Virus record (IMG/VR): IMGVR_UViG_3300045988_128739 | Location: 1-64,000 of that record | Origin: a virus | Strand: one strand, 5' to 3' | DNA length: 64,000 bases | Shown: in pieces, positions 1-64,000 of the stretch | Layout of the letters: every line of letters begins with the position of its first letter | Position numbering within the stretch: position 1 is the stretch's first letter | Notes under the pieces: generated by a model | Told to the model about the DNA's origin: nothing | What the model saw: the letters and a program-made list of their open reading frames with translations, nothing else | The model's database searches: none | Position numbers and translations under genes: made by a program

Positions 1-67
1 AATCATTATCCGGCTTCTGTTTTATATAGATGGTGCAAAGTTGTATATAATCACCAATTGAAATAAT

Positions 68-964
68 ATGGAAACTACAAACAAACTGTTTTATTCAGGT
101 ACAAAATTCTTTACAGAAAATGAAGAAGATTATAGAATAACAGTTAGAATCTCTTTGGATGATGACTGCAAAAATAACATATGCGACTGGAGCATAACAG
201 CCGACGTTGACTGGAAAAACAAGCATGGAAAATATGAGGATTACTTAGGAGGCTGCTGCCATGATGAAGTTGCAAAACATTTTCCGGAATTGGCAAAATT
301 CATATCGTTGCATCTTTGTAACCATTATGGTGCTCCTATGTATCCGGTGGAAAATGGCATATATCACGTTAGAAGAAGCGGTATGTCTGTGGCAATGGAG
401 TATTTGCGTATATCAGAACAAGAATGCGTAGAATTATATAAAGCCTCTGAGGATAAGTTGTATTTCAGGTATATGCTTTTCAATCTGGGGATCGTGGATA
501 GATGGAAAAGAGAATCAGAAGAACTTATTGCGGAACTTGAAAAATTGTGTGGTAAGAAGTGGGTTAATCCATATAAGCCGGAAGAAGAAAGATTTGTTTT
601 AACACTAACGGACGAGGAACGATCTCTTATTGAAGAGCGTATTAAAGCCGGGCATTATTCCTCAGAAAATATAGAGAAACGCAGAGTGGAAGCCCATAAA
701 GCAAAGATGGCGGCAAAACGTGCTGAAATTTGTGAGCGATACGATAAGAAAATCAGACAAGCAGAAGCAGAAAAGAAGATAATGCTCTGTGTGTTTGATT
801 ATGGGTTGTCTACCGATAATGTTATATATTATTCTCACACGAACACTTTGTCTTTCAACTGGAACGGTTATGGAGAAAAAATCACACAGGAAGAGTTTGA
901 TGATTTTGTGAATAAGGTAGACCGCTCTCAGTTGCCGGAAGGTATTAAGTTTGAGCTTAAATAA
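68..964 (+). CDS. hypothetical protein (298 aa)
   Basis: Long uninterrupted ORF with an ATG start. It contains a Cys/His-rich segment (CCHDEVAKHF...HLCNHYG) and no motif I recognise. Confidence 0.5.
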   Translation: METTNKLFYSGTKFFTENEEDYRITVRISLDDDCKNNICDWSITADVDWKNKHGKYEDYLGGCCHDEVAKHFPELAKFISLHLCNHYGAPMYPVENGIYHVRRSGMSVAMEYLRISEQECVELYKASEDKLYFRYMLFNLGIVDRWKRESEELIAELEKLCGKKWVNPYKPEEERFVLTLTDEERSLIEERIKAGHYSSENIEKRRVEAHKAKMAAKRAEICERYDKKIRQAEAEKKIMLCVFDYGLSTDNVIYYSHTNTLSFNWNGYGEKITQEEFDDFVNKVDRSQLPEGIKFELK

Positions 965-1265
965 AATACAGGATATGGAAAGATTGGATTTTGAAACATT
1001 GTTTCGTATTGTAAGATGGGATTACAACCGTTGTTTCAAGGATGAGTCGTTAGACAAGGATTTGTTTATGGGAAAATACGGGAAAGTTATGGGTGAACAT
1101 TATTATAACAAGTTTGTCCATGAATTTGACGGAAATATTCTGAAGATGGTTGGTTACTTCAGAGGTTCCGAAAAAGAGGGGCAAGTCTTCTGCGATATGA
1201 TAACCGAACGTATTGAAAAATACGAAAAGAGAATGTCATATGATAAAGGTAAGTTAAACAATTAA
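951..1265 (+). CDS. hypothetical protein (104 aa)
   Basis: ORF packed against its neighbour, overlapping the upstream gene by 14 nt. Confidence 0.4.
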   Translation: MSLNKIQDMERLDFETLFRIVRWDYNRCFKDESLDKDLFMGKYGKVMGEHYYNKFVHEFDGNILKMVGYFRGSEKEGQVFCDMITERIEKYEKRMSYDKGKLNN

Positions 1266-1277
1266 AAAGATATTTAT

Positions 1278-2339
1278 ATGAACAATTCAATGGTCGCTCA
1301 CTTGTGGGCTCATGAACAAGAAGAATCAGCATCAGGGAACAATTTCTTCTTTGAAGGTACAAGTATTTATTCTTATGGGCATCACTTTGAAGTCGGGAGA
1401 ATAGTAAAAAACAAACAAGGGAAGAAAGCATACCTGATAAATGAAGATTATTATTCTGTTACCACGAGCAAACATCAATGCTATGTTCGTAATGCGATAC
1501 CAACTTGGGCAATGGTTTTCAGTGTAGGGGATAATATATCGGATACTGGTAATATGAGGTTTGTTGCCAGCAAACTGGAATCAATTAAGAAGTCTATTGA
1601 AAAATACAAAAGAGCTAAAACAGAATTATCTTATACAGATATTTGGGGCGCTTTTGGGAATATGATGGATTACATTCAGTTCTTTAACATGGGAACTGCT
1701 AAGAGTATCCTTAAAAAGAGTGCTAATGATTGGCTTGGAACCAATCATGAATTATCCAAGAGCGGAGATAGTATCAAGCGTAAGCACGTACATGAATTAA
1801 AACGCATCTTTCAAATTTTATTGGATCATCAAGGATTAAAAGTGTTAGGGACCGTAAATGTGATTGTTGATGAAGTTTGCGGGGAAGGTACATGGATTAA
1901 GTATTCAGAAAGATCTGAAAGATGGAGAAAGGGTGAGGAAGAAAGAGAAAGAATAAAATTAGAGAGATTAAGAAAGGAAGAAGAAGCCCGTTACAAGGAT
2001 TTTGATGAAAAACTGGAAGAGTGGAAGTCAGGAGAAATCAATTTCTTGAATACACCTTTCTATATTCCTGGTGAAAAACCTAACGCCTGGATTCGTATAA
2101 AAGGAAATATTATTGAGACAAGTAAACAGATAAAGATTGGAATAGCAGAAGCCAGAAAACTGTGGCGGGCTGTGTCGGCAATGCACCGGGGCGCCGAGTT
2201 TCGGCACGGTCTGGTGGAGGACGTCACCGGTCACCAGTGGAGTCTAAATCGGTACGAAAACGATTTGCTAACCGCTGGATGTCATAGGATAGCATATAAC
2301 GAAATGGAGAGAATAGCAAAACAACTGGGATGGGTGTAA
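1278..2339 (+). CDS. hypothetical protein with charged coiled-coil segment (353 aa)
   Basis: ORF with an ERSERWRKGEEERERIKLERLRKEEEARYKDFDEK stretch. Its C-terminal part is encoded by a GC-rich island (2152..2240). Confidence 0.5.
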   Translation: MNNSMVAHLWAHEQEESASGNNFFFEGTSIYSYGHHFEVGRIVKNKQGKKAYLINEDYYSVTTSKHQCYVRNAIPTWAMVFSVGDNISDTGNMRFVASKLESIKKSIEKYKRAKTELSYTDIWGAFGNMMDYIQFFNMGTAKSILKKSANDWLGTNHELSKSGDSIKRKHVHELKRIFQILLDHQGLKVLGTVNVIVDEVCGEGTWIKYSERSERWRKGEEERERIKLERLRKEEEARYKDFDEKLEEWKSGEINFLNTPFYIPGEKPNAWIRIKGNIIETSKQIKIGIAEARKLWRAVSAMHRGAEFRHGLVEDVTGHQWSLNRYENDLLTAGCHRIAYNEMERIAKQLGWV

Positions 2340-2385
2340 GTAGTCCATCTTGTTTTATTGATTACATAATTAAAAATAAAAAGAT

Positions 2386-3114
2386 ATGGAAAATCCAATT
2401 ATTGTTCCGTTTGATTTAGAAACGGCGAAAAAAATAAACATAGGGGAAATAGCAGGTCGTATTGTGACAGAGAAAGGACAAAATAGAGCAGAAATCGTAT
2501 ATGAAGACAATTCGTCAAATTGTCCGTTATTGGTTGTAATTCATTCGATTTCTGTATCGGCAGACTGGTTTTCTGCTACAGGAAAAGCACTTAGCAGCGA
2601 AAATCGCCTCCTTCTTGAAGTTCCAGAATATATTACATTTAAAGATGGAGAGGTGTTAAGTAATAAAGATGGTAGCTATATCTTTATTTTAAATACACAT
2701 GGGAAATATTTAACGTCTTTTTATGCCTCTTTAAATCAAAAAGGTATTCTTAAAATAGAAGATGGTTTATCTGCTTGGGAAAATCAGATAGAAAAATACA
2801 GATTTGCCACTAAGTCCGAAAGACAAAAGTTGGTTGACGCATTAAAGGCAAGCAAAGAACCTGAAGCTAAAGAGTATCTGAAACGCTTCTTCGGGATTGA
2901 AGAAAAACCGAAATATGAGTTTAAGCCGTTTGATAAAGTGCTGGTAAGAAAAGAAGGAAATAAAAAATGGAATATCAGTTTGTTTGCAAGGGAAATTGTG
3001 GACGATTATAATGGATTGCCTTATAAGTACGAATGTTCCAATGGAACATTATGGGATTATTGTATTCATTTTGAGGGTAACGAACATCTTTTAGGAACTA
3101 ATAAAAATGGATAA
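2386..3114 (+). CDS. hypothetical protein (242 aa)
   Basis: ORF in the same orientation and tightly packed with its neighbours. Confidence 0.5.
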   Translation: MENPIIVPFDLETAKKINIGEIAGRIVTEKGQNRAEIVYEDNSSNCPLLVVIHSISVSADWFSATGKALSSENRLLLEVPEYITFKDGEVLSNKDGSYIFILNTHGKYLTSFYASLNQKGILKIEDGLSAWENQIEKYRFATKSERQKLVDALKASKEPEAKEYLKRFFGIEEKPKYEFKPFDKVLVRKEGNKKWNISLFAREIVDDYNGLPYKYECSNGTLWDYCIHFEGNEHLLGTNKNG

Positions 3115-3119
3115 CAAAT

Positions 3120-3395
3120 ATGAAAACAATAACATACGAAGGGGTGCAGCATGGAGACTGGGTGAGATGTGTCTTATGTGGGGCGCAAATGCTTCTTCCA
3201 TGTGGGGCAGATAAATGCCCGGAATGTGGAGAAAATGGCACTTTAAGATGGGTCGACGAAGAGAGGCAGGAAATAGACGCTAAGGGTCTGGATTGCTTAG
3301 GTTATGTAAGAGAGTTGAGGGTAGATGATTATTTATCTCCAACAACATTAGAAGAGATCGCGGAAGAAATAAAGAAAAAAGTAAATAGAGGATAA
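3120..3395 (+). CDS. zinc-ribbon protein (91 aa)
   Basis: CxxC...CxxC pattern: CVLCGAQMLLPCGADKCPECG. Confidence 0.45.
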   Translation: MKTITYEGVQHGDWVRCVLCGAQMLLPCGADKCPECGENGTLRWVDEERQEIDAKGLDCLGYVRELRVDDYLSPTTLEEIAEEIKKKVNRG

Positions 3396-3520
3396 CTCTA
3401 ATGAGAAAATTATTAAAAGTAAAATTTATTCAAAAATGTGCATGCGGGGCGGTCACTATCAGATTTGATAATGACCGCTGAATTAAGTAACATAGCTAAG
3501 AATTGTAAAATATAGAAAAT

Positions 3521-3775
3521 ATGTATGAGAATATTTTAAGCAACATGTTAGGATGTCAGACATATTGTATATCAGACAGTCCCTCGAATAGATACTGTCT
3601 TATTGGACCTATTGAGTGCAATGAGAAGTTAATAGAAGTGTTTGAGAAGGGGATAACAGTAAAACTCAAATACGTGGAAAAACGGGTCCTGGATGCATTT
3701 ACGGACAACGGAATCGACCTGAGTAATTACACTCATTGTATTATTGTGAAGCGGAATTTTTATCTCGCTTGGTAA
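3521..3775 (+). CDS. hypothetical protein (84 aa)
   Basis: ORF with a Cys-containing N-terminus. Confidence 0.35.
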   Translation: MYENILSNMLGCQTYCISDSPSNRYCLIGPIECNEKLIEVFEKGITVKLKYVEKRVLDAFTDNGIDLSNYTHCIIVKRNFYLAW

Positions 3776-3793
3776 CGGCAAAACATAAACAAT

Positions 3794-4456
3794 ATGAATA
3801 ATTTTGTAATAGATACTCCAGATAATTTCTGGCAAATAAGATGGCTTGACAAGTATATGGAAGGCCACAAAGGATTCATAGCTGGTGGATGTTTTAAAAA
3901 TATCCTTTCCGGAGAAAGAGTAAAAGACATTGATATTTTCTTTGAAAGTGAAAGCGATTTTCAGGAGGCTATTGATTCGTTCAATGATGAAAAACATCAG
4001 AAAGAAGGATGGAAATTTAAGTACAGAAATGAGAAGGTATGTGCGTTCCAGAAAGAGGGAGAAAAGGTATGGATAGAGTTCATAGAGTCAGAGTTTGGAA
4101 AGCCGAAAGAGATTCTTAGGAGCTTCGATTTTACTGTGACAAAAATGGCTTACTATAAGGAGCCCAAATACGAAGAAAAAGAAGATGATTATTTTCCATT
4201 CTCATCTGCAAGTATAGTAGCATACGAGTACAAACCACTCTATCATGAGAAATTCTTCGAACATCTTCATATGAAGAGGCTGGTCATTGACGAAAATATT
4301 CCTTTTCCAGTAAGTACATGGGAGCGCTCATATCGGTATAAAGGATATGGTTACAATATGTGCCGGGAGACAAAGAAAAAACTTCTACAGGCTATTAAAG
4401 GTGTAAACGTAGAGGAGGAAGATGTATCTTTGTACACTACTGGAGGATGGGATTAA
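3794..4456 (+). CDS. class-II nucleotidyltransferase head-domain protein (CCA-adding enzyme / poly(A) polymerase family-like), 220 aa
   Basis: IAGGCFKNILSGERVKDIDIFFE matches the GGxVRDxLLGxxxxDxDh signature. LRSFDFTVTKMAY matches the RRDFTINA motif of tRNA nucleotidyltransferase/PcnB head domains. The protein is too short to include the HD/tail domains. Confidence 0.55.
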   Translation: MNNFVIDTPDNFWQIRWLDKYMEGHKGFIAGGCFKNILSGERVKDIDIFFESESDFQEAIDSFNDEKHQKEGWKFKYRNEKVCAFQKEGEKVWIEFIESEFGKPKEILRSFDFTVTKMAYYKEPKYEEKEDDYFPFSSASIVAYEYKPLYHEKFFEHLHMKRLVIDENIPFPVSTWERSYRYKGYGYNMCRETKKKLLQAIKGVNVEEEDVSLYTTGGWD

Positions 4457-4914
4457 CCTATAAAACAAAATTGCTTATGAAAACATTAGAACAACTTAAA
4501 GGATTAGCATCAAAATGTTTAGACGGTAGAGATTTTAACAGACTGGCTAAATTTATCCCATATAACATGATAAAGGATTTCGGTATGGAGCCGAACGAAG
4601 AATACAATAACGAAGAAAGGTGGAACAGTACTGTAGTTGAATTTACCAGGGAGAATGTTTTGAAACAGCTTGAAGAAGATGTAAGATTCGGTTTTGAAAA
4701 GGCATTAAATCAGAGAGGGATATCAGCCAGTTTAATGTTTGAATGTGTGATGATGTGGAACTACATCCTGGAAGAAGGTCTTGAAGACTGGGATGAGGAT
4801 GATTATGGATTTTACGGGCTACCTCTATTTAAAGCTACGGCTGTAAAATACGGATGGGATAATCCTATAGGGGAAGACAGCGGGAGAGAAAGAAAATATG
4901 ATTCACAGTATTAA
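4447..4914 (+). CDS. hypothetical acidic protein (155 aa)
   Basis: ORF overlapping the upstream stop codon. Confidence 0.4.
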   Translation: MGLTYKTKLLMKTLEQLKGLASKCLDGRDFNRLAKFIPYNMIKDFGMEPNEEYNNEERWNSTVVEFTRENVLKQLEEDVRFGFEKALNQRGISASLMFECVMMWNYILEEGLEDWDEDDYGFYGLPLFKATAVKYGWDNPIGEDSGRERKYDSQY

Positions 4915-4925
4915 ATAGGCATATC

Positions 4926-5780
4926 ATGAGCACAAGTAAAGAATACAAGGCAGTAAGGAACTACATACTAAATGAACTTCATCTTACCAAAGAAGATATA
5001 ATCAAAAACATAGAACCGTTATTGGAGAAACACGTAAAACGGTACATGGTTAATACATATGGAGGTGACAATCAGATAGAAAACTGGATCAGATGCATGG
5101 TGAATGATGAACTCAAACAAAGAGATCATGATTTTGTAAGAAGAGCGTGCGAGAATGTCATCAGGAATCATGTATTAAATGAATTGAATATAATCGTAAG
5201 ATCCAAAAGTGAGAAATGTACATGTGAAAACAGAGTACCATCCGAAGAGGATAAGAAAGAGTCAACTGATGGACTGTATATAATCTACAAAGACGGACAT
5301 GCAGAGCCGTTTACCGGCCATAACTCAAAAGATTGTGTACGATACATCGGGTTGAAGCACAGATACATGTCATTTGCAATCTCACTGACAGAGCATGATA
5401 TCGTACAATTGCTTGACGATGATAGCCGTGAAGAATCCGGAAGTGGGACATATTATGAACGTGAATGTGATGCGCTGTTTGACATTGACGGACGCGGCAA
5501 TACGGAACGCCTTGTAACCAGAAATCCAAAATTGAGAAATCTGCTGGAAGATGGCGAGTATATACCATCTCTTGGTCAATTAAATTTAATGGCCCATTAT
5601 ATGAACGAACTAAACAAAGCATTCGCTTATGTTTCGGCATCTCCCCTCTCCTCGACGTGGTATTGGTCCAGTACTGAGAGCAGCCAGGCCGTCGCGTGGT
5701 ACGTGGTCTTCTCCAGTGGCCTCACGGGCACCGGCAACAAGCACATCGGAGACATGGTTCGGGCGGTAATTGATTTTTAA
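4926..5780 (+). CDS. hypothetical protein (284 aa)
   Basis: ORF whose C-terminal 45 aa are encoded by a conspicuous GC-rich island (5636..5770). Confidence 0.45.
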   Translation: MSTSKEYKAVRNYILNELHLTKEDIIKNIEPLLEKHVKRYMVNTYGGDNQIENWIRCMVNDELKQRDHDFVRRACENVIRNHVLNELNIIVRSKSEKCTCENRVPSEEDKKESTDGLYIIYKDGHAEPFTGHNSKDCVRYIGLKHRYMSFAISLTEHDIVQLLDDDSREESGSGTYYERECDALFDIDGRGNTERLVTRNPKLRNLLEDGEYIPSLGQLNLMAHYMNELNKAFAYVSASPLSSTWYWSSTESSQAVAWYVVFSSGLTGTGNKHIGDMVRAVIDF

Positions 5781-5791
5781 AAAGGATTACA

Positions 5792-6589
5792 ATGATAACA
5801 TCGGTAAAAATAAAAGACAATACAAAAACTCCATTTGAATATGCTTCGGACATAGAAGCGTTTGAAAATAGTAGAGAATTTATTTTCAAGCCAGGAGTGA
5901 ATGTAATTATAGGTAAAAACGGTAGTGGAAAATCAACTTTGCTTAACATCATATCAATGTATGCGTTATGCGAGAAGTCCATGTGCTCTGAAATGCCGGC
6001 TGAGGCGCTGGATTTTCCACCTATATTTGATGATGATGACAAGGTTCTTGATGGGATTGACATATCATCTGATTATGCAGGGAAAGTATTCCGTTTATTG
6101 CCATCGGCGGAGATGAATCGAGATAGCGTATTGAAAAACATCAGCAATTTCGATTTGTATGTGAATAATATTCGAAGATCTTATGGAGAGAAAGTGGTGT
6201 TATCATTGGAATCACTCTTCAATTTAATGTTCGGTCAAAAGGATTATACATTTCCAATACAAGATCTTGTAGAATACAAGAAAAAATCAAATGCGTTTTG
6301 GATTAAAAGAATTGATAACCTGTTGAAGTATTATGAAAGAAACCGCATAACATTAACAGAAAGCAGTTTTGAATACACGGTTCTCATGGATGAGCCAGAT
6401 AGGAATCTTGACATTGACAACGTAATGCAAATTTATAATGTATTGTCATTCCATAAACCACAAACGCAAATTATAGCCATAGTACACAATCCGGCATTGA
6501 TTTACAAGTTAAGCAAATTAGATTGTGTGAATTTCATAGAGATGACAGAAGGATATCTAAACAAAATTAGCATATTTGCATCTAATTAA
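5792..6589 (+). CDS. minimal ABC/AAA_21-type P-loop ATPase (265 aa)
   Basis: Walker A VIIGKNGSGKSTLLN, Walker B/D-loop TVLMDEPDRNLD, and an H-loop-like AIVHN. No fused nuclease domain. Confidence 0.55.
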   Translation: MITSVKIKDNTKTPFEYASDIEAFENSREFIFKPGVNVIIGKNGSGKSTLLNIISMYALCEKSMCSEMPAEALDFPPIFDDDDKVLDGIDISSDYAGKVFRLLPSAEMNRDSVLKNISNFDLYVNNIRRSYGEKVVLSLESLFNLMFGQKDYTFPIQDLVEYKKKSNAFWIKRIDNLLKYYERNRITLTESSFEYTVLMDEPDRNLDIDNVMQIYNVLSFHKPQTQIIAIVHNPALIYKLSKLDCVNFIEMTEGYLNKISIFASN

Positions 6590-6629
6590 TTGAAGTAATT
6601 ATATACCATTTTTTTATAAACTTATCACA

Positions 6630-7013
6630 ATGAGCTATTTTATATTAATGGGAAGAAGAGTCCCCAAGCAAGCCATAACAGGCTTCAAATTTCAAAATGA
6701 AACAGATAACATTCGTCCTTTCTTGTCAATCAGGATAAGGGGAAAGGACGAAATTATACCTTTCAAAGATAAAAAGGAGATACAGTCCGTAAAAGCGCAT
6801 CTGTGTTCTATCTTCTCCGGATTTGTAAAAATAGGCGACTGGTATCTCAAGATGTCGGAAGTTAAGGAATATAAGCCGGTGACCGCCGAAGACATGAACC
6901 CCTACATCTTGTTTAAGACATCTAAGTTCGGAAACATAAAAGTTCGTTTCCCGAAAGATGAAGATATGGATGCCGAATTATTGGTGTTAGATCAGCTTTT
7001 TGATGTAGAATAA
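6630..7013 (+). CDS. hypothetical protein (127 aa)
   Basis: ORF. Confidence 0.4.
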   Translation: MSYFILMGRRVPKQAITGFKFQNETDNIRPFLSIRIRGKDEIIPFKDKKEIQSVKAHLCSIFSGFVKIGDWYLKMSEVKEYKPVTAEDMNPYILFKTSKFGNIKVRFPKDEDMDAELLVLDQLFDVE

Positions 7014-7028
7014 ACTATTAATCATCTT

Positions 7029-7289
7029 TTGAAAATCATGACTTGGAAAGAATTGAAAGACAAAATATCTCTTATGACAGAAGAAGAGCAACGACAAGAA
7101 GTTGCAGTATGGGGAGAAAATATGAATCTAATGAAAGATTGTTCCTTGGAGAAAACAGACGAGGATATGTACTACAACTCTGAATGGGATTATACTTGTG
7201 AAGAGAGTGAATTGGAACCGGAAGACAAGAATGACCCTGATGTACATAAGGTATATGAAGCAGGAATGTATTATATTTATTCGAATTGA
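7029..7289 (+). CDS. hypothetical acidic protein (86 aa)
   Basis: ORF. Confidence 0.35.
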   Translation: MKIMTWKELKDKISLMTEEEQRQEVAVWGENMNLMKDCSLEKTDEDMYYNSEWDYTCEESELEPEDKNDPDVHKVYEAGMYYIYSN

Positions 7290-7307
7290 TTTTAAAAAGA
7301 TCTGATT

Positions 7308-8054
7308 ATGGCAGCATTAACAACACTAAATATAACGGAAAAGAACGCTAATAACAGTTTGTCTGTAACTGTTAAAGTGAATGTCACCAAAGAAGGAGTG
7401 TTTACCACTACCTTGTCAAAAGAAGATGTGGACAAGATTCATTCTTATGGGATCAAATTACCTACAAACAGATTAGGCAACGAAGGATATTTCAATAGTA
7501 TAGCACTTTCTGATTTGGAAAGTCAAATCAGGGAAGTTCTGAAGAGATGTTTGAGTTATAAAATAGTAGAAGAAGTGCCTGTTATTAAGTATCAACTGGA
7601 AACGAATTGCGCGTTTTCATATGACAAAAACGGAAATATTGTCCCTAACCCCTCTAAGGAATGGACAGGAGGCGATGAAAATGGAGAATGGAGGGATGGA
7701 ACTTCCCGTTTAGATGCCTTAAACGCCCAACCTTTCGGTTTTAGTGTTTATGCAAAACCATTTCTAAAAAGAGTAATTGAATATGGAAATGGAGAGACAA
7801 AAGTAGAATACAGCAGGTTAAATACAGAAAAAGGAACCTATGCGCACTGGCTGAATTGTGTAACGAGCATATCATACAATAGATATAAACAGGTAATGGA
7901 AGTGGAGTGTAACGAATGTACCTCGAAATTATTCGTTGATATGATCAAGTCCATTTGTAATATAAGCGAACAAGTTAAGAGTTTTATCAATCCAGAACAA
8001 ATAAAAGCAATTGCGGGGTCAAATGAACCGATTTTGCTTTTATCTAACAACTAA
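7308..8054 (+). CDS. hypothetical protein (248 aa)
   Basis: ORF. Confidence 0.45.
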   Translation: MAALTTLNITEKNANNSLSVTVKVNVTKEGVFTTTLSKEDVDKIHSYGIKLPTNRLGNEGYFNSIALSDLESQIREVLKRCLSYKIVEEVPVIKYQLETNCAFSYDKNGNIVPNPSKEWTGGDENGEWRDGTSRLDALNAQPFGFSVYAKPFLKRVIEYGNGETKVEYSRLNTEKGTYAHWLNCVTSISYNRYKQVMEVECNECTSKLFVDMIKSICNISEQVKSFINPEQIKAIAGSNEPILLLSNN

Positions 8055-8060
8055 AAAATC

Positions 8061-8201
8061 ATGAGGTGTGTATGTGTTTTTATCTGCTTTCTGTTATGGC
8101 TTATTTTTACGTTGTTATTATCATTCACTGTCATAGGATTGGTTATAAGCGTGAGTGATGAATGGCAGGAAATGGGTGACAAAATAATAGATAAACTTTA
8201 A
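8061..8201 (+). CDS. small membrane protein (46 aa), not in ORF track
   Basis: ATG at 8061. The product MRCVCVFICFLLWLIFTLLLSFTVIGLVISVSDEWQEMGDKIIDKL is strongly hydrophobic and fills an otherwise empty 153-bp gap. Confidence 0.3.
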   Translation: MRCVCVFICFLLWLIFTLLLSFTVIGLVISVSDEWQEMGDKIIDKL

Positions 8202-8207
8202 AAATAA

Positions 8208-8492
8208 TTGAGTATGAGTAAATATACAGCAAAACAAATTGCCGAGTCCGATGATCTGTTTGATAAGCAAATACATAAAGTCAGAAAATTTTATTTGAGT
8301 CGTAATCCTGATAAAATGATGATGCTCGAAGAAAGAAAAGCTGTTATCAAAGAACGAAATAAAGGTCTTTCCCCAGAATATGATAAGGAATATTATTGCG
8401 GAACCTGCGGAGCTAAAGACGGTGCGGAGCATCCTAAAACCGGATATTGCTTTCACTGTGATACGGATAACTGGATTTCAAAAAATAACTAA
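8208..8492 (+). CDS. zinc-finger protein (94 aa)
   Basis: YYCGTCG...CFHC pattern of four Cys. Confidence 0.4.
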   Translation: MSMSKYTAKQIAESDDLFDKQIHKVRKFYLSRNPDKMMMLEERKAVIKERNKGLSPEYDKEYYCGTCGAKDGAEHPKTGYCFHCDTDNWISKNN

Positions 8493-8512
8493 CAGCTAAA
8501 AAGAAATGAGTC

Positions 8513-8809
8513 ATGAGCGGACAAAATAAGCAATGTCCTGAATTTCCATTTTTTGGTGCATCTTATCCAGATGCTCGTTGTATCAATGGATATCTATGGG
8601 ATTTGGATAAATGTGACGAAAACGGGAATTTATATGGGGAAGGAGATATTCCTTGCCCATTCTGCAATACCGAGAAATTTATTGAGTATGATCCGTTTTC
8701 AAAAGAAGATGAATTTTATGAAGGTATTGAGAATGAAGAAAAAGCTAAAGAAAAATCCCGCGAATGGTATTTGAATTGGATTAACTATATGCGAGAACAA
8801 ATTAAATGA
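8513..8809 (+). CDS. Cys-rich hypothetical protein (98 aa)
   Basis: ORF with CPEF...CING...CDENG...CPFC. Confidence 0.4.
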   Translation: MSGQNKQCPEFPFFGASYPDARCINGYLWDLDKCDENGNLYGEGDIPCPFCNTEKFIEYDPFSKEDEFYEGIENEEKAKEKSREWYLNWINYMREQIK

Positions 8810-8826
8810 TTAAGTATAATTGAATT

Positions 8827-9078
8827 ATGACAGCCGAGAAGTTTAAATCTATTTGCGAAGAGAAAGGAATAACTTGGAATGATCTTGTCCGTATTAGAGT
8901 TATCAGACCAAAGAAATTTCTCGGATTCTTTAGGCAATTAACAGGTATTACAATCGAAGGTGCGTTCAATGGCTGTTCTGCTTGTGTTGAAATAATGGCC
9001 GATGATGACAACGGTGTTTCAATGATGCACTATATTGATTACGAAGATATTATAGGAGTTGAATTAATTAAAAATTAA
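8827..9078 (+). CDS. hypothetical protein (83 aa)
   Basis: ORF. Confidence 0.35.
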   Translation: MTAEKFKSICEEKGITWNDLVRIRVIRPKKFLGFFRQLTGITIEGAFNGCSACVEIMADDDNGVSMMHYIDYEDIIGVELIKN

Positions 9079-9264
9079 AAATAATTGAGTGAACAGTTTG
9101 CAAAAATCAGTACGAATGCGTTGTTAGGATTATCAACATCCGCCACATAAGAACCATCTAATCCCGTAAATATCGTGATGCGTTGGTAGTATGTGTACAG
9201 ATAGCAAGCAGGCGTTGGGATAAAGCATTTGGCAAACATTCACTCTAAATAAGAAATAGTAGAT

Positions 9265-9720
9265 ATGAATACAGAATTTGAAAACATGGCTTTGCTGAAT
9301 ATAGAAGACTACAATGAGCTTAAAGCTAAAGCCGAAGCAACAGATGAACAGATAAAGAAACAAGCCGAAGAAATGGCTAAGCCTGAAGTTGTCACATTGA
9401 AAGTACGTTTTTATACATACGGAGTATCATACAATCCATATACTTGTGTTGATGTTGAGATACCATTCTATGATGATAAAAAAATCAGAGATATGCTTAA
9501 CAAAGCAAGTGCTGATATAATGAAATGGTGTGACAAAAATATGGAAAAATACAACAAAGAACTCAAAGAATCCAGATCTACAAAAAAACATTGCGAAGGG
9601 CTAAGAAAGCATATCGCAAATCTCGAAAGGCGCCTCTTAAAGCATATATTGGCAAACGTTATTTTATCTATTATATCAGTTGCGACTATAATTGCCCTTT
9701 TCACATTAATTCAAAACTAA
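9265..9720 (+). CDS. tail-anchored membrane protein (151 aa)
   Basis: C-terminal hydrophobic helix ILANVILSIISVATIIALFTLI preceded by a charged coiled-coil region. Confidence 0.45.
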   Translation: MNTEFENMALLNIEDYNELKAKAEATDEQIKKQAEEMAKPEVVTLKVRFYTYGVSYNPYTCVDVEIPFYDDKKIRDMLNKASADIMKWCDKNMEKYNKELKESRSTKKHCEGLRKHIANLERRLLKHILANVILSIISVATIIALFTLIQN

Positions 9721-9726
9721 ATAGAC

Positions 9727-9987
9727 ATGGAACAAGAATATGCTATTCCTCTTTTTAAAGCTGGTGCAGAGTGGCGCATTAAAAGCGTGTGGCATTCTAT
9801 AACAGTAATTCCGGATTGCCACCGTTTTATTGTGTTTCTCCCTAAGAAATCAACAATAGGATCAAAGAATCCAATTATGGGTATATTGGAAGAGAACAAA
9901 ACTTTTATATCCAGCCGTCCAGGATGTATTTTATGCAGATTAGATGAAATGGAATCATGGGCTTATTTGGATGATCTATTACCTTAG
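9727..9987 (+). CDS. hypothetical protein (86 aa)
   Basis: ORF. Confidence 0.35.
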   Translation: MEQEYAIPLFKAGAEWRIKSVWHSITVIPDCHRFIVFLPKKSTIGSKNPIMGILEENKTFISSRPGCILCRLDEMESWAYLDDLLP

Positions 9988-10020
9988 GTAATTATATACT
10001 CAATTTTAAAAGTTAGAATT

Positions 10021-10269
10021 ATGAAAAAATATTTAACAGACAAAGAAAAAGAGGAAAGAATGAATTACCTTACCATTCATAAATGTAAAAACGAGGATGA
10101 ACGTAAAGAGTTAAAAGAATTATGTGATTGGTATTTTAAGGATACTCCTGTGTTAACTATGTCTTTTTCTTTAACAGAAGAAGATCTTCGGGTAACAATG
10201 GAAAGGGACGTGGAGTTGTCGGCGGTAGCCGGAGCGGTAAAGAATCAACACCATAAGAAGAAAATTTGA
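10021..10269 (+). CDS. hypothetical protein (82 aa)
   Basis: ORF. Confidence 0.35.
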   Translation: MKKYLTDKEKEERMNYLTIHKCKNEDERKELKELCDWYFKDTPVLTMSFSLTEEDLRVTMERDVELSAVAGAVKNQHHKKKI

Positions 10270-10275
10270 AAGGTT

Positions 10276-10491
10276 ATGACCGACAGAGAACTTCTTGAAG
10301 AAAACAATAAGATGTTAAAGGAAATTCTAAGTTTTGTGAGAAAAGTTGATTCTGCTGAATACAGGGATCATCAAGACTTTATGGAATTTCTTAGAAATGT
10401 AGCAGCCGATATATGGGTGGAATATACGGAGCCCGAACAAAGAGGTAGATTGTTTAATTTAATGAATAAAAGAAATGAAAACAGTTTTTGA
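10276..10491 (+). CDS. hypothetical protein (71 aa)
   Basis: ORF. Confidence 0.35.
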   Translation: MTDRELLEENNKMLKEILSFVRKVDSAEYRDHQDFMEFLRNVAADIWVEYTEPEQRGRLFNLMNKRNENSF

Positions 10492-11143
10492 TTTAAGCAG
10501 AGATGAGATTGTGGCATTGACAGACGAAGAGATAAGTCTGTATATAGACAAAGAGCTTGCTGGTAAGGGTATTCCAATTGAAGCTAAAAATTGGAATATA
10601 AAGAACGAAAAGGAAGTTGTGTACCCGGATTGCGGGGTTCCGATATTTGTTATTAAAGACATAGGTGTAGGATTTAGAAAGATAGAGGACGCTACAGAGG
10701 TGGTGAATTTACTGGTCAGGTCCAGGGCTTTTAAGGTGGGTTCAAAGTATTTAAACCGATCTTATGAGAGGTTAAACGTCATAAACGAGGGCGTCGTGCC
10801 GGCAGTAGAGGGTTGCGTAGGATACACCAATGAAGAATTTGAAAGAGTTAACAAAGAAAACAATGATCCTGAATCAGCAAAAATAGGATCATTTAATAAG
10901 ACAGTAGAGGAAGCCAACAACATAAGAAGCCGAGTGTTGAAATACGTGGACAAGATAAAACAGGAGCGTGCGTACAACATCGACCTTTGCATGACTTTCG
11001 AGAGATATATTGAGATAGCAGATAAAGATGCGGAGCGGGCTATGGCTTTCTTGAAAGAAGCCTACCCGTTTAATGAAGAAACAGAAGTCTTTATCAGGAA
11101 AAGATACAATATGTCTATCGATGTTAACCCAGAAGAAAATTAA
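10475..11143 (+). CDS. hypothetical protein (222 aa)
   Basis: ORF. Confidence 0.45.
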   Translation: MKTVFDLSRDEIVALTDEEISLYIDKELAGKGIPIEAKNWNIKNEKEVVYPDCGVPIFVIKDIGVGFRKIEDATEVVNLLVRSRAFKVGSKYLNRSYERLNVINEGVVPAVEGCVGYTNEEFERVNKENNDPESAKIGSFNKTVEEANNIRSRVLKYVDKIKQERAYNIDLCMTFERYIEIADKDAERAMAFLKEAYPFNEETEVFIRKRYNMSIDVNPEEN

Positions 11144-11186
11144 TTTATATTAAATCATTTTGTTTCTTATTAAGCAACAAAAGACA

Positions 11187-11194
11187 TATCTTTG
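11187..11194 (+). promoter_or_regulatory. Bacteroidota-type -7 promoter element TATCTTTG (TAnnTTTG) with TTTG about 24 nt upstream
   Basis: The 8-mer TATCTTTG lies 18 nt before the ATG at 11212. The identical 8-mer recurs at 16844. Confidence 0.3.
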
Positions 11195-11211
11195 TCCGAA
11201 AAATAAGAAAC

Positions 11212-11472
11212 ATGAAAGAGGAAGAAGAAAAGATTAAAGAGGCTATGACTGAAGCCCTGATACATTTAGAAGGTTGCAAATATTTTGTGGCCACGATAGT
11301 AAACGAAGAAGAATGTAGGTTTGATATGAGTCAGCGTATGTCTCCTCGTCAACTGGCTTTGGTTATAAAAGGTGTATTATCAAATAATAATATGATGATG
11401 ATGGATGTACTACAATGGTGCTCAGCCAGGCTTCAAACAGAAATAGAAAAAGGAAAGAAATCAACTAATTAA
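11212..11472 (+). CDS. hypothetical protein (86 aa)
   Basis: ORF. Confidence 0.4.
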   Translation: MKEEEEKIKEAMTEALIHLEGCKYFVATIVNEEECRFDMSQRMSPRQLALVIKGVLSNNNMMMMDVLQWCSARLQTEIEKGKKSTN

Positions 11473-11483
11473 ATATTAATACA

Positions 11484-11954
11484 ATGAATCGCTGGTTTGA
11501 AATTACGGTAAAAGCCGAGATTGATAATATCGAGAACGGCAAAAAAAAGAAAGTAACTGAAAAGTATTTAGTGGATGCCTTGTCTTACACAGAGGCAGAA
11601 TCAAGATCGTTGGAGATCTTCAAGGATTTGTACAATTCTTTCGAGGTTGTAAAAATTAATCCTATTAAAGTGTCGGAAATCTTCTTCAACGGAGAAGCTG
11701 AGTACTGGTATAAGTGTAAGGTGAATTACATTACACTGGATGAAAAGAAAGGTAAAGAAAAGAAAACTCCATGCTATATGTATATCCAGGCCGGAAATCC
11801 TAAGGATGCCGAAGCTGTGTTGACTAAAGGTATGCAGGGTACGTTAGGAGACTGGAATTGCGAGTCTATTGTGGAAACGAAAATCATTGAAGTGTTTAAA
11901 TACGATCTTCAGAAGGGAGCTGAAAAATTAGGCGAGAAGAAGAGTGAAGAGTAA
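11484..11954 (+). CDS. hypothetical protein (156 aa)
   Basis: ORF. Confidence 0.45.
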   Translation: MNRWFEITVKAEIDNIENGKKKKVTEKYLVDALSYTEAESRSLEIFKDLYNSFEVVKINPIKVSEIFFNGEAEYWYKCKVNYITLDEKKGKEKKTPCYMYIQAGNPKDAEAVLTKGMQGTLGDWNCESIVETKIIEVFKYDLQKGAEKLGEKKSEE

Positions 11955-12183
11955 GGCTGATGTAGTTTCCAACATAGCGCTTGTTGTGGCGATAATATCA
12001 TTGCTTTCAGCAGGCGCTTTCCTTCTGATAGTGATTAAGACAGACGAGGTATCTAAATTATTAATGAACGTACCTTATCTACTGGCTTCAGCGGGATTGT
12101 TCTTTTCAATAATATCATTATTATTCGAATGGAAAGCAAGGAAAAGAAGCTATACGTCTGCGAACGATGTGGACGAAAAGTGA
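11944..12183 (+). CDS. small membrane protein, 2 TM (79 aa)
   Basis: Two hydrophobic helices: IALVVAIISLLSAGAFLLIVI and LLASAGLFFSIISLLF. Confidence 0.4.
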   Translation: MKSKADVVSNIALVVAIISLLSAGAFLLIVIKTDEVSKLLMNVPYLLASAGLFFSIISLLFEWKARKRSYTSANDVDEK

Positions 12184-12653
12184 TGATAAGAAGTCATGGC
12201 TTATGCCAGGCTTGCAGGAGCAAAGAGTTGACTCCGAAGAAAAAAAACAGAATTACATCCATTAAAAACAGCAGCAAGAAGAAAAAGTTAGAGAACCCGG
12301 ATTTATCCGGGTTTTTTCGTCTTATGTTGGAGGAGTTGAGTACTATTCGAATGTCTATGACTGGTAAAGCTATTCATTTTCCTACAGTATGTAACGTCTG
12401 TCACATACTTCCGAAAAGGTTATATAAGTCGGTTGCCACTTGCAGGGATAATATAGTTTTCCTTCATGAATCAGAGCATACGGTATTCGACATGTATCTT
12501 GACCGGATGGAATTTGATAAACTTGAAACAGAATTTCCTTTTGTGTGGAAGTATGCGGTAAAGAAGGTGCTGGATATGGAAAGCAGGGGAATGATTAAAG
12601 AAAGAGGTAGATTAATTATTGAAATAATTGACAGATATGAGAAAACTTTATAA
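12129..12653 (+). CDS. HNH-like endonuclease with N-terminal zinc ribbon (174 aa)
   Basis: CERCG...CQAC ribbon. VCHILPKRLY...CRDNIVFLHESEH fits the H...N...H spacing of HNH motifs. Confidence 0.4.
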   Translation: MESKEKKLYVCERCGRKVMIRSHGLCQACRSKELTPKKKNRITSIKNSSKKKKLENPDLSGFFRLMLEELSTIRMSMTGKAIHFPTVCNVCHILPKRLYKSVATCRDNIVFLHESEHTVFDMYLDRMEFDKLETEFPFVWKYAVKKVLDMESRGMIKERGRLIIEIIDRYEKTL

Positions 12654-12813
12654 AATAAGAATAGAAGCTGACGATGAAACTATCTTTTATGCTCACATAC
12701 AGAGAGAAAGTTATGGTAAGGATATAGCTATCGCAGTGAAAGATAGAGATAAAGATGAAGTGGAAACAGTGTTACATTGTATTAAAGAAGAATTGATTAG
12801 AGGAAGATCATGA
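12628..12813 (+). CDS. hypothetical protein (61 aa)
   Basis: Short ORF bridging its neighbours. Confidence 0.3.
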   Translation: MTDMRKLYKIRIEADDETIFYAHIQRESYGKDIAIAVKDRDKDEVETVLHCIKEELIRGRS

Positions 12814-14126
12814 AAGAGAAAATAAAAATATTGACAGATTTAGGATTTGTCCCTATGGTGGAAGGAGAAGGAAATACGTTGTTTAGAATGAACGATGTTG
12901 TGATGTCGGTGTCAGATCCTAACCAAACACCAGAGCAGTTGAAGAAGGAGGTTATGTCTTTAATAAAGAACAGAGACATAGCAGAAAGAGGCGGACAGGT
13001 TCCAGTAGTTGAAGAGCCGGCGCCTGAGACAGAGCAGGCCCAGAAGGAGGAACCGGAAGCTCCGGCGGAGGAAGCCGCTCCTAACCCTGGAGAAGAGGAT
13101 TCGAATCCGTTTACAGAAAATCAGGAAACGTTAGAACCGTTTTATATCTGTGATGAGTTAAAGAAGATTGAGACTCCCAAATTCGTAAGATTGACATTAG
13201 ACGACAATCGTTTTTATGTAAGGAAGATGGATGATGGGACAGCCAAGATATATGCTTCGGTAACAACCTTAATCAAAGACGGATATGTAGATGATAAGAC
13301 AGCACTTCAGGAATGGAAGCAAGAGATAAAGATGCTTGGTCGCAATCCAGAAGAGATAGCGCAGTATGAAGCCGATAAGGGAACGATCATGCACTACCTA
13401 TACGGATTGTACTTGACAGGTAGAGATATGGTCTTAAATCGAAATTTTATAGTTAAGACAGTGCAAGAAGGTAAGCTGAAGATATCGAAGAAAAATCTTG
13501 ACCGATTTTTTAACAGCATAGATGATCTTGACGATATGATTGTCAGGGTCATGAAGTTTGCCAAATTCTGTTCTGATTACAAGGTGAAACCGATGATGAT
13601 AGAAAGAATCCTTTCTTTAGAGGATTACCTTGTAGCAACACCTATTGATGCGATGGTTAAAATGACATTCAAATACAAAGAAGAAGGTTATTTTGGAGCC
13701 GTATATCAAAGGGTTACAGGGCAGTTCAAAAAAGGCGATCCGAAGAAGGAAGTAAGAGAAGTGGAGAAGGAAGAAGTGGTCATTCTTGACTTTAAATCGG
13801 GAGGTATATGGGAATCATACGCATTCCAATTAGAAGCTGAAAGAAGAATGGTTAAAGCATGGTACGGAATTGACGCGCGTATTATGAACTTTTCTCCAAA
13901 AAGCACGAGCAGTAAAGGATATACGCTGAAAGAATGGACAGAAGATAGTGTAGCACTTGAAAAGGCGGACTGTGTGTTCCAACAAGGGATGTTGAATCAC
14001 CTTAGAAAAGACAAGAGGTTCAAAGTGAGAAAAGGAGTGCTGAATATCAATAAGCCTTACAATGAAGAGGATCATATTGTTGTATATGATATTGCTGAGG
14101 AAATGTCTAAAAGATTCGTAATATGA
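12810..14126 (+). CDS. PD-(D/E)XK (RecB/Cas4/lambda-exo-like) nuclease with N-terminal Pro/Glu-rich linker (438 aa)
   Basis: VVILDFKSGG matches the hhhDYK(T/S)G motif III of RecB-family nucleases. An acidic residue lies upstream and QLEAERRM downstream. Confidence 0.5.
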   Translation: MKEKIKILTDLGFVPMVEGEGNTLFRMNDVVMSVSDPNQTPEQLKKEVMSLIKNRDIAERGGQVPVVEEPAPETEQAQKEEPEAPAEEAAPNPGEEDSNPFTENQETLEPFYICDELKKIETPKFVRLTLDDNRFYVRKMDDGTAKIYASVTTLIKDGYVDDKTALQEWKQEIKMLGRNPEEIAQYEADKGTIMHYLYGLYLTGRDMVLNRNFIVKTVQEGKLKISKKNLDRFFNSIDDLDDMIVRVMKFAKFCSDYKVKPMMIERILSLEDYLVATPIDAMVKMTFKYKEEGYFGAVYQRVTGQFKKGDPKKEVREVEKEEVVILDFKSGGIWESYAFQLEAERRMVKAWYGIDARIMNFSPKSTSSKGYTLKEWTEDSVALEKADCVFQQGMLNHLRKDKRFKVRKGVLNINKPYNEEDHIVVYDIAEEMSKRFVI

Positions 14127-14353
14127 GTGATATTGTTATTCCTAAAGGAGATTATGTGGAAATCGTAAAACCGATATGTATCAATCCTTTTGGTGATTAT
14201 TTTTATTAACATCAAAAGGGGTTCAAGATTAAGATTATCGAAAGATTTGAAAATAGGGGATAAGTATGCAATATGCATACTTACATCTTACGAGAAATAT
14301 GGCAAGACTGTTAATGTGATAATGCCTATACTGGTTAGAAACACAAGAAGAGT

Positions 14354-14704
14354 ATGAAAAGAAAAATTAGAAGAACCGGGGAGATAATAGACATAATCAC
14401 CTTCAGCGGCTCAACTACAAGAAGCGACTGTGACAAAATACAATTCTATGACAGCAAAGGAAGTGTGATAAATGAGAGTTTAAATTATTATCTCGATACC
14501 CTTCCTGTGGATGATGAAAACAAAGACGTGGATTGGGAACAACGTAGATTCGATCTTGTTAAGGCTTATTCTATTGAGTTTATCAAAACACTGCATAGAA
14601 AAGGAGAGATAGATTGCGGAGTATATGTACCAGATGTGGCGTCATGGTCTATAACTATAGCAGATAGAATCATAGAAGCAATGAGAGGAGTTCAAAATGC
14701 TTGA
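14354..14704 (+). CDS. hypothetical protein (116 aa)
   Basis: ORF. Confidence 0.4.
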   Translation: MKRKIRRTGEIIDIITFSGSTTRSDCDKIQFYDSKGSVINESLNYYLDTLPVDDENKDVDWEQRRFDLVKAYSIEFIKTLHRKGEIDCGVYVPDVASWSITIADRIIEAMRGVQNA

Positions 14705-15710
14705 TTTCAGAAGATACGAAAACGTACCTCGGTTTCAACTTGACCGCAGGCCCGGAAGGAGCCGACTGAAGCTAACCTGCCCGGCTTGCGGAAAAAGCCG
14801 GTGCCTCACTCCTTATATTGATGTGGCAACAGGTCAGGTTGTTGGCAACGAGTTCGGAAGATGCGATCATGAACGGACTTGCGGTTACGATAAACGACCT
14901 ACTGGTAAGGATGTAGGTGACAAAGATCTTTGGATTTCAGGAAACAAGTGTATAAGAGCTTATCGCCCTCCTGTAAATCCTGACGTTGTAAATTACATAC
15001 CTTTTAGCGAGTTTGAGAGGACTGTGGTTCCAGACGATAGAAACACTGTATTTAGATTTTTATCGTCTCTATGGGGAAAAGAAAGGGTGTCTGATGTATT
15101 CAGGAGGTATCATGTAGGAACAATGGACTTATGGGGATGGAAAGGATGTTGTATATTCTGGCAGATAGACAAAGATTTTGTATGTAGAACCGGCAAGATC
15201 ATGGACTTTTATATAAAAACCGACGGCCAGGGGAATGAGATTGATGTAAAAAGAGTGAAGGAAAAAGACGGTGACAATGAGCGGCCTCATGTTATGTTTT
15301 ATCACTCGTTGCATGCAAGAGACTTCTTGTTTAGACAATGCCTGTTCGGAGAGCATCTTCTAAGCCAGTATCCGGATAAGGTGGTTAATTTGGTGGAATC
15401 AGAAAAGACGGCTATTATATGCGCTGTGAATAAACCGGATGAGTTATTTGTAGCTACCGGTGGGTTGCAGAATCTAAGACCGGAAGTGATAGATGTTTTA
15501 AAAGATAGAAAGACCGTAGCTTTTCCGGACAAAGGACAAGCATTTGAGACATGGAGTAAAAAGATAGATGGGATGATGATGAAGTCAAGGATAAAAGTAT
15601 CGGACTATCTTCAAAATGTTGAAAATGTAGGAGACGGAGATGATGTGGCAGATTTGATAATCAATAACAAGGTAAAAGAAAAATATCATGAGCCTGGATG
15701 TTTATATTAA
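14697..15710 (+). CDS. putative DNA primase-like protein (zinc ribbon + TOPRIM-like region), 337 aa
   Basis: N-terminal CPACG...C...CDHERTCG zinc-binding region. VESEKTAII...VAFPDKG resembles the TOPRIM E / D(x)D layout but has only one Asp. The gene lies directly upstream of the DnaB-like helicase. Confidence 0.4.
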   Translation: MLDFRRYENVPRFQLDRRPGRSRLKLTCPACGKSRCLTPYIDVATGQVVGNEFGRCDHERTCGYDKRPTGKDVGDKDLWISGNKCIRAYRPPVNPDVVNYIPFSEFERTVVPDDRNTVFRFLSSLWGKERVSDVFRRYHVGTMDLWGWKGCCIFWQIDKDFVCRTGKIMDFYIKTDGQGNEIDVKRVKEKDGDNERPHVMFYHSLHARDFLFRQCLFGEHLLSQYPDKVVNLVESEKTAIICAVNKPDELFVATGGLQNLRPEVIDVLKDRKTVAFPDKGQAFETWSKKIDGMMMKSRIKVSDYLQNVENVGDGDDVADLIINNKVKEKYHEPGCLY

Positions 15711-16038
15711 GAACAAGAAGAAAGAAGATCGTGAATGGGTTGCGAACATCACCCACAACATGAACAAGATGGCACAAAGAATATTCGTATCAGAAAATAA
15801 AGAAACGCTGTACGATTATGTTTGGAGACCAGAAGAATTGGGTAGGGAAATAGATACCGATGAGATGAAGAATGTACTCACAAAAGGCATATGTATTATG
15901 ATCTCTAAGAGAAAAAGTCTTTTGAGATACGAGCCGGAAAACGGATGGGGGTCTTATGATTCATTTCTTAAGTTTCTTATCGAATATAAAGAGGCGTGTG
16001 AAGATCATCCGGGTTATATAATTGAAGCAAGTAGATAA
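15688..16038 (+). CDS. hypothetical protein (116 aa)
   Basis: ORF. Confidence 0.4.
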   Translation: MSLDVYIKNKKKEDREWVANITHNMNKMAQRIFVSENKETLYDYVWRPEELGREIDTDEMKNVLTKGICIMISKRKSLLRYEPENGWGSYDSFLKFLIEYKEACEDHPGYIIEASR

Positions 16039-16297
16039 TATGAAAAATTACAAAAACACTTTAAACGAGGTAGTGGTGATTGAATCGTCGCCAGAAACGT
16101 ATTTTGTTTACGCTATTCGTAATGCTATTCGTATCTCTAAATGTGCGTATCCGACAGCCAAGAAAGTAATTTTCAAAAGAGAGGACGTAGAGGTAGAGAT
16201 CTCAGAAATGGAAACTGAAAGCAGTTTGTATGAAAAGTTTAAAGAAAAACAAAAGAATAGGGTATGGAACTTAATGAGCGCCAACAACGGGTTTTAA
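16022..16297 (+). CDS. hypothetical protein (91 aa)
   Basis: ORF. Confidence 0.35.
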   Translation: MKQVDNMKNYKNTLNEVVVIESSPETYFVYAIRNAIRISKCAYPTAKKVIFKREDVEVEISEMETESSLYEKFKEKQKNRVWNLMSANNGF

Positions 16298-16830
16298 GAG
16301 GCGAAATTTGTCCTTATTGCGGAAGGGAAACCGAGCTGGTCAATGCCGATAAAATATATAGCAGAAAAGGCTTAGGTATGGTTATGATGTGCAAACCATG
16401 CAATGCTTATGTCGGTGTTCATGAATCAGGGCCGAATAAGGGAAAAGCTAAAGGCCGGCTTGCGGGGCCATCACTGAGGTCTCTTAAGATAAGAGTCCAT
16501 GCCGAACTTGATAGACTATGGTCTACGCCAGAGGAACGGGAAAGGATGTATAAAGATTTATCTGAATTTCTATCTATACCGGAAGAGTACACACATATAG
16601 GTATGTTTGGCGAGAAGACGATGGGAAAAATCTTTCAGTTCTGTCATGTAAACAAAGAGCGATCAGGTTCGAGAATAGAATGGCATAAACCTGGAGATAA
16701 GTGCCCTAATAAGAACAATCAAATAGTGTCAGGAAGTAGCGCATGTAGAGGATGCCCTGAGTATCTTCATGATGAGAAAGACGGGTATGTCTGGTGTGAT
16801 CCTGATATGAGCTACGGCAGGTTGAAATAG
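16264..16830 (+). CDS. zinc-finger protein (188 aa)
   Basis: ICPYCG...CKPC plus a C-terminal CRGCPEY...C cluster. Confidence 0.45.
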   Translation: MELNERQQRVLRGEICPYCGRETELVNADKIYSRKGLGMVMMCKPCNAYVGVHESGPNKGKAKGRLAGPSLRSLKIRVHAELDRLWSTPEERERMYKDLSEFLSIPEEYTHIGMFGEKTMGKIFQFCHVNKERSGSRIEWHKPGDKCPNKNNQIVSGSSACRGCPEYLHDEKDGYVWCDPDMSYGRLK

Positions 16831-16843
16831 GGCGCGAATTACC

Positions 16844-16851
16844 TATCTTTG
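16844..16851 (+). promoter_or_regulatory. Bacteroidota-type -7 promoter element TATCTTTG
   Basis: Matches TAnnTTTG and lies 31 nt upstream of the ATG at 16883, in a 52-bp intergenic gap. Confidence 0.3.
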
Positions 16852-16882
16852 TGCTATTATTAATCAAAAAAAATATAAGCAC

Positions 16883-17161
16883 ATGGGCAGATCAACAGAG
16901 TACTACAGGACTCATCCCGAAGCCAGGAAGAAAAAGGCTAAAAAGGACAAGGAGATAAATACCAGACCAGAACAGAAAGCCAAACGCCGAGAGCTTGGTC
17001 GTAAAAACTACGAAACGGACAAGAAGAAGGGTAAGGGCTGGAGAAAAGGCAAGGATTGTTCTCATACCAAGAACGGTCTTAGGTATAAATCAGTAAAAGC
17101 TAATAGGGGATCCAAATCGGATACAAAAGGTGACAAAAATGCACGAGGAGATAGCAAATAG
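16883..17161 (+). CDS. highly basic Lys/Arg-rich small protein (92 aa), possible nucleic-acid-binding protein
   Basis: About 40% K+R (KKKAKKDKE, KKKGKGWRKGKD) and no hydrophobic core. Confidence 0.45.
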   Translation: MGRSTEYYRTHPEARKKKAKKDKEINTRPEQKAKRRELGRKNYETDKKKGKGWRKGKDCSHTKNGLRYKSVKANRGSKSDTKGDKNARGDSK

Positions 17162-18263
17162 GATAGATATAAGAAGAATATTCAAGACCTCTAAACAGGT
17201 TATGGAAGAGGCGTATGAGAATATCTTAAAATACAGGCGGGGAGAGCTTATCCCCGCTAAAACCGGATACGATTATATTGACGAGGCTTTGCTTGGAGGT
17301 ATTTTTCCTCAGCATGCTATTGCTATAGGGGCCCGGCCATCTGTAGGTAAATCGTATGTGGCCCAAAAGATATTGGGAAATGTTATGAATCCGATGATCA
17401 ACCCGCAAGCAGAAGATTATTTTCTTGTTAATTGCGAGTTCGAAATGAATCCTCAAGATCTTCTTCTTCGCAAAATGAGCCAGGATATGAAAAAGCGAGC
17501 TCCTGAAATATTAAGAAGGCAAGATTCTAATACAGTAGAAGAGATGAGGATGTTTGAAATCCTTCAAGGTGAAATCAGAAATAATATAATATACATCGAT
17601 GCTCCGTGTACGGTAAAAGAGTTTGAGGCGGCTGTGTATCATATAGCTACCAAACATAAAGACAAACGTCTTATAATATTTAAAGTCGATCATATTGCTT
17701 TGATAAAAAGAATGGGATTAGATCCTAAGTCGGCTATAGATGATTTGGTGGCGGTTATGAACGAAGCTAAATTAGTATATAAAAACATATTTTTCCTCAT
17801 CATATCCCAATTCAACAGAGAAATAGAAGGAAGGATAAAAAGCCCACAAGAGCAGCCTCCGCGTCTTTCTGATTTTTACCAATCCGATACGCTGGGTCAG
17901 TTATGTACGTTAATGATAGGTTTGCACAATCCTCGTAGGTACGGGCTGGATAAGTATATGATATTTGGGAAAGACTGGTATCAGACCCTTGATAGGTTTA
18001 AAACTGAAAACAAAACATCATTCAGGACAGCCGGACTGGTATTTCATCATATACTGAAGGTAAGGCAAGTTAGTATGGAAGAGCTTACTAATACAATCCA
18101 CCCAGAGATACTGCCGGGACATGAATGGATGTACGGGGAGGGCGGGACGAAGTTCGTGAACCCCAACCAGCCGCCGACGCCTCCCAAGCTCTATACCGTG
18201 GAAGACGTTACGGACAATCAGGAACAAGAACAAGAGACAAAAGAAGAACAGTCATTGTATTAA
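17130..18263 (+). CDS. DnaB-family replicative DNA helicase (RecA-fold C-terminal domain), 377 aa
   Basis: Walker A IGARPSVGKSYVA, Walker B IIFKVDHIALI, and H4 motif ISQFNREIEGR. The C-terminal tail is a GC-rich island. Confidence 0.8.
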   Translation: MTKMHEEIANRIDIRRIFKTSKQVMEEAYENILKYRRGELIPAKTGYDYIDEALLGGIFPQHAIAIGARPSVGKSYVAQKILGNVMNPMINPQAEDYFLVNCEFEMNPQDLLLRKMSQDMKKRAPEILRRQDSNTVEEMRMFEILQGEIRNNIIYIDAPCTVKEFEAAVYHIATKHKDKRLIIFKVDHIALIKRMGLDPKSAIDDLVAVMNEAKLVYKNIFFLIISQFNREIEGRIKSPQEQPPRLSDFYQSDTLGQLCTLMIGLHNPRRYGLDKYMIFGKDWYQTLDRFKTENKTSFRTAGLVFHHILKVRQVSMEELTNTIHPEILPGHEWMYGEGGTKFVNPNQPPTPPKLYTVEDVTDNQEQEQETKEEQSLY

Positions 18264-18277
18264 AAAAAATAAGAACC

Positions 18278-18880
18278 ATGAGACTGACAGTAGAAGAAAA
18301 CGAATACCTGATAAGTAAGTTCCTTTTGGTTCTTACTGAGTTTGCAGGAGATGAAAGAGAGATGTTTTTAATCAACTCCATACATGATAAGGCGGTGGCG
18401 GATATGAATTATCGTCTTCCGTCTTTAATAAGCAGAGAACGTAAAAGACGAGTTATTGAGCTCCTTAAAGAAGGAACCAGAATAATCAAGGACTTTTCCG
18501 GATATGCAGGTGATATGGGTATGATTAACGAATACGATCGTTTAAAGAAAGAAATAGGTACCGTCCAAGACCAGCTTGGTGACGTAGAAGGTCAACTTCG
18601 GGCAGCAGGAGAAGTTATTAAAAAAGAACTTGATATGATTGCTGACCGAATCAAAGAAGATCTTCTTGATCGAGAACTGGCTAAAAGTAATGCCGAGGCT
18701 GAAAGAAAAGCCAAAGTAGATCCGAGATACGAAGTAGCTTTAGGTGATTACAAGGAGATGCTGGAAGTGATTTTTACAACCAGAAACAAGTATTCTACGG
18801 TAGATTCTGTACATGACGATCTTCGCCAGTCGGTATCTACCGGTAGAAATTCGATTATTAAAGAAGGGTACAACAGTTAA
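18278..18880 (+). CDS. hypothetical coiled-coil protein (about 200 aa)
   Basis: The track ORF 18125..18880 starts inside the helicase gene. I prefer the first ATG after the helicase stop (MRLTVEENEYLISKF). Confidence 0.4.
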   Translation: MRLTVEENEYLISKFLLVLTEFAGDEREMFLINSIHDKAVADMNYRLPSLISRERKRRVIELLKEGTRIIKDFSGYAGDMGMINEYDRLKKEIGTVQDQLGDVEGQLRAAGEVIKKELDMIADRIKEDLLDRELAKSNAEAERKAKVDPRYEVALGDYKEMLEVIFTTRNKYSTVDSVHDDLRQSVSTGRNSIIKEGYNS

Positions 18881-18895
18881 AAACAAGGAGGGAAT

Positions 18896-19093
18896 ATGGA
18901 AAAGAAGGAATTTAAAGTAGGAGAAGTATTTGATGCCGGACTTGTAAGATTAAAATGTGTGGAAGGTGATACATGCGATAGGTGTATATTCGAAGATTAC
19001 GATTCTTGTTCATGTACAGACATAATTATTGGTCCATGTGGACATGTTGATAGACAAGATAACAAGAATGTTATTTTTATTAAAGCTGATTAA
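18896..19093 (+). CDS. Cys-rich small protein (65 aa)
   Basis: CVEGDTCDRC...CSC...CGH. Confidence 0.35.
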   Translation: MEKKEFKVGEVFDAGLVRLKCVEGDTCDRCIFEDYDSCSCTDIIIGPCGHVDRQDNKNVIFIKAD

Positions 19094-19095
19094 GA

Positions 19096-19809
19096 ATGTA
19101 CATCAATTTCAGACAACTTGCAGCATCAGACATGACCCCTAATGATCTTGCCAATCTTCTTGCCATAAGACAGAAGGATTCGGTTATGATCGAAGCTATG
19201 CCAGAAGAAGACGCTGGTAGATATATAGAGCTTGGCCTGGTTGAGAAATTAAAATCAGGCGTGATGAGATTAACCAACAAAGGAACGTCTTTTGTAAATT
19301 ATATAGAGACACCGGAAATGACAGACGAGGTTCTGGAAACGTTGAAGATTATGATAGGAATGTACGAATCATATTCAAAAGACATAGGTGTCAGTAGAAA
19401 AGAAGCGGAATCCAGATTGTGTTGGTTTATGGGTAACACCTCATTCAAGAAAGAGGTCATACTTCATGTAACGGAATCTTATATAGCAGAGTCAGGGGAT
19501 TATACAATGAGCTTATGTAACTTCATATGGAAACCGCCTTCTCAAGCTTTTTCAGTTCATATGAACCTTAAAAATTCAAAGCTCTTTGACTTAATAGCTG
19601 AAAAATTTAAGATCGCTACCGAGCCTTATTTGGAGTCTAAGAAGAATAAGGAAATGGATTGGTTGTTTGCCGTATCTAAATTGCCTACGCCTCCGGCTAA
19701 AGGCAATCCGGATTATTTGTTTACCGGAAGTTCTGAAACAGACAAAGAGCGATTGAAAAACATAAAAACGTATTTATTTAACAAAATTAGAAAGCAATGG
19801 AAAAAGTAA
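19096..19809 (+). CDS. hypothetical protein (237 aa)
   Basis: ORF. Confidence 0.45.
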   Translation: MYINFRQLAASDMTPNDLANLLAIRQKDSVMIEAMPEEDAGRYIELGLVEKLKSGVMRLTNKGTSFVNYIETPEMTDEVLETLKIMIGMYESYSKDIGVSRKEAESRLCWFMGNTSFKKEVILHVTESYIAESGDYTMSLCNFIWKPPSQAFSVHMNLKNSKLFDLIAEKFKIATEPYLESKKNKEMDWLFAVSKLPTPPAKGNPDYLFTGSSETDKERLKNIKTYLFNKIRKQWKK

Positions 19810-20048
19810 GAATCAGAAAGATAATAGAGGATATAATTATTACTCAGTTTCTTAATTCGGAAATAGATATAATTCATGAAGAAGATGTGACGTTTAAAGA
19901 ACTTGGATTAGATTCTGTTGATCAAATTGAACTGGAAGTGATGGTGGAACAAAAATTCAATATTGTTATTATTGATTATGATATGGAGACCATCAAAGAT
20001 ATGACTGATCTTGTTTACAAAATAATAACAGAAGGGTATGGGAAGTGA
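19797..20048 (+). CDS. acyl carrier protein-like (83 aa)
   Basis: FKELGLDSVDQIELEVMVEQKF matches the ACP DSL phosphopantetheine-attachment motif (LGxDSLDxVEL) and its helix II. Confidence 0.5.
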   Translation: MEKVRIRKIIEDIIITQFLNSEIDIIHEEDVTFKELGLDSVDQIELEVMVEQKFNIVIIDYDMETIKDMTDLVYKIITEGYGK

Positions 20049-20532
20049 CATAATTTTATGCATGGCTTTAATAGCGTCATTTGCTTTTGTTATACAGTTT
20101 TTGTTGTCGATATTAGGATCTGATCTGGATACGGATATTGACATTGACAGTGCTTCTGATTTAAGCATGTCTTTGTCGGATATCATATCATTCAAGGGCA
20201 TAACACATTTTATTCTTGGATATAGCTGGACTACCTACTTTTCGGGTTCCCATTTAGTAGGGGTTGTGATAGGGTCGTTTTTCTTTATCGTTTTGTTTTA
20301 CGTATATAAGTTACTTCTTAAGTTAAAGCAAGAAATGGTGTACGAATGTCCGGAAGATTTAAATGGAAGAGAAGTGGAGATAGTGTTTAGATCAGGGAAG
20401 AATCATTATATGGTAAATATTTCAAAAAATGGAAGACAGGAGCAAATGAGAGTAAGATGCTTGTCTGGAAAAACCTACAAAAACGGTGACAAGGTGAATA
20501 TAAAATATGAAGAAGGAGAATTAAGTATCTAA
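20038..20532 (+). CDS. NfeD-like membrane protein (164 aa)
   Basis: Multiple N-terminal TM helices plus a C-terminal beta-rich OB-like segment (EVEIVFRSGKNHYMVNISKNGRQEQMRVRC). It lies immediately upstream of an SPFH gene, as in nfeD-yqiK/floA operons. Confidence 0.5.
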   Translation: MGSDIILCMALIASFAFVIQFLLSILGSDLDTDIDIDSASDLSMSLSDIISFKGITHFILGYSWTTYFSGSHLVGVVIGSFFFIVLFYVYKLLLKLKQEMVYECPEDLNGREVEIVFRSGKNHYMVNISKNGRQEQMRVRCLSGKTYKNGDKVNIKYEEGELSI

Positions 20533-20563
20533 TTTTTTTATCAACAATTAAATTTTAAAAGTT

Positions 20564-22264
20564 ATGACAACAATCATGTACGTGTCAGCTATCTTAGCTG
20601 TAGTGATTGTTTTGACAATCATCGGAGTCTTATCAAGGTATCGTAGATGTAAGCCTAATCAGGTCTTGGTCGTTTATGGTAAGACAGGTGGGGAAAAGAA
20701 ATCGGCGAAATTATATCATGGTGGAGCGGCATTTGTCTTGCCTATTATTCAAAGCTATGATGTTTTGTCAATGGAGCCTATGCAAATAGATTGCAAGCTT
20801 ACCGGTGCTTTATCATCTCAGAATATTAGAGTAGATGTACCTACGACCATTACAGTAGCTATCAGTACAAATCCCGAAATCATGCAAAATGCGGCAGAAA
20901 GACTTTTGGGGATGGATACCGAATCTACTGAAAATCTTATTACGGACATTGTTTACGGTCAGATGCGTTTGATTATTGCTGAAATGACAATCGAAAAACT
21001 TAATTCTGACAGGGATGAGTTTTTGGATAAGGCAAGAAAGAACATTGACAACGAGCTTAACAAGTTAGGTCTTTACCTCCTGAACATCAACATCAGTGAC
21101 ATCAGAGACGAAGCTGGTTATATTATGAACCTTGGTAAGGAGGCTGAAAGTAGGGCTCTGAACGAGGCACAGGCTAATATCGAAGAACAGGAGAAGCTGG
21201 GTGCTATTAAGATTGCTGTACAGCAGAAGGAGAAAGAAACGGCTGTGGCTAATACCAAAAAAGAGCAAGAGATTCAAATTGCTTGTACTGAAAAAGAAAA
21301 GGAAACGATAGTAGCTGAAACGAAGAAAGAAAAAGAAATAGCCTTGGCTTTAACCGATAAAGAAAAACAGATCGGCGTAGCTCAAGCAGATAGAGACAGG
21401 GCTGCGGTTATCGCAAAAACTTTAACCGACAAGGAATCGGCGATTGTAAGATCTAAGGCAGAACTTGAAGTAAATAAAGCCGAGGCTGAAAGGATGGAAG
21501 AAGTCGGAAAGAATAAGGCTGAAGCTGACAAGGAAGCAGCTATAGCAATACAAGACTCTGAAGCTCAGATTAAGAAGGCTGAGGCTGAGAAAAATGCGTC
21601 TATAGGATACAACAATGCCCAGAAGGAGGTTGCTGTGTCAGTATCAGAACTACAGATCATCAAAGCTCAATCAGAGAAGAAGGCCGGAGAAGAAAAAGTT
21701 AAATCGGAAGCGGCTGTAAAAACAGCAAAAGAGCTTGCCGACAAAGAAGTGGAAGAAGCTAAGGCTAAGAAAGTTCAGGCTGCGCTTAAGGCTGAAAAGA
21801 TTGTGCCGGCTGAAACCCAGAAGGAAGAGGCTATATTACAAGCTGATGCTGAGGCAGAGAAGATCAAACGCCGGGCTGAGGCTGAGGCGGCAGCACATTT
21901 GGCAAAAGCTGAGGCAGAGGCAAAGGCTATTCAGATGAAACTGGAGGCAGAAGCCGAAGGTAAGAAAAAGTCGTTAATGGCAGAAGCCGACGGATTTAAG
22001 GCTATGGTGGAAGCAGCAGAATCCAATCCTCAGATCGCCATCCAGTACAAGATGGTTAATCAGTGGAAAGAAATTGCCGGAGAACAGGTTAAGGCATTTG
22101 AGCACATTAACCTCGGAAATATCACGGTATTTGACGGCGGTCAGAACAGTACCGGTAATTTTCTTAACAATGTTGTCAAGACCGTCGCTCCGGCATTGGG
22201 AGTCATTGATCAGCTTCCGATTGCAGATACTTTAAAGAAGTTAAAGGGAGATGACAAAAAATAA
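20564..22264 (+). CDS. SPFH/band-7 flotillin-like protein (566 aa)
   Basis: N-terminal TM helix, then an SPFH region (YGKTGGEKKSAKLYHGGAAFVLPIIQSYDVLSMEPMQIDC), then a long Glu/Ala/Lys-rich repeat region (KEKETAVANTKKEQEIQIA...) typical of flotillins. Confidence 0.75.
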   Translation: MTTIMYVSAILAVVIVLTIIGVLSRYRRCKPNQVLVVYGKTGGEKKSAKLYHGGAAFVLPIIQSYDVLSMEPMQIDCKLTGALSSQNIRVDVPTTITVAISTNPEIMQNAAERLLGMDTESTENLITDIVYGQMRLIIAEMTIEKLNSDRDEFLDKARKNIDNELNKLGLYLLNINISDIRDEAGYIMNLGKEAESRALNEAQANIEEQEKLGAIKIAVQQKEKETAVANTKKEQEIQIACTEKEKETIVAETKKEKEIALALTDKEKQIGVAQADRDRAAVIAKTLTDKESAIVRSKAELEVNKAEAERMEEVGKNKAEADKEAAIAIQDSEAQIKKAEAEKNASIGYNNAQKEVAVSVSELQIIKAQSEKKAGEEKVKSEAAVKTAKELADKEVEEAKAKKVQAALKAEKIVPAETQKEEAILQADAEAEKIKRRAEAEAAAHLAKAEAEAKAIQMKLEAEAEGKKKSLMAEADGFKAMVEAAESNPQIAIQYKMVNQWKEIAGEQVKAFEHINLGNITVFDGGQNSTGNFLNNVVKTVAPALGVIDQLPIADTLKKLKGDDKK

Positions 22265-22403
22265 ATACAATGGCCCAAGGTTACACTTGGGCCTAATTGA
22301 AGAAATAAAAGCAGCATTCATAGATTTCCTGCCGGCTGGGATAGTGCTTTTAAGTGCTTTACTAATTACGATATTTTTAACATGGATTTTGGACAAGATT
22401 TAG
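22251..22403 (+). CDS. small single-TM membrane protein (50 aa), not in ORF track
   Basis: The ATG at 22251 overlaps the flotillin stop. The product is MTKNKYNGPRLHLGLIEEIKAAFIDFLPAGIVLLSALLITIFLTWILDKI. Confidence 0.35.
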   Translation: MTKNKYNGPRLHLGLIEEIKAAFIDFLPAGIVLLSALLITIFLTWILDKI

Positions 22404-22724
22404 AACCAGAAGAACTGACCAAGCATTATGATCGGTGTTATAACCCCAAATAGTATTAACCCAATATAATTCTATTATAAAAGTTTAATACATCTCTTTC
22501 AGAGATCGGGTTATTAGCCTAAGCCTTGAAACAGAGGCTACGTTATTTGAGAATAAATAGTTACCAAGGAATGTTTATCCAAGTTTCTTGCTCTAAGGAT
22601 GGTGATTAAACAGGAGTAGTGTATTTGACGAAACAGTGTTGCCATTATATAAAACCTCTTATAACATTGGCGATGGGTACTTACAGGAGAAATCCTGACT
22701 TATCCCTAACGGGATTTACATCTA

Positions 22725-22750
22725 CCTCGGAGACCGGAAGGTCTCCGAGG
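22725..22750. promoter_or_regulatory. perfect 11-bp GC-rich hairpin CCTCGGAGACC-GGAA-GGTCTCCGAGG
   Basis: Inverted repeat read directly from the sequence inside a 400-bp ORF-free region. No T-run follows it on either strand. Confidence 0.4.
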
Positions 22751-22803
22751 GGATGTATTAAAACATATGAATAGCTTTAAATATATTTAATAGAATATGA
22801 GAT

Positions 22804-23151
22804 ATGGAATTGATTTTGAAACAGAAGAAGAGGAGGATGAAGAGTATGACTGATGAGGAATTTGTATTGGATAATAAGAAAAAGGTTGTTGTAAGAAAAA
22901 GAATATCTTATTTAAACAAAGGGGATAAAGTATGGATTGTGTCTTCCGACGGGTATCTGCTACACACGGACGTAGTTAGAGCCGAACGCGGACGGTCTTA
23001 TGTGGATATAGACGGGATTCTGTATTGGAAGCGAGGATTAGATGGCAAGCATCGTAATCGTAATAACTACATGCAGTTTGCTATGACACCAGAAGACGGT
23101 AAAAAGTATGTCGTATATTACCCGGAAGGATTTAAAGACGATAGCTTATGA
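22804..23151 (+). CDS. hypothetical protein (115 aa)
   Basis: ORF. Confidence 0.4.
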   Translation: MELILKQKKRRMKSMTDEEFVLDNKKKVVVRKRISYLNKGDKVWIVSSDGYLLHTDVVRAERGRSYVDIDGILYWKRGLDGKHRNRNNYMQFAMTPEDGKKYVVYYPEGFKDDSL

Positions 23152-24167
23152 TGGTCCCAGAAACACATTTGCTATATAAGGAGTTTAATGGTGTGAAACG
23201 TCTTGCCATATCTTATTCCCAGATAGATACGTTTCTTGCCTGTCCAATGAAATGGTATAAGACTTACGTAGAGGGCAAAAGGTCTACGGAAAAACAAGAA
23301 GCTACGTCTTATGGTACGGTTATCCATAAGACACTGGAATACTTCTTTAAGAACGGAAGACAGCCTTCCGGTAAAGACCTTGGAGAAGCAATAAGTTATT
23401 ATTCCTATCAAGAAGACATACCTTGGCAATCACCGGAAAATATGATGATAGCCATGAAACAATCTGGAGAGCTTCTTGCTTGGATTGTGGATCTGTTTAA
23501 AAAAGACGGGAATAGGTTTATGATAGCTGATAGTGATCTTAATCCCTGTGAGAAACTTATCAGACACGGCGCCATAGTTGGAGTCGAAGAAGATTTCGTG
23601 CTGCCATACCGTCTTCCTAAGCCTGTTGATATAAATGGTGACGTTCATACTCATGTGTACATAGTAGGATCGGTAGACCTTCATCTGGCTATAAAGAGCA
23701 AGAACGTAGTTCACCATTATGTCATAGATTGGAAATCAGGTAATAAGGTTTTTGATTCTAAGAAGTTGGAAACGAATTTACAGCATCCTATATATTCGTT
23801 TTACATCTATAGAAAATATGGTGGAGTTCTGCCAGATATGAACATCTATTTCTTTACCAGGACCAGACAATACCAAAAGGTTAAAGTTGATGAGGAACGT
23901 AAAACAAAATCTATAGAAATGCTAAATGACACTTTATCCAAAATGTATGATTTTGAAGATAATAGTGTAAAAACATTTCAAGCGTACATCCAGGGGGCAG
24001 AAGGAGCCAGGTATAGCAAGCGGCGCGCCACCCTAAGCCAGCCTGTTCCGCAAAACAAGCTGCCCTGCCCGTCAGCACTGTGTTATTATTGTGACTTTGG
24101 ATTACATAACAAAAACGAATGCCCTTTCTCTTCGGATTGGGATCCGTCTAAAAAGATAAAACGATGA
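23148..24167 (+). CDS. Cas4/RecB-like PD-(D/E)XK exonuclease with Cys cluster (339 aa)
   Basis: Motif III YVIDWKSGN. An N-terminal Cys (LACPMKWY) plus a C-terminal CPSALCYYC...C give the Cx(n)C-x2-C arrangement of Cas4/AddB-type Fe-S nucleases. Confidence 0.6.
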   Translation: MMVPETHLLYKEFNGVKRLAISYSQIDTFLACPMKWYKTYVEGKRSTEKQEATSYGTVIHKTLEYFFKNGRQPSGKDLGEAISYYSYQEDIPWQSPENMMIAMKQSGELLAWIVDLFKKDGNRFMIADSDLNPCEKLIRHGAIVGVEEDFVLPYRLPKPVDINGDVHTHVYIVGSVDLHLAIKSKNVVHHYVIDWKSGNKVFDSKKLETNLQHPIYSFYIYRKYGGVLPDMNIYFFTRTRQYQKVKVDEERKTKSIEMLNDTLSKMYDFEDNSVKTFQAYIQGAEGARYSKRRATLSQPVPQNKLPCPSALCYYCDFGLHNKNECPFSSDWDPSKKIKR

Positions 24168-24334
24168 AATACGAGGATGTTCAAAAGTTAAGAACAAAAT
24201 ACCGGCAAGATCCGGAAGTTATAAACTTGACATACATGAGAGACGTTGCTGTACGATGCGGGAATTTCAAGAAAGCGTTTGAGATTCAGGAGAAGCTGGA
24301 GGATATATGGTTCAACTATTTAAAAGGAGTGTAA
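24164..24334 (+). CDS. small protein (56 aa), not in ORF track
   Basis: ATG overlaps the upstream stop (ATGA) and the stop overlaps the downstream ATG (TAATG). The product is MKYEDVQKLRTKYRQDPEVINLTYMRDVAVRCGNFKKAFEIQEKLEDIWFNYLKGV. Confidence 0.4.
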   Translation: MKYEDVQKLRTKYRQDPEVINLTYMRDVAVRCGNFKKAFEIQEKLEDIWFNYLKGV

Positions 24335-24657
24335 TGAAAGAAGATCTAATATGTGGAGTAGCGATCCTTTTGTATTTAGTTTTATTATACTTACTCACGA
24401 CAGCTTTCATAAAAACAGGTAGAGCAGTAGAGCGTTATAAGATGAAGAAGAAAACTGACAAAATAAAAGTCGGTCAAAGATACGAACATAAGAGATACTT
24501 TGAGGATCCATTTGAAAGAGGCAAGCATGTGATTAAGATATTAGACATAAAAGAAGGGTACGCTCTATATGAGTACGAAGAAAAACTATATATACGTTCT
24601 TCTGTGAGTCTTGAAGATATTGCTAAAATATACGTTTTAATTACTGATATAAAATAA
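24307..24657 (+). CDS. small membrane protein (116 aa; real start probably 24334)
   Basis: TM helix ICGVAILLYLVLLYLLTTAFI. ATG 24334 is translationally coupled to the preceding small ORF. Confidence 0.45.
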   Translation: MVQLFKRSVMKEDLICGVAILLYLVLLYLLTTAFIKTGRAVERYKMKKKTDKIKVGQRYEHKRYFEDPFERGKHVIKILDIKEGYALYEYEEKLYIRSSVSLEDIAKIYVLITDIK

Positions 24658-24663
24658 GGGATT

Positions 24664-25050
24664 ATGGAAAAGAAAGTCACAATCAAAGAAGGAATGGATA
24701 TTTTTTACAAAAATGCAGGGAAAGGTATATGGGTCTATATTGGACTTTTTGGAAATAAAGTACTATCCATTTTAAAAAACAAAGGTGTTATTGCATGCGA
24801 AAACGATGCTGAATATTGCGTGTTGATGGATGGAGAAGATCATTTTATAAGTATAGCAAAAGACATGAGTCACGACTATTGTTGTGAGTACGTTGTAGAA
24901 AGAGCAGAAGCCTACAGAGACTACCCCTCCAAAGGTGCTACATGCAGTGTATGCCTGTTTGAAGATAATGAGAATAAAGCAAGGGAGATGTTGAAAGAGG
25001 CGATAATAGAACTTTCAAAAAATAATATAATAGATTGCGATGGGCTTTGA
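24664..25050 (+). CDS. hypothetical protein (128 aa)
   Basis: ORF. Confidence 0.4.
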   Translation: MEKKVTIKEGMDIFYKNAGKGIWVYIGLFGNKVLSILKNKGVIACENDAEYCVLMDGEDHFISIAKDMSHDYCCEYVVERAEAYRDYPSKGATCSVCLFEDNENKAREMLKEAIIELSKNNIIDCDGL

Positions 25051-26461
25051 ACTTAGACCTTACCAAAAAGAAGCAGTAGATGCCGGGCTTAAGTTTCTTA
25101 CAGGAAGATCTAAGAAGCCTGGCATAATCGTAGCCCCATGCGGATGTGGAAAGAGCCTTCTGATATCCAAGATAGCACATGAAATAAATAGACCGACATT
25201 AGTATTACAGCCCTCAAAAGAGATTCTGGAGCAGAATTATGCAAAGGCCGTATCATTCGGTTCTAAACCTACTATATATTCTGCTTCATGTGGTATAAAG
25301 GAGCTGTCGGCTATGACTTATGCTACACTTAAAAGCATAAAGAAAGACGTAGCAAGGTTGAAAGATATAGGGATAGATACCTTATTGATAGACGAATGCC
25401 ACTCGGGGTATTCCCCGGAGGAAGGTTCTGAATTTATGGAGTTTATGAACGGGTTCCCAGAGGCGAAGGTGCTGGGCTTCACCGCCACTCCCTGCCGCCT
25501 CCGAACCTACAGTTCCATGCTGGAAGGAAACTATAGCAAGCTCAATATGCTGACGAAAGACGAACATAACTTCTTCAAGAAAATAGTTCATGTGACTCAA
25601 ATACAAGAACTAACTTCTCAAGGGTTTTGGTGTCCACTTAAGTACGAACGATGGTCGTTTGATGAATCGGCTCTGATGCTAAACAGTACCGGAGCCGAAT
25701 ACACCAACGAATCTATTAAAGAAAGTATTGTACGAAACGGCTTAAACAACTCTATCTACAAGCGCCTTCTTCAACTTATGAACGAGCGTAAAGCTATTTT
25801 GGTTTGCATGGATTCTATCGAATCATGTAATAGAATATCAGAGTTCATGAATGCCAGGATGGGAGCCATAACCGGTGTCGTAACATCGCTAACAACCAAA
25901 AAGAAAAGAGAGCAAATCATATCCGATTTCAAAGAAGGTAAGTTGAAGGTGGTTTTTAATTATTCAACGCTTGCTACCGGATTTGATTTTCCTGAACTTG
26001 ATTGTGTGATGTTCGGTAGACCAACTTTCTCATATTCAACGTATTACCAAATATTAGGCCGCGCCGTCCGCATCCATCCTGACAAGAAAGAGGCGCTGAT
26101 AGTTGATTGCTGTGACAACATGAGGCGTTTCGGTCGGATAGAAGACCTGACAATCGAACAATTCCCTTCTAAGGGCTGGTGTATGTTTGCCGGCGATCAA
26201 CTTCTGTCTAATATAAGGATGGGTGATATTATTACCAAAGACGAGATCCTTCGTCGGGCAGCCTTGCTTAAATCTGTGAATGGAGATGGTAGGAGAGAAG
26301 ACGATCTTGACAGTATAATAATGTGGTTTGGAAAATATGAAGGAATTAGATTCAAGGACATACCGGTGTCGTATTTTAGGTTCTTGGCTGAGAATATGGC
26401 AGTAAAACCAGGAGATAGAAAAGAAAAGGTTATAGAATATTATAATAGGATAAAAGCATGA
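25040..26461 (+). CDS. SF2 DExH-box helicase (ResIII/DEAD-like), 473 aa
   Basis: Motif I APCGCGKS, motif II LLIDECHSG, motif III FTATPCR, motif V TGFDFPE, and motif VI QILGRAVRIH. Confidence 0.8.
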   Translation: MGFELRPYQKEAVDAGLKFLTGRSKKPGIIVAPCGCGKSLLISKIAHEINRPTLVLQPSKEILEQNYAKAVSFGSKPTIYSASCGIKELSAMTYATLKSIKKDVARLKDIGIDTLLIDECHSGYSPEEGSEFMEFMNGFPEAKVLGFTATPCRLRTYSSMLEGNYSKLNMLTKDEHNFFKKIVHVTQIQELTSQGFWCPLKYERWSFDESALMLNSTGAEYTNESIKESIVRNGLNNSIYKRLLQLMNERKAILVCMDSIESCNRISEFMNARMGAITGVVTSLTTKKKREQIISDFKEGKLKVVFNYSTLATGFDFPELDCVMFGRPTFSYSTYYQILGRAVRIHPDKKEALIVDCCDNMRRFGRIEDLTIEQFPSKGWCMFAGDQLLSNIRMGDIITKDEILRRAALLKSVNGDGRREDDLDSIIMWFGKYEGIRFKDIPVSYFRFLAENMAVKPGDRKEKVIEYYNRIKA

Positions 26462-26814
26462 ACAACAAGAGAAGAAAAAAAATATCGGATGTTATTAACA
26501 ACGTAAATAAGTATAAAACAGATTTTGAATACATCAAATCAAAGTTGTCGGAGTTGAAGCACAACATAAATTCAGCCAAAGATGATGTTGATATGATTTT
26601 AGATGAAGAAACTGAGGCGAGAGATAATATACCAGAATCGTTACAAGACTCAGGAAGATATTGGGAATCAGATCAGGCTGTAACTGATATGGAGGAGGTG
26701 GTTGATGACATGGAAAGTATTATAAATGATTTAGATGATGTGATTTCAACCATAGATGGGAGCATTAAAACCATAAATGGTTCTATAAAAGTAAATTTGG
26801 AAGGAATAATATAA
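26458..26814 (+). CDS. hypothetical acidic protein (118 aa)
   Basis: ORF. Confidence 0.4.
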   Translation: MNNKRRKKISDVINNVNKYKTDFEYIKSKLSELKHNINSAKDDVDMILDEETEARDNIPESLQDSGRYWESDQAVTDMEEVVDDMESIINDLDDVISTIDGSIKTINGSIKVNLEGII

Positions 26815-27102
26815 ATGGAAACAAATGAATTAAGAGAGATACTTAAATTATATGGTCTTAAACATGATGTTGTTATCAACAAAAGTTCAAAAAGATATTC
26901 CATCGTATTGGATAATAACATAATAGGAACCAACCACGCCAAAGAGAGGGTGGTTGTATTCCGTCCTATACCGGAAGGGAAGAACACGTTCTGCATGGAA
27001 CGAGATAGATTCTATACGGAGTTTGAAGAAGCTTTTGATGATGATAAAGCCATAGAAGCCGTAAGACAATATTTTGAAAACAATAAAAACAGAAAGTCAT
27101 GA
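26815..27102 (+). CDS. hypothetical protein (95 aa)
   Basis: ORF. Confidence 0.4.
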   Translation: METNELREILKLYGLKHDVVINKSSKRYSIVLDNNIIGTNHAKERVVVFRPIPEGKNTFCMERDRFYTEFEEAFDDDKAIEAVRQYFENNKNRKS

Positions 27103-27452
27103 ACGAAAACGAAGTATTTAGATTAAAGGGCAGAATAGCCATATCCAACCTATCACGTGAGGACAAGGATATGATAAATAACATTCTTGATGGTATCAAT
27201 AAAAAGGATGAAGATGAAAAAGGGTATGTTTATACCGTAAGAATAAAACAAAACAACGGAAGGGTTGTGCATGCCACTTTATTTTTTAAAGACAAGAAAG
27301 GCCCTACATTTGAAGACTTAAAGAAGGAGCTTGATGACATGGGAGTTAAAAATGATAGTTATAGCAATAACGGCATAATTATCATTAACCGCATTGTTAT
27401 GAGCGGAGAAGAATTTGATCGCTTTGTAGGAGATGATGGACTATATTATTAG
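27099..27452 (+). CDS. hypothetical protein (117 aa)
   Basis: ORF. Confidence 0.4.
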   Translation: MNENEVFRLKGRIAISNLSREDKDMINNILDGINKKDEDEKGYVYTVRIKQNNGRVVHATLFFKDKKGPTFEDLKKELDDMGVKNDSYSNNGIIIINRIVMSGEEFDRFVGDDGLYY

Positions 27453-27488
27453 ACAATTAATTGAAGCAACGATAAAACAATAAAAAAG

Positions 27489-28037
27489 ATGGATGATAAT
27501 ACTAAAAATATCCTTTATCCAAAAGGATCTATTTTTCGCATATTAAAAGATGATATAATCAGTGCCGAATTTAAAATCGTCAAAGGAGCTATAGCGGAGG
27601 CAGTATCAGACATAGAAGTAAATGATAAATATGCTGAAGTTTGTTGTAATGGGGAGACGTTCGTCATAGAAACGGATATTATGGATATTATTCTTACCAA
27701 AGACCCCATAGGAAACAAATCGGTGAAAAATGACATCATTGACGACAAACTACGATGGGATTTGCTTCCAATGGAAGAGATTGAAGACATTGTGAAAGTC
27801 TATCATGCCGGAGCCAAGAAATATGGGCCTAATAATTGGCAGAATCTTGACAATGGCATTGAACGGTACCGTGCTGCGATGTTTCGACACCTAATGGAAT
27901 ACATGAAAGGGGAAAGAGTGGATTCCGATACAGGATGTTTTCATCTTGCACAATGTGCATGGAACTGTATAGCTATGCTGTGGTATGACAAGCACGGGAA
28001 AGGATTAATACCAATAAATAAGGAGGAAAAGAAATGA
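27489..28037 (+). CDS. dATP/dGTP pyrophosphohydrolase N-terminal-domain-like protein (182 aa)
   Basis: LRWDLLPMEEIEDIVKVYHAGAKKYGPNNWQN...RYRAAMFRHL resembles the conserved core of the phage dGTP/dATP diphosphohydrolase N-domain family. The assignment is from memory. Confidence 0.4.
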   Translation: MDDNTKNILYPKGSIFRILKDDIISAEFKIVKGAIAEAVSDIEVNDKYAEVCCNGETFVIETDIMDIILTKDPIGNKSVKNDIIDDKLRWDLLPMEEIEDIVKVYHAGAKKYGPNNWQNLDNGIERYRAAMFRHLMEYMKGERVDSDTGCFHLAQCAWNCIAMLWYDKHGKGLIPINKEEKK

Positions 28038-28345
28038 CAATAGAACAACTAAATTATTTATTAAGAAAAGAGCTTTATGCTATAAAAAACCATAAAGACA
28101 ATATTGATAGAATCAAAAAAGAATACTTTGATTCCAATTATGGGTTAAAAGAAGGAGATAAGATCCGTATTTTACACGAAGCAGGAGATGAAATGATAGG
28201 CTTCTTGAAAAAAGTTGAAGTATGTGAAGACGGAGATCTGTACTTGACAATCCAAAAACAAAACGAAAAAGGCGACAGAGGCAGAGGAACATGGAATATG
28301 TATCTATCATCAAAATCAATTAAAATAGAAAAATTATTAGATTAA
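28034..28345 (+). CDS. hypothetical protein (103 aa)
   Basis: ORF. Confidence 0.4.
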   Translation: MTIEQLNYLLRKELYAIKNHKDNIDRIKKEYFDSNYGLKEGDKIRILHEAGDEMIGFLKKVEVCEDGDLYLTIQKQNEKGDRGRGTWNMYLSSKSIKIEKLLD

Positions 28346-28352
28346 TAACGAT

Positions 28353-28874
28353 ATGATTAGAGCAAGATTTTACATTAAAAAATCCGACTGCGGTAACGAC
28401 TACCGTCCAGTCAAATGGCCTATAAAATATCCATATTGGTGTAGTGCAGAATCCAGTAATTCATTTGTATTGGTGGCGTATGCTGAAGATGAAGACAGCA
28501 TAAAAGAACTGTGGCCGGAGGCGTATGATATTAATGTCTTAGAGAAAGATACCGAAATTAGATTCACATTAAGATTCCCTAAGCCGGAATGGTATGAATT
28601 ATATGAAGAAATGTATGACACATTTGTGTGGATTACAGACACATGTCTACAAGATGGTAAGATAAGAAAAGTAAAAGCTAAAATAGAAGATTATGATGGT
28701 ACTTTATTAGCCGACACCCCTAACCGGTTCACTCCTTATACGATAGGGCATCAAGCTTTTAAAAGTAAAGAAGAAGCTTTGAAATATGCAGAGGAACAGA
28801 GAACGGATTTAATTAAGTCTCTTAAGTTGCAAATACACGAACTTGAAAATCTAAAATTTAAATGCGATGATTGA
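28353..28874 (+). CDS. hypothetical protein (173 aa)
   Basis: ORF. It has no HuH/Y1 transposase motifs. Confidence 0.45.
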   Translation: MIRARFYIKKSDCGNDYRPVKWPIKYPYWCSAESSNSFVLVAYAEDEDSIKELWPEAYDINVLEKDTEIRFTLRFPKPEWYELYEEMYDTFVWITDTCLQDGKIRKVKAKIEDYDGTLLADTPNRFTPYTIGHQAFKSKEEALKYAEEQRTDLIKSLKLQIHELENLKFKCDD

Positions 28875-28927
28875 ATAATTTGATTATTTTACAAATAACG
28901 ATTACATTTACGATATAAATCATTCAA

Positions 28928-30012
28928 ATGAGATTAGTTGAAAGGCATATAGTTAAAGACAACCGGTTTGAGGATATTTGCTTCAAATCCGGCTTGTTAT
29001 ATAATTATGTTCTTTACAACATTCGTCAAGGAATCTTTTCAGGTAACTATTTAAAGGAATTTGATTTATCAAACAAACTTTGCAAAGAAAACCAATTCGA
29101 TTTCAGGAATTTACCTAATCATGTATCCCAACAGGTGATTAAACAGGTATTTAAAAACATAAAATCCTGGATAAAACTCAAGAAGGATTTTGAAAAGAAT
29201 CCTTCTAAATACGGAAATCATAGACCTCACCTTCCATCATACAAACAAGGTAAGAAACAAAACATGGTTGTTTTCACCAACTGCAATTGTAGGGTAAAGG
29301 GTGATAATTGTATTTATTTTGTTAAAGATATAATCAAACCTATCAAAACAAATGTAAAGAAAGACGAACTAAAACAAGTTAGAATAATCCCTCAAGCTAC
29401 ATGTTATGTAGTAGAGGTAGTTTATGAAAGAAAGGAAACTGATCTTGGTTTAAACAAAGACAATTTTCTTTCGATTGATTTAGGATTGAATAATTTATGT
29501 TCATGTATTAGTAATGTAGAAACTAATTCTTTCATTATAAACGGACGGGTTATGAAATCAGTAAATCAGTGGTACAATAAGAAGAAAGCTAAGTTGTAGA
29601 CTTTTGTAAATCTAACAATATAGGAACAATCATCATTGGATTAAACAAAGAATGGAAAAACGAGATAAATATCGGTAAAAGGAATAACCAACATTTTGTT
29701 TCTATTCCTCATTCTAAATTGATTGATAAGATTGTTTACAAAGCAAATCTTTTAGGGATAGAGGTAATTACTCATGAGGAATCTTACACATCAAAGATTG
29801 ACCATCTTGCTTTTGAACCTCTAAAGAAACAAGAATCCTATTTAGGGAAAAGAAAGAAACGTGGATTATTCCAAAGTTCCGTTGGAAAGCTAATTAATGC
29901 TGATATTAATGGAGCTATAGGAATAGCAAGAAAAGTAGTCGGTGATTCTTTCATTGGAAAGATAATCGATAGTGGATTTGTGTTTAATCCGGTTAGAATA
30001 AATATTTTGTGA
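28928..30012 (+). pseudogene. tnpB: IS605/IS1341-family TnpB (OrfB)-like gene, frameshifted and catalytically degenerate
   Basis: The N-terminal 223 aa match the TnpB N-terminal/WED region and the RuvC-I motif LSIDLGLNN. The C-terminal part continues in another frame from about 29593, with ...YKANLLGIEVITHEESYTSK and the RuvC-III motif NADINGAIGI. The RuvC-II glutamate position reads IIIGLN instead of IxxEDLN. The Cys4 zinc finger is replaced by LGKRKKRGLFQSS. About 35 aa of the linker are missing and a third frame encodes RRKLSCR. Confidence 0.6.
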
Positions 30013-30019
30013 TATAAGG

Positions 30020-30766
30020 TTGAATCTAATGAATAAAATGAATAATTTTAATAACATTAACTACGCAGCAAAAGCCAGAAGAGCTTATTTGATAAACAAT
30101 TTCGATAAGATTCTTAACAGCCTCAACACGCTTCATTCGACGGTTGAAACCATGACGTTGTTCGTAAACGACCAGGCTTATAATTACATTCTTAAGCTGA
30201 AGGAAGTGATTAAGGGTGGTCCTATGTACAAACATAATGTCAAACGATTTTTGAATGATATGGACAAAGAGATAAAGAGGTACAATGCTTCTATCTACTA
30301 CATAAATAAAGAGCGTAGTGAGGTTATAGCTGATATAACACAAGCGATGGAAGATTGCCTCATGCCATACATAGACGACCTGGCCGGCGCTATAAGGGCA
30401 GCCGTGTGGTCGAGGGGTGTGTCCGAGGAGCGGACGGAAGCGGCGGTACTGTCCCTAATCGTATCCTCCTTGGCTACGACATCAGGCAGACTTATCTCAG
30501 ATGGATATCAGATCATGAAAGAAATGGGTGGAGGCTGGGGTGGTAATCCATTTACGTTTATGAGCATTGATAAGATAAGACACTTATCTACATCATTGTC
30601 TGATGCTATTACCGGTGGAGAAATAGCTCTTGAAGAAAAAGAAGCCAATAACATAACTAAGGCAATGGATGTTTTTATTGAGAAAATGTCTGATTCGGAT
30701 ATTGTCGATAAGGTAATTAGCATACTCGAAGAATCAGAATCTAAAAATAAGGAGGAGCGATCATGA
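30020..30766 (+). CDS. hypothetical protein (248 aa)
   Basis: ORF containing a GC-rich island (30375..30475). Confidence 0.45.
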   Translation: MNLMNKMNNFNNINYAAKARRAYLINNFDKILNSLNTLHSTVETMTLFVNDQAYNYILKLKEVIKGGPMYKHNVKRFLNDMDKEIKRYNASIYYINKERSEVIADITQAMEDCLMPYIDDLAGAIRAAVWSRGVSEERTEAAVLSLIVSSLATTSGRLISDGYQIMKEMGGGWGGNPFTFMSIDKIRHLSTSLSDAITGGEIALEEKEANNITKAMDVFIEKMSDSDIVDKVISILEESESKNKEERS

Positions 30767-30954
30767 ATTATTTGGATGGGTATGTAGAAGAAGTTCTTTC
30801 TGAGCCGTACTATGATGATTATGGCTCTGGGATTTTTAGGTGGTGGGTGGAAGTATCTTACATTTGTGAAGGTACAGAATCAACTACTACATTAATGTTT
30901 GATACGAGAGAAGAAGCAGAGGCAGTAAAACCAGGTTATAAATTTTTATGTTGA
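30763..30954 (+). CDS. hypothetical protein (63 aa)
   Basis: ORF overlapping the upstream stop. Confidence 0.35.
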   Translation: MNYLDGYVEEVLSEPYYDDYGSGIFRWWVEVSYICEGTESTTTLMFDTREEAEAVKPGYKFLC

Positions 30955-30961
30955 AAATAAC

Positions 30962-31198
30962 ATGAGGTATTTTGTTTTATTGATGGCACTTGTGTTATCA
31001 TCATGTTCGCATGATGATAGTCAGGTTAATAACGGATGGGTTATATATGATTTACGTCCTTTAGATGGTGGACGTGTGATATATTATGGTGAAGACGAAA
31101 GAGTTTCAATATTTAAAAATAATAGAATTATAAAATTCGTTGGATACCAAGGGGAATACAATATCGGAGATTCTATTAAGATCGTAAAAGTGAAATAA
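30962..31198 (+). CDS. putative lipoprotein (78 aa)
   Basis: Signal peptide MRYFVLLMALVLSSC with a lipobox Cys (LSSC). Confidence 0.5.
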   Translation: MRYFVLLMALVLSSCSHDDSQVNNGWVIYDLRPLDGGRVIYYGEDERVSIFKNNRIIKFVGYQGEYNIGDSIKIVKVK

Positions 31199-31199
31199 T

Positions 31200-31688
31200 A
31201 TGGAAAAGAATTTAAAACTCGTATGTCCAAAATGTGGCACCCCTCACCAGCCTCATTCTCCGCACACGATGGATGCAGATGGATTTGAAAGGTGTGAGAT
31301 AAGAACTGTCATGGAAGACATGGGATGGTGCTACGAATGCTCTTTTTGGCAAAACTTGTACGACAAGCACAAAGACGATCCTGGATGGGTTAGGATAGAC
31401 GGTGTAAGCTGGGTGCTTAAGCCTATGGTGAAAAACGTACCGAGCGGATGGAACAGCCTTGGATGCGGTGGAAGAAAGATGTATATCAATATCGAAGGGA
31501 AAGGCATTGTTGTATCAAATAACTGCTGGTGCCAAGGTGATGTTTCGGACGCATTTAAGGATCTGATGCCTGATAATGCTACCTGGGCTACGAAGGAGGA
31601 ATTTGACAAAGCTCCTGTAGTAGGATATATCATAGAAGGTATTGGTTTAGTTTTCACAGATAGGGAAGGTCATGAAGTTAATGCTTAG
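31200..31688 (+). CDS. zinc-ribbon protein (162 aa)
   Basis: CPKCG...C...C...CYEC plus C-terminal CGG...CWC. Confidence 0.45.
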   Translation: MEKNLKLVCPKCGTPHQPHSPHTMDADGFERCEIRTVMEDMGWCYECSFWQNLYDKHKDDPGWVRIDGVSWVLKPMVKNVPSGWNSLGCGGRKMYINIEGKGIVVSNNCWCQGDVSDAFKDLMPDNATWATKEEFDKAPVVGYIIEGIGLVFTDREGHEVNA

Positions 31689-31731
31689 AGACTTAGGTAA
31701 TTATATACCTTTTTTTTTCATAACAAAAGAA

Positions 31732-31765
31732 ACCGGTTCTCTATCATCTCTGACTGAGAACCGGT
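31732..31765. terminator. hairpin at the point of convergent transcription (ACCGGTTCTC / GAGAACCGGT, 10-bp stem)
   Basis: Inverted repeat between the last + strand gene (ends 31688) and the last - strand gene (ends 31903). A T9 run lies immediately upstream. Confidence 0.4.
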
Positions 31766-31902
31766 AAGAAAACAATTTCAGAAAAAATTAAACCTACATA
31801 ACCTTTCAAGTAAGAACAAAAAAACGTACAATCTACTCTTTGACGATGCTAATATAACATATTGGAATCATACAAAAACAATGCAAGTCCGATATTCTTC
31901 GT

Positions 31903-34900
31903 CTATTTGTAACTAACATCATCGTCCCCTTCCGAATCAGGAGTAGCGCCGATGAAGAACATCATTGACTTGTTGTTCGTCTGCTGCCACCAATTATAGG
32001 CGCGCGCTACGTCTTCCGGCGTCTTGATATTATACCATTGTTTGATAAACGTCTGTTTGGCGAGTTGCCTAAATAACTTAGACTCTCCCTTGTATGTACC
32101 GGATGTTACTTTATCAAGTGAATAATTCCTAAGATCGGTAAGATCCTTCAGTTTTCGCCCCATAACAAACGGATCGTTAATGATATCTACCACGTTAAGC
32201 TCCATAATAAACGGCATCTGTGAAGCTATTTCGTTTATAGTTCTGAATCCGACATAGGATCCAAATTGAGTAAGCCAACTTTCTTCGTTTTCATCATCAT
32301 CACGCCATCCGGCAAGAAGCATAGATACGGCTTGCATGATAAGAAACGTGCCGGCATAGACACTGAGGCGTTTGAGATTGGTTTTTTCTACTTCACTCAT
32401 CTTATCTTTATTTTCGTTCCAGGCATCTATGATGTTTTTCATACCAGACTCGGAAGCCAGGCTAAATGTTTTGGCTATCATATTCTTTAACGTAATTGAC
32501 AACCCTTCCTCTTCTTGCATTGCTTGGAAATTGAAGCCACGTCTTTTCCACAGGCGTTGAGCCGCCAGCACCAACCATCCTCGGTGGGCGGTCATGAACC
32601 TGGCTATCCAGTTGCGCGATGCGGCAGTTCGGTTTTCTTCATTCAAAGATCCGTTACATATCTGCGACAAGCTACGAACTTGATTTCTGGTTATAGCCAT
32701 CTGGGTTTCAACTTCCTCAACAGTAACACCCGATCCGGGCTTTACAACCACCTTCCCATCCACGACATCTACCATACTCCATAAAGTACGATCTTTTAAT
32801 GCATTCCATTCTCTTTTTATGGTACTCTGTTCTTTATTGCGTTCTTTTTCCATCTTGAAATCTTGGAACGTGTAGAACCGACCTTTGTAATAACGAACAT
32901 TGTCCATAGTAGCAATCATAACCTGCGGATCAAGAGGGTAGTTCAGGATTTCCATAAAAGCATACATAGGTGAACGCATTAAGGTCCTGGCCACTCTATT
33001 ATATCCGGCACCATACATACGATTTCGGATATTGAATATCCCCATTCTCTCACCTATGACATATAATTTGCTTTTTCTATCTATGTCTCCGGTTTCTGCT
33101 ATACAAGATGGCGCAAGACGGGAAAACTCAGCCGATGCGTATTTAAGGGAATCTTTGCTTATATACTGTCCTACGGCTGATTCCATGATGAGGTTGATAT
33201 GACCGGTAAGGGCGCCGGTAGCTGCCACAAACGGGGACAGTGCCAAGTTCATGACCGACATAAATCTTTCAACGGCCATCATTATCCTGGTAAGGTCTAC
33301 TGTGTATCCACCGATGTTTACCGTCAGTTTTTTGGTGTTCATCCTAATGCCATAATAATGGTCATTGAAGAAGTCCCTGAACATCTGATATGCTTGGGTT
33401 GCTTCAGCTTTCTTCCCGCCTTCAAATTGCTTATTCAGCAACATCTGCTCCAGTCCTTGGGCAAGCTCTATAGATTTCTGCTTTTCGTTGTATAACGATG
33501 ACTGCATCATAAGCATCGAATAAGAGTAGCCAAAATCGTGAGATACATCATCTTGGTTTTCCAATTCATATATGTAGTATTTAGGTATAGACCTAAGTCT
33601 GTCTTCCGGATCATACACTTCTCCTTGCCTGGTTTTACCGTATAGAGAATCGTCTACTCTGTCCAGGCACAGATCTGATACAAAATTACGAACTGTATTT
33701 TTGAAGTTAATACCCAATCCTTCTATACGTTCTATATCTTGTTTTGATATCTGTGGAATAGCATACAGGTTCGGGCTCTGCTCTTTGTATAGATCAAGGG
33801 ATTGTCTTTTTATTTCCTTGAGTTTTTGAATCATATTCCACTGCTCTACGTTTTTAGTAGCAACCTCATTACCGTCAGCATCATACTTGATACCAAAGTC
33901 ATTGAAATACGATTCGTCACGATACAGGCTTTTCTTAGGCATTCGATGACCATACCCATGATCTTTTACATAATCAGGATTACGGCCGCTATTTTCGGCT
34001 TCAGATTCAGCCACCCATGCCCTTGCAGGATCGAAAGACAGGTACGATATGTCCATGCCATAATCTTGGGTGGATGTACCATTTTGTACGTCCTTAACCA
34101 TCTGCGCCACATCTATCTCACCTCGGCCAATTTTGTCGATCATAGCCGCATATCCGGTAGGCGCCATGCGTTTATAGTACGAAAAGACCTGGCTCCTGGC
34201 AAATTCATTAACAATAGCATTGGCCTCTTCTATGCCCTCCTCTCTTGTATTATTTAAAAATAAGCTGGCCATCTTAGCATTAACAGCATTCCTAAAATCT
34301 CTACCGTCTAATTCTTTGCTTATACCAAGCTTTTCTGACAGGTAGTTGGTTTCAGATACGGTAAACAGATATCGGTTATCAGCAGCCTTAAACAGCTTAT
34401 CCCTTAAAGCCTGAATCCTTTTTGCTTTCTTCGCCGTAGTATGACGTTGTACGAACTTCCATTCCACTTCCTTGGAGTCAGCAAGAGCATTTAAATAAGA
34501 CTGATTTACTTCGTTTTCAGCCTTACTGCTTTTAGTAAGGTACTTATCAATATCTTCAAGACCCACCATCTTAGCATAATCTATCAAAATAGCGTAATCG
34601 GCTTCAATAGCTTCAGATGCGGCCCTAAAAGCATCTCTTTCGGATGAGGTAAATGTCGCTTCGTTAATTTCTCCGATATCAGCCACATCGCGATTGTTTC
34701 CGATTATTTCCTTGATAATGGCCTTATTTTTTTCTATATCTTTTACAATCGAGTCCACGTCAGTCGCATCTCTATCACTTGTCGTAGAACTAATGATATC
34801 ATGCGCCATTTTGAGATACGAAGCCTTGTTATTTGATTTGGTACGTGCCGACTGTTCCGATTCTACATCATTCCAAAACCGATCATTAAATGACAGGTGA

Positions 34901-37900
34901 CCTCCCAACATAAGTGTCTTCAGCGCAGCTTCTCCTCCCGACTCGTTCTGAATCGTTCTCAATTTTTGCAAAAACGATTCTGATACGGCATTAGTAACAT
35001 TATTTGATTCCTTTCTCCAAACTTCATTTATAGCTTGTATTTCTTTGGCCATCTTAAGTTGGTCGCCGGTTTTTTCCACTCTCCTGGTTCCTACATATAT
35101 GTATTCTGAAGCTGCTTCCTTACGTTGTTTACGAAGCAGTCCTTCTTCTTCGTAATTGCTGCTTTTAAAATAGGCAACTTCATCAAAATTACCACCGCTA
35201 TCAATAAAAGGCTGCCTCAATATCCGTTTTTGCCTGGATAGAGCATTAAGGTATTCTTTGGTTGTTTGAGAAACCGGATGCCCTAATTCTTCTTCAGCCT
35301 TTTTGTATATGGATTCCATTCTTGTGGCATAACTTTCGCTAAATTCCAGTTCCGAATTTTCAGCATCCCACTTTTCCATCTGTTCCGTATAGATCTTTTC
35401 CTGCTCGATGGTAAAAATATCGGTATTAACCCTATCAGACGATGGCTTAAATTTAGCGTTTTCAGTAACCGTATTTCCATCCTTGTCAATTACTTCTCTT
35501 TTAAATACGTAATTACGGTTATTGTCAACCACATCACCAATTTCTTCTTCTGATATCTCTATGTTCATGGCAGTCGCAAACGCTCGCATCTGCGCCAGCT
35601 TCTTATTACGATCGTATTTAGCCATATCAAGAGCACTACGAAGGTAATTAGAAGTTTTGCCGTCTACTTTCTGAAGCAGTTTTTCAAATTCAGATTTGTT
35701 AAAACCATGCTTTTTAGCATATGCCAGGAAGTCGGATATGGCGGGCTGGGCATTCACCATCGCATTGTAATTGTCTTTGGCAATCATAGCTCCAAGAGCG
35801 TTATTGAACGGACTGGAAGAATGCTCTAATATACCAAACCACCTACTTATCCAAGAAACATCGTGTTGAACCTTGTCGAAAAATTCTTTTACTCTCTTTA
35901 CCTTATCTGCCGGCACATGAAGTTCGTTCATTAACTTATCAAGCAACGTACTTTCATCAAGGTCTTGTACTGATTTAATATCAGACTGAATACCATTGAT
36001 GTCGGCAATGACGGTATTGATTCTATTTGTATAATCCTGCTTTTCACGTTCATCAAATTCGGTACTTCTGTTACGGATATATCCTCGAAGATCGTTCATG
36101 ATCGGAAGAACCTGATTGTTGATAATATCTACGTTCTTTCGATCATTGGTATTGAAGTGAAGCTTACCGTCTTTGGTATCACCATGAAGGATGGTGTTCA
36201 CCACATTGCTTAAGTATCTGACCTGAGCTTCGGCTGTGGAGATCATGCTGTTCATGGCAGCCGCCATCTCATTCTTGTCTATCTCGGTCTCTACTTTATT
36301 TATCTTATCTTCTATGGTCTTAAGCTGAGCAAGGGTCATAGACGTAGTTACAGCCCTATCAGAGCTTATCTGACGTAAGTCTCTTAATGTTTTTCTTAGC
36401 GATCTGATCTTAGACTCAAGAAACTTGTTCTTGTTCATAGAAGAAAGGGAGTATAATGTAAAGTCATTATCCTTTAACAGAGAAGTGTCAAATCCTTTAT
36501 CTATGTCAGTAATGGCAAGATCACGAATGTTTTTAATAACGTTATTCAAATCTTGTCTTTGGGTTGATAAAGCTGATTTAAGCCAGCTTACTATTCCAGA
36601 GAAAAGCCGCCGGACGCGCCCCAGGAAGGAGGTGGGCTCTACCGGCGCCTGTGCTGTGCCGGTCTGCATCTCCCTGGCGAGGATCTTTCCAAGAATTTCT
36701 CTCCTAACAGCATTATCAAGCTCAGCTCCTTCATATACCTTACCGTATGTATTATAATACTGACCTGCATACTGGTTCCACTCTTCCGTACCTTCCACAT
36801 CTTGCAGAACAGCCTCAACAGCATTCTGATCTCTGTATGCCTCTACAAGGAAGTGGGCTGTTTCTTCTACTAAATCAGATAAAGTAGCATCTTCACCAAC
36901 TGCTATTACGTTATTAGCAATATCCGCCAATGCCTTAGCAGAAGGTTCGTGCCCGTATTTGGCTTGGTACTTCTCTATATAGTCGGTCATACCTATGACA
37001 CTAACGCCAAGCGTTTTCAGTATCTCGACAATAGAATTTCGTTGGTCACGTTCCTGCCTGCTATAATCTGATACGATCTTAGCTTTAGTATCAGCATAAA
37101 GATCGTTATCTTCTAATATGAATGAAACTACAAGCGCATCAAAATGATCGTACTTGGCGTCCAATTCATTGTATCTTCCTGACTTAAGATCGTTCTTTAT
37201 CTGTTCCCTACTAACCCTTTCCGTTCCTCCGGTGGCGAGTCTCATAGTTACCTTACTGTTATCCAACGAGCTTATGGTTATCATACCTTGGTCGTTCATG
37301 GAAACATCGGAACCAAAATGATTACGGAGCTCGGTGTATGATAAGGCTGAATTGAAAAGTCTAATTTGTCCTGTATAACCTTCTCCTGTAAGATAATAGC
37401 TTCTTGTTTCAGAATCGAATATCTTAGATCCTGACAAAAGACCTTTCTTTATAAGGTAGTTAATTATCCCGCCTTTTGTTGATAAAGAAGTAGAAGCAGA
37501 AGCGGTCATGACCGGTATAAAAGACTTGGGATTATTAAGAACATACTTTCCAGCTTTGTAAGTAATGTCTGCCACGCCATCCACGGTAGATTCTTGAACG
37601 GTTCCTGATAAGAATCCTATTCTAATATCATTCCCGCCAGAGCGAAGAGCTTCTCCGTAATCTTCAAATAATTGACTACGATCGTTCATGAAAAACAAAC
37701 GAGGCTCTCCAGTCTGATACGTTACACCCACAGGATTAGAATCTGTTTCTGGTAGCTCTTCTGGGCTAAATATCTTAAGACCGTCTTTTATAACCATATA
37801 ATTAACACCCTTATCCTGTACCACAGATACGGGAGTGAAGTCCGAAGATATAGCATCTTGTAAATACTGCCCGGCGTCTATTCCTGGTTCTTCCGGTACG

Positions 37901-38325
37901 GAAATACTTGATGGGATCATAGCATCCACCAACATAATATTATCACCCAGATCTTGGCTATAGAATCCGAAGCCTGATTCTTGAATCCCATAAGTTGCAT
38001 CTGATTTTGATACAAGAACAGGATTACTCATCTTAGAAGCCTTATCCAGTACCCTTTCTCTATAAGCTTCCGGAATAAGATCAATGTTGGATTTAACCTT
38101 ATTATAAGCCGGTTTGTTGATAGGCACTCTCTTTCTCCAGTCGCCAAAATCCTTTAAGAACTTATTAGAAAATACGGTTTTAAAAACAGTAGTAGCCCGT
38201 TCCCTGTTCTCCATAAGAGGAATAGATGCTATCTTATCAAACAACATAGACCTGTCCCCTGATCTGGTAGAGACAGAAACAACTTTCTTTTTATTATCTC
38301 TTTTAATAATACACGTTGATACCAT
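31903..38325 (-). CDS. giant virion-type protein (2140 aa), function unknown
   Basis: 6.4-kb uninterrupted ORF that is coiled-coil-rich. I found no DxDGD RNA-polymerase motif. A TAccTTTG -7 motif lies 24 nt upstream of its start. Confidence 0.6.
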   Translation of the reverse strand: MVSTCIIKRDNKKKVVSVSTRSGDRSMLFDKIASIPLMENRERATTVFKTVFSNKFLKDFGDWRKRVPINKPAYNKVKSNIDLIPEAYRERVLDKASKMSNPVLVSKSDATYGIQESGFGFYSQDLGDNIMLVDAMIPSSISVPEEPGIDAGQYLQDAISSDFTPVSVVQDKGVNYMVIKDGLKIFSPEELPETDSNPVGVTYQTGEPRLFFMNDRSQLFEDYGEALRSGGNDIRIGFLSGTVQESTVDGVADITYKAGKYVLNNPKSFIPVMTASASTSLSTKGGIINYLIKKGLLSGSKIFDSETRSYYLTGEGYTGQIRLFNSALSYTELRNHFGSDVSMNDQGMITISSLDNSKVTMRLATGGTERVSREQIKNDLKSGRYNELDAKYDHFDALVVSFILEDNDLYADTKAKIVSDYSRQERDQRNSIVEILKTLGVSVIGMTDYIEKYQAKYGHEPSAKALADIANNVIAVGEDATLSDLVEETAHFLVEAYRDQNAVEAVLQDVEGTEEWNQYAGQYYNTYGKVYEGAELDNAVRREILGKILAREMQTGTAQAPVEPTSFLGRVRRLFSGIVSWLKSALSTQRQDLNNVIKNIRDLAITDIDKGFDTSLLKDNDFTLYSLSSMNKNKFLESKIRSLRKTLRDLRQISSDRAVTTSMTLAQLKTIEDKINKVETEIDKNEMAAAMNSMISTAEAQVRYLSNVVNTILHGDTKDGKLHFNTNDRKNVDIINNQVLPIMNDLRGYIRNRSTEFDEREKQDYTNRINTVIADINGIQSDIKSVQDLDESTLLDKLMNELHVPADKVKRVKEFFDKVQHDVSWISRWFGILEHSSSPFNNALGAMIAKDNYNAMVNAQPAISDFLAYAKKHGFNKSEFEKLLQKVDGKTSNYLRSALDMAKYDRNKKLAQMRAFATAMNIEISEEEIGDVVDNNRNYVFKREVIDKDGNTVTENAKFKPSSDRVNTDIFTIEQEKIYTEQMEKWDAENSELEFSESYATRMESIYKKAEEELGHPVSQTTKEYLNALSRQKRILRQPFIDSGGNFDEVAYFKSSNYEEEGLLRKQRKEAASEYIYVGTRRVEKTGDQLKMAKEIQAINEVWRKESNNVTNAVSESFLQKLRTIQNESGGEAALKTLMLGGHLSFNDRFWNDVESEQSARTKSNNKASYLKMAHDIISSTTSDRDATDVDSIVKDIEKNKAIIKEIIGNNRDVADIGEINEATFTSSERDAFRAASEAIEADYAILIDYAKMVGLEDIDKYLTKSSKAENEVNQSYLNALADSKEVEWKFVQRHTTAKKAKRIQALRDKLFKAADNRYLFTVSETNYLSEKLGISKELDGRDFRNAVNAKMASLFLNNTREEGIEEANAIVNEFARSQVFSYYKRMAPTGYAAMIDKIGRGEIDVAQMVKDVQNGTSTQDYGMDISYLSFDPARAWVAESEAENSGRNPDYVKDHGYGHRMPKKSLYRDESYFNDFGIKYDADGNEVATKNVEQWNMIQKLKEIKRQSLDLYKEQSPNLYAIPQISKQDIERIEGLGINFKNTVRNFVSDLCLDRVDDSLYGKTRQGEVYDPEDRLRSIPKYYIYELENQDDVSHDFGYSYSMLMMQSSLYNEKQKSIELAQGLEQMLLNKQFEGGKKAEATQAYQMFRDFFNDHYYGIRMNTKKLTVNIGGYTVDLTRIMMAVERFMSVMNLALSPFVAATGALTGHINLIMESAVGQYISKDSLKYASAEFSRLAPSCIAETGDIDRKSKLYVIGERMGIFNIRNRMYGAGYNRVARTLMRSPMYAFMEILNYPLDPQVMIATMDNVRYYKGRFYTFQDFKMEKERNKEQSTIKREWNALKDRTLWSMVDVVDGKVVVKPGSGVTVEEVETQMAITRNQVRSLSQICNGSLNEENRTAASRNWIARFMTAHRGWLVLAAQRLWKRRGFNFQAMQEEEGLSITLKNMIAKTFSLASESGMKNIIDAWNENKDKMSEVEKTNLKRLSVYAGTFLIMQAVSMLLAGWRDDDENEESWLTQFGSYVGFRTINEIASQMPFIMELNVVDIINDPFVMGRKLKDLTDLRNYSLDKVTSGTYKGESKLFRQLAKQTFIKQWYNIKTPEDVARAYNWWQQTNNKSMMFFIGATPDSEGDDDVSYK

Positions 38326-38348
38326 GATAAAACATTTTTGTTATGAGA

Positions 38349-38356
38349 CAAAGGTA
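38349..38356 (-). promoter_or_regulatory. Bacteroidota-type -7 element TACCTTTG (on - strand)
   Basis: Reverse complement of caaaggta, 24 nt upstream of the 2140-aa gene start. Confidence 0.3.
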
Positions 38357-38376
38357 GTTAAAAATCAAGCATATCA

Positions 38377-38415
38377 TAAAAAATAAAGCCATCTGACTTC
38401 TCAGTCTGATGGCTT
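38377..38415 (-). terminator. intrinsic terminator (AAGCCATC...GATGGCTT followed by a T-run on the - strand)
   Basis: Inverted repeat with an oligo-T tail, downstream of the - strand gene ending at 38469. Confidence 0.4.
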
Positions 38416-38468
38416 AAAAATGATATGAAAAAAAAATTATAATCTGACGAAAAATCGTCAAGTTCAGC

Positions 38469-38861
38469 TTATATGTAATGCATGTACCCATCTCGGTGTA
38501 TAAACCTTCCCGATTCAAAGCGCTCAATATCTTCAGGGCAAATAGGGCCCGAATCCTCTCTCCTGGCTTCAAACCAAAGCCCCGGCTTACGAAGTCGGCA
38601 AGTTATGATATAATTGAAGCAATTGTGCGTAAAATGGAAAACAGATCCTACAGGGAAATACCTATCAGCTTGAAATACGATTCTTTTTCGTTTAGTATCA
38701 AACGTGATATCTCCTACTATCTTAGCCACGTAATAGCTTCTGCCATTTAACGTTTCATCTGTTTGTGGTATCCAATAATAACCTCTTGCCATGCCACAAA
38801 TATATAAAAAAAGTCGGACAAGACACATGTCCGACTTTATATTACTTTGATTCATTTTCAA
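38469..38861 (-). CDS. hypothetical protein (130 aa), weak GIY-YIG-like spacing
   Basis: GYYWIP...NGRSYYVAK...R loosely resembles GIY-(10-13 aa)-YIG. The assignment is not secure. Confidence 0.35.
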   Translation of the reverse strand: MKMNQSNIKSDMCLVRLFLYICGMARGYYWIPQTDETLNGRSYYVAKIVGDITFDTKRKRIVFQADRYFPVGSVFHFTHNCFNYIITCRLRKPGLWFEARREDSGPICPEDIERFESGRFIHRDGYMHYI

Positions 38862-39012
38862 ACCGCTTTATAAGAGAAGCAATATCATCACCACAAACAA
38901 ACATCATTCGACGTTCTTCTTTTGGTTTATGAGACACTGGGATGGTTTTGTTTATCTTAATCTGATTCGCCAGACCTCTGCCTAAACGAATATCAACTTT
39001 TTTACCTTTCAT
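38842..39012 (-). CDS. small basic protein (56 aa), not in ORF track
   Basis: The product is MKGKKVDIRLGRGLANQIKINKTIPVSHKPKEERRMMFVCGDDIASLIKRFENESK. It overlaps its neighbours by a few nt. Confidence 0.3.
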   Translation of the reverse strand: MKGKKVDIRLGRGLANQIKINKTIPVSHKPKEERRMMFVCGDDIASLIKRFENESK

Positions 39013-39319
39013 GAATTATTTGTTTAAACAGACCAATTCCATCTATTATAATATGACCGCTTTGCATACGACCATTATTAGGATTATGTAGAAAATTGAA
39101 ACCACTTTCTTTTTCCTGTCTTTCAAAAGAACTGATATCCTTTCCTCTACGGGCTCTTTCAAAAGCTTTCTTGAACAACTTGCCTCTAAAGGTCTTGACG
39201 AGGATCTTGGTAGCGTTATTGCCGGCTTTTACCATTGCTTTCCTTGCCTGGTCCTCCGAGACAAAACTGCTTCGGAAAATATACGATGCTGCTACTTGTA
39301 TATCTTGTTTAGTAATCAT
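39002..39319 (-). CDS. hypothetical protein (105 aa)
   Basis: ORF. Confidence 0.35.
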   Translation of the reverse strand: MITKQDIQVAASYIFRSSFVSEDQARKAMVKAGNNATKILVKTFRGKLFKKAFERARRGKDISSFERQEKESGFNFLHNPNNGRMQSGHIIIDGIGLFKQIIHER

Positions 39320-39666
39320 ATGATAAGCATTTCTTTCAAGATACTATTGTGTATAGTATATATCATTTTCATCTCATCTCTATCATATACGTCAAAAAAG
39401 GATTCACTTAAGTCCTTTGAATCTGCGCTCAATTGAATTATGCAATTACCAGTATAAACCTTAAGCTTGCAATTATCGGAATATATATCATGCATAGTTT
39501 CAAATGTCTCAATTAAATTTTCAACAAGGGCTCTGTTAAATGAAAAAGGTTCTTTACCATTACCTTTAAATGTGATATGATCTAAATTAATGTTGTCAAA
39601 TACATACTCTAACTGATTTCCGTCCATCATATTATAAGTGATTGACTTTTTGATTATAAATCCCAT
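39316..39666 (-). CDS. hypothetical protein (116 aa)
   Basis: ORF. Confidence 0.4.
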   Translation of the reverse strand: MGFIIKKSITYNMMDGNQLEYVFDNINLDHITFKGNGKEPFSFNRALVENLIETFETMHDIYSDNCKLKVYTGNCIIQLSADSKDLSESFFDVYDRDEMKMIYTIHNSILKEMLII

Positions 39667-39686
39667 ATTATTTTGTTTTTTAGTTG

Positions 39687-40241
39687 TTAATATAAATCTT
39701 CTGAATACAATTGTTCCCTAATGGCATTCCTATCTACCACCATCTCCTGATTATTATTTTTAACAAGTTCAGACGCATCCTCTCTTGTTAAAAACCGGTT
39801 CTTGCTTGTCAAAAACCCTTGAACACTGCGGTTTTTATGAGCTATTCCGTATGCCGCAAGTTGAGATAGTATAGAGGGGTGTCTCAATCCACAGAACACA
39901 GTTCCGGATGGTATATTGGTGGGCTGATAGAGACGTTTCTTGTCGTCCTGCACCCATATAGCCGCGCATACAACAATTATCCAGAGCCACCAACCGTTAG
40001 CCCCACCGAAACCGTCCTGGTTGTTACGACCGTTCATCAAAGCCGCCACCAGATTCGGATCCATTTTATTACCACCTATCAAATTAGCAAACATGCCGGG
40101 AATCATTGAAAGAAGACCGTTAGTGGCTGCACCACCACCGTTAGCCCCGGCTCCATCTAAAAGGACGATTTTATCACCACCCATAATTTTATAGTATTTA
40201 ATTGTTAAACATACGTGCATGAAGCACGTAACAAAGTTCAT
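39687..40241 (-). CDS. Gly-rich membrane protein (184 aa; likely start at internal MGGDK, about 40184)
   Basis: Gly/Ala/Asn-rich segment followed by the TM helix WWLWIIVVCAAIW. Confidence 0.4.
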   Translation of the reverse strand: MNFVTCFMHVCLTIKYYKIMGGDKIVLLDGAGANGGGAATNGLLSMIPGMFANLIGGNKMDPNLVAALMNGRNNQDGFGGANGWWLWIIVVCAAIWVQDDKKRLYQPTNIPSGTVFCGLRHPSILSQLAAYGIAHKNRSVQGFLTSKNRFLTREDASELVKNNNQEMVVDRNAIREQLYSEDLY

Positions 40242-40361
40242 GATTGTAAGGTGGAATATAGGTGTGTTTATTTCTTATAGAAGAGAAATATTTTCAGCAA
40301 AAACAGAAACAAAAAAAAGGTAGTGTTTTTTATTCTTTCAAAACACCACCTGTAAATAAAC

Positions 40362-41246
40362 TTAAGCAAACTTGCCATATTTTAGAAACACATTTTTGAG
40401 TTTTCCTTTTATACCATTTAAGGTCACTTCATATCCGGAGCCTGTCATGTATATGGTTTGTTGATTGATTCTATCACCAGAATACTTATCTATGAAATAA
40501 GACCTATACACTCCATACCCTTTAACTACAACATTGCTATATAGCTCCCATTTGCCAAGACCGTTCCTAAACATGAATTTAGCTTCTTCAAGAAATGAAC
40601 GTAAATTCTTTTCAGCAATAATAACACCATTTTGCTCTAACTCCTTTGCAATATCACGAATCAGCCACATATTGTTATGGTCTACTTTCCTAAAAGACTC
40701 GGCAAATTCTACATCAGGACGCTGATCTTCTATCGTTTTCAAAGCCTGCTGCCTCTCCGCTTCTGCCTGCGACTTTTCAGCTATAGCTTTTTGAGCAGCT
40801 TCATACTGATCAGCCCATGCCCTTGCCGCATCTGCTGGATTAGAAAAGTCAGGAACCAAAATTCCCTTGCCGCCTGAACTTGTTTTATATTCTCCTGTTT
40901 TACGAATAGAAGGAAGAACCTCAGATGTTATCCATCGTTTAAATCTCTTAGCAGATTCTAATTTTGAAGATAATATAAGAGAATATAAACCAGATTCATT
41001 AATGATTCTTATATTATCTATGTATCTGGTTTTCAATAGGGATTGATTCACGCCCCATTGATTATCAGATACTTGCAAAAGTGTGGAATCATCATCATCT
41101 ACATGTCTTTTTACCGCATCTTTAGCATTTATATATCCAAGAGATTTAGCTACATCTGACGCCACGAACCAAACATCTCCTTTTGGATCTACAATAATTC
41201 TAAGCTCTCCAAAATCCGAACTTTCAAAAACAGAAACTTTATCCAT
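40362..41246 (-). CDS. BRO-N domain antirepressor-like protein (294 aa)
   Basis: N-terminal FGELRIIVDPKGDVWFVASDVAKSLGY matches the Bro-N family signature. The C-terminal region is KilA-C/ANT-like. Confidence 0.65.
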   Translation of the reverse strand: MDKVSVFESSDFGELRIIVDPKGDVWFVASDVAKSLGYINAKDAVKRHVDDDDSTLLQVSDNQWGVNQSLLKTRYIDNIRIINESGLYSLILSSKLESAKRFKRWITSEVLPSIRKTGEYKTSSGGKGILVPDFSNPADAARAWADQYEAAQKAIAEKSQAEAERQQALKTIEDQRPDVEFAESFRKVDHNNMWLIRDIAKELEQNGVIIAEKNLRSFLEEAKFMFRNGLGKWELYSNVVVKGYGVYRSYFIDKYSGDRINQQTIYMTGSGYEVTLNGIKGKLKNVFLKYGKFA

Positions 41247-41426
41247 AATAAAAAAAATAGGCCCAAAAGAGAATGTCAGACCCCACTATGACAAACCCTA
41301 ATGAGCCAAAAATATCTTTCAACATCAAACAACCAGAGGTGGGATCTCGTTGTTCATTGTTTCTGGAACAAAGATAGGAACAGGATTTTAAATAACAAAT
41401 ATTTTAATACTTTTTAAATCAAACAA

Positions 41427-41448
41427 GGGCCCGCATCACTGCGAGCCC
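41427..41448 (-). terminator. hairpin GGGCCCGCA-TCAC-TGCGAGCCC
   Basis: GC-rich inverted repeat with one mismatch, downstream of the small - strand ORF 41535..41732. Confidence 0.3.
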
Positions 41449-41534
41449 TGATCTACACTAATCTAAACTAATACCATGAAAAAACTTAAATCTAAAAACT
41501 AAAGAACACACAAATATATGAAAATGTATGGTTT

Positions 41535-41732
41535 TCACAAAGAATCTGTATCCTGTTCTTTGGTATGGTTAAGTACATGGGATATAGTTCTGATACTTAA
41601 TCCGGTTTGATTTTGTATCAGATTATAAATATAGGATTTTGAAACTACAGTTCTTAATTGACCTAAATCATTCATAATGTTTTTATACATAAGATGAATG
41701 CTGTTATTACGTTTGATGGTACTGATTCTCAT
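41535..41732 (-). CDS. small protein (65 aa), possible HTH
   Basis: ORF isolated in a 700-bp low-coding region. It contains a LSIRTISHVLN helix-like segment. Confidence 0.3.
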   Translation of the reverse strand: MRISTIKRNNSIHLMYKNIMNDLGQLRTVVSKSYIYNLIQNQTGLSIRTISHVLNHTKEQDTDSL

Positions 41733-41883
41733 TTCCTACCGTTATTAGTTACGTTCTGTTCTTACTTTTCCCTATTTTCTATAATCCCTTCCTGAAACTA
41801 ATATCGCAAACTTAATAAAAATAATCCATAAACAATGAAAATCTAACTTTTCTTGTATGTTGTTGATATACGTGCATATGCAA

Positions 41884-41912
41884 GAAAAGTGAGACTTTCA
41901 CAAGCCTCACTT
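41884..41912 (-). terminator. intrinsic terminator-like hairpin AAGTGAG...CTCACTT + TTTTCT (- strand)
   Basis: Lies 45 nt downstream of the 758-aa gene stop. Confidence 0.35.
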
Positions 41913-41957
41913 CCCAAATCGTAATTATGAAAAAACTATATTATATATATACAAAAA

Positions 41958-44234
41958 TTATTTGCATTCCAATTTATTAAGATCATCCAATTCAGACTTG
42001 CTTACGATCATATCTTGCGTCAAGCCAGATCTGTTTTGGTATGGAGCGTAATCGGTTTCTACCGTCTTAGCCTTCTGAGTAGAATCGTATTTCACCTCCG
42101 ATTCGGTTCCTGTCAGATTTTGGTAGATAGATCCGGAACTACTTTCGCCAACTTTAGTGAACACCATGTCTCCTATTCTGATAAAATTATCATACAAACC
42201 CTCTACGATAACATTATCATCCTGCTTAGTTATGTTATGATCCCAAACCTCATTTAAGAGATTAGGATGCTTTGTGAAAAGATCGTGATAGAAATCAGAA
42301 CCGGCATATAACATATCATAATAATCCAAATAGAACAGATCTGTAAAAGAAGGATCGGTGCTGCTTATGCTATACTCAAATAACTGCTCACGATCATTAC
42401 CTGCCAAAGATAGTTCAATTTGTTTTAACGTATCCGGATCTGAAACGGTAAGACCCAGCAAATGATCCGGTTTGAAATCAAGATACTTGTATGCCCCCTC
42501 ATACACTTCCGTATTATGAAGCTTATTTTCAAGATAAGATTGGTATAAATCGAATAAGAGTAAAGGATTCTCTTTGTCCTGCTTTCTGTTTATGTATCGG
42601 CTAAACTCCCGTTCTTCATTAACATACGGGCTTCCGGGAACAACAAGATGACCGAATGCCAATCTGGTAGCATTCATCTCTTCCGTATTCTGAGAATCGG
42701 TATAAGACAGGACGTATTTTTTAATAGAATCAGCAAGGACCTTACTATCTACGTTTTTCACGCGGAGCTTATCTAAAACACCATCTTTAAAACAATATTC
42801 AGGATAGATACCAGGTGGGAAATAAGTTAGACTCTGCTTGGCAAGCTCAGCAGCCATATCGTACAAATCACCTAAATTATCTCTTTCTACCTTATGATAT
42901 AGGTTTCCACCAAGATAAAGCAGGGAATGATTTTCAAATGCCGATACCGGATCTATGTCAGATTCCATATAAACGATATTCATATTATCCATATACTCTG
43001 GAAGAAACATGACACGGCGATCCCTGCTATCTCCAAGAACGTCATCAATAGCAGAAGCTAAGGTAGGAGCATAAGTATCATCGTTGCGCCTTGCTACATA
43101 AATATCAAGATCCAGCATCAAGCTATCAATTTTATTCAGCGATTCTTCTGTTCCGTCATATGCCTTAGACACGCCTACGATATCTATACCAAGACCTACA
43201 CAAGCCTCTTCTACATCCCATATCATACTTCTAAGGTCTTCTTCTGTATCAGCATTAACCCTGTTTAGAAAGGCTGATATACGAGCTCGTAATGACTCAG
43301 ATCCAATAGGGCTGTAATAAGCATAATCTTGCAACTTTGATAATGACCGTCTCTTCCCTTCTACGATATTATTATCTTCTAAAGCCACAACCGGAACGAT
43401 GTTCATATTCGAAAATTCGTTGAACAGCGACAAGGCAAAACTCTTATCCGACTGATATCTTTCAACTAACTCCGGATATGAATCAGATAAAGATCCGAAA
43501 GCAGCATCAAACTCTGAAGCAACACTAATACCTCCTACTGTATTTTTTATAGCCTCATAAACTTCAGCCGGATTATATGATGCTCTCTTTCCTAATTTAT
43601 TGAAGACGCCATTTTTATACACAACAGGACCGTATGGTTTTTCTACGGTTGTGAAGTAAGACTCTTTCCCGAGATCGTGTTCGTTATTGGAATAGTCTAA
43701 TAATAACCTCATAAAAGAGCCGACCTCATTAAGTACAGAAGGATTATCTAATATCCTACTTATTTCCGTCTCATTATACAAGCCGGATCTCCTTAGATTT
43801 TCTTCATTTAGGATAAGATTGCCATCCACATAAAAAGAGCTTCTAACTCTATTAATAAGAGATCGTATGCTATATATGGAATTGGATATCATAACATCTC
43901 TTACGTCCTTAACATCCTGAGCCGTTAAAGGATCGGAAAAATAAGCCTGACGCTTCATATACGACAGCACGTCTTCTAAAAGAGGTTCGCCATTGGGATC
44001 GGTATTAAACATCTCCCCTGGAGCCGGGTTATTCCAATGACCATAATACGACAAAAAACCAAGAGTGTAAGCCTTAGCCCATACCTGAAGAGCTCGTTCG
44101 CTATTCCCTAATAATTTCAAGGCACTTTCGTAAAGAACGGAAGGCTCCCCGTTAGGAGCCTTAACCCGTTTTATTTCATTTTCCTTTTTTTCTATCTGAC
44201 ATTTGACACCCATAGTGATAAATATTTTAGACAA
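41958..44234 (-). CDS. large virion-associated protein (758 aa), function unknown
   Basis: Long ORF in the structural-gene block. Confidence 0.5.
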   Translation of the reverse strand: MSKIFITMGVKCQIEKKENEIKRVKAPNGEPSVLYESALKLLGNSERALQVWAKAYTLGFLSYYGHWNNPAPGEMFNTDPNGEPLLEDVLSYMKRQAYFSDPLTAQDVKDVRDVMISNSIYSIRSLINRVRSSFYVDGNLILNEENLRRSGLYNETEISRILDNPSVLNEVGSFMRLLLDYSNNEHDLGKESYFTTVEKPYGPVVYKNGVFNKLGKRASYNPAEVYEAIKNTVGGISVASEFDAAFGSLSDSYPELVERYQSDKSFALSLFNEFSNMNIVPVVALEDNNIVEGKRRSLSKLQDYAYYSPIGSESLRARISAFLNRVNADTEEDLRSMIWDVEEACVGLGIDIVGVSKAYDGTEESLNKIDSLMLDLDIYVARRNDDTYAPTLASAIDDVLGDSRDRRVMFLPEYMDNMNIVYMESDIDPVSAFENHSLLYLGGNLYHKVERDNLGDLYDMAAELAKQSLTYFPPGIYPEYCFKDGVLDKLRVKNVDSKVLADSIKKYVLSYTDSQNTEEMNATRLAFGHLVVPGSPYVNEEREFSRYINRKQDKENPLLLFDLYQSYLENKLHNTEVYEGAYKYLDFKPDHLLGLTVSDPDTLKQIELSLAGNDREQLFEYSISSTDPSFTDLFYLDYYDMLYAGSDFYHDLFTKHPNLLNEVWDHNITKQDDNVIVEGLYDNFIRIGDMVFTKVGESSSGSIYQNLTGTESEVKYDSTQKAKTVETDYAPYQNRSGLTQDMIVSKSELDDLNKLECK

Positions 44235-44254
44235 AGATAGTATAAAAATAGAAA

Positions 44255-44842
44255 TTATGAAACTTCTATTTCATAATGCGAAGCCTTTGTCTCAACTATC
44301 AATCTTCCCTTTCCTTCGAACTCAACGCTATTATTTCCTGGACCAGAAACATAAGGGAAATCAGATACGGATGTTACATAATCTCTAGAACCACCGGAGA
44401 AAGACTGACTTTCACTTTGTTTGTAATTGATAGTCAATCGTGTTTTACCTATCTGAAGAGTTCCAGATAAATTTTTAGTATAAGTAGTGGTAGTTGTAAT
44501 ATCCCCATTTTTATAACAATACATTATAAAGGTGGTAACCGGACTCTTTTTTATATTACTATCCGGACCTGCATGATAAGATTCATTTCCTCCAAATATG
44601 CTATAAATGTGACAATAATGACCGACTCTTTTACTTGAAGTTTCAGCCTTATCCTCGACTCCTTTCAAAGATATAGTAACCTTACTCTTGTATTCAATAT
44701 CCTTCCAATTACAGACTCCTTCACTTACGTTTCCAACAAACCTGTCATCAACATAAACCTCTATATCCCCCTGCTGATTGGTCTTCAACTGATACTGAAC
44801 AAAATTTGAAACATCTTCGTATCTCCTTCTCATACTCAACAC
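44255..44842 (-). CDS. beta-rich protein (195 aa), possible fibre/receptor-binding module
   Basis: Thr/Ser/Gly/Tyr-rich sequence with a TTTTTYTKN stretch. Confidence 0.4.
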   Translation of the reverse strand: MLSMRRRYEDVSNFVQYQLKTNQQGDIEVYVDDRFVGNVSEGVCNWKDIEYKSKVTISLKGVEDKAETSSKRVGHYCHIYSIFGGNESYHAGPDSNIKKSPVTTFIMYCYKNGDITTTTTYTKNLSGTLQIGKTRLTINYKQSESQSFSGGSRDYVTSVSDFPYVSGPGNNSVEFEGKGRLIVETKASHYEIEVS

Positions 44843-47800
44843 TCCTTATTTAACTCATTTATCGAATCCGAATTATCAGAACCTTCTACGAGATTCTTAT
44901 TCCTGTCTATCTCTTCCTGGCTCATATTACTCATCATATTTTGTATTTTTCTACCAGATTGAGATAAAGAGCGGATGAATGCACTGGAACTTATCTTAAC
45001 TCCAAGATTCGGTTTTGCCCTAAACGCTTCACCGGTACTGATATTATACAAATCATACACACCTGAGTTCATATAGAATTTATATATCCAGTTTCCACCA
45101 GCTTTTTTGTACCCTAATTTGGTTAGCTCGACTACACTCATACCAAATTTAATACCATTACGACCCATTATCTTCTCCGGTATAGGTTCTACTTTAGCCG
45201 GAACAGATGTATATGCTTCGTCACCGCCGTACAGGAAATAAGGGGTTGTTACCCTTGATATGTGAGTAAGCGGTTCTTCGGATATACGAGGTTCGTCTTT
45301 CTCGGCCTTAGATTCTTTCCTTGGATTGGATATTCTAATAAAAGGATCGTATGTTAAAAAGGTTAAGCCGTATTCTACTTTATAACCTGATACGCCGTTA
45401 AGGTCCCTTATAGCCTTAGTCGTATGCGAGTGATTGATGGTGTCTATACCATACCTTGATTCCATATCGGTCATAATACTATTAACCTCATCTCCCTCTA
45501 CATAAACCTCTTCTCCTTCCGGGATAGAGGTTATGCCGGCAGCCCTTCTAAGTAGCCATAAAGTAACTTCAGCAATGTCAGAGAACTTATCTCCGTTCTT
45601 CCTATAGTTATCTACTCTTCCTTCTTCAGATCCAGGTAATTCGACATTTCCTTCAACTTCGACATTTGTTCTGGATTGTCCTTTGCCTTCTCCATCTCCC
45701 TTTTTATCGCCATCTTCCTCAGTGCGTACTGCACCGCCTTCTGCACTTCCTTCTTTTCCATCATTTAAAATATTATCTGATTCTGATTCTATAGACTCCA
45801 CGACAGCATCATACTCTGGTATGCCGCTAAGGAAATCTGCTACGTTATTCAAAAACTCTATTTTTTCCTCGTTTGTCATATCAAGGCTTTCCACGGGCTC
45901 CCATATGGCAGGCAAGTTGTTTGATTTTATTGCAGTAGAAACATCTTCTACAGTTTTATTATCCACCGTAGGCAAAACTTTAGAAACCAAACTATTGATA
46001 TCAGATTCCATTTTTTCTACTTCCTCTTTTGTGCCATATTCTTTTAGGGTATCCATGCCATTGACTCTAAGAGAATAATTCAAAGCCTTGCTTGGAACAA
46101 AATTAATATATTTCAAAAAGTTTTTCAACTCTGATATAATTTGTTCGTCAGATCTTGGCCCAACATAATCAACCACCACCTGATCTGTTTGAGAACGAAG
46201 CCAAGAAACGTATTCTTCTAAGGTCTTACCACCTTTACTGGAAGGAGTGGATATTTTATCACCTACTGTTCCTTTAGGTTCTAATCCCATTTCTTCCTTA
46301 AGGCTTTTAGGATTACCTCTCTCACGAAGAAACCTCAAATCACCTCCTACAATCTTCCTTGCTATAAAATCAAAAATATTAGCATAAGACGGCAATCCTT
46401 CTTTTTCTATATGAGATTCTATTTCGTTTAACATAAGAGAGAAGTTTTTCCTGGAGGTACGCTTCTTGCCAGGTAAAGACTGCGCGGCTTGTGCCGCAGG
46501 AGCCGGCTGAGCTAATGGCGCCGGCTGAGTCCCCAGGATAGTCCCTTCCTCTGGCATTTCCTCTTCATAAACATCCACGTCTTCTTTAGAAGTAACGGTC
46601 TTACCCTCATCAGAGAAAGGAAGATCATCCTCTATAAGTGATTTAGGTCTGGAAGATGATTTACCAAACTGAATCCTGATCTTAGGAGCAACAAACATCT
46701 CACCTTCGAAATCTATTCCAGATTCTACTTCAGACGTCACAATGTCTTTCACACTCCTACTTCCATCTTCTACCCACTTAACAACATCAGGAACTGTAGA
46801 TAATTCTTCTATAGCCTCACGAGCTTTTCTAAGACCTGAAATAGGATTCAAATACGATACTTGATACGAAGCCGGATCAAGACCTAACTTGGTTAGATAC
46901 GCATTAAGATCTTGTATATCATCTTGACCCATCTGTAGCAATTCAGAATCACCGGATTCAAGCAGCATATCTATAAAAGACATCCATTTCCGCCCTTCCT
47001 CTGATTCCACAGAACGTAGGCTAACTGGGAAAAGATAATTAAGACCGTTTTTACCTTTGATGACAACTACCGGAACTCTTACATTTTTGTAATTATTCCC
47101 CTTGTCATTTAATATAGAATAAGCAAATGGGAAGCCTGTGTATTTAGATCCGTTCTTAAGCACGACTTTGCCATTTAATACATATCCGACATCAGATACT
47201 TTTTCAGCACCTTTTTCGGTAATAGGGAGATTTTCTACCTGGCCATATCCTTGACCGTTCACCTTCATGTTAAACACCGGTCTTCCGGGAAGGGTCTGGG
47301 CAACAACATGCGTGCCGACGCCGATGGTAGCCGACCGGCCGGCGTCCTTCTTCCACTTGTTAAAAGCCGTTCTTCTTATCTTACTTATACCATCTATGCC
47401 TCCTGTGTCAGCTTTTACAACAGAAACGAATCTGTTTCCACTCATGACCTTGATAACCATATTGGACACCAGTTTATTCTCAGCAGATTCTATTCTTTTT
47501 TTATCGCCGGACTGAACAGCATCATTGTATTCGGCAAAAAGAGACTGATTATAGGTATCATTTACATCTATTTCGAGATTAACCTTATCTCCTTTTTTCA
47601 AAGAAGATAATGCTTCCTGATCTATTTTATCTACCTCATTATCTCCGAATCCGACACCCGTTCTGTACGGAACCAACTCATCTGAATCAAGACGCTTATA
47701 AACCAAAGAATAGGAATTACCCACGTCCTGAATAGACACATCTGTGTAGCGATTAAGAACACGAGCCGATTCTTTGTCTATAGACCATCTCGCATGATAA

Positions 47801-50800
47801 GGAAGTTCAATTATAGTAGCCGTTTCCCCACCTATGTTAAGAGAATACCTTTTAGTGCCATTAGCGTTCGTTTCAGAGCTTATTTGAATAGGAACCAATG
47901 ATTTTATAGAAGATATAAATTTATCGGCTCTAAGACCCGCAATTTCATACCTTTCGTTGCCATCGTTGGATATTCTTCTAACCATCAACGTCTCTGGATT
48001 TTGGGCACTATCTATGTTAGCTCCAGGCGTATTATCGGATTCATCTAACTCATTTACAAGAGAATCTATATTGGTATCATCCTCCCCAAAATTACTTAAC
48101 GTAGATTCGGAAATACGACCTTTATCAATAATCCTGTTTTGTTCGATATAAGGAAGGAGATCTGTGATGTTTCCAACCTGGCCAAGATCTTCTATGGTAA
48201 ATACAGAATCGGCAAGCTTATCTTCGTCAACCTTCTCCCCTTTATCCCGTCTGTTCATTATATCAACATACGAAGAAATAGCATCATCAAGTTCCTTCCT
48301 TTGATCTGGTTCCAAATTGGATTTAGCCATATCAATAATAGCTTTATTATCCTCATACACAGATCGATGTTCAGTAAGTCTCCTAACTTTATCTGATAAA
48401 TCTTTTATCATCTTAGCCGGACTATCACCAAGATTTGATATATAATCATCAATATCCTGTTTATACTTTTCATATATCTCCTTCTCCCTTGGAGATAAAA
48501 GATCTTGATTACCTGTATATATCTTATCTACGATACGTTCTTTAACCTCTATAGGTGCAAACAAAAGATCTTCCATTGCCGACTCATAATCAAAATCAGA
48601 CAATATATCTTCTTTCGGCTTCTGAGTTATACCATCGTTTAGATGACCAAATACTTTCATGGTAAATGCTTCATCTGAATTTATTTCTCCATTATTCAGA
48701 AGCTCATCTATTTTTTCATCCAAACTGATATTATTATCCTCTGTCTGGTAAAAACGATCACTTTCTATAGATTTAGTATTAGAAGATACCATATCATTTA
48801 AGAACTTAGAAAATAAAGAAAAATCATGTCTCATGAATTTCTTATCCTGTATGGAGTTCATAAATGACCGTAAAACCTTATATTGGGTAATGGCTTGCTG
48901 GTATTTCACCACCATATTTCTTAAATCCTCTGCTTCTTTCTTCCCTTTATTATTCTCAATATAAGTACTTAAAGAAGCTACAGAGTCATAAGCTTTCAAT
49001 ATATCTTCAGCAGTTATTGTTTCGGATTTAAACAACTCAAGAGCTAATACTTCAGGATTAAAAGAATAAAATACTTCTTTATAACTACTAAGAAGATATT
49101 CTGACAACCTTCTATATTCCTTATTAAGATTATCGTATTTAATAGTTTTTTGTTTTATAGCCTCTGCTTCGGTATCATTGCCATCCTCTACTCTTCTCGG
49201 AGTTGTAGCCAACCTCTCTATTTCAGCATTCAGATCATTGATCTCATTACGCAATTCCCTTAACTGATTAACTGTATCAAAAGCTTGACTTGATAATGAA
49301 TAAAACGCATTTATATCATCAAACAAATTATTGTCATTTACATAATCAGCAATATCATTTGATGCTTCCATTGCTATATCTTCTGCATCCAACCCCTTAA
49401 ACACAGCATTAGCAACATTAGATCGATAAAGATCAGATGAAGTCTCAGCAGTAATAGCCTCAGCAAAAGAAGAAGCTTTTTTATAATTGGCTAACTTCTT
49501 ATCAAAATCTTTTATAATATCTTCCTTGTATTTTTTAACAGTTTCTTCATCTACTTTCATTTCAGAAGCCAACTCATTTTCGTCAAAGCTTTTAACCATT
49601 GACCTGAAATTGTTAGCCGTATCCTCTAACATTCCCATTCTGTCAGATAATTCAAATTTAGAATAATAACCTGATTCAGGATCATTCATTTGAGCATTAA
49701 ATTCGGCTAAATTTCGCATAGAGTCTTTTACAGATTGAGAAGTAAAAGCATTATTACTATTAAATTTCTCAACATCAGTATTAATAGTACGCTCTTTATT
49801 TCTCCTTTCATATAAACCAAAAGCACCATTTCTGGCTCCAGATAAACCACCAATCAGGGCTCCTATGCCAATCTCTTTCAATCCTTCTTTGGTTGTAAAT
49901 TGTTCAGCTATGGCCTTAGAAAAAGAATCAACTATAGAAGACGTAGCATCAAGATACGTCTTATCATATCTTGATCTAATAAAATCTTCCCCCATGCGCT
50001 GAGCAACACCCTGCATGCCTTCCTCCCATACACCTTCAGATATGGGTCTTTTAGATACATTCCAAACAGTAGCTAAGGATTTCTGGAATAAATTTGCTTT
50101 TACCGTCTGTAATCTTCCAGCATCACCCGCTACCTTCTTAGTTCCTAATCCAAACAAATAACGATCTATAAAACTCTTTGATCCTCCATATGTATCTAAT
50201 ACACCCTTTAATCCAGGTATGTATTTAGAAGCAAAACCAGTGTCTACTCCAAGATATTTTCCCAGAAGGAGATAATTGGATAATCCAACTATACCCATAT
50301 TGGCTAAAAATATGCTGTTTGCTGTATCGGAAATAGAACTCTTAAATTCAGCCATCTCGGACTGATTAGGATTCCGACCATACATATTTTTAAAATATTC
50401 TTTGTATTTACTTTCAGAGTCTTTCATGAAGGACTGAGCTTCCACAGCAGACTCCCAGCCGGCTCCCACGAACGTATTTACTCCTACCTTGGCCATATTG
50501 CCGATAGCTCTGCCGTACATCGCTCCTGCCCTATACGCTCCAAAAGCAGATTTTACAGCACTTGCCGCAATCTTAGACGCCGCCATCTTTCCGGCCACCC
50601 TCATCCCTACTTTAGCACCAACAGCTCCAAGACTTGACACGCCCATCCCACCTGTAAGGTAGGCAGACAGAATAGCTCCTGCCGTAAACGATAGACCATT
50701 TCCAATAACATCATTAAAAATAAAATTTGCAGTTCCAAGACTCTGCAAAAATCCCATATCACGCTCTTCTCTTGTATAATAATGAGGAAGAGAGTGGTTT

Positions 50801-51552
50801 ATTCTTTCATCTATATCATTTATGGTCCGTGTAAAATCATTGTCAAATGCAGAAGATAACGTACCAGTCTTTATAAGATTATACGCAGCCGGGATAATAC
50901 CTACTACTCCTGATACACCATATAATGCTGTTTTTGTGACAAGTTTTCCTATGCCATTAACAGCCTTATTCCAAGTAGTTTGCCTTCTTCCATAATAATC
51001 TTCATTATCCCTTCCTGGCATATAACTTTTAAACTTTGCAAGACCGATGTTCCCATCGGATAAAAAGTCATATGCTTCATCTAACTTAATAGTTCTTCCT
51101 TTACCAAATACACCAAAATCAGCAGCAGATGACTGTTGATTACCAGCTATAACCTCACCATAAGACGTTTGTTTACCAGAATAAGTATTCCTTGATTTAT
51201 CTTGAATAGATTTTATCATGGAATTTAACTTATTATAAGACTCCTCTTTCTTCTTTCTTGGATCATCTCCACCATTCAGAGCCGATTTTAGTCCAGAAAA
51301 AGATGTGTCTACATCAAAAGAAGTATCTATTCTGCTAATATCAGATCCTTTTTCTGAATCATCATCAGGATTTATGGCTGATACCGGGGGAGTATATGAA
51401 CCTACTTTCATCCTCTCCATCTCTCTTTTTGCTCCCTCAATAAGAGAAGATTCTTCTTCATATCGCGTAGGAACTCCGGCATTATACCCTCTTAATCCAG
51501 TAGATGGTAAGAAACCTGATTTCTCTACCAATGTTTGTTCCTTGTTTTCCAT
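44836..51552 (-). CDS. giant virion protein (2238 aa), tape-measure/ejection-protein-like
   Basis: Gly/Ala-rich hydrophobic repeats (GAILSAYLTGGMGVSSLGAVGAKVGMRVAGKMAASKIAASAV...) followed by kilobases of coiled coil. Confidence 0.55.
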   Translation of the reverse strand: MENKEQTLVEKSGFLPSTGLRGYNAGVPTRYEEESSLIEGAKREMERMKVGSYTPPVSAINPDDDSEKGSDISRIDTSFDVDTSFSGLKSALNGGDDPRKKKEESYNKLNSMIKSIQDKSRNTYSGKQTSYGEVIAGNQQSSAADFGVFGKGRTIKLDEAYDFLSDGNIGLAKFKSYMPGRDNEDYYGRRQTTWNKAVNGIGKLVTKTALYGVSGVVGIIPAAYNLIKTGTLSSAFDNDFTRTINDIDERINHSLPHYYTREERDMGFLQSLGTANFIFNDVIGNGLSFTAGAILSAYLTGGMGVSSLGAVGAKVGMRVAGKMAASKIAASAVKSAFGAYRAGAMYGRAIGNMAKVGVNTFVGAGWESAVEAQSFMKDSESKYKEYFKNMYGRNPNQSEMAEFKSSISDTANSIFLANMGIVGLSNYLLLGKYLGVDTGFASKYIPGLKGVLDTYGGSKSFIDRYLFGLGTKKVAGDAGRLQTVKANLFQKSLATVWNVSKRPISEGVWEEGMQGVAQRMGEDFIRSRYDKTYLDATSSIVDSFSKAIAEQFTTKEGLKEIGIGALIGGLSGARNGAFGLYERRNKERTINTDVEKFNSNNAFTSQSVKDSMRNLAEFNAQMNDPESGYYSKFELSDRMGMLEDTANNFRSMVKSFDENELASEMKVDEETVKKYKEDIIKDFDKKLANYKKASSFAEAITAETSSDLYRSNVANAVFKGLDAEDIAMEASNDIADYVNDNNLFDDINAFYSLSSQAFDTVNQLRELRNEINDLNAEIERLATTPRRVEDGNDTEAEAIKQKTIKYDNLNKEYRRLSEYLLSSYKEVFYSFNPEVLALELFKSETITAEDILKAYDSVASLSTYIENNKGKKEAEDLRNMVVKYQQAITQYKVLRSFMNSIQDKKFMRHDFSLFSKFLNDMVSSNTKSIESDRFYQTEDNNISLDEKIDELLNNGEINSDEAFTMKVFGHLNDGITQKPKEDILSDFDYESAMEDLLFAPIEVKERIVDKIYTGNQDLLSPREKEIYEKYKQDIDDYISNLGDSPAKMIKDLSDKVRRLTEHRSVYEDNKAIIDMAKSNLEPDQRKELDDAISSYVDIMNRRDKGEKVDEDKLADSVFTIEDLGQVGNITDLLPYIEQNRIIDKGRISESTLSNFGEDDTNIDSLVNELDESDNTPGANIDSAQNPETLMVRRISNDGNERYEIAGLRADKFISSIKSLVPIQISSETNANGTKRYSLNIGGETATIIELPYHARWSIDKESARVLNRYTDVSIQDVGNSYSLVYKRLDSDELVPYRTGVGFGDNEVDKIDQEALSSLKKGDKVNLEIDVNDTYNQSLFAEYNDAVQSGDKKRIESAENKLVSNMVIKVMSGNRFVSVVKADTGGIDGISKIRRTAFNKWKKDAGRSATIGVGTHVVAQTLPGRPVFNMKVNGQGYGQVENLPITEKGAEKVSDVGYVLNGKVVLKNGSKYTGFPFAYSILNDKGNNYKNVRVPVVVIKGKNGLNYLFPVSLRSVESEEGRKWMSFIDMLLESGDSELLQMGQDDIQDLNAYLTKLGLDPASYQVSYLNPISGLRKAREAIEELSTVPDVVKWVEDGSRSVKDIVTSEVESGIDFEGEMFVAPKIRIQFGKSSSRPKSLIEDDLPFSDEGKTVTSKEDVDVYEEEMPEEGTILGTQPAPLAQPAPAAQAAQSLPGKKRTSRKNFSLMLNEIESHIEKEGLPSYANIFDFIARKIVGGDLRFLRERGNPKSLKEEMGLEPKGTVGDKISTPSSKGGKTLEEYVSWLRSQTDQVVVDYVGPRSDEQIISELKNFLKYINFVPSKALNYSLRVNGMDTLKEYGTKEEVEKMESDINSLVSKVLPTVDNKTVEDVSTAIKSNNLPAIWEPVESLDMTNEEKIEFLNNVADFLSGIPEYDAVVESIESESDNILNDGKEGSAEGGAVRTEEDGDKKGDGEGKGQSRTNVEVEGNVELPGSEEGRVDNYRKNGDKFSDIAEVTLWLLRRAAGITSIPEGEEVYVEGDEVNSIMTDMESRYGIDTINHSHTTKAIRDLNGVSGYKVEYGLTFLTYDPFIRISNPRKESKAEKDEPRISEEPLTHISRVTTPYFLYGGDEAYTSVPAKVEPIPEKIMGRNGIKFGMSVVELTKLGYKKAGGNWIYKFYMNSGVYDLYNISTGEAFRAKPNLGVKISSSAFIRSLSQSGRKIQNMMSNMSQEEIDRNKNLVEGSDNSDSINELNKEC

Positions 51553-51555
51553 ATG

Positions 51556-54500
51556 TTATTCCCTATTTACGCTATTCAACAACTTCATCAACTTGCCATT
51601 TTTATTCAAAGACGTAGGTAAATTACCTCCTTCTTTTGCCGCCACCATATCCTTAATCTCTTCTGTTATGGCTGCCACAACAAAATCAACTATTTTTTTC
51701 TGAGGCGCAACAGCAAGTTCTTTAGACACATTATCCGCAAACCATACATTAGGAGTATCAAACGAATCTATTAACTCAGGTTTACCATTCTCCATAAGAT
51801 AAAGCCTTGTCTCATATCCATAACCGTAACTTGTCTTAGGATCATAACCTTCAACCTTTACACCAAGCTTTCCACTGTTATCCAATATATCTTTAGCTGC
51901 ATTAAGAAGCCAAACCTTTTGTTCTGGCATATCATCTAAATTATTACCAGATTCATTTATCATATCTGATAACACTTTCATCATTGAAGATACAGAAGCA
52001 TAAGCGGGTGATATATCTGAATTTTCAAGCATCTTCGGATACCACATATTAGTATCACTTCCAAATGTAGGTCTTATAATACCACTTTCATATCCACCTA
52101 TATCGACAGAAGGAGTATTAACACCAGGATCTATACCATTGTTTATCAACTCTGTTTCAGACACCTCAACAATATCCATCTCTCCTCTTTCACCGGTATG
52201 ATTAGCGACCAAACTGTAAGTCTTCTCTCCATTGTCGGCTATTCCCGATTCTGTCAAAGAAAATGATTCAATGGTTGCCGATGATGATTTAGATTTACCA
52301 ACAGGATGCTCTGCCATTTTCTTAGTAAATAGATCCCTGAGAACCCCCATCTCTCTATAACCAGCCTCCTTGGAGGTTAATTTGGTTGAATACGTTACTG
52401 TATTAGGTGAATACAGTTCGAGATATTCTTTACGTATCTCTTTTATACCATCATCCTGAACCTTAGTTATTTGATCAGCCATATTAATATCACTTACCGC
52501 ATAGGTTCCAGCACCTTCCATTCCACAAATAGAGTACAGTGCATTAAAAAACACATTTTCTTCACCATCCGAGAAACTATTTTTTACATCATCGTATTTT
52601 TTTAAGAAATACCTGCCACTTTCGCTATCCCACTCAAATACTTTAGATAAATCAATGCCATCATTTTTCACCCTCTTTCTTATAGTAACCATATCAGCAG
52701 ATGAGAATCCTTTTTCATAATATCTTACTCCAGCTTCTACATCGCCAACTACACCTCTATTTTTTCTTAAAATATCATTAAGGGATAACGCTGTAGCATA
52801 GGCTATATATCCTTCGGGCTTACCTCCTTCCTTCTGCGCGATCGCATTTGCTATTTCAGATACAATATTATCATAAATCCTGTTCTCCTTCTTAATTCTA
52901 TCATTCTCTATATCCATCTTGTCTACAGCACTATTAAGCTGCATATAAGCGTCTGTAGCAGCTTTTCTCTCTGCCATAGGTAGCTTATCAAACATATCAT
53001 TAGAAAGACCTCCATTGTCCTTTATGTACTTAAGAAGTTTTTCTTCATCCATAAGATACTTGTATCCTGATGTTTCATCTGTCATATTTCTTGATATAGC
53101 AGCTTGAATATTTTTCATGTTCTCGGCACCAAGAGCTGTAGATAACCGACTTCCAGATGTAACAAGATCGGTATATGCTTTATTAAACTTCTTATGGGTC
53201 TCTCCTGATATGTTAATATTTTTCGTCTCGATAGGATTAGCCGAAATAGTTCCACCTAAGTTCGTGCCGACGCCCACCTGCATGGCACGGCTCCCTGCTC
53301 TACCGCCTGCCGCCCCTGCACCAGAGGACATAAGTTTTGCTATTCTGGCTTCATTAAGCCTATTCTGCATCTTCAGACGTTCTTCGTCTAATCCAAATCC
53401 GGCTTCATCCTTATTCTTACCATATTCAAACTCTGCAATACCCCTATTTCTTTCATATTCAAATTCTATCTTCCATTTTTCGAAATTCAAATTAGCTAAT
53501 CTTTCCCTCTGATTATATTCTTTGGTTTTCCAGTAAAGCTCGTCGGCTTTGATTATGAAAGACGAATTATCATAAGCATATGAAGCAGCAGCATTATTAA
53601 TAAAATTATTTTCAATAACCTTCATCGCTCCAAGATACGGATCGTAAGCCCTTTCATCCATTCTGCTAAATTCAGATTTCATGGAAGCTATTTCAGATTT
53701 GGCTCTCTTTATTTCATTTTCAACCATTTCTTTCTTTGCAGGATCAGAACCCAAACCGGAAAGATCGGCAGTAAGAGCATCAACATACCTCTGCTTATCA
53801 CTTATCTGCTTATTCATAAAACCAAGAACAGAATCATACGAATATAAAGAGGGATTAGAGTCTACCATGTAAATAGCCTCCACCTGCATCTGCTGCCTTG
53901 CTTTATCTGATAACCCTGACAATGCAAAAGAAGCTATCTGTTCAGGAGTAAGCATATCCTTAGTTACTTCTTGTACTGCCCCGGTAGGATGACCATCCTT
54001 GTCAAGAATAGGAATCTGAACTTTAGCTCCTTTATGAAGCTTGCTTATAAAATCTATCCTATCTTTTAATTCCTTATTATAATCAGTATAAGGAGTATAT
54101 TGAAGAGGAGCAAGACGGGAACCAGCCTTTCCATCATTCACCCATTCATTATACGGCTTTAAAGCCGCATAAGCATTCGCAGCAGAATAAAGTTCTGGAT
54201 TATTTATTTGTAAATCAGATAGCATTTTATGCATTCTCCTGCCTTCTTTTGTGCCGGCAATCGCGTTAATAACCGTATCATCCAACACCGAACTGATCTC
54301 TCCTTGTATGGCTCTCGTAACACCATCAGAAGAAAGATCCACGCCTTTGAATTTTTGATTGATGTTAGCAATCACACCTGACATCTTATCTTCCATATAA
54401 GCACGGGCTTCAGGCTTATCTATCTCTTGACCCATAAGATAATCTACCTGGGTATAGATCTTTTCACGAGCAGCATCAACCTTCTGCTGTTTGTACATCA

Positions 54501-54579
54501 TGACATCCTTAACAAGATCTATGTTGTAAGGACTAACATACGGGGCATATTGCCTTAAAATACTATATTGTGAAGCCAT
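51556..54579 (-). CDS. large virion protein (1007 aa)
   Basis: ORF with a Gly-rich segment SSGAGAAGGRAGSRAMQVGVGTNLGG. Confidence 0.55.
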   Translation of the reverse strand: MASQYSILRQYAPYVSPYNIDLVKDVMMYKQQKVDAAREKIYTQVDYLMGQEIDKPEARAYMEDKMSGVIANINQKFKGVDLSSDGVTRAIQGEISSVLDDTVINAIAGTKEGRRMHKMLSDLQINNPELYSAANAYAALKPYNEWVNDGKAGSRLAPLQYTPYTDYNKELKDRIDFISKLHKGAKVQIPILDKDGHPTGAVQEVTKDMLTPEQIASFALSGLSDKARQQMQVEAIYMVDSNPSLYSYDSVLGFMNKQISDKQRYVDALTADLSGLGSDPAKKEMVENEIKRAKSEIASMKSEFSRMDERAYDPYLGAMKVIENNFINNAAASYAYDNSSFIIKADELYWKTKEYNQRERLANLNFEKWKIEFEYERNRGIAEFEYGKNKDEAGFGLDEERLKMQNRLNEARIAKLMSSGAGAAGGRAGSRAMQVGVGTNLGGTISANPIETKNINISGETHKKFNKAYTDLVTSGSRLSTALGAENMKNIQAAISRNMTDETSGYKYLMDEEKLLKYIKDNGGLSNDMFDKLPMAERKAATDAYMQLNSAVDKMDIENDRIKKENRIYDNIVSEIANAIAQKEGGKPEGYIAYATALSLNDILRKNRGVVGDVEAGVRYYEKGFSSADMVTIRKRVKNDGIDLSKVFEWDSESGRYFLKKYDDVKNSFSDGEENVFFNALYSICGMEGAGTYAVSDINMADQITKVQDDGIKEIRKEYLELYSPNTVTYSTKLTSKEAGYREMGVLRDLFTKKMAEHPVGKSKSSSATIESFSLTESGIADNGEKTYSLVANHTGERGEMDIVEVSETELINNGIDPGVNTPSVDIGGYESGIIRPTFGSDTNMWYPKMLENSDISPAYASVSSMMKVLSDMINESGNNLDDMPEQKVWLLNAAKDILDNSGKLGVKVEGYDPKTSYGYGYETRLYLMENGKPELIDSFDTPNVWFADNVSKELAVAPQKKIVDFVVAAITEEIKDMVAAKEGGNLPTSLNKNGKLMKLLNSVNRE

Positions 54580-57437
54580 CAGCTATTTCTCCTTCTCTTT
54601 TTATATTTATCTTCTTCATCATCCTCCAAGCTCTTCAAATAAGGTGTAGAATAATCACCCATATTCATCACATCCTGATTACCTTGAACGTAAATAATTT
54701 GGCCACTTGGAAGCATTCTCATATTCGGAGCTATGGAAGCTATGGTATTCAACGATGTACGAACATTGAACTTATTCTGTATTTCGCTGTTTATGCTATC
54801 ATAATAACGAGCAAGATTTTCATCCCTTATAGCCATAGCCTTCAATAACCCAGATTCATAACGTTGCCTTTCCGCTATGTTCTTATCGTCTGTCTGAACA
54901 TAAGCCATTTCATTGAATCTATCAGCTTCGTTTATTTGCCTTGCGTTATTGAAATTTACTTCGTTAATGTACTTGGCTATATTGCTTCCGGCTATGGCGT
55001 TCATATTAGCCAGAATAGCAGAGCGCTGGGAGTCGGGCACGTCACCTACTGCGTCCAACTGAGCCGATGTCGCGCGGTTGAGCTCGTTGATATACTGATC
55101 AGCAGATTGCAGAACCGGATCTATTCTCGGAGCCTGATGCCTTTCCAATCCCTCTATCTCCAAGCCTGTATCGAGCGTTCTCAGCATCTCCGGGAAGATA
55201 GGACCGAACGCCGCCGGTCTGTCCTGTCCTTTAGGTCCGTTGTCTTCAACCACCTCCTCTGTATCGGTGTCGGTTGCAGTCGTAGGCGTACTTGCTTTCG
55301 GTTTTACCTCTATCCTTCCAGGAGATCCAATCTTAGGCGGTGTAAGGCCTGGTGCTATGGGACCGGCCTCAATAGGCTTCATTTCTGGTTTAACAGACTC
55401 AAGAACGAAGTCTATTTCCGGCATTAACCCACTATCTCTTAAAGCAACAAACTTATTATAATCGGAGCCCAGAATCTTCTTAGCGGCATCAGATTTATCA
55501 CCAAATAAGTCAACATAATTCTTTATCCCTTTTTCGTTTAACAATCTTTTTTGCTCTGCCGAAACAACATCCAACCCATAATAAGAACGAGTAGCTGTTG
55601 TCTGACCAAACTTATCATCTACGGCAAATGAATTATAAGCCTGATTCCCTCCGTAGCTTCCGGCGTCCTGGCCCCAGAATCCGTATTCATCTCTGAATTT
55701 CTTGGCTGCATCAGCATTCGTAATAGCGCCTACATCAGCTAACGCCCACAATGCATTTAATTGCCTGTTGTATCCTTTCTGGAAACCTTCTGTATCAAAA
55801 TCACCATCCGTATTGTACTTGTTAGCCCATCGGTTTATGTCGAGCAAATTAGATACCGCCTTATCATTTACCCTGCCGTATCCTAAATTGCTTCTATGTT
55901 GGAGATTCTGGTTGGCATTGACACTGGAATCAGGATTAAGAATCTGCTCACGACCACTAACATCAGATACAGTCATATTAAGAGTTCGTCCAAATAACTG
56001 ATTGATAAGCTTATTGTAGCCGATAGCATTCTTTCTAAGTTCCTCCAGCTCCTTCTGAGTAGGTCCACCTTCAGCCATTTTTCTGGTTTGCTTAACATAC
56101 TCGTCATATATCCAGTTCTTAGCATCTGATTCTGCAATATTAAAAGCCTTAGCTTGTTTCTTTACCTGATTCAGATCAACAACCCCGCCATCCCTGAAAA
56201 AAGCATCCATCTTCTCGTTACGCTTAGATTCTTCCTGTTTGCCATAAACGATTTCAGCGAAAGAACGAAATTGTGCTTCAAGCTCGTCTATCTCTTTCTG
56301 GTTTTCATTGACGTACTTGGAAAGAATAGAAACATTAAGATTAGATGTGTTTTTGTCTTTTACATCTTCATTTTTCTCTAATCTCTTATATACACGCTCC
56401 TGATCTTCGTACTTATCAGACAAACCAATCTTCTTCTTATATCGATCAAGGAGTGTAGCATACGTATCTTTTGACGTTGCCTTAATACCATAATTTTCTC
56501 TAACGTAAGAGGCAAACTCATCATCTATCTTACGATAATCGGAAACAATATAAGCCTCTGGCAAATCAACCGGAGTGCCACCATTTTCATGTCTGTTCCC
56601 TTTGGCTTCCATAGGCCCTACGGAGTCAGGAGTCAGCACATACTCGCCTTTCTCTATCTCTACATTCGCAGCATCTTCCATAGACTTGGGAAGAGGATAA
56701 ATATATTCGCCGGTCATATCAGACGTATCCATCTTCTGACCGTTACCTAAATTCACGCCACCACCTTCACGTTCCCACTTGATGAATTGCTGACGACGCT
56801 CCTTGGCAAGTTTTTCCCTCACTGCCTGCTCGTCTCTGCTGGCTGCATACGCAGCAGATGAAGCTCCCATGATATTACGGGTAAGACCTAATCCTAAACT
56901 AACACCAGACAAGGCCGCTTGAGCCACATTAGCACCGACCTTATTACCGGCTCTTATCCGGCCAAGACTTGTACCGAACATTTGAGCTCTGCCGGTTAGA
57001 TCGGGTGAATAATATGGGGTAGTCATAGGATCAAGAGGATTACCATCTTGGGAACGTTTTTCTTTAGAGGAATCAGCATCAACACCACCTACATTCATTG
57101 CATTATCAACGACTGATTTCTCTACGTTTTTAACCATACCCCTATTATCAGCGAGATATCCTGCATATCCTGCATCATTGTTTTCAAAAAACGGATCGGA
57201 TGTAGGCATACTACTAAATGGATTTATCTCCCCCTCCTCTGTTTCTAAAATCACATCAGAAGGCATATATATATTCTGAATATCAGATTCACCCCATTTA
57301 TTAACAGGCGTTCCATAATCAAGAATAGGCTGAGTAGAGGATACATTAATATCCTGTTTCTTATCCTGAACACTACCGCCAGGAGCGAATATCGGACGAT
57401 TTTTTATGATTCGTAATTTCATACTATCTTTTTTCAC
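54579..57437 (-). CDS. large virion protein (952 aa)
   Basis: ORF whose stop overlaps the start of the downstream gene. Confidence 0.55.
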   Translation of the reverse strand: MKKDSMKLRIIKNRPIFAPGGSVQDKKQDINVSSTQPILDYGTPVNKWGESDIQNIYMPSDVILETEEGEINPFSSMPTSDPFFENNDAGYAGYLADNRGMVKNVEKSVVDNAMNVGGVDADSSKEKRSQDGNPLDPMTTPYYSPDLTGRAQMFGTSLGRIRAGNKVGANVAQAALSGVSLGLGLTRNIMGASSAAYAASRDEQAVREKLAKERRQQFIKWEREGGGVNLGNGQKMDTSDMTGEYIYPLPKSMEDAANVEIEKGEYVLTPDSVGPMEAKGNRHENGGTPVDLPEAYIVSDYRKIDDEFASYVRENYGIKATSKDTYATLLDRYKKKIGLSDKYEDQERVYKRLEKNEDVKDKNTSNLNVSILSKYVNENQKEIDELEAQFRSFAEIVYGKQEESKRNEKMDAFFRDGGVVDLNQVKKQAKAFNIAESDAKNWIYDEYVKQTRKMAEGGPTQKELEELRKNAIGYNKLINQLFGRTLNMTVSDVSGREQILNPDSSVNANQNLQHRSNLGYGRVNDKAVSNLLDINRWANKYNTDGDFDTEGFQKGYNRQLNALWALADVGAITNADAAKKFRDEYGFWGQDAGSYGGNQAYNSFAVDDKFGQTTATRSYYGLDVVSAEQKRLLNEKGIKNYVDLFGDKSDAAKKILGSDYNKFVALRDSGLMPEIDFVLESVKPEMKPIEAGPIAPGLTPPKIGSPGRIEVKPKASTPTTATDTDTEEVVEDNGPKGQDRPAAFGPIFPEMLRTLDTGLEIEGLERHQAPRIDPVLQSADQYINELNRATSAQLDAVGDVPDSQRSAILANMNAIAGSNIAKYINEVNFNNARQINEADRFNEMAYVQTDDKNIAERQRYESGLLKAMAIRDENLARYYDSINSEIQNKFNVRTSLNTIASIAPNMRMLPSGQIIYVQGNQDVMNMGDYSTPYLKSLEDDEEDKYKKRRRNS

Positions 57438-57490
57438 AAAGATAAGAGAAACGAACGAGAAAATCCAACGTTATGGGATACGTTTAAAAA

Positions 57491-58510
57491 TCAATCATGT
57501 ACGGCAGACAAACCGCCCGAATCAGGGTCGTACTTAAGACCGCATGCCCGGCGATAGTTCTTAAGCGCTCTCTTGTACAAAAACAGCACTGTCTTGGAAA
57601 CTATTTTCTTCATAGATTTGGTTAAAACCTCTTCTGTTGAAACAGACATCAGACAGCTATTCAAAAACGACCTGACATTGGAACCGAACAAGATCTTCAC
57701 CATTTTTCTAAACGTTCTAAAAAGATATGATGCAGAAAGAGACTTTAACCCATTGCGAACCAGTCTCTTATTCAAATACGAAACAGCCTTTTCAGATAGA
57801 CAGAGCCTATTCTTTCCTTCGCTATCTACCTCTGATGAAAACCACGAATATAAAGTGGTAGGATGTTTCTTAAGGTGATTGATGAAGGAAGTCATTATCC
57901 CTTCTTTTAAAGCCCTTTTGTGGGCTACGCATGCAGCAATCTTCTCTTCTCTTTTTAAAGAGCTGTCAAGGCATCTAAACACCGTCCTATCGTCTCCGAT
58001 GAAATACTGAGGACGTTCTTCCTTGAACTTAGCCCGATAAGCGGCATATCCTTCCTTACGAAGCATATCTATCTGAGACCGGATATAGAACCTTACACAC
58101 TTTTCTTCAGCCTCTTGCACGCTTTTAAGATAAGGAACTGACTTTCTCCCATATCGAAGATAATCATAAACCATAGCCTCAATAAAGTCATTGTACGGAA
58201 AGAATCTTCCAAATCCAAAGTTCCAAACTATGAAACATCGCACTCTATCTTTCCAGTAATCAGATATGAGAAAGTTGCTACAATATCTCAACCTCTTGTC
58301 TTTCTGATAGAAATGATGAGTATGTTTGTCATAAAATAGATTAAAATATCTCAAATTGCCTAAACACTGACCGGCTGGACGGCGTACTACATTGTACCCT
58401 AAGTTGCTGAAGCTATTATATATAACTTCTATCGGAGAGACCTGCTCTTTCTTGAAGAGTTTGTCGTGTAACTTGTGAGGATTCATTATTTCAGTTATTT
58501 TTGTCTCCAT
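57491..58510 (-). CDS. hypothetical protein (339 aa)
   Basis: ORF. A TATATTTG -7 motif lies 20 nt upstream. Confidence 0.45.
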   Translation of the reverse strand: METKITEIMNPHKLHDKLFKKEQVSPIEVIYNSFSNLGYNVVRRPAGQCLGNLRYFNLFYDKHTHHFYQKDKRLRYCSNFLISDYWKDRVRCFIVWNFGFGRFFPYNDFIEAMVYDYLRYGRKSVPYLKSVQEAEEKCVRFYIRSQIDMLRKEGYAAYRAKFKEERPQYFIGDDRTVFRCLDSSLKREEKIAACVAHKRALKEGIMTSFINHLKKHPTTLYSWFSSEVDSEGKNRLCLSEKAVSYLNKRLVRNGLKSLSASYLFRTFRKMVKILFGSNVRSFLNSCLMSVSTEEVLTKSMKKIVSKTVLFLYKRALKNYRRACGLKYDPDSGGLSAVHD

Positions 58511-58529
58511 ATTGTTTGTTTGTTTAGTG

Positions 58530-58537
58530 CAAATATA
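58530..58537 (-). promoter_or_regulatory. Bacteroidota-type -7 element TATATTTG (- strand)
   Basis: Reverse complement of caaatata, 20 nt upstream of the ATG at 58510. Confidence 0.3.
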
Positions 58538-58568
58538 TGATTTTATATAAAAAGAAGAAAATGCACTG

Positions 58569-58614
58569 CCTTGTATCCGGTTTGAGAGAAATAGGATACA
58601 AGGTTTTTTATTTT
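58569..58614 (+). terminator. canonical intrinsic-terminator structure on the + strand (CCTTGTATCC-14 nt-GGATACAAGG followed by TTTTTTATTTT)
   Basis: 10-bp stem plus a T-run, in a region where both flanking genes are on the - strand. Confidence 0.4.
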
Positions 58615-58833
58615 ATGACGGTTTGGATAAGAGACAGGAAAACGACTCTGAACGTAACCGGCTGACCGTCAGTGGTGGGACAACAAATCTTGAATTAAAA
58701 CTACGCCTATGAATAGTCTCCGTTTTCCTTAATATTAAGACCATTTTCAATGATCTTACTCATTATATTATTTATATTATTTTATATACTTTACCATTTA
58801 TTCATATAATTGTTTACAGTGAATGAACTTAAC

Positions 58834-58937
58834 GACCGAAGGGAGTTAAGTGAGTGAACGGATTGACAAATTATTTTTTCCGTCATCGTATTGTTCGCCT
58901 AATTGTGTGAAAAGATTGAGTATCGTGACCGAAGGGA
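58834..58937. repeat. direct repeats GACCGAAGGGA (58834 and 58927, 93 bp apart) plus CGACTGAA repeats
   Basis: Read from the sequence. They lie in a 745-bp ORF-free region. Confidence 0.3.
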
Positions 58938-59156
58938 ACGATGCGAAAGAACATATAACATTTAAAAAACGACTGAACCTATCGACTGAAAGGAGATAGG
59001 TGATGGAGTGACGTTAATAGTTATATTAGGTAGCCAGTGGAGAATTAGGCAGGCTGGTAGGCGAGACGGGCGTCCATGCCCGTCAGGACAGTAGAGGTAC
59101 GTAGGTCTGTTCTGTTAAACCAAGGCGATGATAGTTCCATCCTTCACGAAATCGCA

Positions 59157-59227
59157 CAAAAAAGCCGGATTATCTTGATATCGTTCTTCAACCTTCGGTA
59201 TCCGCATAACGAGTCTCAAATCCGGCT
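59157..59227 (-). terminator. intrinsic terminator of the lysozyme-domain gene (AAGCCGGATT ... AATCCGGCTT followed by T6 on the - strand)
   Basis: 10-bp stem with a large loop, 30 nt downstream of the stop at 59256. Confidence 0.45.
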
Positions 59228-59255
59228 TCGCTTCATGAGAAATAAAATAATTGTT

Positions 59256-61715
59256 CTAATTGTCAGTGACGCCTTTAATGCGAAGTTGTATATTGGGAAG
59301 CACGGCATTAATCAAAGCCATTTTCTTATCCTCTTCGCTTTCTTTTTCATGCTGTTTATACATCATGCTGTAATCACTGTCATCACCATCCTTTTTCCCG
59401 TCTAACGTCAGTAAATGATTTACGATGTCCTTACCATACGTTTCAGTCCATGTACGGAATCTCTCTTCCTCGGACTGTCTCTCCGGGGACGGAGCTTCCG
59501 GGTTAGGGAGGGCGGCTGCCACTTCTACCTCTGGAGGTGTTACCGATGCTGCTATTTCTCCATCATCTCCGAATCCCATTTGACCATACGAAGATACGGA
59601 ATTTTCTTCAATATCCAAACCAAGATTTTTAGCAACTTCCATAGCATAGTTATAACGGTCATCGTTTCGTATCACACTTTTATGAGGGCGTCCTGCCCCT
59701 TGGTTCCAAGCTACTACAGCATCCTTAAGGTTATCGGCGTTCATAAAATCCTGCCGGCTGTAGTTGTAATACCCTGGTCCTTCTTTTCCTTTTCTTGTGT
59801 ATAAGAAATTAGAATATCCGGTTTTCCCTTCGTATTCATCAGCTAAGAACTCAAGTTGGTCTTTGAATGTTGGTGTAGAATGACCTTTCTTTTTGGCGTG
59901 CTTGAATAGCTTATCCATGCGCTCATTATGCCATTGCTGTATGCCGTATGATGTTCTGTTGTCTCCGTATATGTCATCTTTAAGACCGGATTCAGCCATG
60001 AGATTACCTATGATAGCAAGCGCCTGTATCTTAGACATGCCTCTTTTATTAGTAAAATATTCATATGCTTCACGCTGTTTACCAACCACGCCACCTTCTT
60101 TCTTGATATTGGTATTGTATCTCTTTCCATTCCACGTAAATTCCTTAAGACCTCTTTTCCTGGCTTCTTTAAAGGCTTCGCCTCTTGTAGTGGAAATAGA
60201 GTCTTGTAGCTCAAGATCATTTTTTATTCCAAGAATAGCATCAACAATAGTATTATCATTATCCTTTTTATCAACATTATCCAAAACATAAGATTGGCTT
60301 ATCAAATTTGATACGCTCTTTCTATTTTCATAAGTTCCTTCTTTATCTGATGGAGCTTCAAAAGCATACACAAGTGGATACGAATAATCCGTATCTGGAT
60401 CTTCTGACATAAATTCGTTTACTGCATGAATAGCTTTTTTGTATTTAGTATCTTTTATACTATACTTCCCAGCATCTTGAACATGATCATAAAATCTGTC
60501 TATCATATAGTTGATATATCCACGCTTATCGCTCTTAAATCTCTCTTTATCTCTTTCAAACTCTTTTGGCGGATATCTTTTGTAATATTCTTGAAAAAGT
60601 CCCCTAAATTTTCCATCCTCAGATACAGCGTAGGGGTTTCCACCAGATTCTTCAATAATATTTCCAAGTACGGCTTCTATCTGGCGTTGATTAAAACCTT
60701 TATCATATAAAGCATCATAGATCATATTCATCCCTTCTACGTCCATAGTACGATGCTTACCCTTACCCACACGCTTCATATTTTCATATTTGGATTTGAA
60801 TAAATCCCAATCTATTTCCGGCTTAGAAGAATCCCCTCCTTGTTTTTTGGATCTTATCTCCATCCTTTTATCCAAATCATTCTTTGAATCAATAATGGAT
60901 CTAAACAGGATCTTGTTTGGATCATTTTCTTCGTATGGGATTTTATCTTCTACATAATCCCTTATTTCAAAAGGATATCCTATTGTATCAAGAGTCTTAG
61001 TAACAACCCCAACACCAAAAGGTTGATCGCTTCTATAAAAATCGTACTTATCTTTCACAACCATCCTACCTCTATCATCACGGTACATGGTAAAACTTGA
61101 TAAGCCTGATAAATCATTTAAATCTCCGTAAGCATCCGGTATAAAATTATATTCGTTAAATACCTGATGTTCTCCGGTTCTGGCTTTTTTTAAGAGATCT
61201 ATACCCTCTTCTACCATTCCAAGTTTCCTACTTGTTACATCCCTTAACTCCTCCAAATCAGATACGTCCTTGCCTGCAACTTTTCCATCAATTATCTTAT
61301 TATCTAATGAATCAAGCTCCTTTCCATATTTTTTAGCCATTTTCTCCCATCCACCATTTATCCTGTCAGATATAATGGATTTAATATTGTCTGGTATTCT
61401 AACAATCCCGTTTTCCTCTTTCAGGTTATTTGGTTGGTTTAAGAATCTAAACCAAAGATTCTGACTAAAATCATCTACATTGGCTTTCGGAACATCTTGA
61501 CCAAAAAATTCCATTATTTTGGTTTTTAATCCTCTTTCATTAGCATACACGTCAGGTGTTATATTAGATGCCAGATATTCTCTAAGTTTTACAAACGGAC
61601 CAATTTTATTCCATAATGTTTTTGGTTGTTTGTCTCTTACATAATTTTTAGTCTTCTTTGCCATTTTTTTCTTCCTCCTTCTTAAATTTGTGGTAAGCAC
61701 CACAAACCTTATCAA
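59256..61715 (-). CDS. virion-associated peptidoglycan hydrolase with two tail-lysozyme-like domains (819 aa; alternative start about 61664)
   Basis: VLGNIIEESGGNPYAVSEDGKFRGLFQ and ALAIIGNLMAESGLKDD...YGIQQWHNERMDKL both fit the phage tail lysozyme pattern (AxIGNxxxESG...GxxQW). Confidence 0.55.
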   Translation of the reverse strand: MIRFVVLTTNLRRRKKKMAKKTKNYVRDKQPKTLWNKIGPFVKLREYLASNITPDVYANERGLKTKIMEFFGQDVPKANVDDFSQNLWFRFLNQPNNLKEENGIVRIPDNIKSIISDRINGGWEKMAKKYGKELDSLDNKIIDGKVAGKDVSDLEELRDVTSRKLGMVEEGIDLLKKARTGEHQVFNEYNFIPDAYGDLNDLSGLSSFTMYRDDRGRMVVKDKYDFYRSDQPFGVGVVTKTLDTIGYPFEIRDYVEDKIPYEENDPNKILFRSIIDSKNDLDKRMEIRSKKQGGDSSKPEIDWDLFKSKYENMKRVGKGKHRTMDVEGMNMIYDALYDKGFNQRQIEAVLGNIIEESGGNPYAVSEDGKFRGLFQEYYKRYPPKEFERDKERFKSDKRGYINYMIDRFYDHVQDAGKYSIKDTKYKKAIHAVNEFMSEDPDTDYSYPLVYAFEAPSDKEGTYENRKSVSNLISQSYVLDNVDKKDNDNTIVDAILGIKNDLELQDSISTTRGEAFKEARKRGLKEFTWNGKRYNTNIKKEGGVVGKQREAYEYFTNKRGMSKIQALAIIGNLMAESGLKDDIYGDNRTSYGIQQWHNERMDKLFKHAKKKGHSTPTFKDQLEFLADEYEGKTGYSNFLYTRKGKEGPGYYNYSRQDFMNADNLKDAVVAWNQGAGRPHKSVIRNDDRYNYAMEVAKNLGLDIEENSVSSYGQMGFGDDGEIAASVTPPEVEVAAALPNPEAPSPERQSEEERFRTWTETYGKDIVNHLLTLDGKKDGDDSDYSMMYKQHEKESEEDKKMALINAVLPNIQLRIKGVTDN

Positions 61716-62061
61716 CTAACCATCCCATCAGACAGGCGGCATGCTCATCTCCTCCGACTTCAAAACCGTAATCCATATTAAGATACTTACAATAAATAGA
61801 AAGACCGTGCAGACATTCGTGTCCTATTGTTCTAACATCCATATCAGACAGCGAATGAAATAAGAAACATATTTCTTTCCTGTGATTGGTTCGGTTTCCT
61901 ACGAAAATAGTTCTGCCACCATAATCATCAGTCCACCCCTCCAAGCTCTGATCTTCTACTTCCAGGTTGGCGAACGTCTTAACTATATATTCTTCATCTG
62001 CTCCAAGCAATACCCTTACATTGTAGGGGTATATATCATTTTTATATAATACTTGTTTCAT
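61648..62061 (-). CDS. HExxH zinc-metallopeptidase-like protein (about 137 aa from MKQVLYKN)
   Basis: Contains IGHECLHGL. The start was moved to the internal Met because an intrinsic terminator occupies 62086..62125. Confidence 0.4.
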   Translation of the reverse strand: MKQVLYKNDIYPYNVRVLLGADEEYIVKTFANLEVEDQSLEGWTDDYGGRTIFVGNRTNHRKEICFLFHSLSDMDVRTIGHECLHGLSIYCKYLNMDYGFEVGGDEHAACLMGWLVDKVCGAYHKFKKEEEKNGKED

Positions 62062-62085
62062 AACAAACTGTTTTTCAACAAAGGT

Positions 62086-62125
62086 AAATAAAAAAGCCGA
62101 AGATATACTCACGTACTTCTTCGGC
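62086..62125 (-). terminator. intrinsic terminator downstream of the Ro60-like gene (GCCGAAGA...TCTTCGGC followed by a T-run on the - strand)
   Basis: 8-bp GC-rich stem followed by TTTTTTATTT. Confidence 0.5.
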
Positions 62126-62185
62126 TATACCTTTAAAGCTAAAACTTGTTTACTATGGAAATTACAATTGAAGCAAAATCAATGA

Positions 62186-63820
62186 TTATATTTTTATTTT
62201 CTTAATTTCTTCAATCATATTCTTATATCCGCAGAACTTGCTGTTAATAACATCGAAGATAGATTTTGACCAGCCAGCTATGTTCAAGATATTAGATCCT
62301 CTGTAAAACATCTCACTTCCATATCCTTGAATAGAAATAGAAACGATTTTGCAATTTGGATTCACTTTTTTAAACCCTTTCAAAAGTTCGGCGAATTTAC
62401 CATATTTATAATTGGAACTTTTCTCCCATACAACAGATTCACCGTCTCCTATCTGCATATCTGAAATAACGTACAAGTTATCTACTTTGATCTTATCTTT
62501 AACGCACTTATCCAAGAATGCAAAAAGACCGTTTTCAGTGGCACCACCGCATTCTCCTCCGGCAGTAAAAGATTTTTTGTTATTCCATAAAACACCTTTA
62601 CTTCTATCATATTCGTAATTGATAAGTTTGTTACCAAACATACCAATAAATACGTCAGGAAGCACAGAAGCAATCATACAGCCAAACAAGTTGCCAATGA
62701 TAGCCGTACTTGTTTTGCTAAAGGCAGACACCTCAGAAGATCCTCCCATATCTCCACGTACAGAGTCAGAGTGGTCAATCAGGATAGCCGACCGCCCCTC
62801 CAATACCGGCAGGTTCTTGCAGGAGATGGTTATGGCTTTCTCCAACGCATCTAAAATCTTATCTTTGTTACGCGCTGTTAATTTAGCACGTTTTTTATCC
62901 GACTCAAATACAATATCATTATCGGAACCATCAGTGCCTATATTTTCAACCTCTTTGAAAGCTGAAGCAAAACGGAAAGGAAGCATCTTCGAATTAAGCA
63001 CCTTCTCTTCTATTGTAAGCTGCCTACAAACTTCATCTATTTGATCAGGCGCGTATTTGATTATGTTTACAAGGTTACGAACCATATTAAAAATAGGCAT
63101 GCCTTTTACATTAGAAACCACGTCCCGAATAGCGTCACCTAAAGCTTCTTTCTTTTCCTTATTGTCTTTCTTATCCTGTCCGGCTTTAGACATTTCTTTT
63201 TCAAGAATCTTGCTTTCGTATAATCCAGACAAAGACCGACCTTCTATAAGGTACTGGAAAGCCGTTTTGTTAGCCTGATTGCCTTTAGGGTGAAATAAGT
63301 TTACGAGGTCAACCATAGTAATGACCCTACTGTCCATCTTGTACTTGTCAATCCGATACGGAGCAAGACCTTCCAAAGCCGTCTTAAATCCTTTCTTAAT
63401 AGCGCTGGATATACCTCTTAACTTCTTTGGATTTTTGTCGTTAAGAGCCGCATAGCAGCCAAGGATTTCGCTCATATCATCAGGACGCATAACGATCTTG
63501 TTATAGAACCTTGAAGCCCATTTCTTACCCGATGCTTTGCTGGCAAGGACAGAAGCCATAAGATGCGTTACTGACCTAAGCTTTCCTTCTTTCCTGACAT
63601 ACAATGCTGTTTGTGCTGCAAAATACGGATCCACCTGATCCATAAGGTTCTTAATTCTTTCTACTTTATCTTTTTCTTTCTCATAATAAGAATCAGATAA
63701 CATAGTAGTCATTACCGTAGCTACCAACTCTTCTTCTGCGTTAGGCTTATACGCCTTCTCTCCCATGTGATTCACGATCGTAGGTTTAACACCTTCATCC
63801 TTTTTGTTAAACTTTCCCAT
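62186..63820 (-). CDS. rsr: TROVE-domain Ro60/Rsr-like protein with C-terminal vWA/MIDAS (544 aa)
   Basis: The N-terminal region fits the TROVE pattern (VNHMGEKAY...SDSYYEKE...VDPYFAAQTALYVRKEGKLRSV...LVNLFHPKG). The C-terminal region has a DHSDS (DxSxS) MIDAS motif. The length matches bacterial Rsr. Confidence 0.6.
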   Translation of the reverse strand: MGKFNKKDEGVKPTIVNHMGEKAYKPNAEEELVATVMTTMLSDSYYEKEKDKVERIKNLMDQVDPYFAAQTALYVRKEGKLRSVTHLMASVLASKASGKKWASRFYNKIVMRPDDMSEILGCYAALNDKNPKKLRGISSAIKKGFKTALEGLAPYRIDKYKMDSRVITMVDLVNLFHPKGNQANKTAFQYLIEGRSLSGLYESKILEKEMSKAGQDKKDNKEKKEALGDAIRDVVSNVKGMPIFNMVRNLVNIIKYAPDQIDEVCRQLTIEEKVLNSKMLPFRFASAFKEVENIGTDGSDNDIVFESDKKRAKLTARNKDKILDALEKAITISCKNLPVLEGRSAILIDHSDSVRGDMGGSSEVSAFSKTSTAIIGNLFGCMIASVLPDVFIGMFGNKLINYEYDRSKGVLWNNKKSFTAGGECGGATENGLFAFLDKCVKDKIKVDNLYVISDMQIGDGESVVWEKSSNYKYGKFAELLKGFKKVNPNCKIVSISIQGYGSEMFYRGSNILNIAGWSKSIFDVINSKFCGYKNMIEEIKKIKI

Positions 63821-63849
63821 TTGTTGTTGTTTTCTTTAAAGTGTTATAC

Positions 63850-63880
63850 AAAAAAAGCAGTGATATTACTACCACTGCTT
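63850..63880 (-). terminator. intrinsic terminator between the tRNA-Lys and the Ro60-like gene (AAGCAGTG...CACTGCTT followed by T7 on the - strand)
   Basis: 8-bp stem followed by an oligo-T run. Confidence 0.5.
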
Positions 63881-63938
63881 TAAAAAAAATATATCAAAAT
63901 GAATACTCAATGAGGGAAAAGCTGAAGTTAGTGTAAAC

Positions 63939-64000
63939 AATGAAATAATGGATTTGAACCATCGACCTATACTTTAAAAGAGTATCGCTCTATCCATCTG
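63939..64000 (-). tRNA. tRNA-Lys (anticodon UUU), 5' part cut off by the window end
   Basis: The reverse complement gives the D-arm AGATGGATAGAGC, the anticodon stem ATACT/AGTAT with loop CUUUUAA, the T-arm GATGG-TTCAAAT-CCATT, and the acceptor 3' half. No CCA is encoded. Confidence 0.6.

Follow-up and report, generated by a model that had tools for sequence, protein, structure and literature searches.

A diversity-generating retroelement variable region, and a possible GC-favouring fixation bias, behind short GC-rich islands in the genes of an Epsilonunovirus crAss-like phage

The window, a 64,000-nucleotide stretch of viral DNA (positions 1 to 64,000 of IMG/VR record IMGVR_UViG_3300045988_128739), belongs to an Epsilonunovirus crAss-like phage of the human gut that is 92–97% identical to csAssE-Sib, and its ordinary genes are interrupted about once per 4 kb by GC-rich stretches. 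These islands have more than one cause. Sequence comparisons show that the island at 5635–5766 is the variable region (VR) of a diversity-generating retroelement (DGR), situated at the C-terminus of an Lcl_C-type lectin-like domain. For the other islands, GC-biased gene conversion, or an equivalent bias in fixation, is the most likely driver that we can infer. The two-cause account taken whole, with a DGR VR for the one island and a GC-favouring fixation bias for the others, is one that we put forward tentatively, at slightly less than even confidence.

GC islands in the window and in a close relative

The mean GC content of the window is 37.7% (in 80-bp intervals 0.377, with an s.d. of 0.071 as against a binomial s.d. 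of 0.054), and in the islands such intervals reach 0.60–0.725. Maximal-scoring segmentation delimited 17 segments of 40–132 bp (two longer and diffuse) with 64–74% GC. The coding islands all lie in frame inside long ORFs, and the G/C fraction at third codon positions (GC3) is 0.54–0.88 in the islands versus 0.35 genome-wide. As the null model we kept the proteins fixed and redrew the codons from genome-wide usage: under this resampling, segments scoring at least 13 number 1.62 on average (maximum 4) as compared to the 15 observed, and those scoring at least 17 number 0.13 as compared to 8. Within the islands 290 third positions are G/C versus 149.5 expected, with a z of 15 (per island 2.2–6.1) that is inflated because the islands were selected first; the unbiased test of the excess is the whole-genome codon resampling. 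Amino-acid composition, from which alone a GC content of 0.45–0.64 would be expected in the islands, contributes to their richness in G/C, yet is insufficient to explain them.

An earlier note on this DNA, made from its letters alone, is borne out in part: its description of in-frame islands with G/C-ending codons agrees with both the resampling and the GC3 values, while the causes that it offered find little support as stated. It had allowed that the signal might vanish once amino-acid composition was controlled for, and with proteins held fixed the signal persists. Eleven of its 14 islands (those beginning near 2152, 5636, 14737, 18118, 23995, 25436, 30375, 36595, 47285, 53263 and 55020) were recovered by the segmentation, whereas three short ones of 35–41 bp (10781–10815, 16440–16475 and 62785–62825) lie below its threshold, two of these having approximately 61–63% GC by hand count. 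Five further islands had been missed, namely 12990–13090, 32548–32632, 46450–46555, 59468–59552 and the intergenic 59048–59087.

Some islands do lie over functionally key motifs, as had been claimed. On the plus strand, 14744..14812 (67% GC, GC3 0.68) covers the N-terminal Zn-ribbon of the primase, 18098..18185 (65% GC, GC3 0.80) the C-terminal tail of DnaB, and 25450..25503 (72% GC, GC3 0.88) motif III of an SF2 helicase (KVLGFTATPCRLR), while 23990..24076 (66% GC) comes just before the Cys cluster of a PD-(D/E)XK (Cas4-like) exonuclease. The same strand carries islands at 2164..2240 (70% GC, GC3 0.80), which corresponds to residues 296–321 of a 353-aa protein, at 12990..13090 (65% GC, GC3 0.55) in a P/E/A-rich linker of a replication factor, and at 30376..30455 (70% GC, GC3 0.77) in the middle of the gene for a 248-aa protein. 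On the minus strand, two islands each are found in a 2140-aa structural protein (32548..32632, 65% GC, GC3 0.71; 36606..36682, 74% GC, GC3 0.88) and a 2238-aa structural protein (46450..46555, 64% GC, in a P/A/Q-rich linker; 47277..47347, 70% GC, GC3 0.70). The remaining minus-strand islands are those at 53263..53327 (74% GC), in a G/A-rich stretch of a 1007-aa structural protein, the region around which does not align with csAssE-Sib; at 55018..55100 (GC3 0.70) in a 952-aa structural protein, with diffuse GC enrichment continuing to approximately 55368; and at 59468..59552 (65% GC), in a P/E/A-rich linker near the C-terminus of an 819-aa (tail lysozyme-like) protein. The intergenic island at 59048..59087 (72% GC), to which no strand is assigned, is a GC hairpin (GACGGGC...GCCCGTC) that has no T-run and is ruled out as a canonical intrinsic terminator.

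A location at gene 3′ ends, also claimed earlier, is suggested in the window, where 7 of 15 islands lie at 0.82–0.93 of the gene length, but it is weak genome-wide. In csAssE-Sib, a separate ORF-based scan at a score of at least 12 recovered 24 islands versus 2.8 expected. Two of the 26 csAssE-Sib islands of the ORF-based scan fall outside called ORFs, roughly as the small non-coding fraction of the genome predicts; coding sequence is thus not required by the process that generates the islands.

The DGR variable region at 5635–5766

DGRs have a template repeat (TR) that is copied by a reverse transcriptase prone to errors at adenines; the resulting copy then takes the place of the VR. The gene that contains the island (4926..5780, plus strand) codes for a DUF3988-domain protein by the csAssE-Sib annotation, with a C-terminal lectin-like end of the Lcl_C/DUF1566 type. 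The island covers residues 237–281 of the 284 in this protein, of which residues 242–281 match the Pfam domain Lcl_C (PF07603) with E=2.3e-4, under the curated cut-off. The target protein of a related IMG/VR locus, L474, has the same C-terminus and matches Lcl_C above the curated cut-off; in BLASTP the window and L474 proteins are 58% identical across their last 52 residues. The VR proper, delimited as 5648..5767 on the plus strand by a 120-nt alignment to the L474 TR, encodes the C-terminal scaffold 'WYWSSTE..AW..F..G....K....VR.V'. This context suggests that the lectin-like DUF3988 protein, as a DGR target, is likely a ligand-binding protein under diversification.

Among the alleles of different strains (L200, L211/212, L216 and L196/209), all differences lie at NNC/NNT codons of the island, the flanks being near-identical, and the ratio of diversity at codon positions 1+2 to that at position 3 (pi12/pi3) is 1.15 inside the island versus 0.32 in the flanks. 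A TR pattern predicted from these alleles and then used as a query on IMG/VR retrieved three loci (L472, L473 and L474). L474, which alone among them was examined gene by gene, has the order target with Lcl_C, a 162-aa ORF, TR and then an RVT_1 reverse transcriptase, while L472 and L473 carry the same 128-nt repeat pair approximately 731–734 bp apart. Over the 120 nt aligned between the window VR and the L474 TR, adenines of the TR account for 20 of 25 mismatches (p=1.4e-6, at an A fraction of 0.33), leaving 5 non-adenine differences in the window allele; the corresponding counts are 11/11 for the VR of L474 itself and 10/11 for the L473 cassette. Adenine errors during the copying of TR AAC codons result in NNC codons in the VR, and these in turn explain why codons of the island end in C, as well as a share of its GC excess.

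Neither the 64-kb window nor the csAssE-Sib genome in its entirety contains a cognate TR or reverse transcriptase, and none was found within 10 kb in 80 relatives. Because both are present only in related contigs, including L473, the island represents a remote or orphaned VR. L473 also bears the end of the window gene, with window-type segments corresponding to 5522–5767 and 8486–8784. One VR allele is common to most strains. The homology between VR and TR in L474 extends through GGTTCGGGCGGTGGCAGCAT, whereas the 3′ end of the window VR shares only GGTTCGGGCGGT and diverges from AATTG onward; hence, the window VR may have an incomplete homing signal, if this signal is situated there. The TR family of the window VR differs from that of the DGR annotated in csAssE-Sib, the template of which matches none of the window islands as a source. 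For the other islands, DGR-like adenine mutagenesis is ruled out, as their polymorphism spectrum is not adenine-specific. That the island at 5635–5766 might be a DGR VR had not been considered in the earlier note.

The other islands and the forces that may shape them

The approximately 13 other coding islands are homologous coding stretches rather than inserted DNA, repeated elements, RNA genes or patches of imported sequence. L557, L559, L145, L142 and L146 have homologous peptides, encoded with AT-type codons, in the corresponding alignment columns, and in the window species the shift toward G/C affects all three codon positions as well as some amino acids. Thus, the peptide of the primase island is almost identical in L557, L559 and L142, but is encoded there with a GC3 of 0.33, and that of the DnaB island is nearly identical in L557 (81% amino-acid identity), where its GC3 is 0.43. 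What is conserved is the GC content and not the sequence: the helicase and PD-(D/E)XK islands of L140, L471 and L555 have different codons and peptides. The helicase island is retained in all three (GC3 0.68–0.79) with differing synonymous codons, and the PD-(D/E)XK island lies at the same position in L471/L555 (GC3 0.72–0.85) despite a diverged peptide. The former is absent in L559, L558, L145, L142 and L146, and the latter in L557, L559, L145 and L142. The alleles of the island at 2164 are only 69–84% identical and still have 62–70% GC. L559 possesses 5 islands, versus 0.02 expected, at other positions. The islands are restricted to particular lineages, with positions that differ between lineages.

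For polymorphism, we sampled approximately 80 related genomes in each region and delimited the islands on the population consensus; minor alleles were taken as derived, the polarity being assumed from allele frequency with no outgroup. At third positions, a W minor allele is present at 37% of S-major sites in the islands versus 50% elsewhere (p=3e-4), and an S minor allele at 46% of W-major sites versus 28% (p=7.5e-4); the frequency of W minor alleles is 0.13 versus 0.20 (p=9e-5). The rate per site at which rare S-to-W variants arise is similar (0.18 versus 0.16), whereas the islands have about half as many common ones. The bias toward G/C alleles in the islands is therefore ongoing, i.e., one of maintenance and not decay.

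The population is highly mosaic, with many changes of identity block and short patches. Recombination tract ends within islands number 64 versus 30–34 expected (approximately 2-fold; p about 1e-6), an enrichment that extends to mid-gene islands, and within ±40 bp of islands they number 101 versus 58. Two linker islands have particularly many, 12990..13090 with 13 versus 4.6 expected and 46450..46555 with 12 versus 4.7. Both have a high pi12/pi3 (0.92 and 1.07, respectively), and the former is mostly amino-acid-driven; all the diversity of the primase island is synonymous (pi12/pi3 0.02). Islands show no enrichment in short conversion patches (7 of 79 loci versus approximately 4.6 expected).

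We propose that the genome contains recombination-prone spots, which turn over in the course of evolution, and that GC-biased gene conversion, or a fixation bias of equivalent effect, would act at these spots, such that all codon positions and some amino acids are pushed toward G/C. Among the points that tell against conversion, no motif or other feature accounts for where the islands are placed, the enrichment in recombination is a modest one of approximately 2-fold, and GC-biased mismatch repair in the host would have to be assumed. A broader picture, which we consider possible but doubtful, is that short recombination hot spots are spread over the whole genome at roughly even distances, and that GC-biased conversion or selection for GC 'clamps' continually recodes approximately 80-bp stretches of essential genes there and changes amino acids, the landscape of hot spots moving between sister lineages. 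The literature that we searched held no description of islands of this kind in phage genomes, and to our knowledge islands from GC-biased gene conversion have not been described for them.

Several candidate links were tried and rejected. The islands are not copies of one element, an all-against-all BLAST of 16 window and 35 csAssE-Sib islands having detected no similarity, and they share no Chi-like, methylase or nickase motif, as no k-mer of 5–8 nt exceeds shuffles. An intein in the helicase does not provide a link, its P-loop insertion site being approximately 300 bp from the island; the window helicase allele has no P-loop intein, although most strains do carry one. In distant helicase homologues, inteins are found at motifs II and III, near the island position. 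There is no HEARO guide target in the window, and the helicase P0121 (66% identical) as a query in IMG/VR and JGI scans returned nothing useful.

The main rival to conversion bias is selection on GC content itself, whereby short stable stretches of DNA or RNA would be needed at roughly regular intervals, for example as duplex 'clamps' for replication, packaging or topology, or as generic RNA stabilisers. Since any GC-rich sequence would serve, composition would be conserved and sequence would not, as in the divergent alleles and lineages that retain their GC richness, and the G/C skew in polymorphism is predicted just as it is under conversion bias. The csAssE-Sib islands are spaced more evenly than random (CV 0.59–0.63 versus 0.96, p<0.001), which would be expected of a functional requirement more than of a by-product, and the island density is similar, at approximately 2 per 10 kb, in two lineages with different island positions. 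The folding energies of the islands are strong in absolute terms (-20 to -40 kcal/mol), but this results from composition alone, and neither structure beyond that of shuffled sequences nor a shared motif was found. Moreover, the 21 kb available of L557, the DnaB of which is 81% identical, contain no islands, and any clamp function would have to be dispensable because crAss001 has none in 100 kb. The enrichment in recombination would be a side effect of such selection, and we know of no candidate protein that reads GC clamps. We rate selection on GC as rather unlikely. Binding sites for a factor, as suggested in the earlier note, find no counterpart in a shared k-mer, which leaves room only for a factor that reads composition.

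Translational pausing, in which clusters of genome-rare codons slow ribosomes for co-translational folding or assembly, would be in keeping with the minority status of G/C-ending codons in this genome and with the confinement of variation in the primase and DnaB islands to synonymous sites (pi12/pi3 0.02–0.04). We consider it improbable, given that codon positions 1 and 2 and the amino-acid content are also GC-shifted, that islands occur outside genes both in the window (59048–59087) and in csAssE-Sib, that island positions relative to protein domain structure are not conserved across lineages, and that there is no clear gene-end bias genome-wide.

Mosaic recombination with higher-GC relatives had been offered as a cause in the earlier note, and in this scenario the islands would be short imported patches, now decaying. 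The mosaic population, the range of 34 to 46% GC among relatives and the 2-fold enrichment in tract ends speak for the recombination part of this proposal, but no GC-rich donor was seen: gene-wide GC3 in the relatives seen is at most approximately 0.58, as against the 0.8–0.9 reached in islands. Identity to csAssE-Sib is 94.6% inside islands and 94.0% outside, the islands are generally not at alignment breaks or mosaic breakpoints relative to this genome, and the identity of island peptides to those of relatives resembles that of the whole gene (as read from alignments, not computed). Furthermore, G/C alleles are favoured and not decaying, and islands persist where synonymous sites have diverged in both alleles and lineages, making import very improbable.

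Finally, although GC-rich spots in AT-rich genomes are often RNA genes and the predicted fold of the island at 14744 is a little more stable than those of its shuffles (z=-1.75), cis-elements overprinted on coding sequence, whether structured RNAs or motifs for protein binding, are largely refuted and extremely improbable, as the fold z-scores of 16 islands average approximately 0 (about +0.3; range -1.75 to +2.1), the Rfam matches (one HEARO RNA and one tRNA) both lie outside islands, the islands have neither similarity to each other nor a shared k-mer, and their synonymous sites are as polymorphic as the flanks. The same folding results and lack of Rfam matches in islands speak against the selection for specific RNA structure that had been suggested earlier, while a generic stability conferred by island GC content is possible.

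If the islands are hot spots with biased conversion, one of the most abundant groups of human-gut phages, with hundreds of sequenced strains, would offer a natural system in which to study the effects of recombination on the base composition and proteins of viruses. No landscape of hot spots and biased conversion would have been described in a virus before, and this one could be seen directly in metagenomic population data. A non-adaptive force could then shape local codon usage in phage genes, with consequences for codon-based prediction of hosts and for inferring the origin of genes. If the islands are instead functional GC 'clamps', they would point to a new requirement of genome mechanics in these phages.

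Comparison with known systems

One Epsilonunovirus DGR cassette has been described so far, that of the csAssE-Sib receptor-binding protein (PMC11054128). The island at 5635–5766 represents a second DGR target family in Epsilonunovirus phages, with an accessory cassette present in some strains only. As in the DGR targets with C-type-lectin folds, such as Mtd of Bordetella phage BPP-1, TvpA of Treponema and that of csAssE-Sib, the VR is at the 3′ end of a lectin-like domain. It likewise varies only at template AAC/AAT codons with adenine-specific mismatches, and related genomes also have the canonical arrangement, in which the target is followed by an accessory ORF, the TR and the reverse transcriptase. 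Unlike in these systems, the cognate TR and reverse transcriptase are missing from the window and from csAssE-Sib, and most strains have one frozen allele. The DGR accounts for this island only.

The GC clusters of yeast mitochondria are repeated, palindromic, mobile and mostly intergenic insertions that are linked with recombination hot spots. The islands resemble them in being short GC-rich elements scattered in an AT-rich genome with a link to recombination, but are unique in sequence, non-palindromic and homologous parts of coding regions. With the Rickettsia palindromic elements and other in-frame mini-insertions they share a short length, an odd composition and the maintenance of open frames; however, they are not insertions and form no repeat family. 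Rare-codon clusters reportedly have conserved positions (Clarke and Clark in 2008; Chaney and colleagues in 2017). The islands are similarly local runs of genome-uncommon codons, some of them near gene termini, but affect amino-acid content and non-coding DNA, and their positions are not conserved among homologues.

GC-biased gene conversion acts at recombination hot spots in mammals, birds and yeast, and is said to have been proposed for bacteria by Lassalle and colleagues in 2015. The islands depart from its known forms in that their tracts are only 50–130 bp, reside in a virus and are spaced more evenly than random, with no hot-spot determinant found and the biased repair putative. They match it in the rise of GC at all codon positions, including replacements by G/C-rich amino acids, in the skew of allele frequencies toward G/C, in the association with recombination and in the turnover of positions.

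GC-rich islands and the phage segment that bears them

The window is an AT-rich phage segment (37.7% GC) with a replication/early module on the plus strand (1-31.7 kb) and a structural module on the minus strand (31.9-64 kb). Its DNA is 92-97% identical to that of csAssE-Sib (OR575929.1), an epsilon crAss-like phage from the human gut placed in the proposed genus Epsilonunovirus (PMC11054128), and five anchor proteins recover from about 190 to about 600 close IMG/VR relatives each. Gene models are ORF-based; a minus-strand tRNA gene (63939-64000) is cut by the window end, and the counterpart region of csAssE-Sib holds tRNA-Tyr and tRNA-Lys.

Against a mean GC of 0.377, 80-bp sliding GC peaks at 0.60-0.725, and maximal-scoring segmentation delineates 17 segments, 15 of which are compact (40-132 bp, 64-74% GC). 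Fourteen compact segments and one diffuse segment lie in frame within long ORFs, with a single compact segment (59048-59087) being intergenic. All three codon positions have elevated GC (for the third, GC3 is 0.54-0.89 as compared to 0.354 genome-wide), and the encoded amino acids are shifted toward R, A, G and P and away from K, N, E and Y. With proteins kept fixed and codons redrawn from genome-wide usage, a mean of 1.62 segments score at least 13 versus the 15 observed, 0.13 score at least 17 versus 8, and the islands hold 290 G/C third positions versus an expected 149.5. As the GC3 excess thus persists once amino acids are controlled for, the in-frame islands proposed from sequence alone in an earlier note are real; of its 14 coordinates, 11 mark strong islands and three are short stretches (35-41 bp) under our threshold, while five islands had been missed. 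In the complete genome of csAssE-Sib, 35 such islands are distributed across all 151 kb; a separate ORF-based scan gives this genome 24 coding islands versus 2.8 expected, and the window 13 versus 1.1. The csAssE-Sib island centres have a mean spacing of 4.3 kb and are more even than random (CV 0.59 vs 0.96, p<0.001); within genes, island position shows no clear genome-wide bias.

The set is mixed, comprising one variable region (VR) of a diversity-generating retroelement (DGR), one intergenic hairpin, several P/E/A-rich linkers that owe much of their GC to amino-acid content, and strongly recoded islands in conserved segments. Two P/E/A/Q-rich linkers (12990-13090 and 46450-46555) evolve fast at the protein level, non-synonymous diversity matching synonymous diversity there, with the ratio of diversity at codon positions 1+2 to that at position 3 being 0.92 and 1.07, as compared to 0.25 in the flanks. 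The GC hairpin (59048-59087) lies in a gap of about 745 bp (58511-59255) between two minus-strand structural genes, which has no canonical terminator, is shared with csAssE-Sib (58928-59207, 98% identical) and could possibly hold an unannotated RNA.

Other features of the segment include a plus-strand HEARO RNA (RF02033, the IscB-type omega RNA; 22440-22684; Rfam, 95 bits, full-length over model positions 1-211). It sits in a 360-bp intergenic segment (22442-22802) that csAssE-Sib lacks and that only about 11-14 of 80 relatives possess; no IscB/HNH ORF adjoins the RNA, and its putative guide, formed by the upstream 16 nt, matches no other target within the window. The SF2 helicase (25040-26461; P-loop at about 25133-25156) is an intein-free allele (APCGCGKS): most near-identical helicases in the database listing are 817 aa long, their Walker A loop being interrupted by a Hint/homing-endonuclease intein of 344 aa, and distant homologues have inteins at at least four other sites (motif II, around residue 130, motif III, around residue 312 and motif VI). 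A degraded TnpB is split into two ORFs (28928-29599, the OrfB_IS605 N-terminal part; 29719-30012, a Cas12f1-like TNB domain) within a segment unaligned to csAssE-Sib (28873-30034), which near this place codes for a cytosine-5 methyltransferase instead. Directly downstream of the genes bearing the islands at 5635-5766 and 2164-2240, csAssE-Sib has small-gene insertions of 334 bp and about 650 bp (window 5802/5804 and 2371-2457; csAssE-Sib 8285-8619 and 3389-4046), the first with a 73-aa ORF that has no Pfam match.

The island at 5635-5766 and its retroelement cassette

This island, the one flagged in the earlier note, codes for the final 45 residues of a DUF3988-annotated protein, whose C-terminus displays the scaffold WYWSSTE..AW..F..G....K....VR.V and weakly matches the Pfam Lcl_C domain. 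The window allele is common to most of 80 relatives, with 10-30 substitutions restricted to the island in the related contigs L200, L211/212, L216 and L196/209, the flanks of which are about 96-100% identical. The altered codons are of the AGC/TAC/AAC, GCC/GGC/AAC/GTC and CAC/TAC/TGC types, the pattern to which adenine mutagenesis of AAC codons leads. We predicted a template repeat (TR) from the strain alleles by setting their variable codons to AAY, and used it as an IMG/VR query. Three loci matched. Read gene by gene, L474 (1-3494) bears a canonical DGR cassette, in which the VR-bearing Lcl_C target is followed by a 162-aa ORF, the 128-nt TR and a reverse transcriptase (RVT_1); L472 and L473 (8103-13498) have the same repeat pair at the same spacing. 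The accessory cassette, found in some related contigs, comprises an Lcl_C target, a 154-162-aa ORF, the 128-nt TR and a 496-aa reverse transcriptase. In L474, the one case read, the TR lies within the 5' part of a long ORF (2004-3494) bearing the reverse-transcriptase domain.

Mismatches fall at TR adenines in 11 of 11 cases in the L474 VR, 10 of 11 in the L473 cassette, 20 of 25 over 120 nt in the window island (p=1.4e-6), and 13 of 16 to 18 of 21 in the variant alleles. L473 also has window-type sequence (5522-5767 at 90% and 8486-8784 at 94%), indicating that some strains of this phage group carry the cassette alongside this gene. The island is a DGR variable region. Since the TR is found neither in the window, nor in the whole csAssE-Sib genome, nor within 10 kb on either side in 80 relatives, this variable region is a remote or orphaned one. 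The C-ending codons and part of the GC excess follow from DGR chemistry; GC is about 52% in the TR core (from base counts) and 62% in the VR. The TR is unrelated to that of the annotated csAssE-Sib DGR (VR 45751-45846, TR 46215-46310), the one cassette, with a different target, in the csAssE-Sib paper (PMC11054128); the TR family and target described here were not previously reported for these phages.

Lineage turnover and polymorphism in the remaining islands

No similarity was seen among the islands of the window or among those of csAssE-Sib, and no k-mer is shared by islands above chance. They are not insertions: relatives recovered via the helicase and DnaB (L140, L142/143, L145, L146, L471 and L555-L559) have homologous residues in the same alignment columns, with AT-type codons there in most of these lineages. 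For instance, the DnaB tail peptide IHPEI(L/M)PG..WMYGEGGTKFVNPNQPP has a GC3 of 0.80 in the window versus 0.43 in L557. The DnaB ORF (17130-18263) and the next ORF (18125-18880) overlap by 139 nt, as likewise annotated in csAssE-Sib; this is probably an artefact of a GC island without stop codons in the other frame. In relatives a 200-aa downstream gene begins beyond the DnaB stop, which would be equivalent to a start near 18278 in the window.

Islands are kept in L556, of the same species as the window, and none are present in 21 kb of L557, in the replication-module contigs L142, L143, L145 and L146, or in 100 kb of crAss001. L559 (34% GC) has five versus 0.02 expected, at positions other than those of the window (a replication factor, a DUF3268 protein, a PD-(D/E)XK nuclease N-terminus, a helicase C-terminus and a methyltransferase motif), and L558 and L555 have one each. 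Two window positions, helicase motif III and the PD-(D/E)XK linker, are common to L140, L471 and L555 (about 65% protein identity), where the synonymous codons differ, as does the nuclease peptide. Alleles of the island at 2164 are 69-84% identical and still 62-70% GC. Hence, across these lineages, the intermediate ones being known from 6-21-kb replication-module contigs only, what is retained is GC content rather than sequence, and the positions occupied change from one lineage to another.

About 80 IMG/VR genomes were aligned per region across the whole window. Islands and flanks have similar third-position diversity, indicating that specific nucleotides are not conserved in the islands. For polymorphism, we defined islands on the population consensus, avoiding ascertainment on the window, and took allele polarity from frequency (minor as derived). 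G/C-major third positions have an A/T minor allele in 37% of cases in islands versus 50% elsewhere (p=3e-4), and A/T-major ones a G/C minor allele in 46% versus 28% (p=7.5e-4); the A/T minor-allele frequency is 0.13 versus 0.20 (p=9e-5). Per site, rare G/C-to-A/T variants occur as often in islands (0.18) as elsewhere (0.16), indicating that they arise in islands but do not spread. DGR-like adenine mutagenesis was rejected for these islands, the spectrum being ordinary, transition-dominated and not adenine-specific. As an indirect proxy for recombination junctions, we counted the points where identical tracts of 500 bp or longer end against divergent sequence: 64 such ends fall within islands, whereas length or SNP density would predict 30-34 (p about 1e-6), an excess that falls with padding and also holds for mid-gene islands. 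Short conversion-like patches are present everywhere, with no concentration in islands.

Explanations and comparison with known systems

These observations require a force that favors G/C locally and continuously while moving in location between lineages. We rank first GC-biased gene conversion at recombination-prone sites, which, via a putative biased repair, would drive the non-DGR islands. It accounts for the frequency skew, the recombination-junction link, the positional turnover and the fact that every codon position is affected, and leaves the siting and even spacing of the islands unexplained. Under selection for GC content as such, an identical polymorphism pattern is predicted and the even spacing is a better fit than under gene conversion, but this reading must account for the lack of islands in the available 21 kb of L557, whose DnaB is 81% identical to that of the window. 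Rare-codon pausing is a weaker explanation; the force acts on DNA and not on codons alone, given the altered amino acids and the intergenic island in the window. Mosaic import from higher-GC relatives, raised in the earlier note, is weakened by csAssE-Sib identities of 94.6% inside islands and 94.0% in flanks, and islands generally lie away from alignment breaks with that phage. Embedded RNAs also fare poorly: compared with dinucleotide shuffles, islands show no gain in folding stability (z -1.75 to +2.1, averaging near 0), contrary to the earlier suggestion of local RNA structure, and have no Rfam family matches. Taken together, the data rule out chance and amino-acid composition as causes, as well as insertions, repeats, specific RNAs and decaying foreign patches.

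Our literature searches turned up no phage described as having coding GC islands that are short, unique in sequence and marked by such a population signature. While neither fits as a family, the nearest analogues of the remaining islands are the hot spots of GC-biased gene conversion in eukaryotes and the GC clusters of yeast mitochondria.

Follow-up and report, generated by a model that had tools for sequence, protein, structure and literature searches.

A recently broken tnpB-only element, very probably of a rearranged RuvC-II clade, in an epsilon crAss-like phage

Does a TnpB-like gene that lacks the textbook catalytic glutamate and the zinc finger, and that stands without a TnpA partner in a phage genome, encode a nuclease-dead protein put to use by the phage, or is it part of an ordinary mobile element? 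This question is raised by a locus in the 64,000 nucleotides of viral DNA analyzed here (IMG/VR record IMGVR_UViG_3300045988_128739, positions 1 to 64,000), which we call the window. An initial annotation of this DNA proposed that the gene had been exapted in the manner of TldR proteins, and offered a decaying insertion sequence as the fallback. We consider it very probable that the locus is an ordinary decaying insertion sequence, namely a recently broken tnpB-only IS200/IS605-type element in an epsilon crAss-like phage, whose TnpB belongs to a large clade with a rearranged RuvC-II site and no zinc finger.

The split gene and the element that carries it

The 223-codon open reading frame in frame 1 and the frame-3 stretch that follows it are two halves of one TnpB (Table 1). 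Pfam finds OrfB_IS605 (PF01385, E = 8e-8) in the first half and Cas12f1-like_TNB (PF07282, E = 2e-8) in the second, so that a region with RuvC-I is followed by one with RuvC-III, as in a TnpB, and intact homologs carry both domains. The NCBIfam model guided_TnpB (NF040570) is matched at positions 19–241 and 284–389 of its 389, with about 40 model positions absent between the halves; neither half reaches the full-length cut-off, a consequence of the split. Both databases thus bear out the division described in the initial annotation, wherein the N-terminal 223 residues run to RuvC-I and the C-terminal part lies in another frame. Comparison with intact homologs likewise confirms its estimate that a linker of about 35 amino acids is lacking between the halves. 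The motifs are also present as they had been quoted, with LSIDLGLNN in RuvC-I, TIIIGLNKEW at the canonical RuvC-II position and NADINGAIGI in RuvC-III, and CxxC is absent from the window gene.

Table 1. Features of the tnpB locus, with window coordinates; fractions refer to the 130 cluster representatives described in the text
Feature	Position	Strand	Basis or remark
5′ flank GATGAT	28866..28871	+	Adjoins left end; presumptive TAM-like (...TGAT); holds the original ATG of the downstream gene
Whole insertion, tnpB-only IS200/IS605-type element	28872..30057	+	Empty-site comparison and copies in other contexts
Left end, 56 nt	28872..28927	+	Small A/T hairpins 28874-28888 and 28884-28898
N-terminal TnpB fragment, frame 1	28928..29599	+	223 aa; spans RuvC-I; stops at a stop codon made by the frameshift
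Asp184 codon (RuvC-I, SIDLGLNN)	29477..29479		130/130
106-nt deletion junction	between 29593 and 29594	+	Alignment to intact same-site copies; TTG microhomology
C-terminal TnpB part, frame 3	29602..30012	+	Gly at canonical RuvC-II position, alternative Glu-Glu, DHLA, RuvC-III Asp
Gly273 codon (canonical RuvC-II position)	29638..29640		130/130
Alternative Glu-Glu in HEESYTSK	29776..29781		
Glu320			129/130; 47 residues downstream of Gly273
DHLA	from 29800		Stands where the first CxxC would be
CxxC between Glu320 and Asp361			0/130
Asp361 codon (RuvC-III, NADINGA)	29902..29904		130/130
Candidate omegaRNA scaffold	29939..30057	+	Overlaps tnpB 3′ end and reaches right end; covariation
Non-coding right end	30013..30057	+	45 nt, ends ...TTTTAATAACAT; subterminal hairpin 30034-30050
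Presumptive guide-encoding flank TAACTACGCAGCAAAAGCCA	30058..30077	+	TnpB position rule; also 5′ coding sequence of the downstream gene 30029-30766

The limits of the element were established by comparison with the unoccupied site. The nearest annotated phage is the epsilon crAss-like csAssE-Sib (OR575929; the crAssE-Sib of PMC11054128), in which the flanking genes abut without an insertion, ...GATGAT being followed directly by TAATTACGCGGCAAAAGCC. Relative to this phage the window holds 1,186 extra bases, 28872–30057, and the element would measure 1,292 bp if intact. The same empty site is carried by 96 related IMG/VR phage contigs, 25 of which match the right flank of the window exactly, next to GATGAT; together with csAssE-Sib they give the empty-site sequence GATGAT followed by TAA(Y)TACGC(R)GCAAAAGCC. 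The element starts with TGAATAATTTG and finishes with TTTTAATAACAT, and an AT(T) common to both junctions makes the boundary ambiguous by 2–3 nt. Small subterminal hairpins are found at both ends. A TTGAT pentamer that had been assigned as the transposon-adjacent motif (TAM) at 28887 in fact occupies 28880–28884, inside the element, whereas the left flank is GATGAT. At other insertion sites of the same subfamily the flank ends in TAGAT, AAGAT or ATGGT.

No tnpA adjoins the window element, as the initial annotation had observed; only tnpB is encoded within it, and the upstream open reading frame (28353–28874) is a phage gene that also lies beside the empty site. Across the flanking contexts, no copy of the family has room for a tnpA gene. 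For crAssE-Sib, only two TnpB-family ‘transposases’ have been reported, with no integrase and no TnpA (PMC11054128). An IStron, in which a group I intron accompanies tnpB, was ruled out: an Rfam search of positions 28700–30300 at E ≤ 10 gave zero matches, and the left end is only 56 nt long.

A query with the reconstructed full-length protein recovered more than 7,800 relatives. Among them, the 120 best share 78–92% identity and are nearly all 394–396 amino acids long, and many lie on contigs of about 150 kb. Eighty IMG/VR phage loci fall into 23–25 distinct flanking contexts, and on several phage contigs there are two or three copies. Empty sites were recovered for sites 0, 1, 2, 4, 5, 6 and 22; for site 1, a gapped pattern returned nothing and a simpler pattern of ATG plus flank succeeded. 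The right end is sharp in all contexts, reading ...TTTTAATAAC and then either AT or GTG, according to subfamily. With defined ends, many contexts and clean empty sites, the family has the attributes of a mobile element, and it is polymorphic, and apparently mobile to this day, among epsilon crAss-like gut phages. Its coding sequences are under purifying selection (median dN/dS of 0.10 at dS of about 1.4, from 1,301 pairs among 59 distinct intact sequences).

A scan of genome contigs found neither a Bacteroidales copy nor an adjacent tnpA. It did return two near-identical copies, one in a ‘Vibrio olivae’ assembly and one in an ‘uncultured Mollicutes’ MAG, both records being probably phage contigs, as well as multi-copy relatives of about 42% identity in Succinimonas and Succinivibrionaceae; one of these relatives is split too. 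The family profile matches ISDra2 TnpB (E = 4e-13) and Cas12f structures. In the PDB, sequence and profile searches recovered these two kinds of protein and no Fanzor.

A conserved arrangement of catalytic residues

The glycine at the RuvC-II position and the loss of the zinc finger had been taken in the initial annotation as marks of a nuclease-dead protein. We surveyed the active site in 130 representatives of 50%-identity clusters, which share 36–51% identity with the query. The glycine is invariant among them, both aspartates are retained, and an alternative glutamate is conserved in all representatives except one (Table 1). A C4 zinc finger between RuvC-II and RuvC-III is absent from all 130. 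Close homologs exhibit the same pattern.

Indeed, this arrangement has been described before. In the largest rearranged group of Altae-Tran et al. (PMC10691335), the RuvC-II glutamate is replaced by glycine and an alternative glutamate on the next strand compensates; a derived clade is marked by NADxN. The alternative residue has been placed ‘approximately 45 residues away’ (PMC10530073) and is also described under the name Ealt (PMC10711439), and the authors of the TldR study themselves point out that one catalytic residue can sit at this alternate position (10.1101/2023.11.30.569447). Both proteins of this architecture that have been assayed, ApmFNuc and TvTnpB, are active nucleases (PMC10691335, PMC10530073): the E467A change renders ApmFNuc inactive, and the rearranged TvTnpB cuts DNA in a TAM-dependent manner (PMC10530073).

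The window family, having a glycine in place of the canonical glutamate, an alternative glutamate about 45 residues on and both aspartates, belongs with the rearranged proteins. It resembles the published examples (‘TnpB2’ of PMC10530073, the RIIr branches of PMC10691335 and ‘Ealt’ of PMC10711439) in the replacement of glutamate by glycine, in the alternative glutamate just before the zinc-finger position, in the RuvC-III motif NADxN, and in being a mobile element with an RNA at its 3′ end. It differs in being tnpB-only and resident in crAss-like phages, and in having no zinc finger (0/130), a feature kept by the Ealt definition and by RIIr-5. This absence shuts out only the named Ealt/pro-Fanzor and RIIr-5 groups rather than the rearranged subclass, because zinc fingers, conserved in RIIr-5, are noted to be lost in some large branches (PMC10691335). 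The rearranged architecture is therefore already in the literature, and the window element is a further example of it.

Since Gly273 and the missing zinc finger are invariant family-wide and correspond to a published architecture, they are, as judged from the alignments, the normal conserved state of a large TnpB clade and no sign of inactivity. The catalytic glutamate would now sit on the next beta-strand (E-S-Y-T-S-K), displaced downstream by about 47 residues. From this residue conservation, and by analogy with the two tested proteins of other rearranged clades, we infer that intact members act as RNA-guided DNA endonucleases. An AlphaFold2 model made from a shallow alignment of 35 close homologs is of low confidence, with a mean pLDDT of 46.9 and a pTM of 0.29.

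These findings bear on how TnpB relatives are classified. A glycine at the textbook RuvC-II position together with a missing zinc finger must not be equated with ‘nuclease-dead’, because this is the normal conserved state of a very large clade, and screens for exapted TnpB proteins should check for the alternative glutamate first.

A candidate omegaRNA and its presumptive guide

In OMEGA systems, the 3′ end of tnpB is overlapped by a structured RNA whose scaffold stops at the element's right end and is followed by a guide. Here, such an RNA is indicated by covarying helices and by depressed synonymous diversity. In an alignment of 36 distinct copies, RNAalifold predicts helices at 29939–29969 (enclosing 29947–29962), 29973–29991 and 29992–30030. 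Eight base pairs are changed on both sides among these copies, and 97.9% of the cells are compatible with pairing, versus 35–62% when the partners are slid. The covariation score is reached by 0 of 500 shuffles, a control that is inflated because some of the signal comes from coding sequence and from copies related to one another. Conservation of the final ~120 nt of the element far exceeds that of synonymous sites elsewhere, synonymous diversity falling to a pS of 0.30–0.41 in codons 361–396, versus 0.6–0.8 over most of the gene. The argument for this RNA is drawn from alignments, because single-sequence folds are unremarkable (z = −0.95 for the 3′ RNA and −1.96 for its internal hairpin). The region is identical in 14 loci, intact copies included, and is unaltered in the broken window allele; no family in Rfam corresponds to it.

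The guide of a TnpB omegaRNA is the sequence just beyond the right end (10.1101/2023.03.14.532601). By this position rule, the locus fits a candidate scaffold that ends at 30057 and a guide that would run from 30058 onward, the presumptive guide sequence being TAACTACGCAGCAAAAGC. We propose that the omegaRNA is encoded by the final ~70 nt of tnpB together with the 45-nt right end, and that a guide read from beyond this end would lead the TnpB complex to cleave the same site (GATGAT followed by TAACTACGCAG...) wherever it is unoccupied. Such cutting of empty sites may favour the retention, copying or spread of the element, possibly between co-infecting phages.

In several respects this proposal follows the TnpB-omegaRNA systems of ISDra2 and other IS605-type elements, for which peel-and-paste transposition and TnpB-driven homing have been described (10.1101/2023.03.14.532601). 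In both, the two ends are asymmetric and bear subterminal hairpins, the element is inserted 3′ of a short motif and, boundary ambiguity aside, duplicates no target sequence, and an omegaRNA, in the window a candidate one, overlaps the 3′ end of tnpB; the ...TGAT flank in the window also resembles the TTGAT TAM. Unlike those elements, the one in the window has no tnpA, no canonical glutamate and no zinc finger, and the similarity of its TnpB to that of ISDra2 is detectable by profile only. Stand-alone tnpB elements of the IS1341 type (PMC4615843) are likewise tnpB-only, and in them too a structured RNA extends over the 3′ end of tnpB, but they come from other hosts (mainly a haloarchaeon, with further examples in archaea and bacteria).

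The locus comes with filled alleles and their empty counterparts, with the intact form from which the broken copy derives and with a conserved 3′ RNA, and so offers material for testing TnpB-omegaRNA homing between phages and for finding compact nucleases that lack a zinc finger.

Decay of the window copy and its place between two genes

One IMG/VR contig (IMGVR_UViG_3300029362_000001, denoted L084) carries an intact copy at the same site, to which the window is identical at 1186 of 1186 aligned bases. The sole lesion in the window is a 106-nt deletion with TTG at both edges, which removes codons 224–258 plus one base and thereby shifts the frame. The lost segment contains the nearly invariant Arg243 and His252. 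Several indels had been supposed from the sequence of the window, and this comparison reduces them to one event; the fallback of a decaying insertion sequence holds for the window copy, although not in the form of many lesions. The real linker, MSF(V/I)G..GTSNRI..ITLFRNCWIEDKLHKISRYI, is simply missing, and the RRKLSR-like linker that had been read in a third frame is a coincidence. The window copy was inactivated recently by this single deletion, which cost it 35 conserved residues along with the reading frame.

Other phages carry the same or different lesions in this insertion. The exact 223-aa product is encoded on at least five contigs, all with the same genomic context, and its sequence is found under JGI/IMG, Logan and ENA; the exact 97-aa C-terminal open reading frame is present on 25 contigs. 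A second lineage of the same insertion (L005) has a 120-nt in-frame deletion, and a third (L036) has a nonsense change from TGG to TGA. Among 21 complete elements at the window site, retrieved via the left junction, 14 are intact and seven are broken, and the latter comprise at least five distinct forms as distinguished by element length and the length of the first open reading frame (−1, +1, −44 and +7 nt). With lineages having broken the same insertion in different ways, the lesions at this site follow the pattern of neutral decay of a resident copy and not that of a conserved shortened protein.

A broken copy might nevertheless retain part of its function, either because an intact TnpB encoded elsewhere in that phage genome uses its omegaRNA in trans, or because its ends are kept for the stop and the start codon that they lend to the genes on either side, or both. 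Its omegaRNA and right end are 100% identical to those of intact copies, phage contigs broken at this site can carry intact paralogs (for example IMGVR_UViG_3300045988_113622, _099418 and _118731), and the downstream gene has no start codon other than inside the right end. However, a recent deletion by itself predicts identity to intact copies, and identity to the paralogs in other genomes is only about 72%. Moreover, the 64-kb window yields no second TnpB of the family with the family profile and no second copy of the 3′ RNA with its covariance model. Such residual use seems unlikely to us.

Far less probable still is the exaptation originally proposed, wherein the phage would retain a nuclease-dead TnpB for RNA-guided regulation of transcription. 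The locus shares with TldR proteins a descent from TnpB, a phage location and a canonical DED reading that looks incomplete, given the glycine at the RuvC-II position and the absent zinc finger. TldRs are indeed found in phages (10.1101/2023.11.30.569447), and the omegaRNA region of the broken copy is intact. Nevertheless, in TldR clades catalytic residues are lost, as the C-terminus often is too, whereas the aspartate, alternative glutamate and aspartate of this family are nearly invariant in their rearranged positions. TldRs also have no transposon ends, are linked to fliC or oppF and use promoter-directed guides, whereas this family has defined ends, is mobile (at least 23 contexts) and lacks any constant gene partner. 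None of the defining TldR features examined (a deteriorated triad or conserved C-terminal truncation; immobility without ends beside a fixed partner) is found here. In addition, the frameshift in the window removes conserved core residues, the varied lesions of same-site alleles show the pattern of neutral decay, and the occupied allele offers the presumptive guide no contiguous TAM and target in cis.

It is just as improbable that the gene is intact in the real phage and broken by assembly or by the homopolymer sequencing errors first suspected, since the exact truncated product recurs on five contigs in the same context under JGI/IMG, Logan and ENA, and a 106-nt loss with clean TTG microhomology is unlike a homopolymer error; an otherwise identical intact allele (L084) exists and metagenome assemblies may collapse repeats, but no flanking repeat is present here for an assembler to collapse.

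The recently broken element is set exactly between two phage genes. In the empty allele, the stop codon TAA of the upstream gene and the start codon ATG of the downstream gene overlap (GATGATTAA). The upstream gene (28353–28874) ends in GAT GAT TAA when the site is empty and in GAT GAT TGA in the window, the first three bases of the left end (TGA) serving as its stop codon, and the C-terminus is the same. At the other side, the frame of the downstream gene (30029–30766) opens at 30002, and its first start codons lie inside the right end, which reads ATG AAT AAA ATG AAT AAT TTT AAT AAC AT/T (slash, element boundary) with in-frame ATGs at 30029 and 30038; the final AT and the T of the flank form codon 2 (ATT). 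Because the element lies at an exact gene boundary and supplies both a stop and a start, a remnant can persist without harm to the phage.

Similar junctions occur elsewhere in the family. In about 15 of 25 contexts, a long co-oriented open reading frame opens within the right end. For the subfamily ending in ...AACGTG, the terminal GTG is in phase with the open reading frame of the flank at 11 of 12 sites, and at all four of these sites with empty alleles found, the native ATG lies exactly at the position of the GTG.

We offer, tentatively and as a possibility that we rate below even, the idea that these tnpB-only elements are adapted to gene-dense phage genomes by landing on the start codon of a co-oriented gene. 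The right-end cleavage motif would then double as a start, either as the terminal GTG or as an AT that restores codon 2 behind in-frame ATGs, and the left end could supply a stop, such that neither neighbour is knocked out. Intact copies might on this basis be homing endonucleases directed against co-infecting phages with an empty site, and the window copy a spent relic of such a drive. At sites 1, 6 and 22, three of the four GTG sites with empty alleles, the left end and a few flank bases appear to have been lost, and the intact tnpB genes there would no longer be excisable.

The right end and the downstream start codon

In the window, the gene that continues at 30058–30766, beyond the insertion, obtains its start codon from the right end of the element (30013–30057). 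The final AT of this end, together with a T from the flank, re-creates codon 2 of the gene, and the overlapping stop codon of the upstream gene is replaced by a TGA present in the left end. The right-end comparison involved loci L037/L038, L051, L070, and L074, as well as the empty alleles L160, L048, and L229–L358, wherein the same genomic sites lack the element. A long, co-oriented ORF opens within the right end in approximately 15 of 25 insertion contexts. For the subfamily ending in ...AACGTG, this frame is shared with the terminal GTG at 11 of 12 sites. At all four sites with recovered empty alleles, the native ATG is located exactly where the terminal GTG now sits.

Three copies (L051 at site 6, L074 at site 22, and L038 at site 1) appear to have lost the left end plus 3 to 25 nt of the adjoining flank, and with it the native ATG that the insertion had orphaned. 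Each carries an intact tnpB of 396 aa, and in L051 the region upstream of the host gene runs straight into the tnpB ATG. Though intact, these copies are apparently immobilized, and they would be better domestication candidates than the window copy.

A second presence/absence polymorphism lies directly beside the element. The epsilon crAss-like phage csAssE-Sib (L001, compared over 1877–3004) carries a DNA (cytosine-5)-methyltransferase gene between homologs of the window ORFs at 28034–28345 and 28353–28874, whereas the window has a gap of only 7 nt at this position (28345–28353).

A conserved stretch within tnpB

The highest nucleotide conservation in tnpB occurs in one internal stretch (see the table), where mean pairwise identity is 0.89 to 0.96 and synonymous diversity is low (pS 0.24–0.32 versus 0.6–0.8). 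This stretch folds into an imperfect hairpin of approximately 100 nt that includes many G-U pairs, and because of these pairs the hairpin is specific to the sense-strand RNA. Two of its base pairs covary: among 24 copies, CG replaces UA in 6 at one pair and in 8 at the other. The stretch also includes GGATTGAATAATTT, which is similar to the flank/left-end junction GATGATTGAATAATTT. All three lesions mapped at the insertion site of the window element, namely the deletions in the window and in L005 and the nonsense codon in L036, are located within or directly after it. The stretch may act as an RNA element or as an internal promoter, or it may be a tract of gene conversion.

Coordinates of the conserved tnpB stretch and of a vacant target site in the window
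Feature	Position	Strand	Details
Conserved tnpB stretch	29472–29572	+	codons ~182–215
Vacant target site of a sister copy, same element family	~41484–41500, junction between 41490 and 41489	minus	...TTTTTAGAT/TTAAGTTTTTTCATGG (slash, junction)

Related copies in phages and bacterial records

The vacant site is occupied in four other loci (L003, L004, L007, and L064), whose TnpB proteins are 92 to 94% identical to the reconstructed window protein. The scaffold of a different gut phage (L002; MT835500) holds a related copy at 2617–3803, which retains the 106 nt missing from the window but has an interruption within the N-terminal third (ORFs 2617–2946 and 3102–3803). Its identity to the window is 73% on the 5′ side of the deletion point and 90% on the 3′ side, and this mosaic pattern suggests that element subfamilies have recombined with each other.

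TnpB copies 79 to 81% identical to the phage family are found in L087 (NZ_JBHMEP010000019.1, a 20-kb contig of “Vibrio olivae” CECT 8064) and L088 (an “uncultured Mollicutes” MAG). The NCBI protein name derives from Vibrio olivae; the same protein is present on 86 contigs, which reach 155 kb in length. Both records are probably crAss-like phage contigs binned into, or contaminating, bacterial assemblies. More distant, multi-copy chromosomal relatives (~42% identity) reside in Succinimonas amylolytica DSM 2873 and in Succinivibrionaceae and Ruminobacter MAGs (L089–L103), and these have the Gly, EESYTSK, and no-zinc-finger architecture in common with the phage family. The single copy inspected among them (L093) has no adjoining tnpA, and its gene is likewise split into two ORFs.
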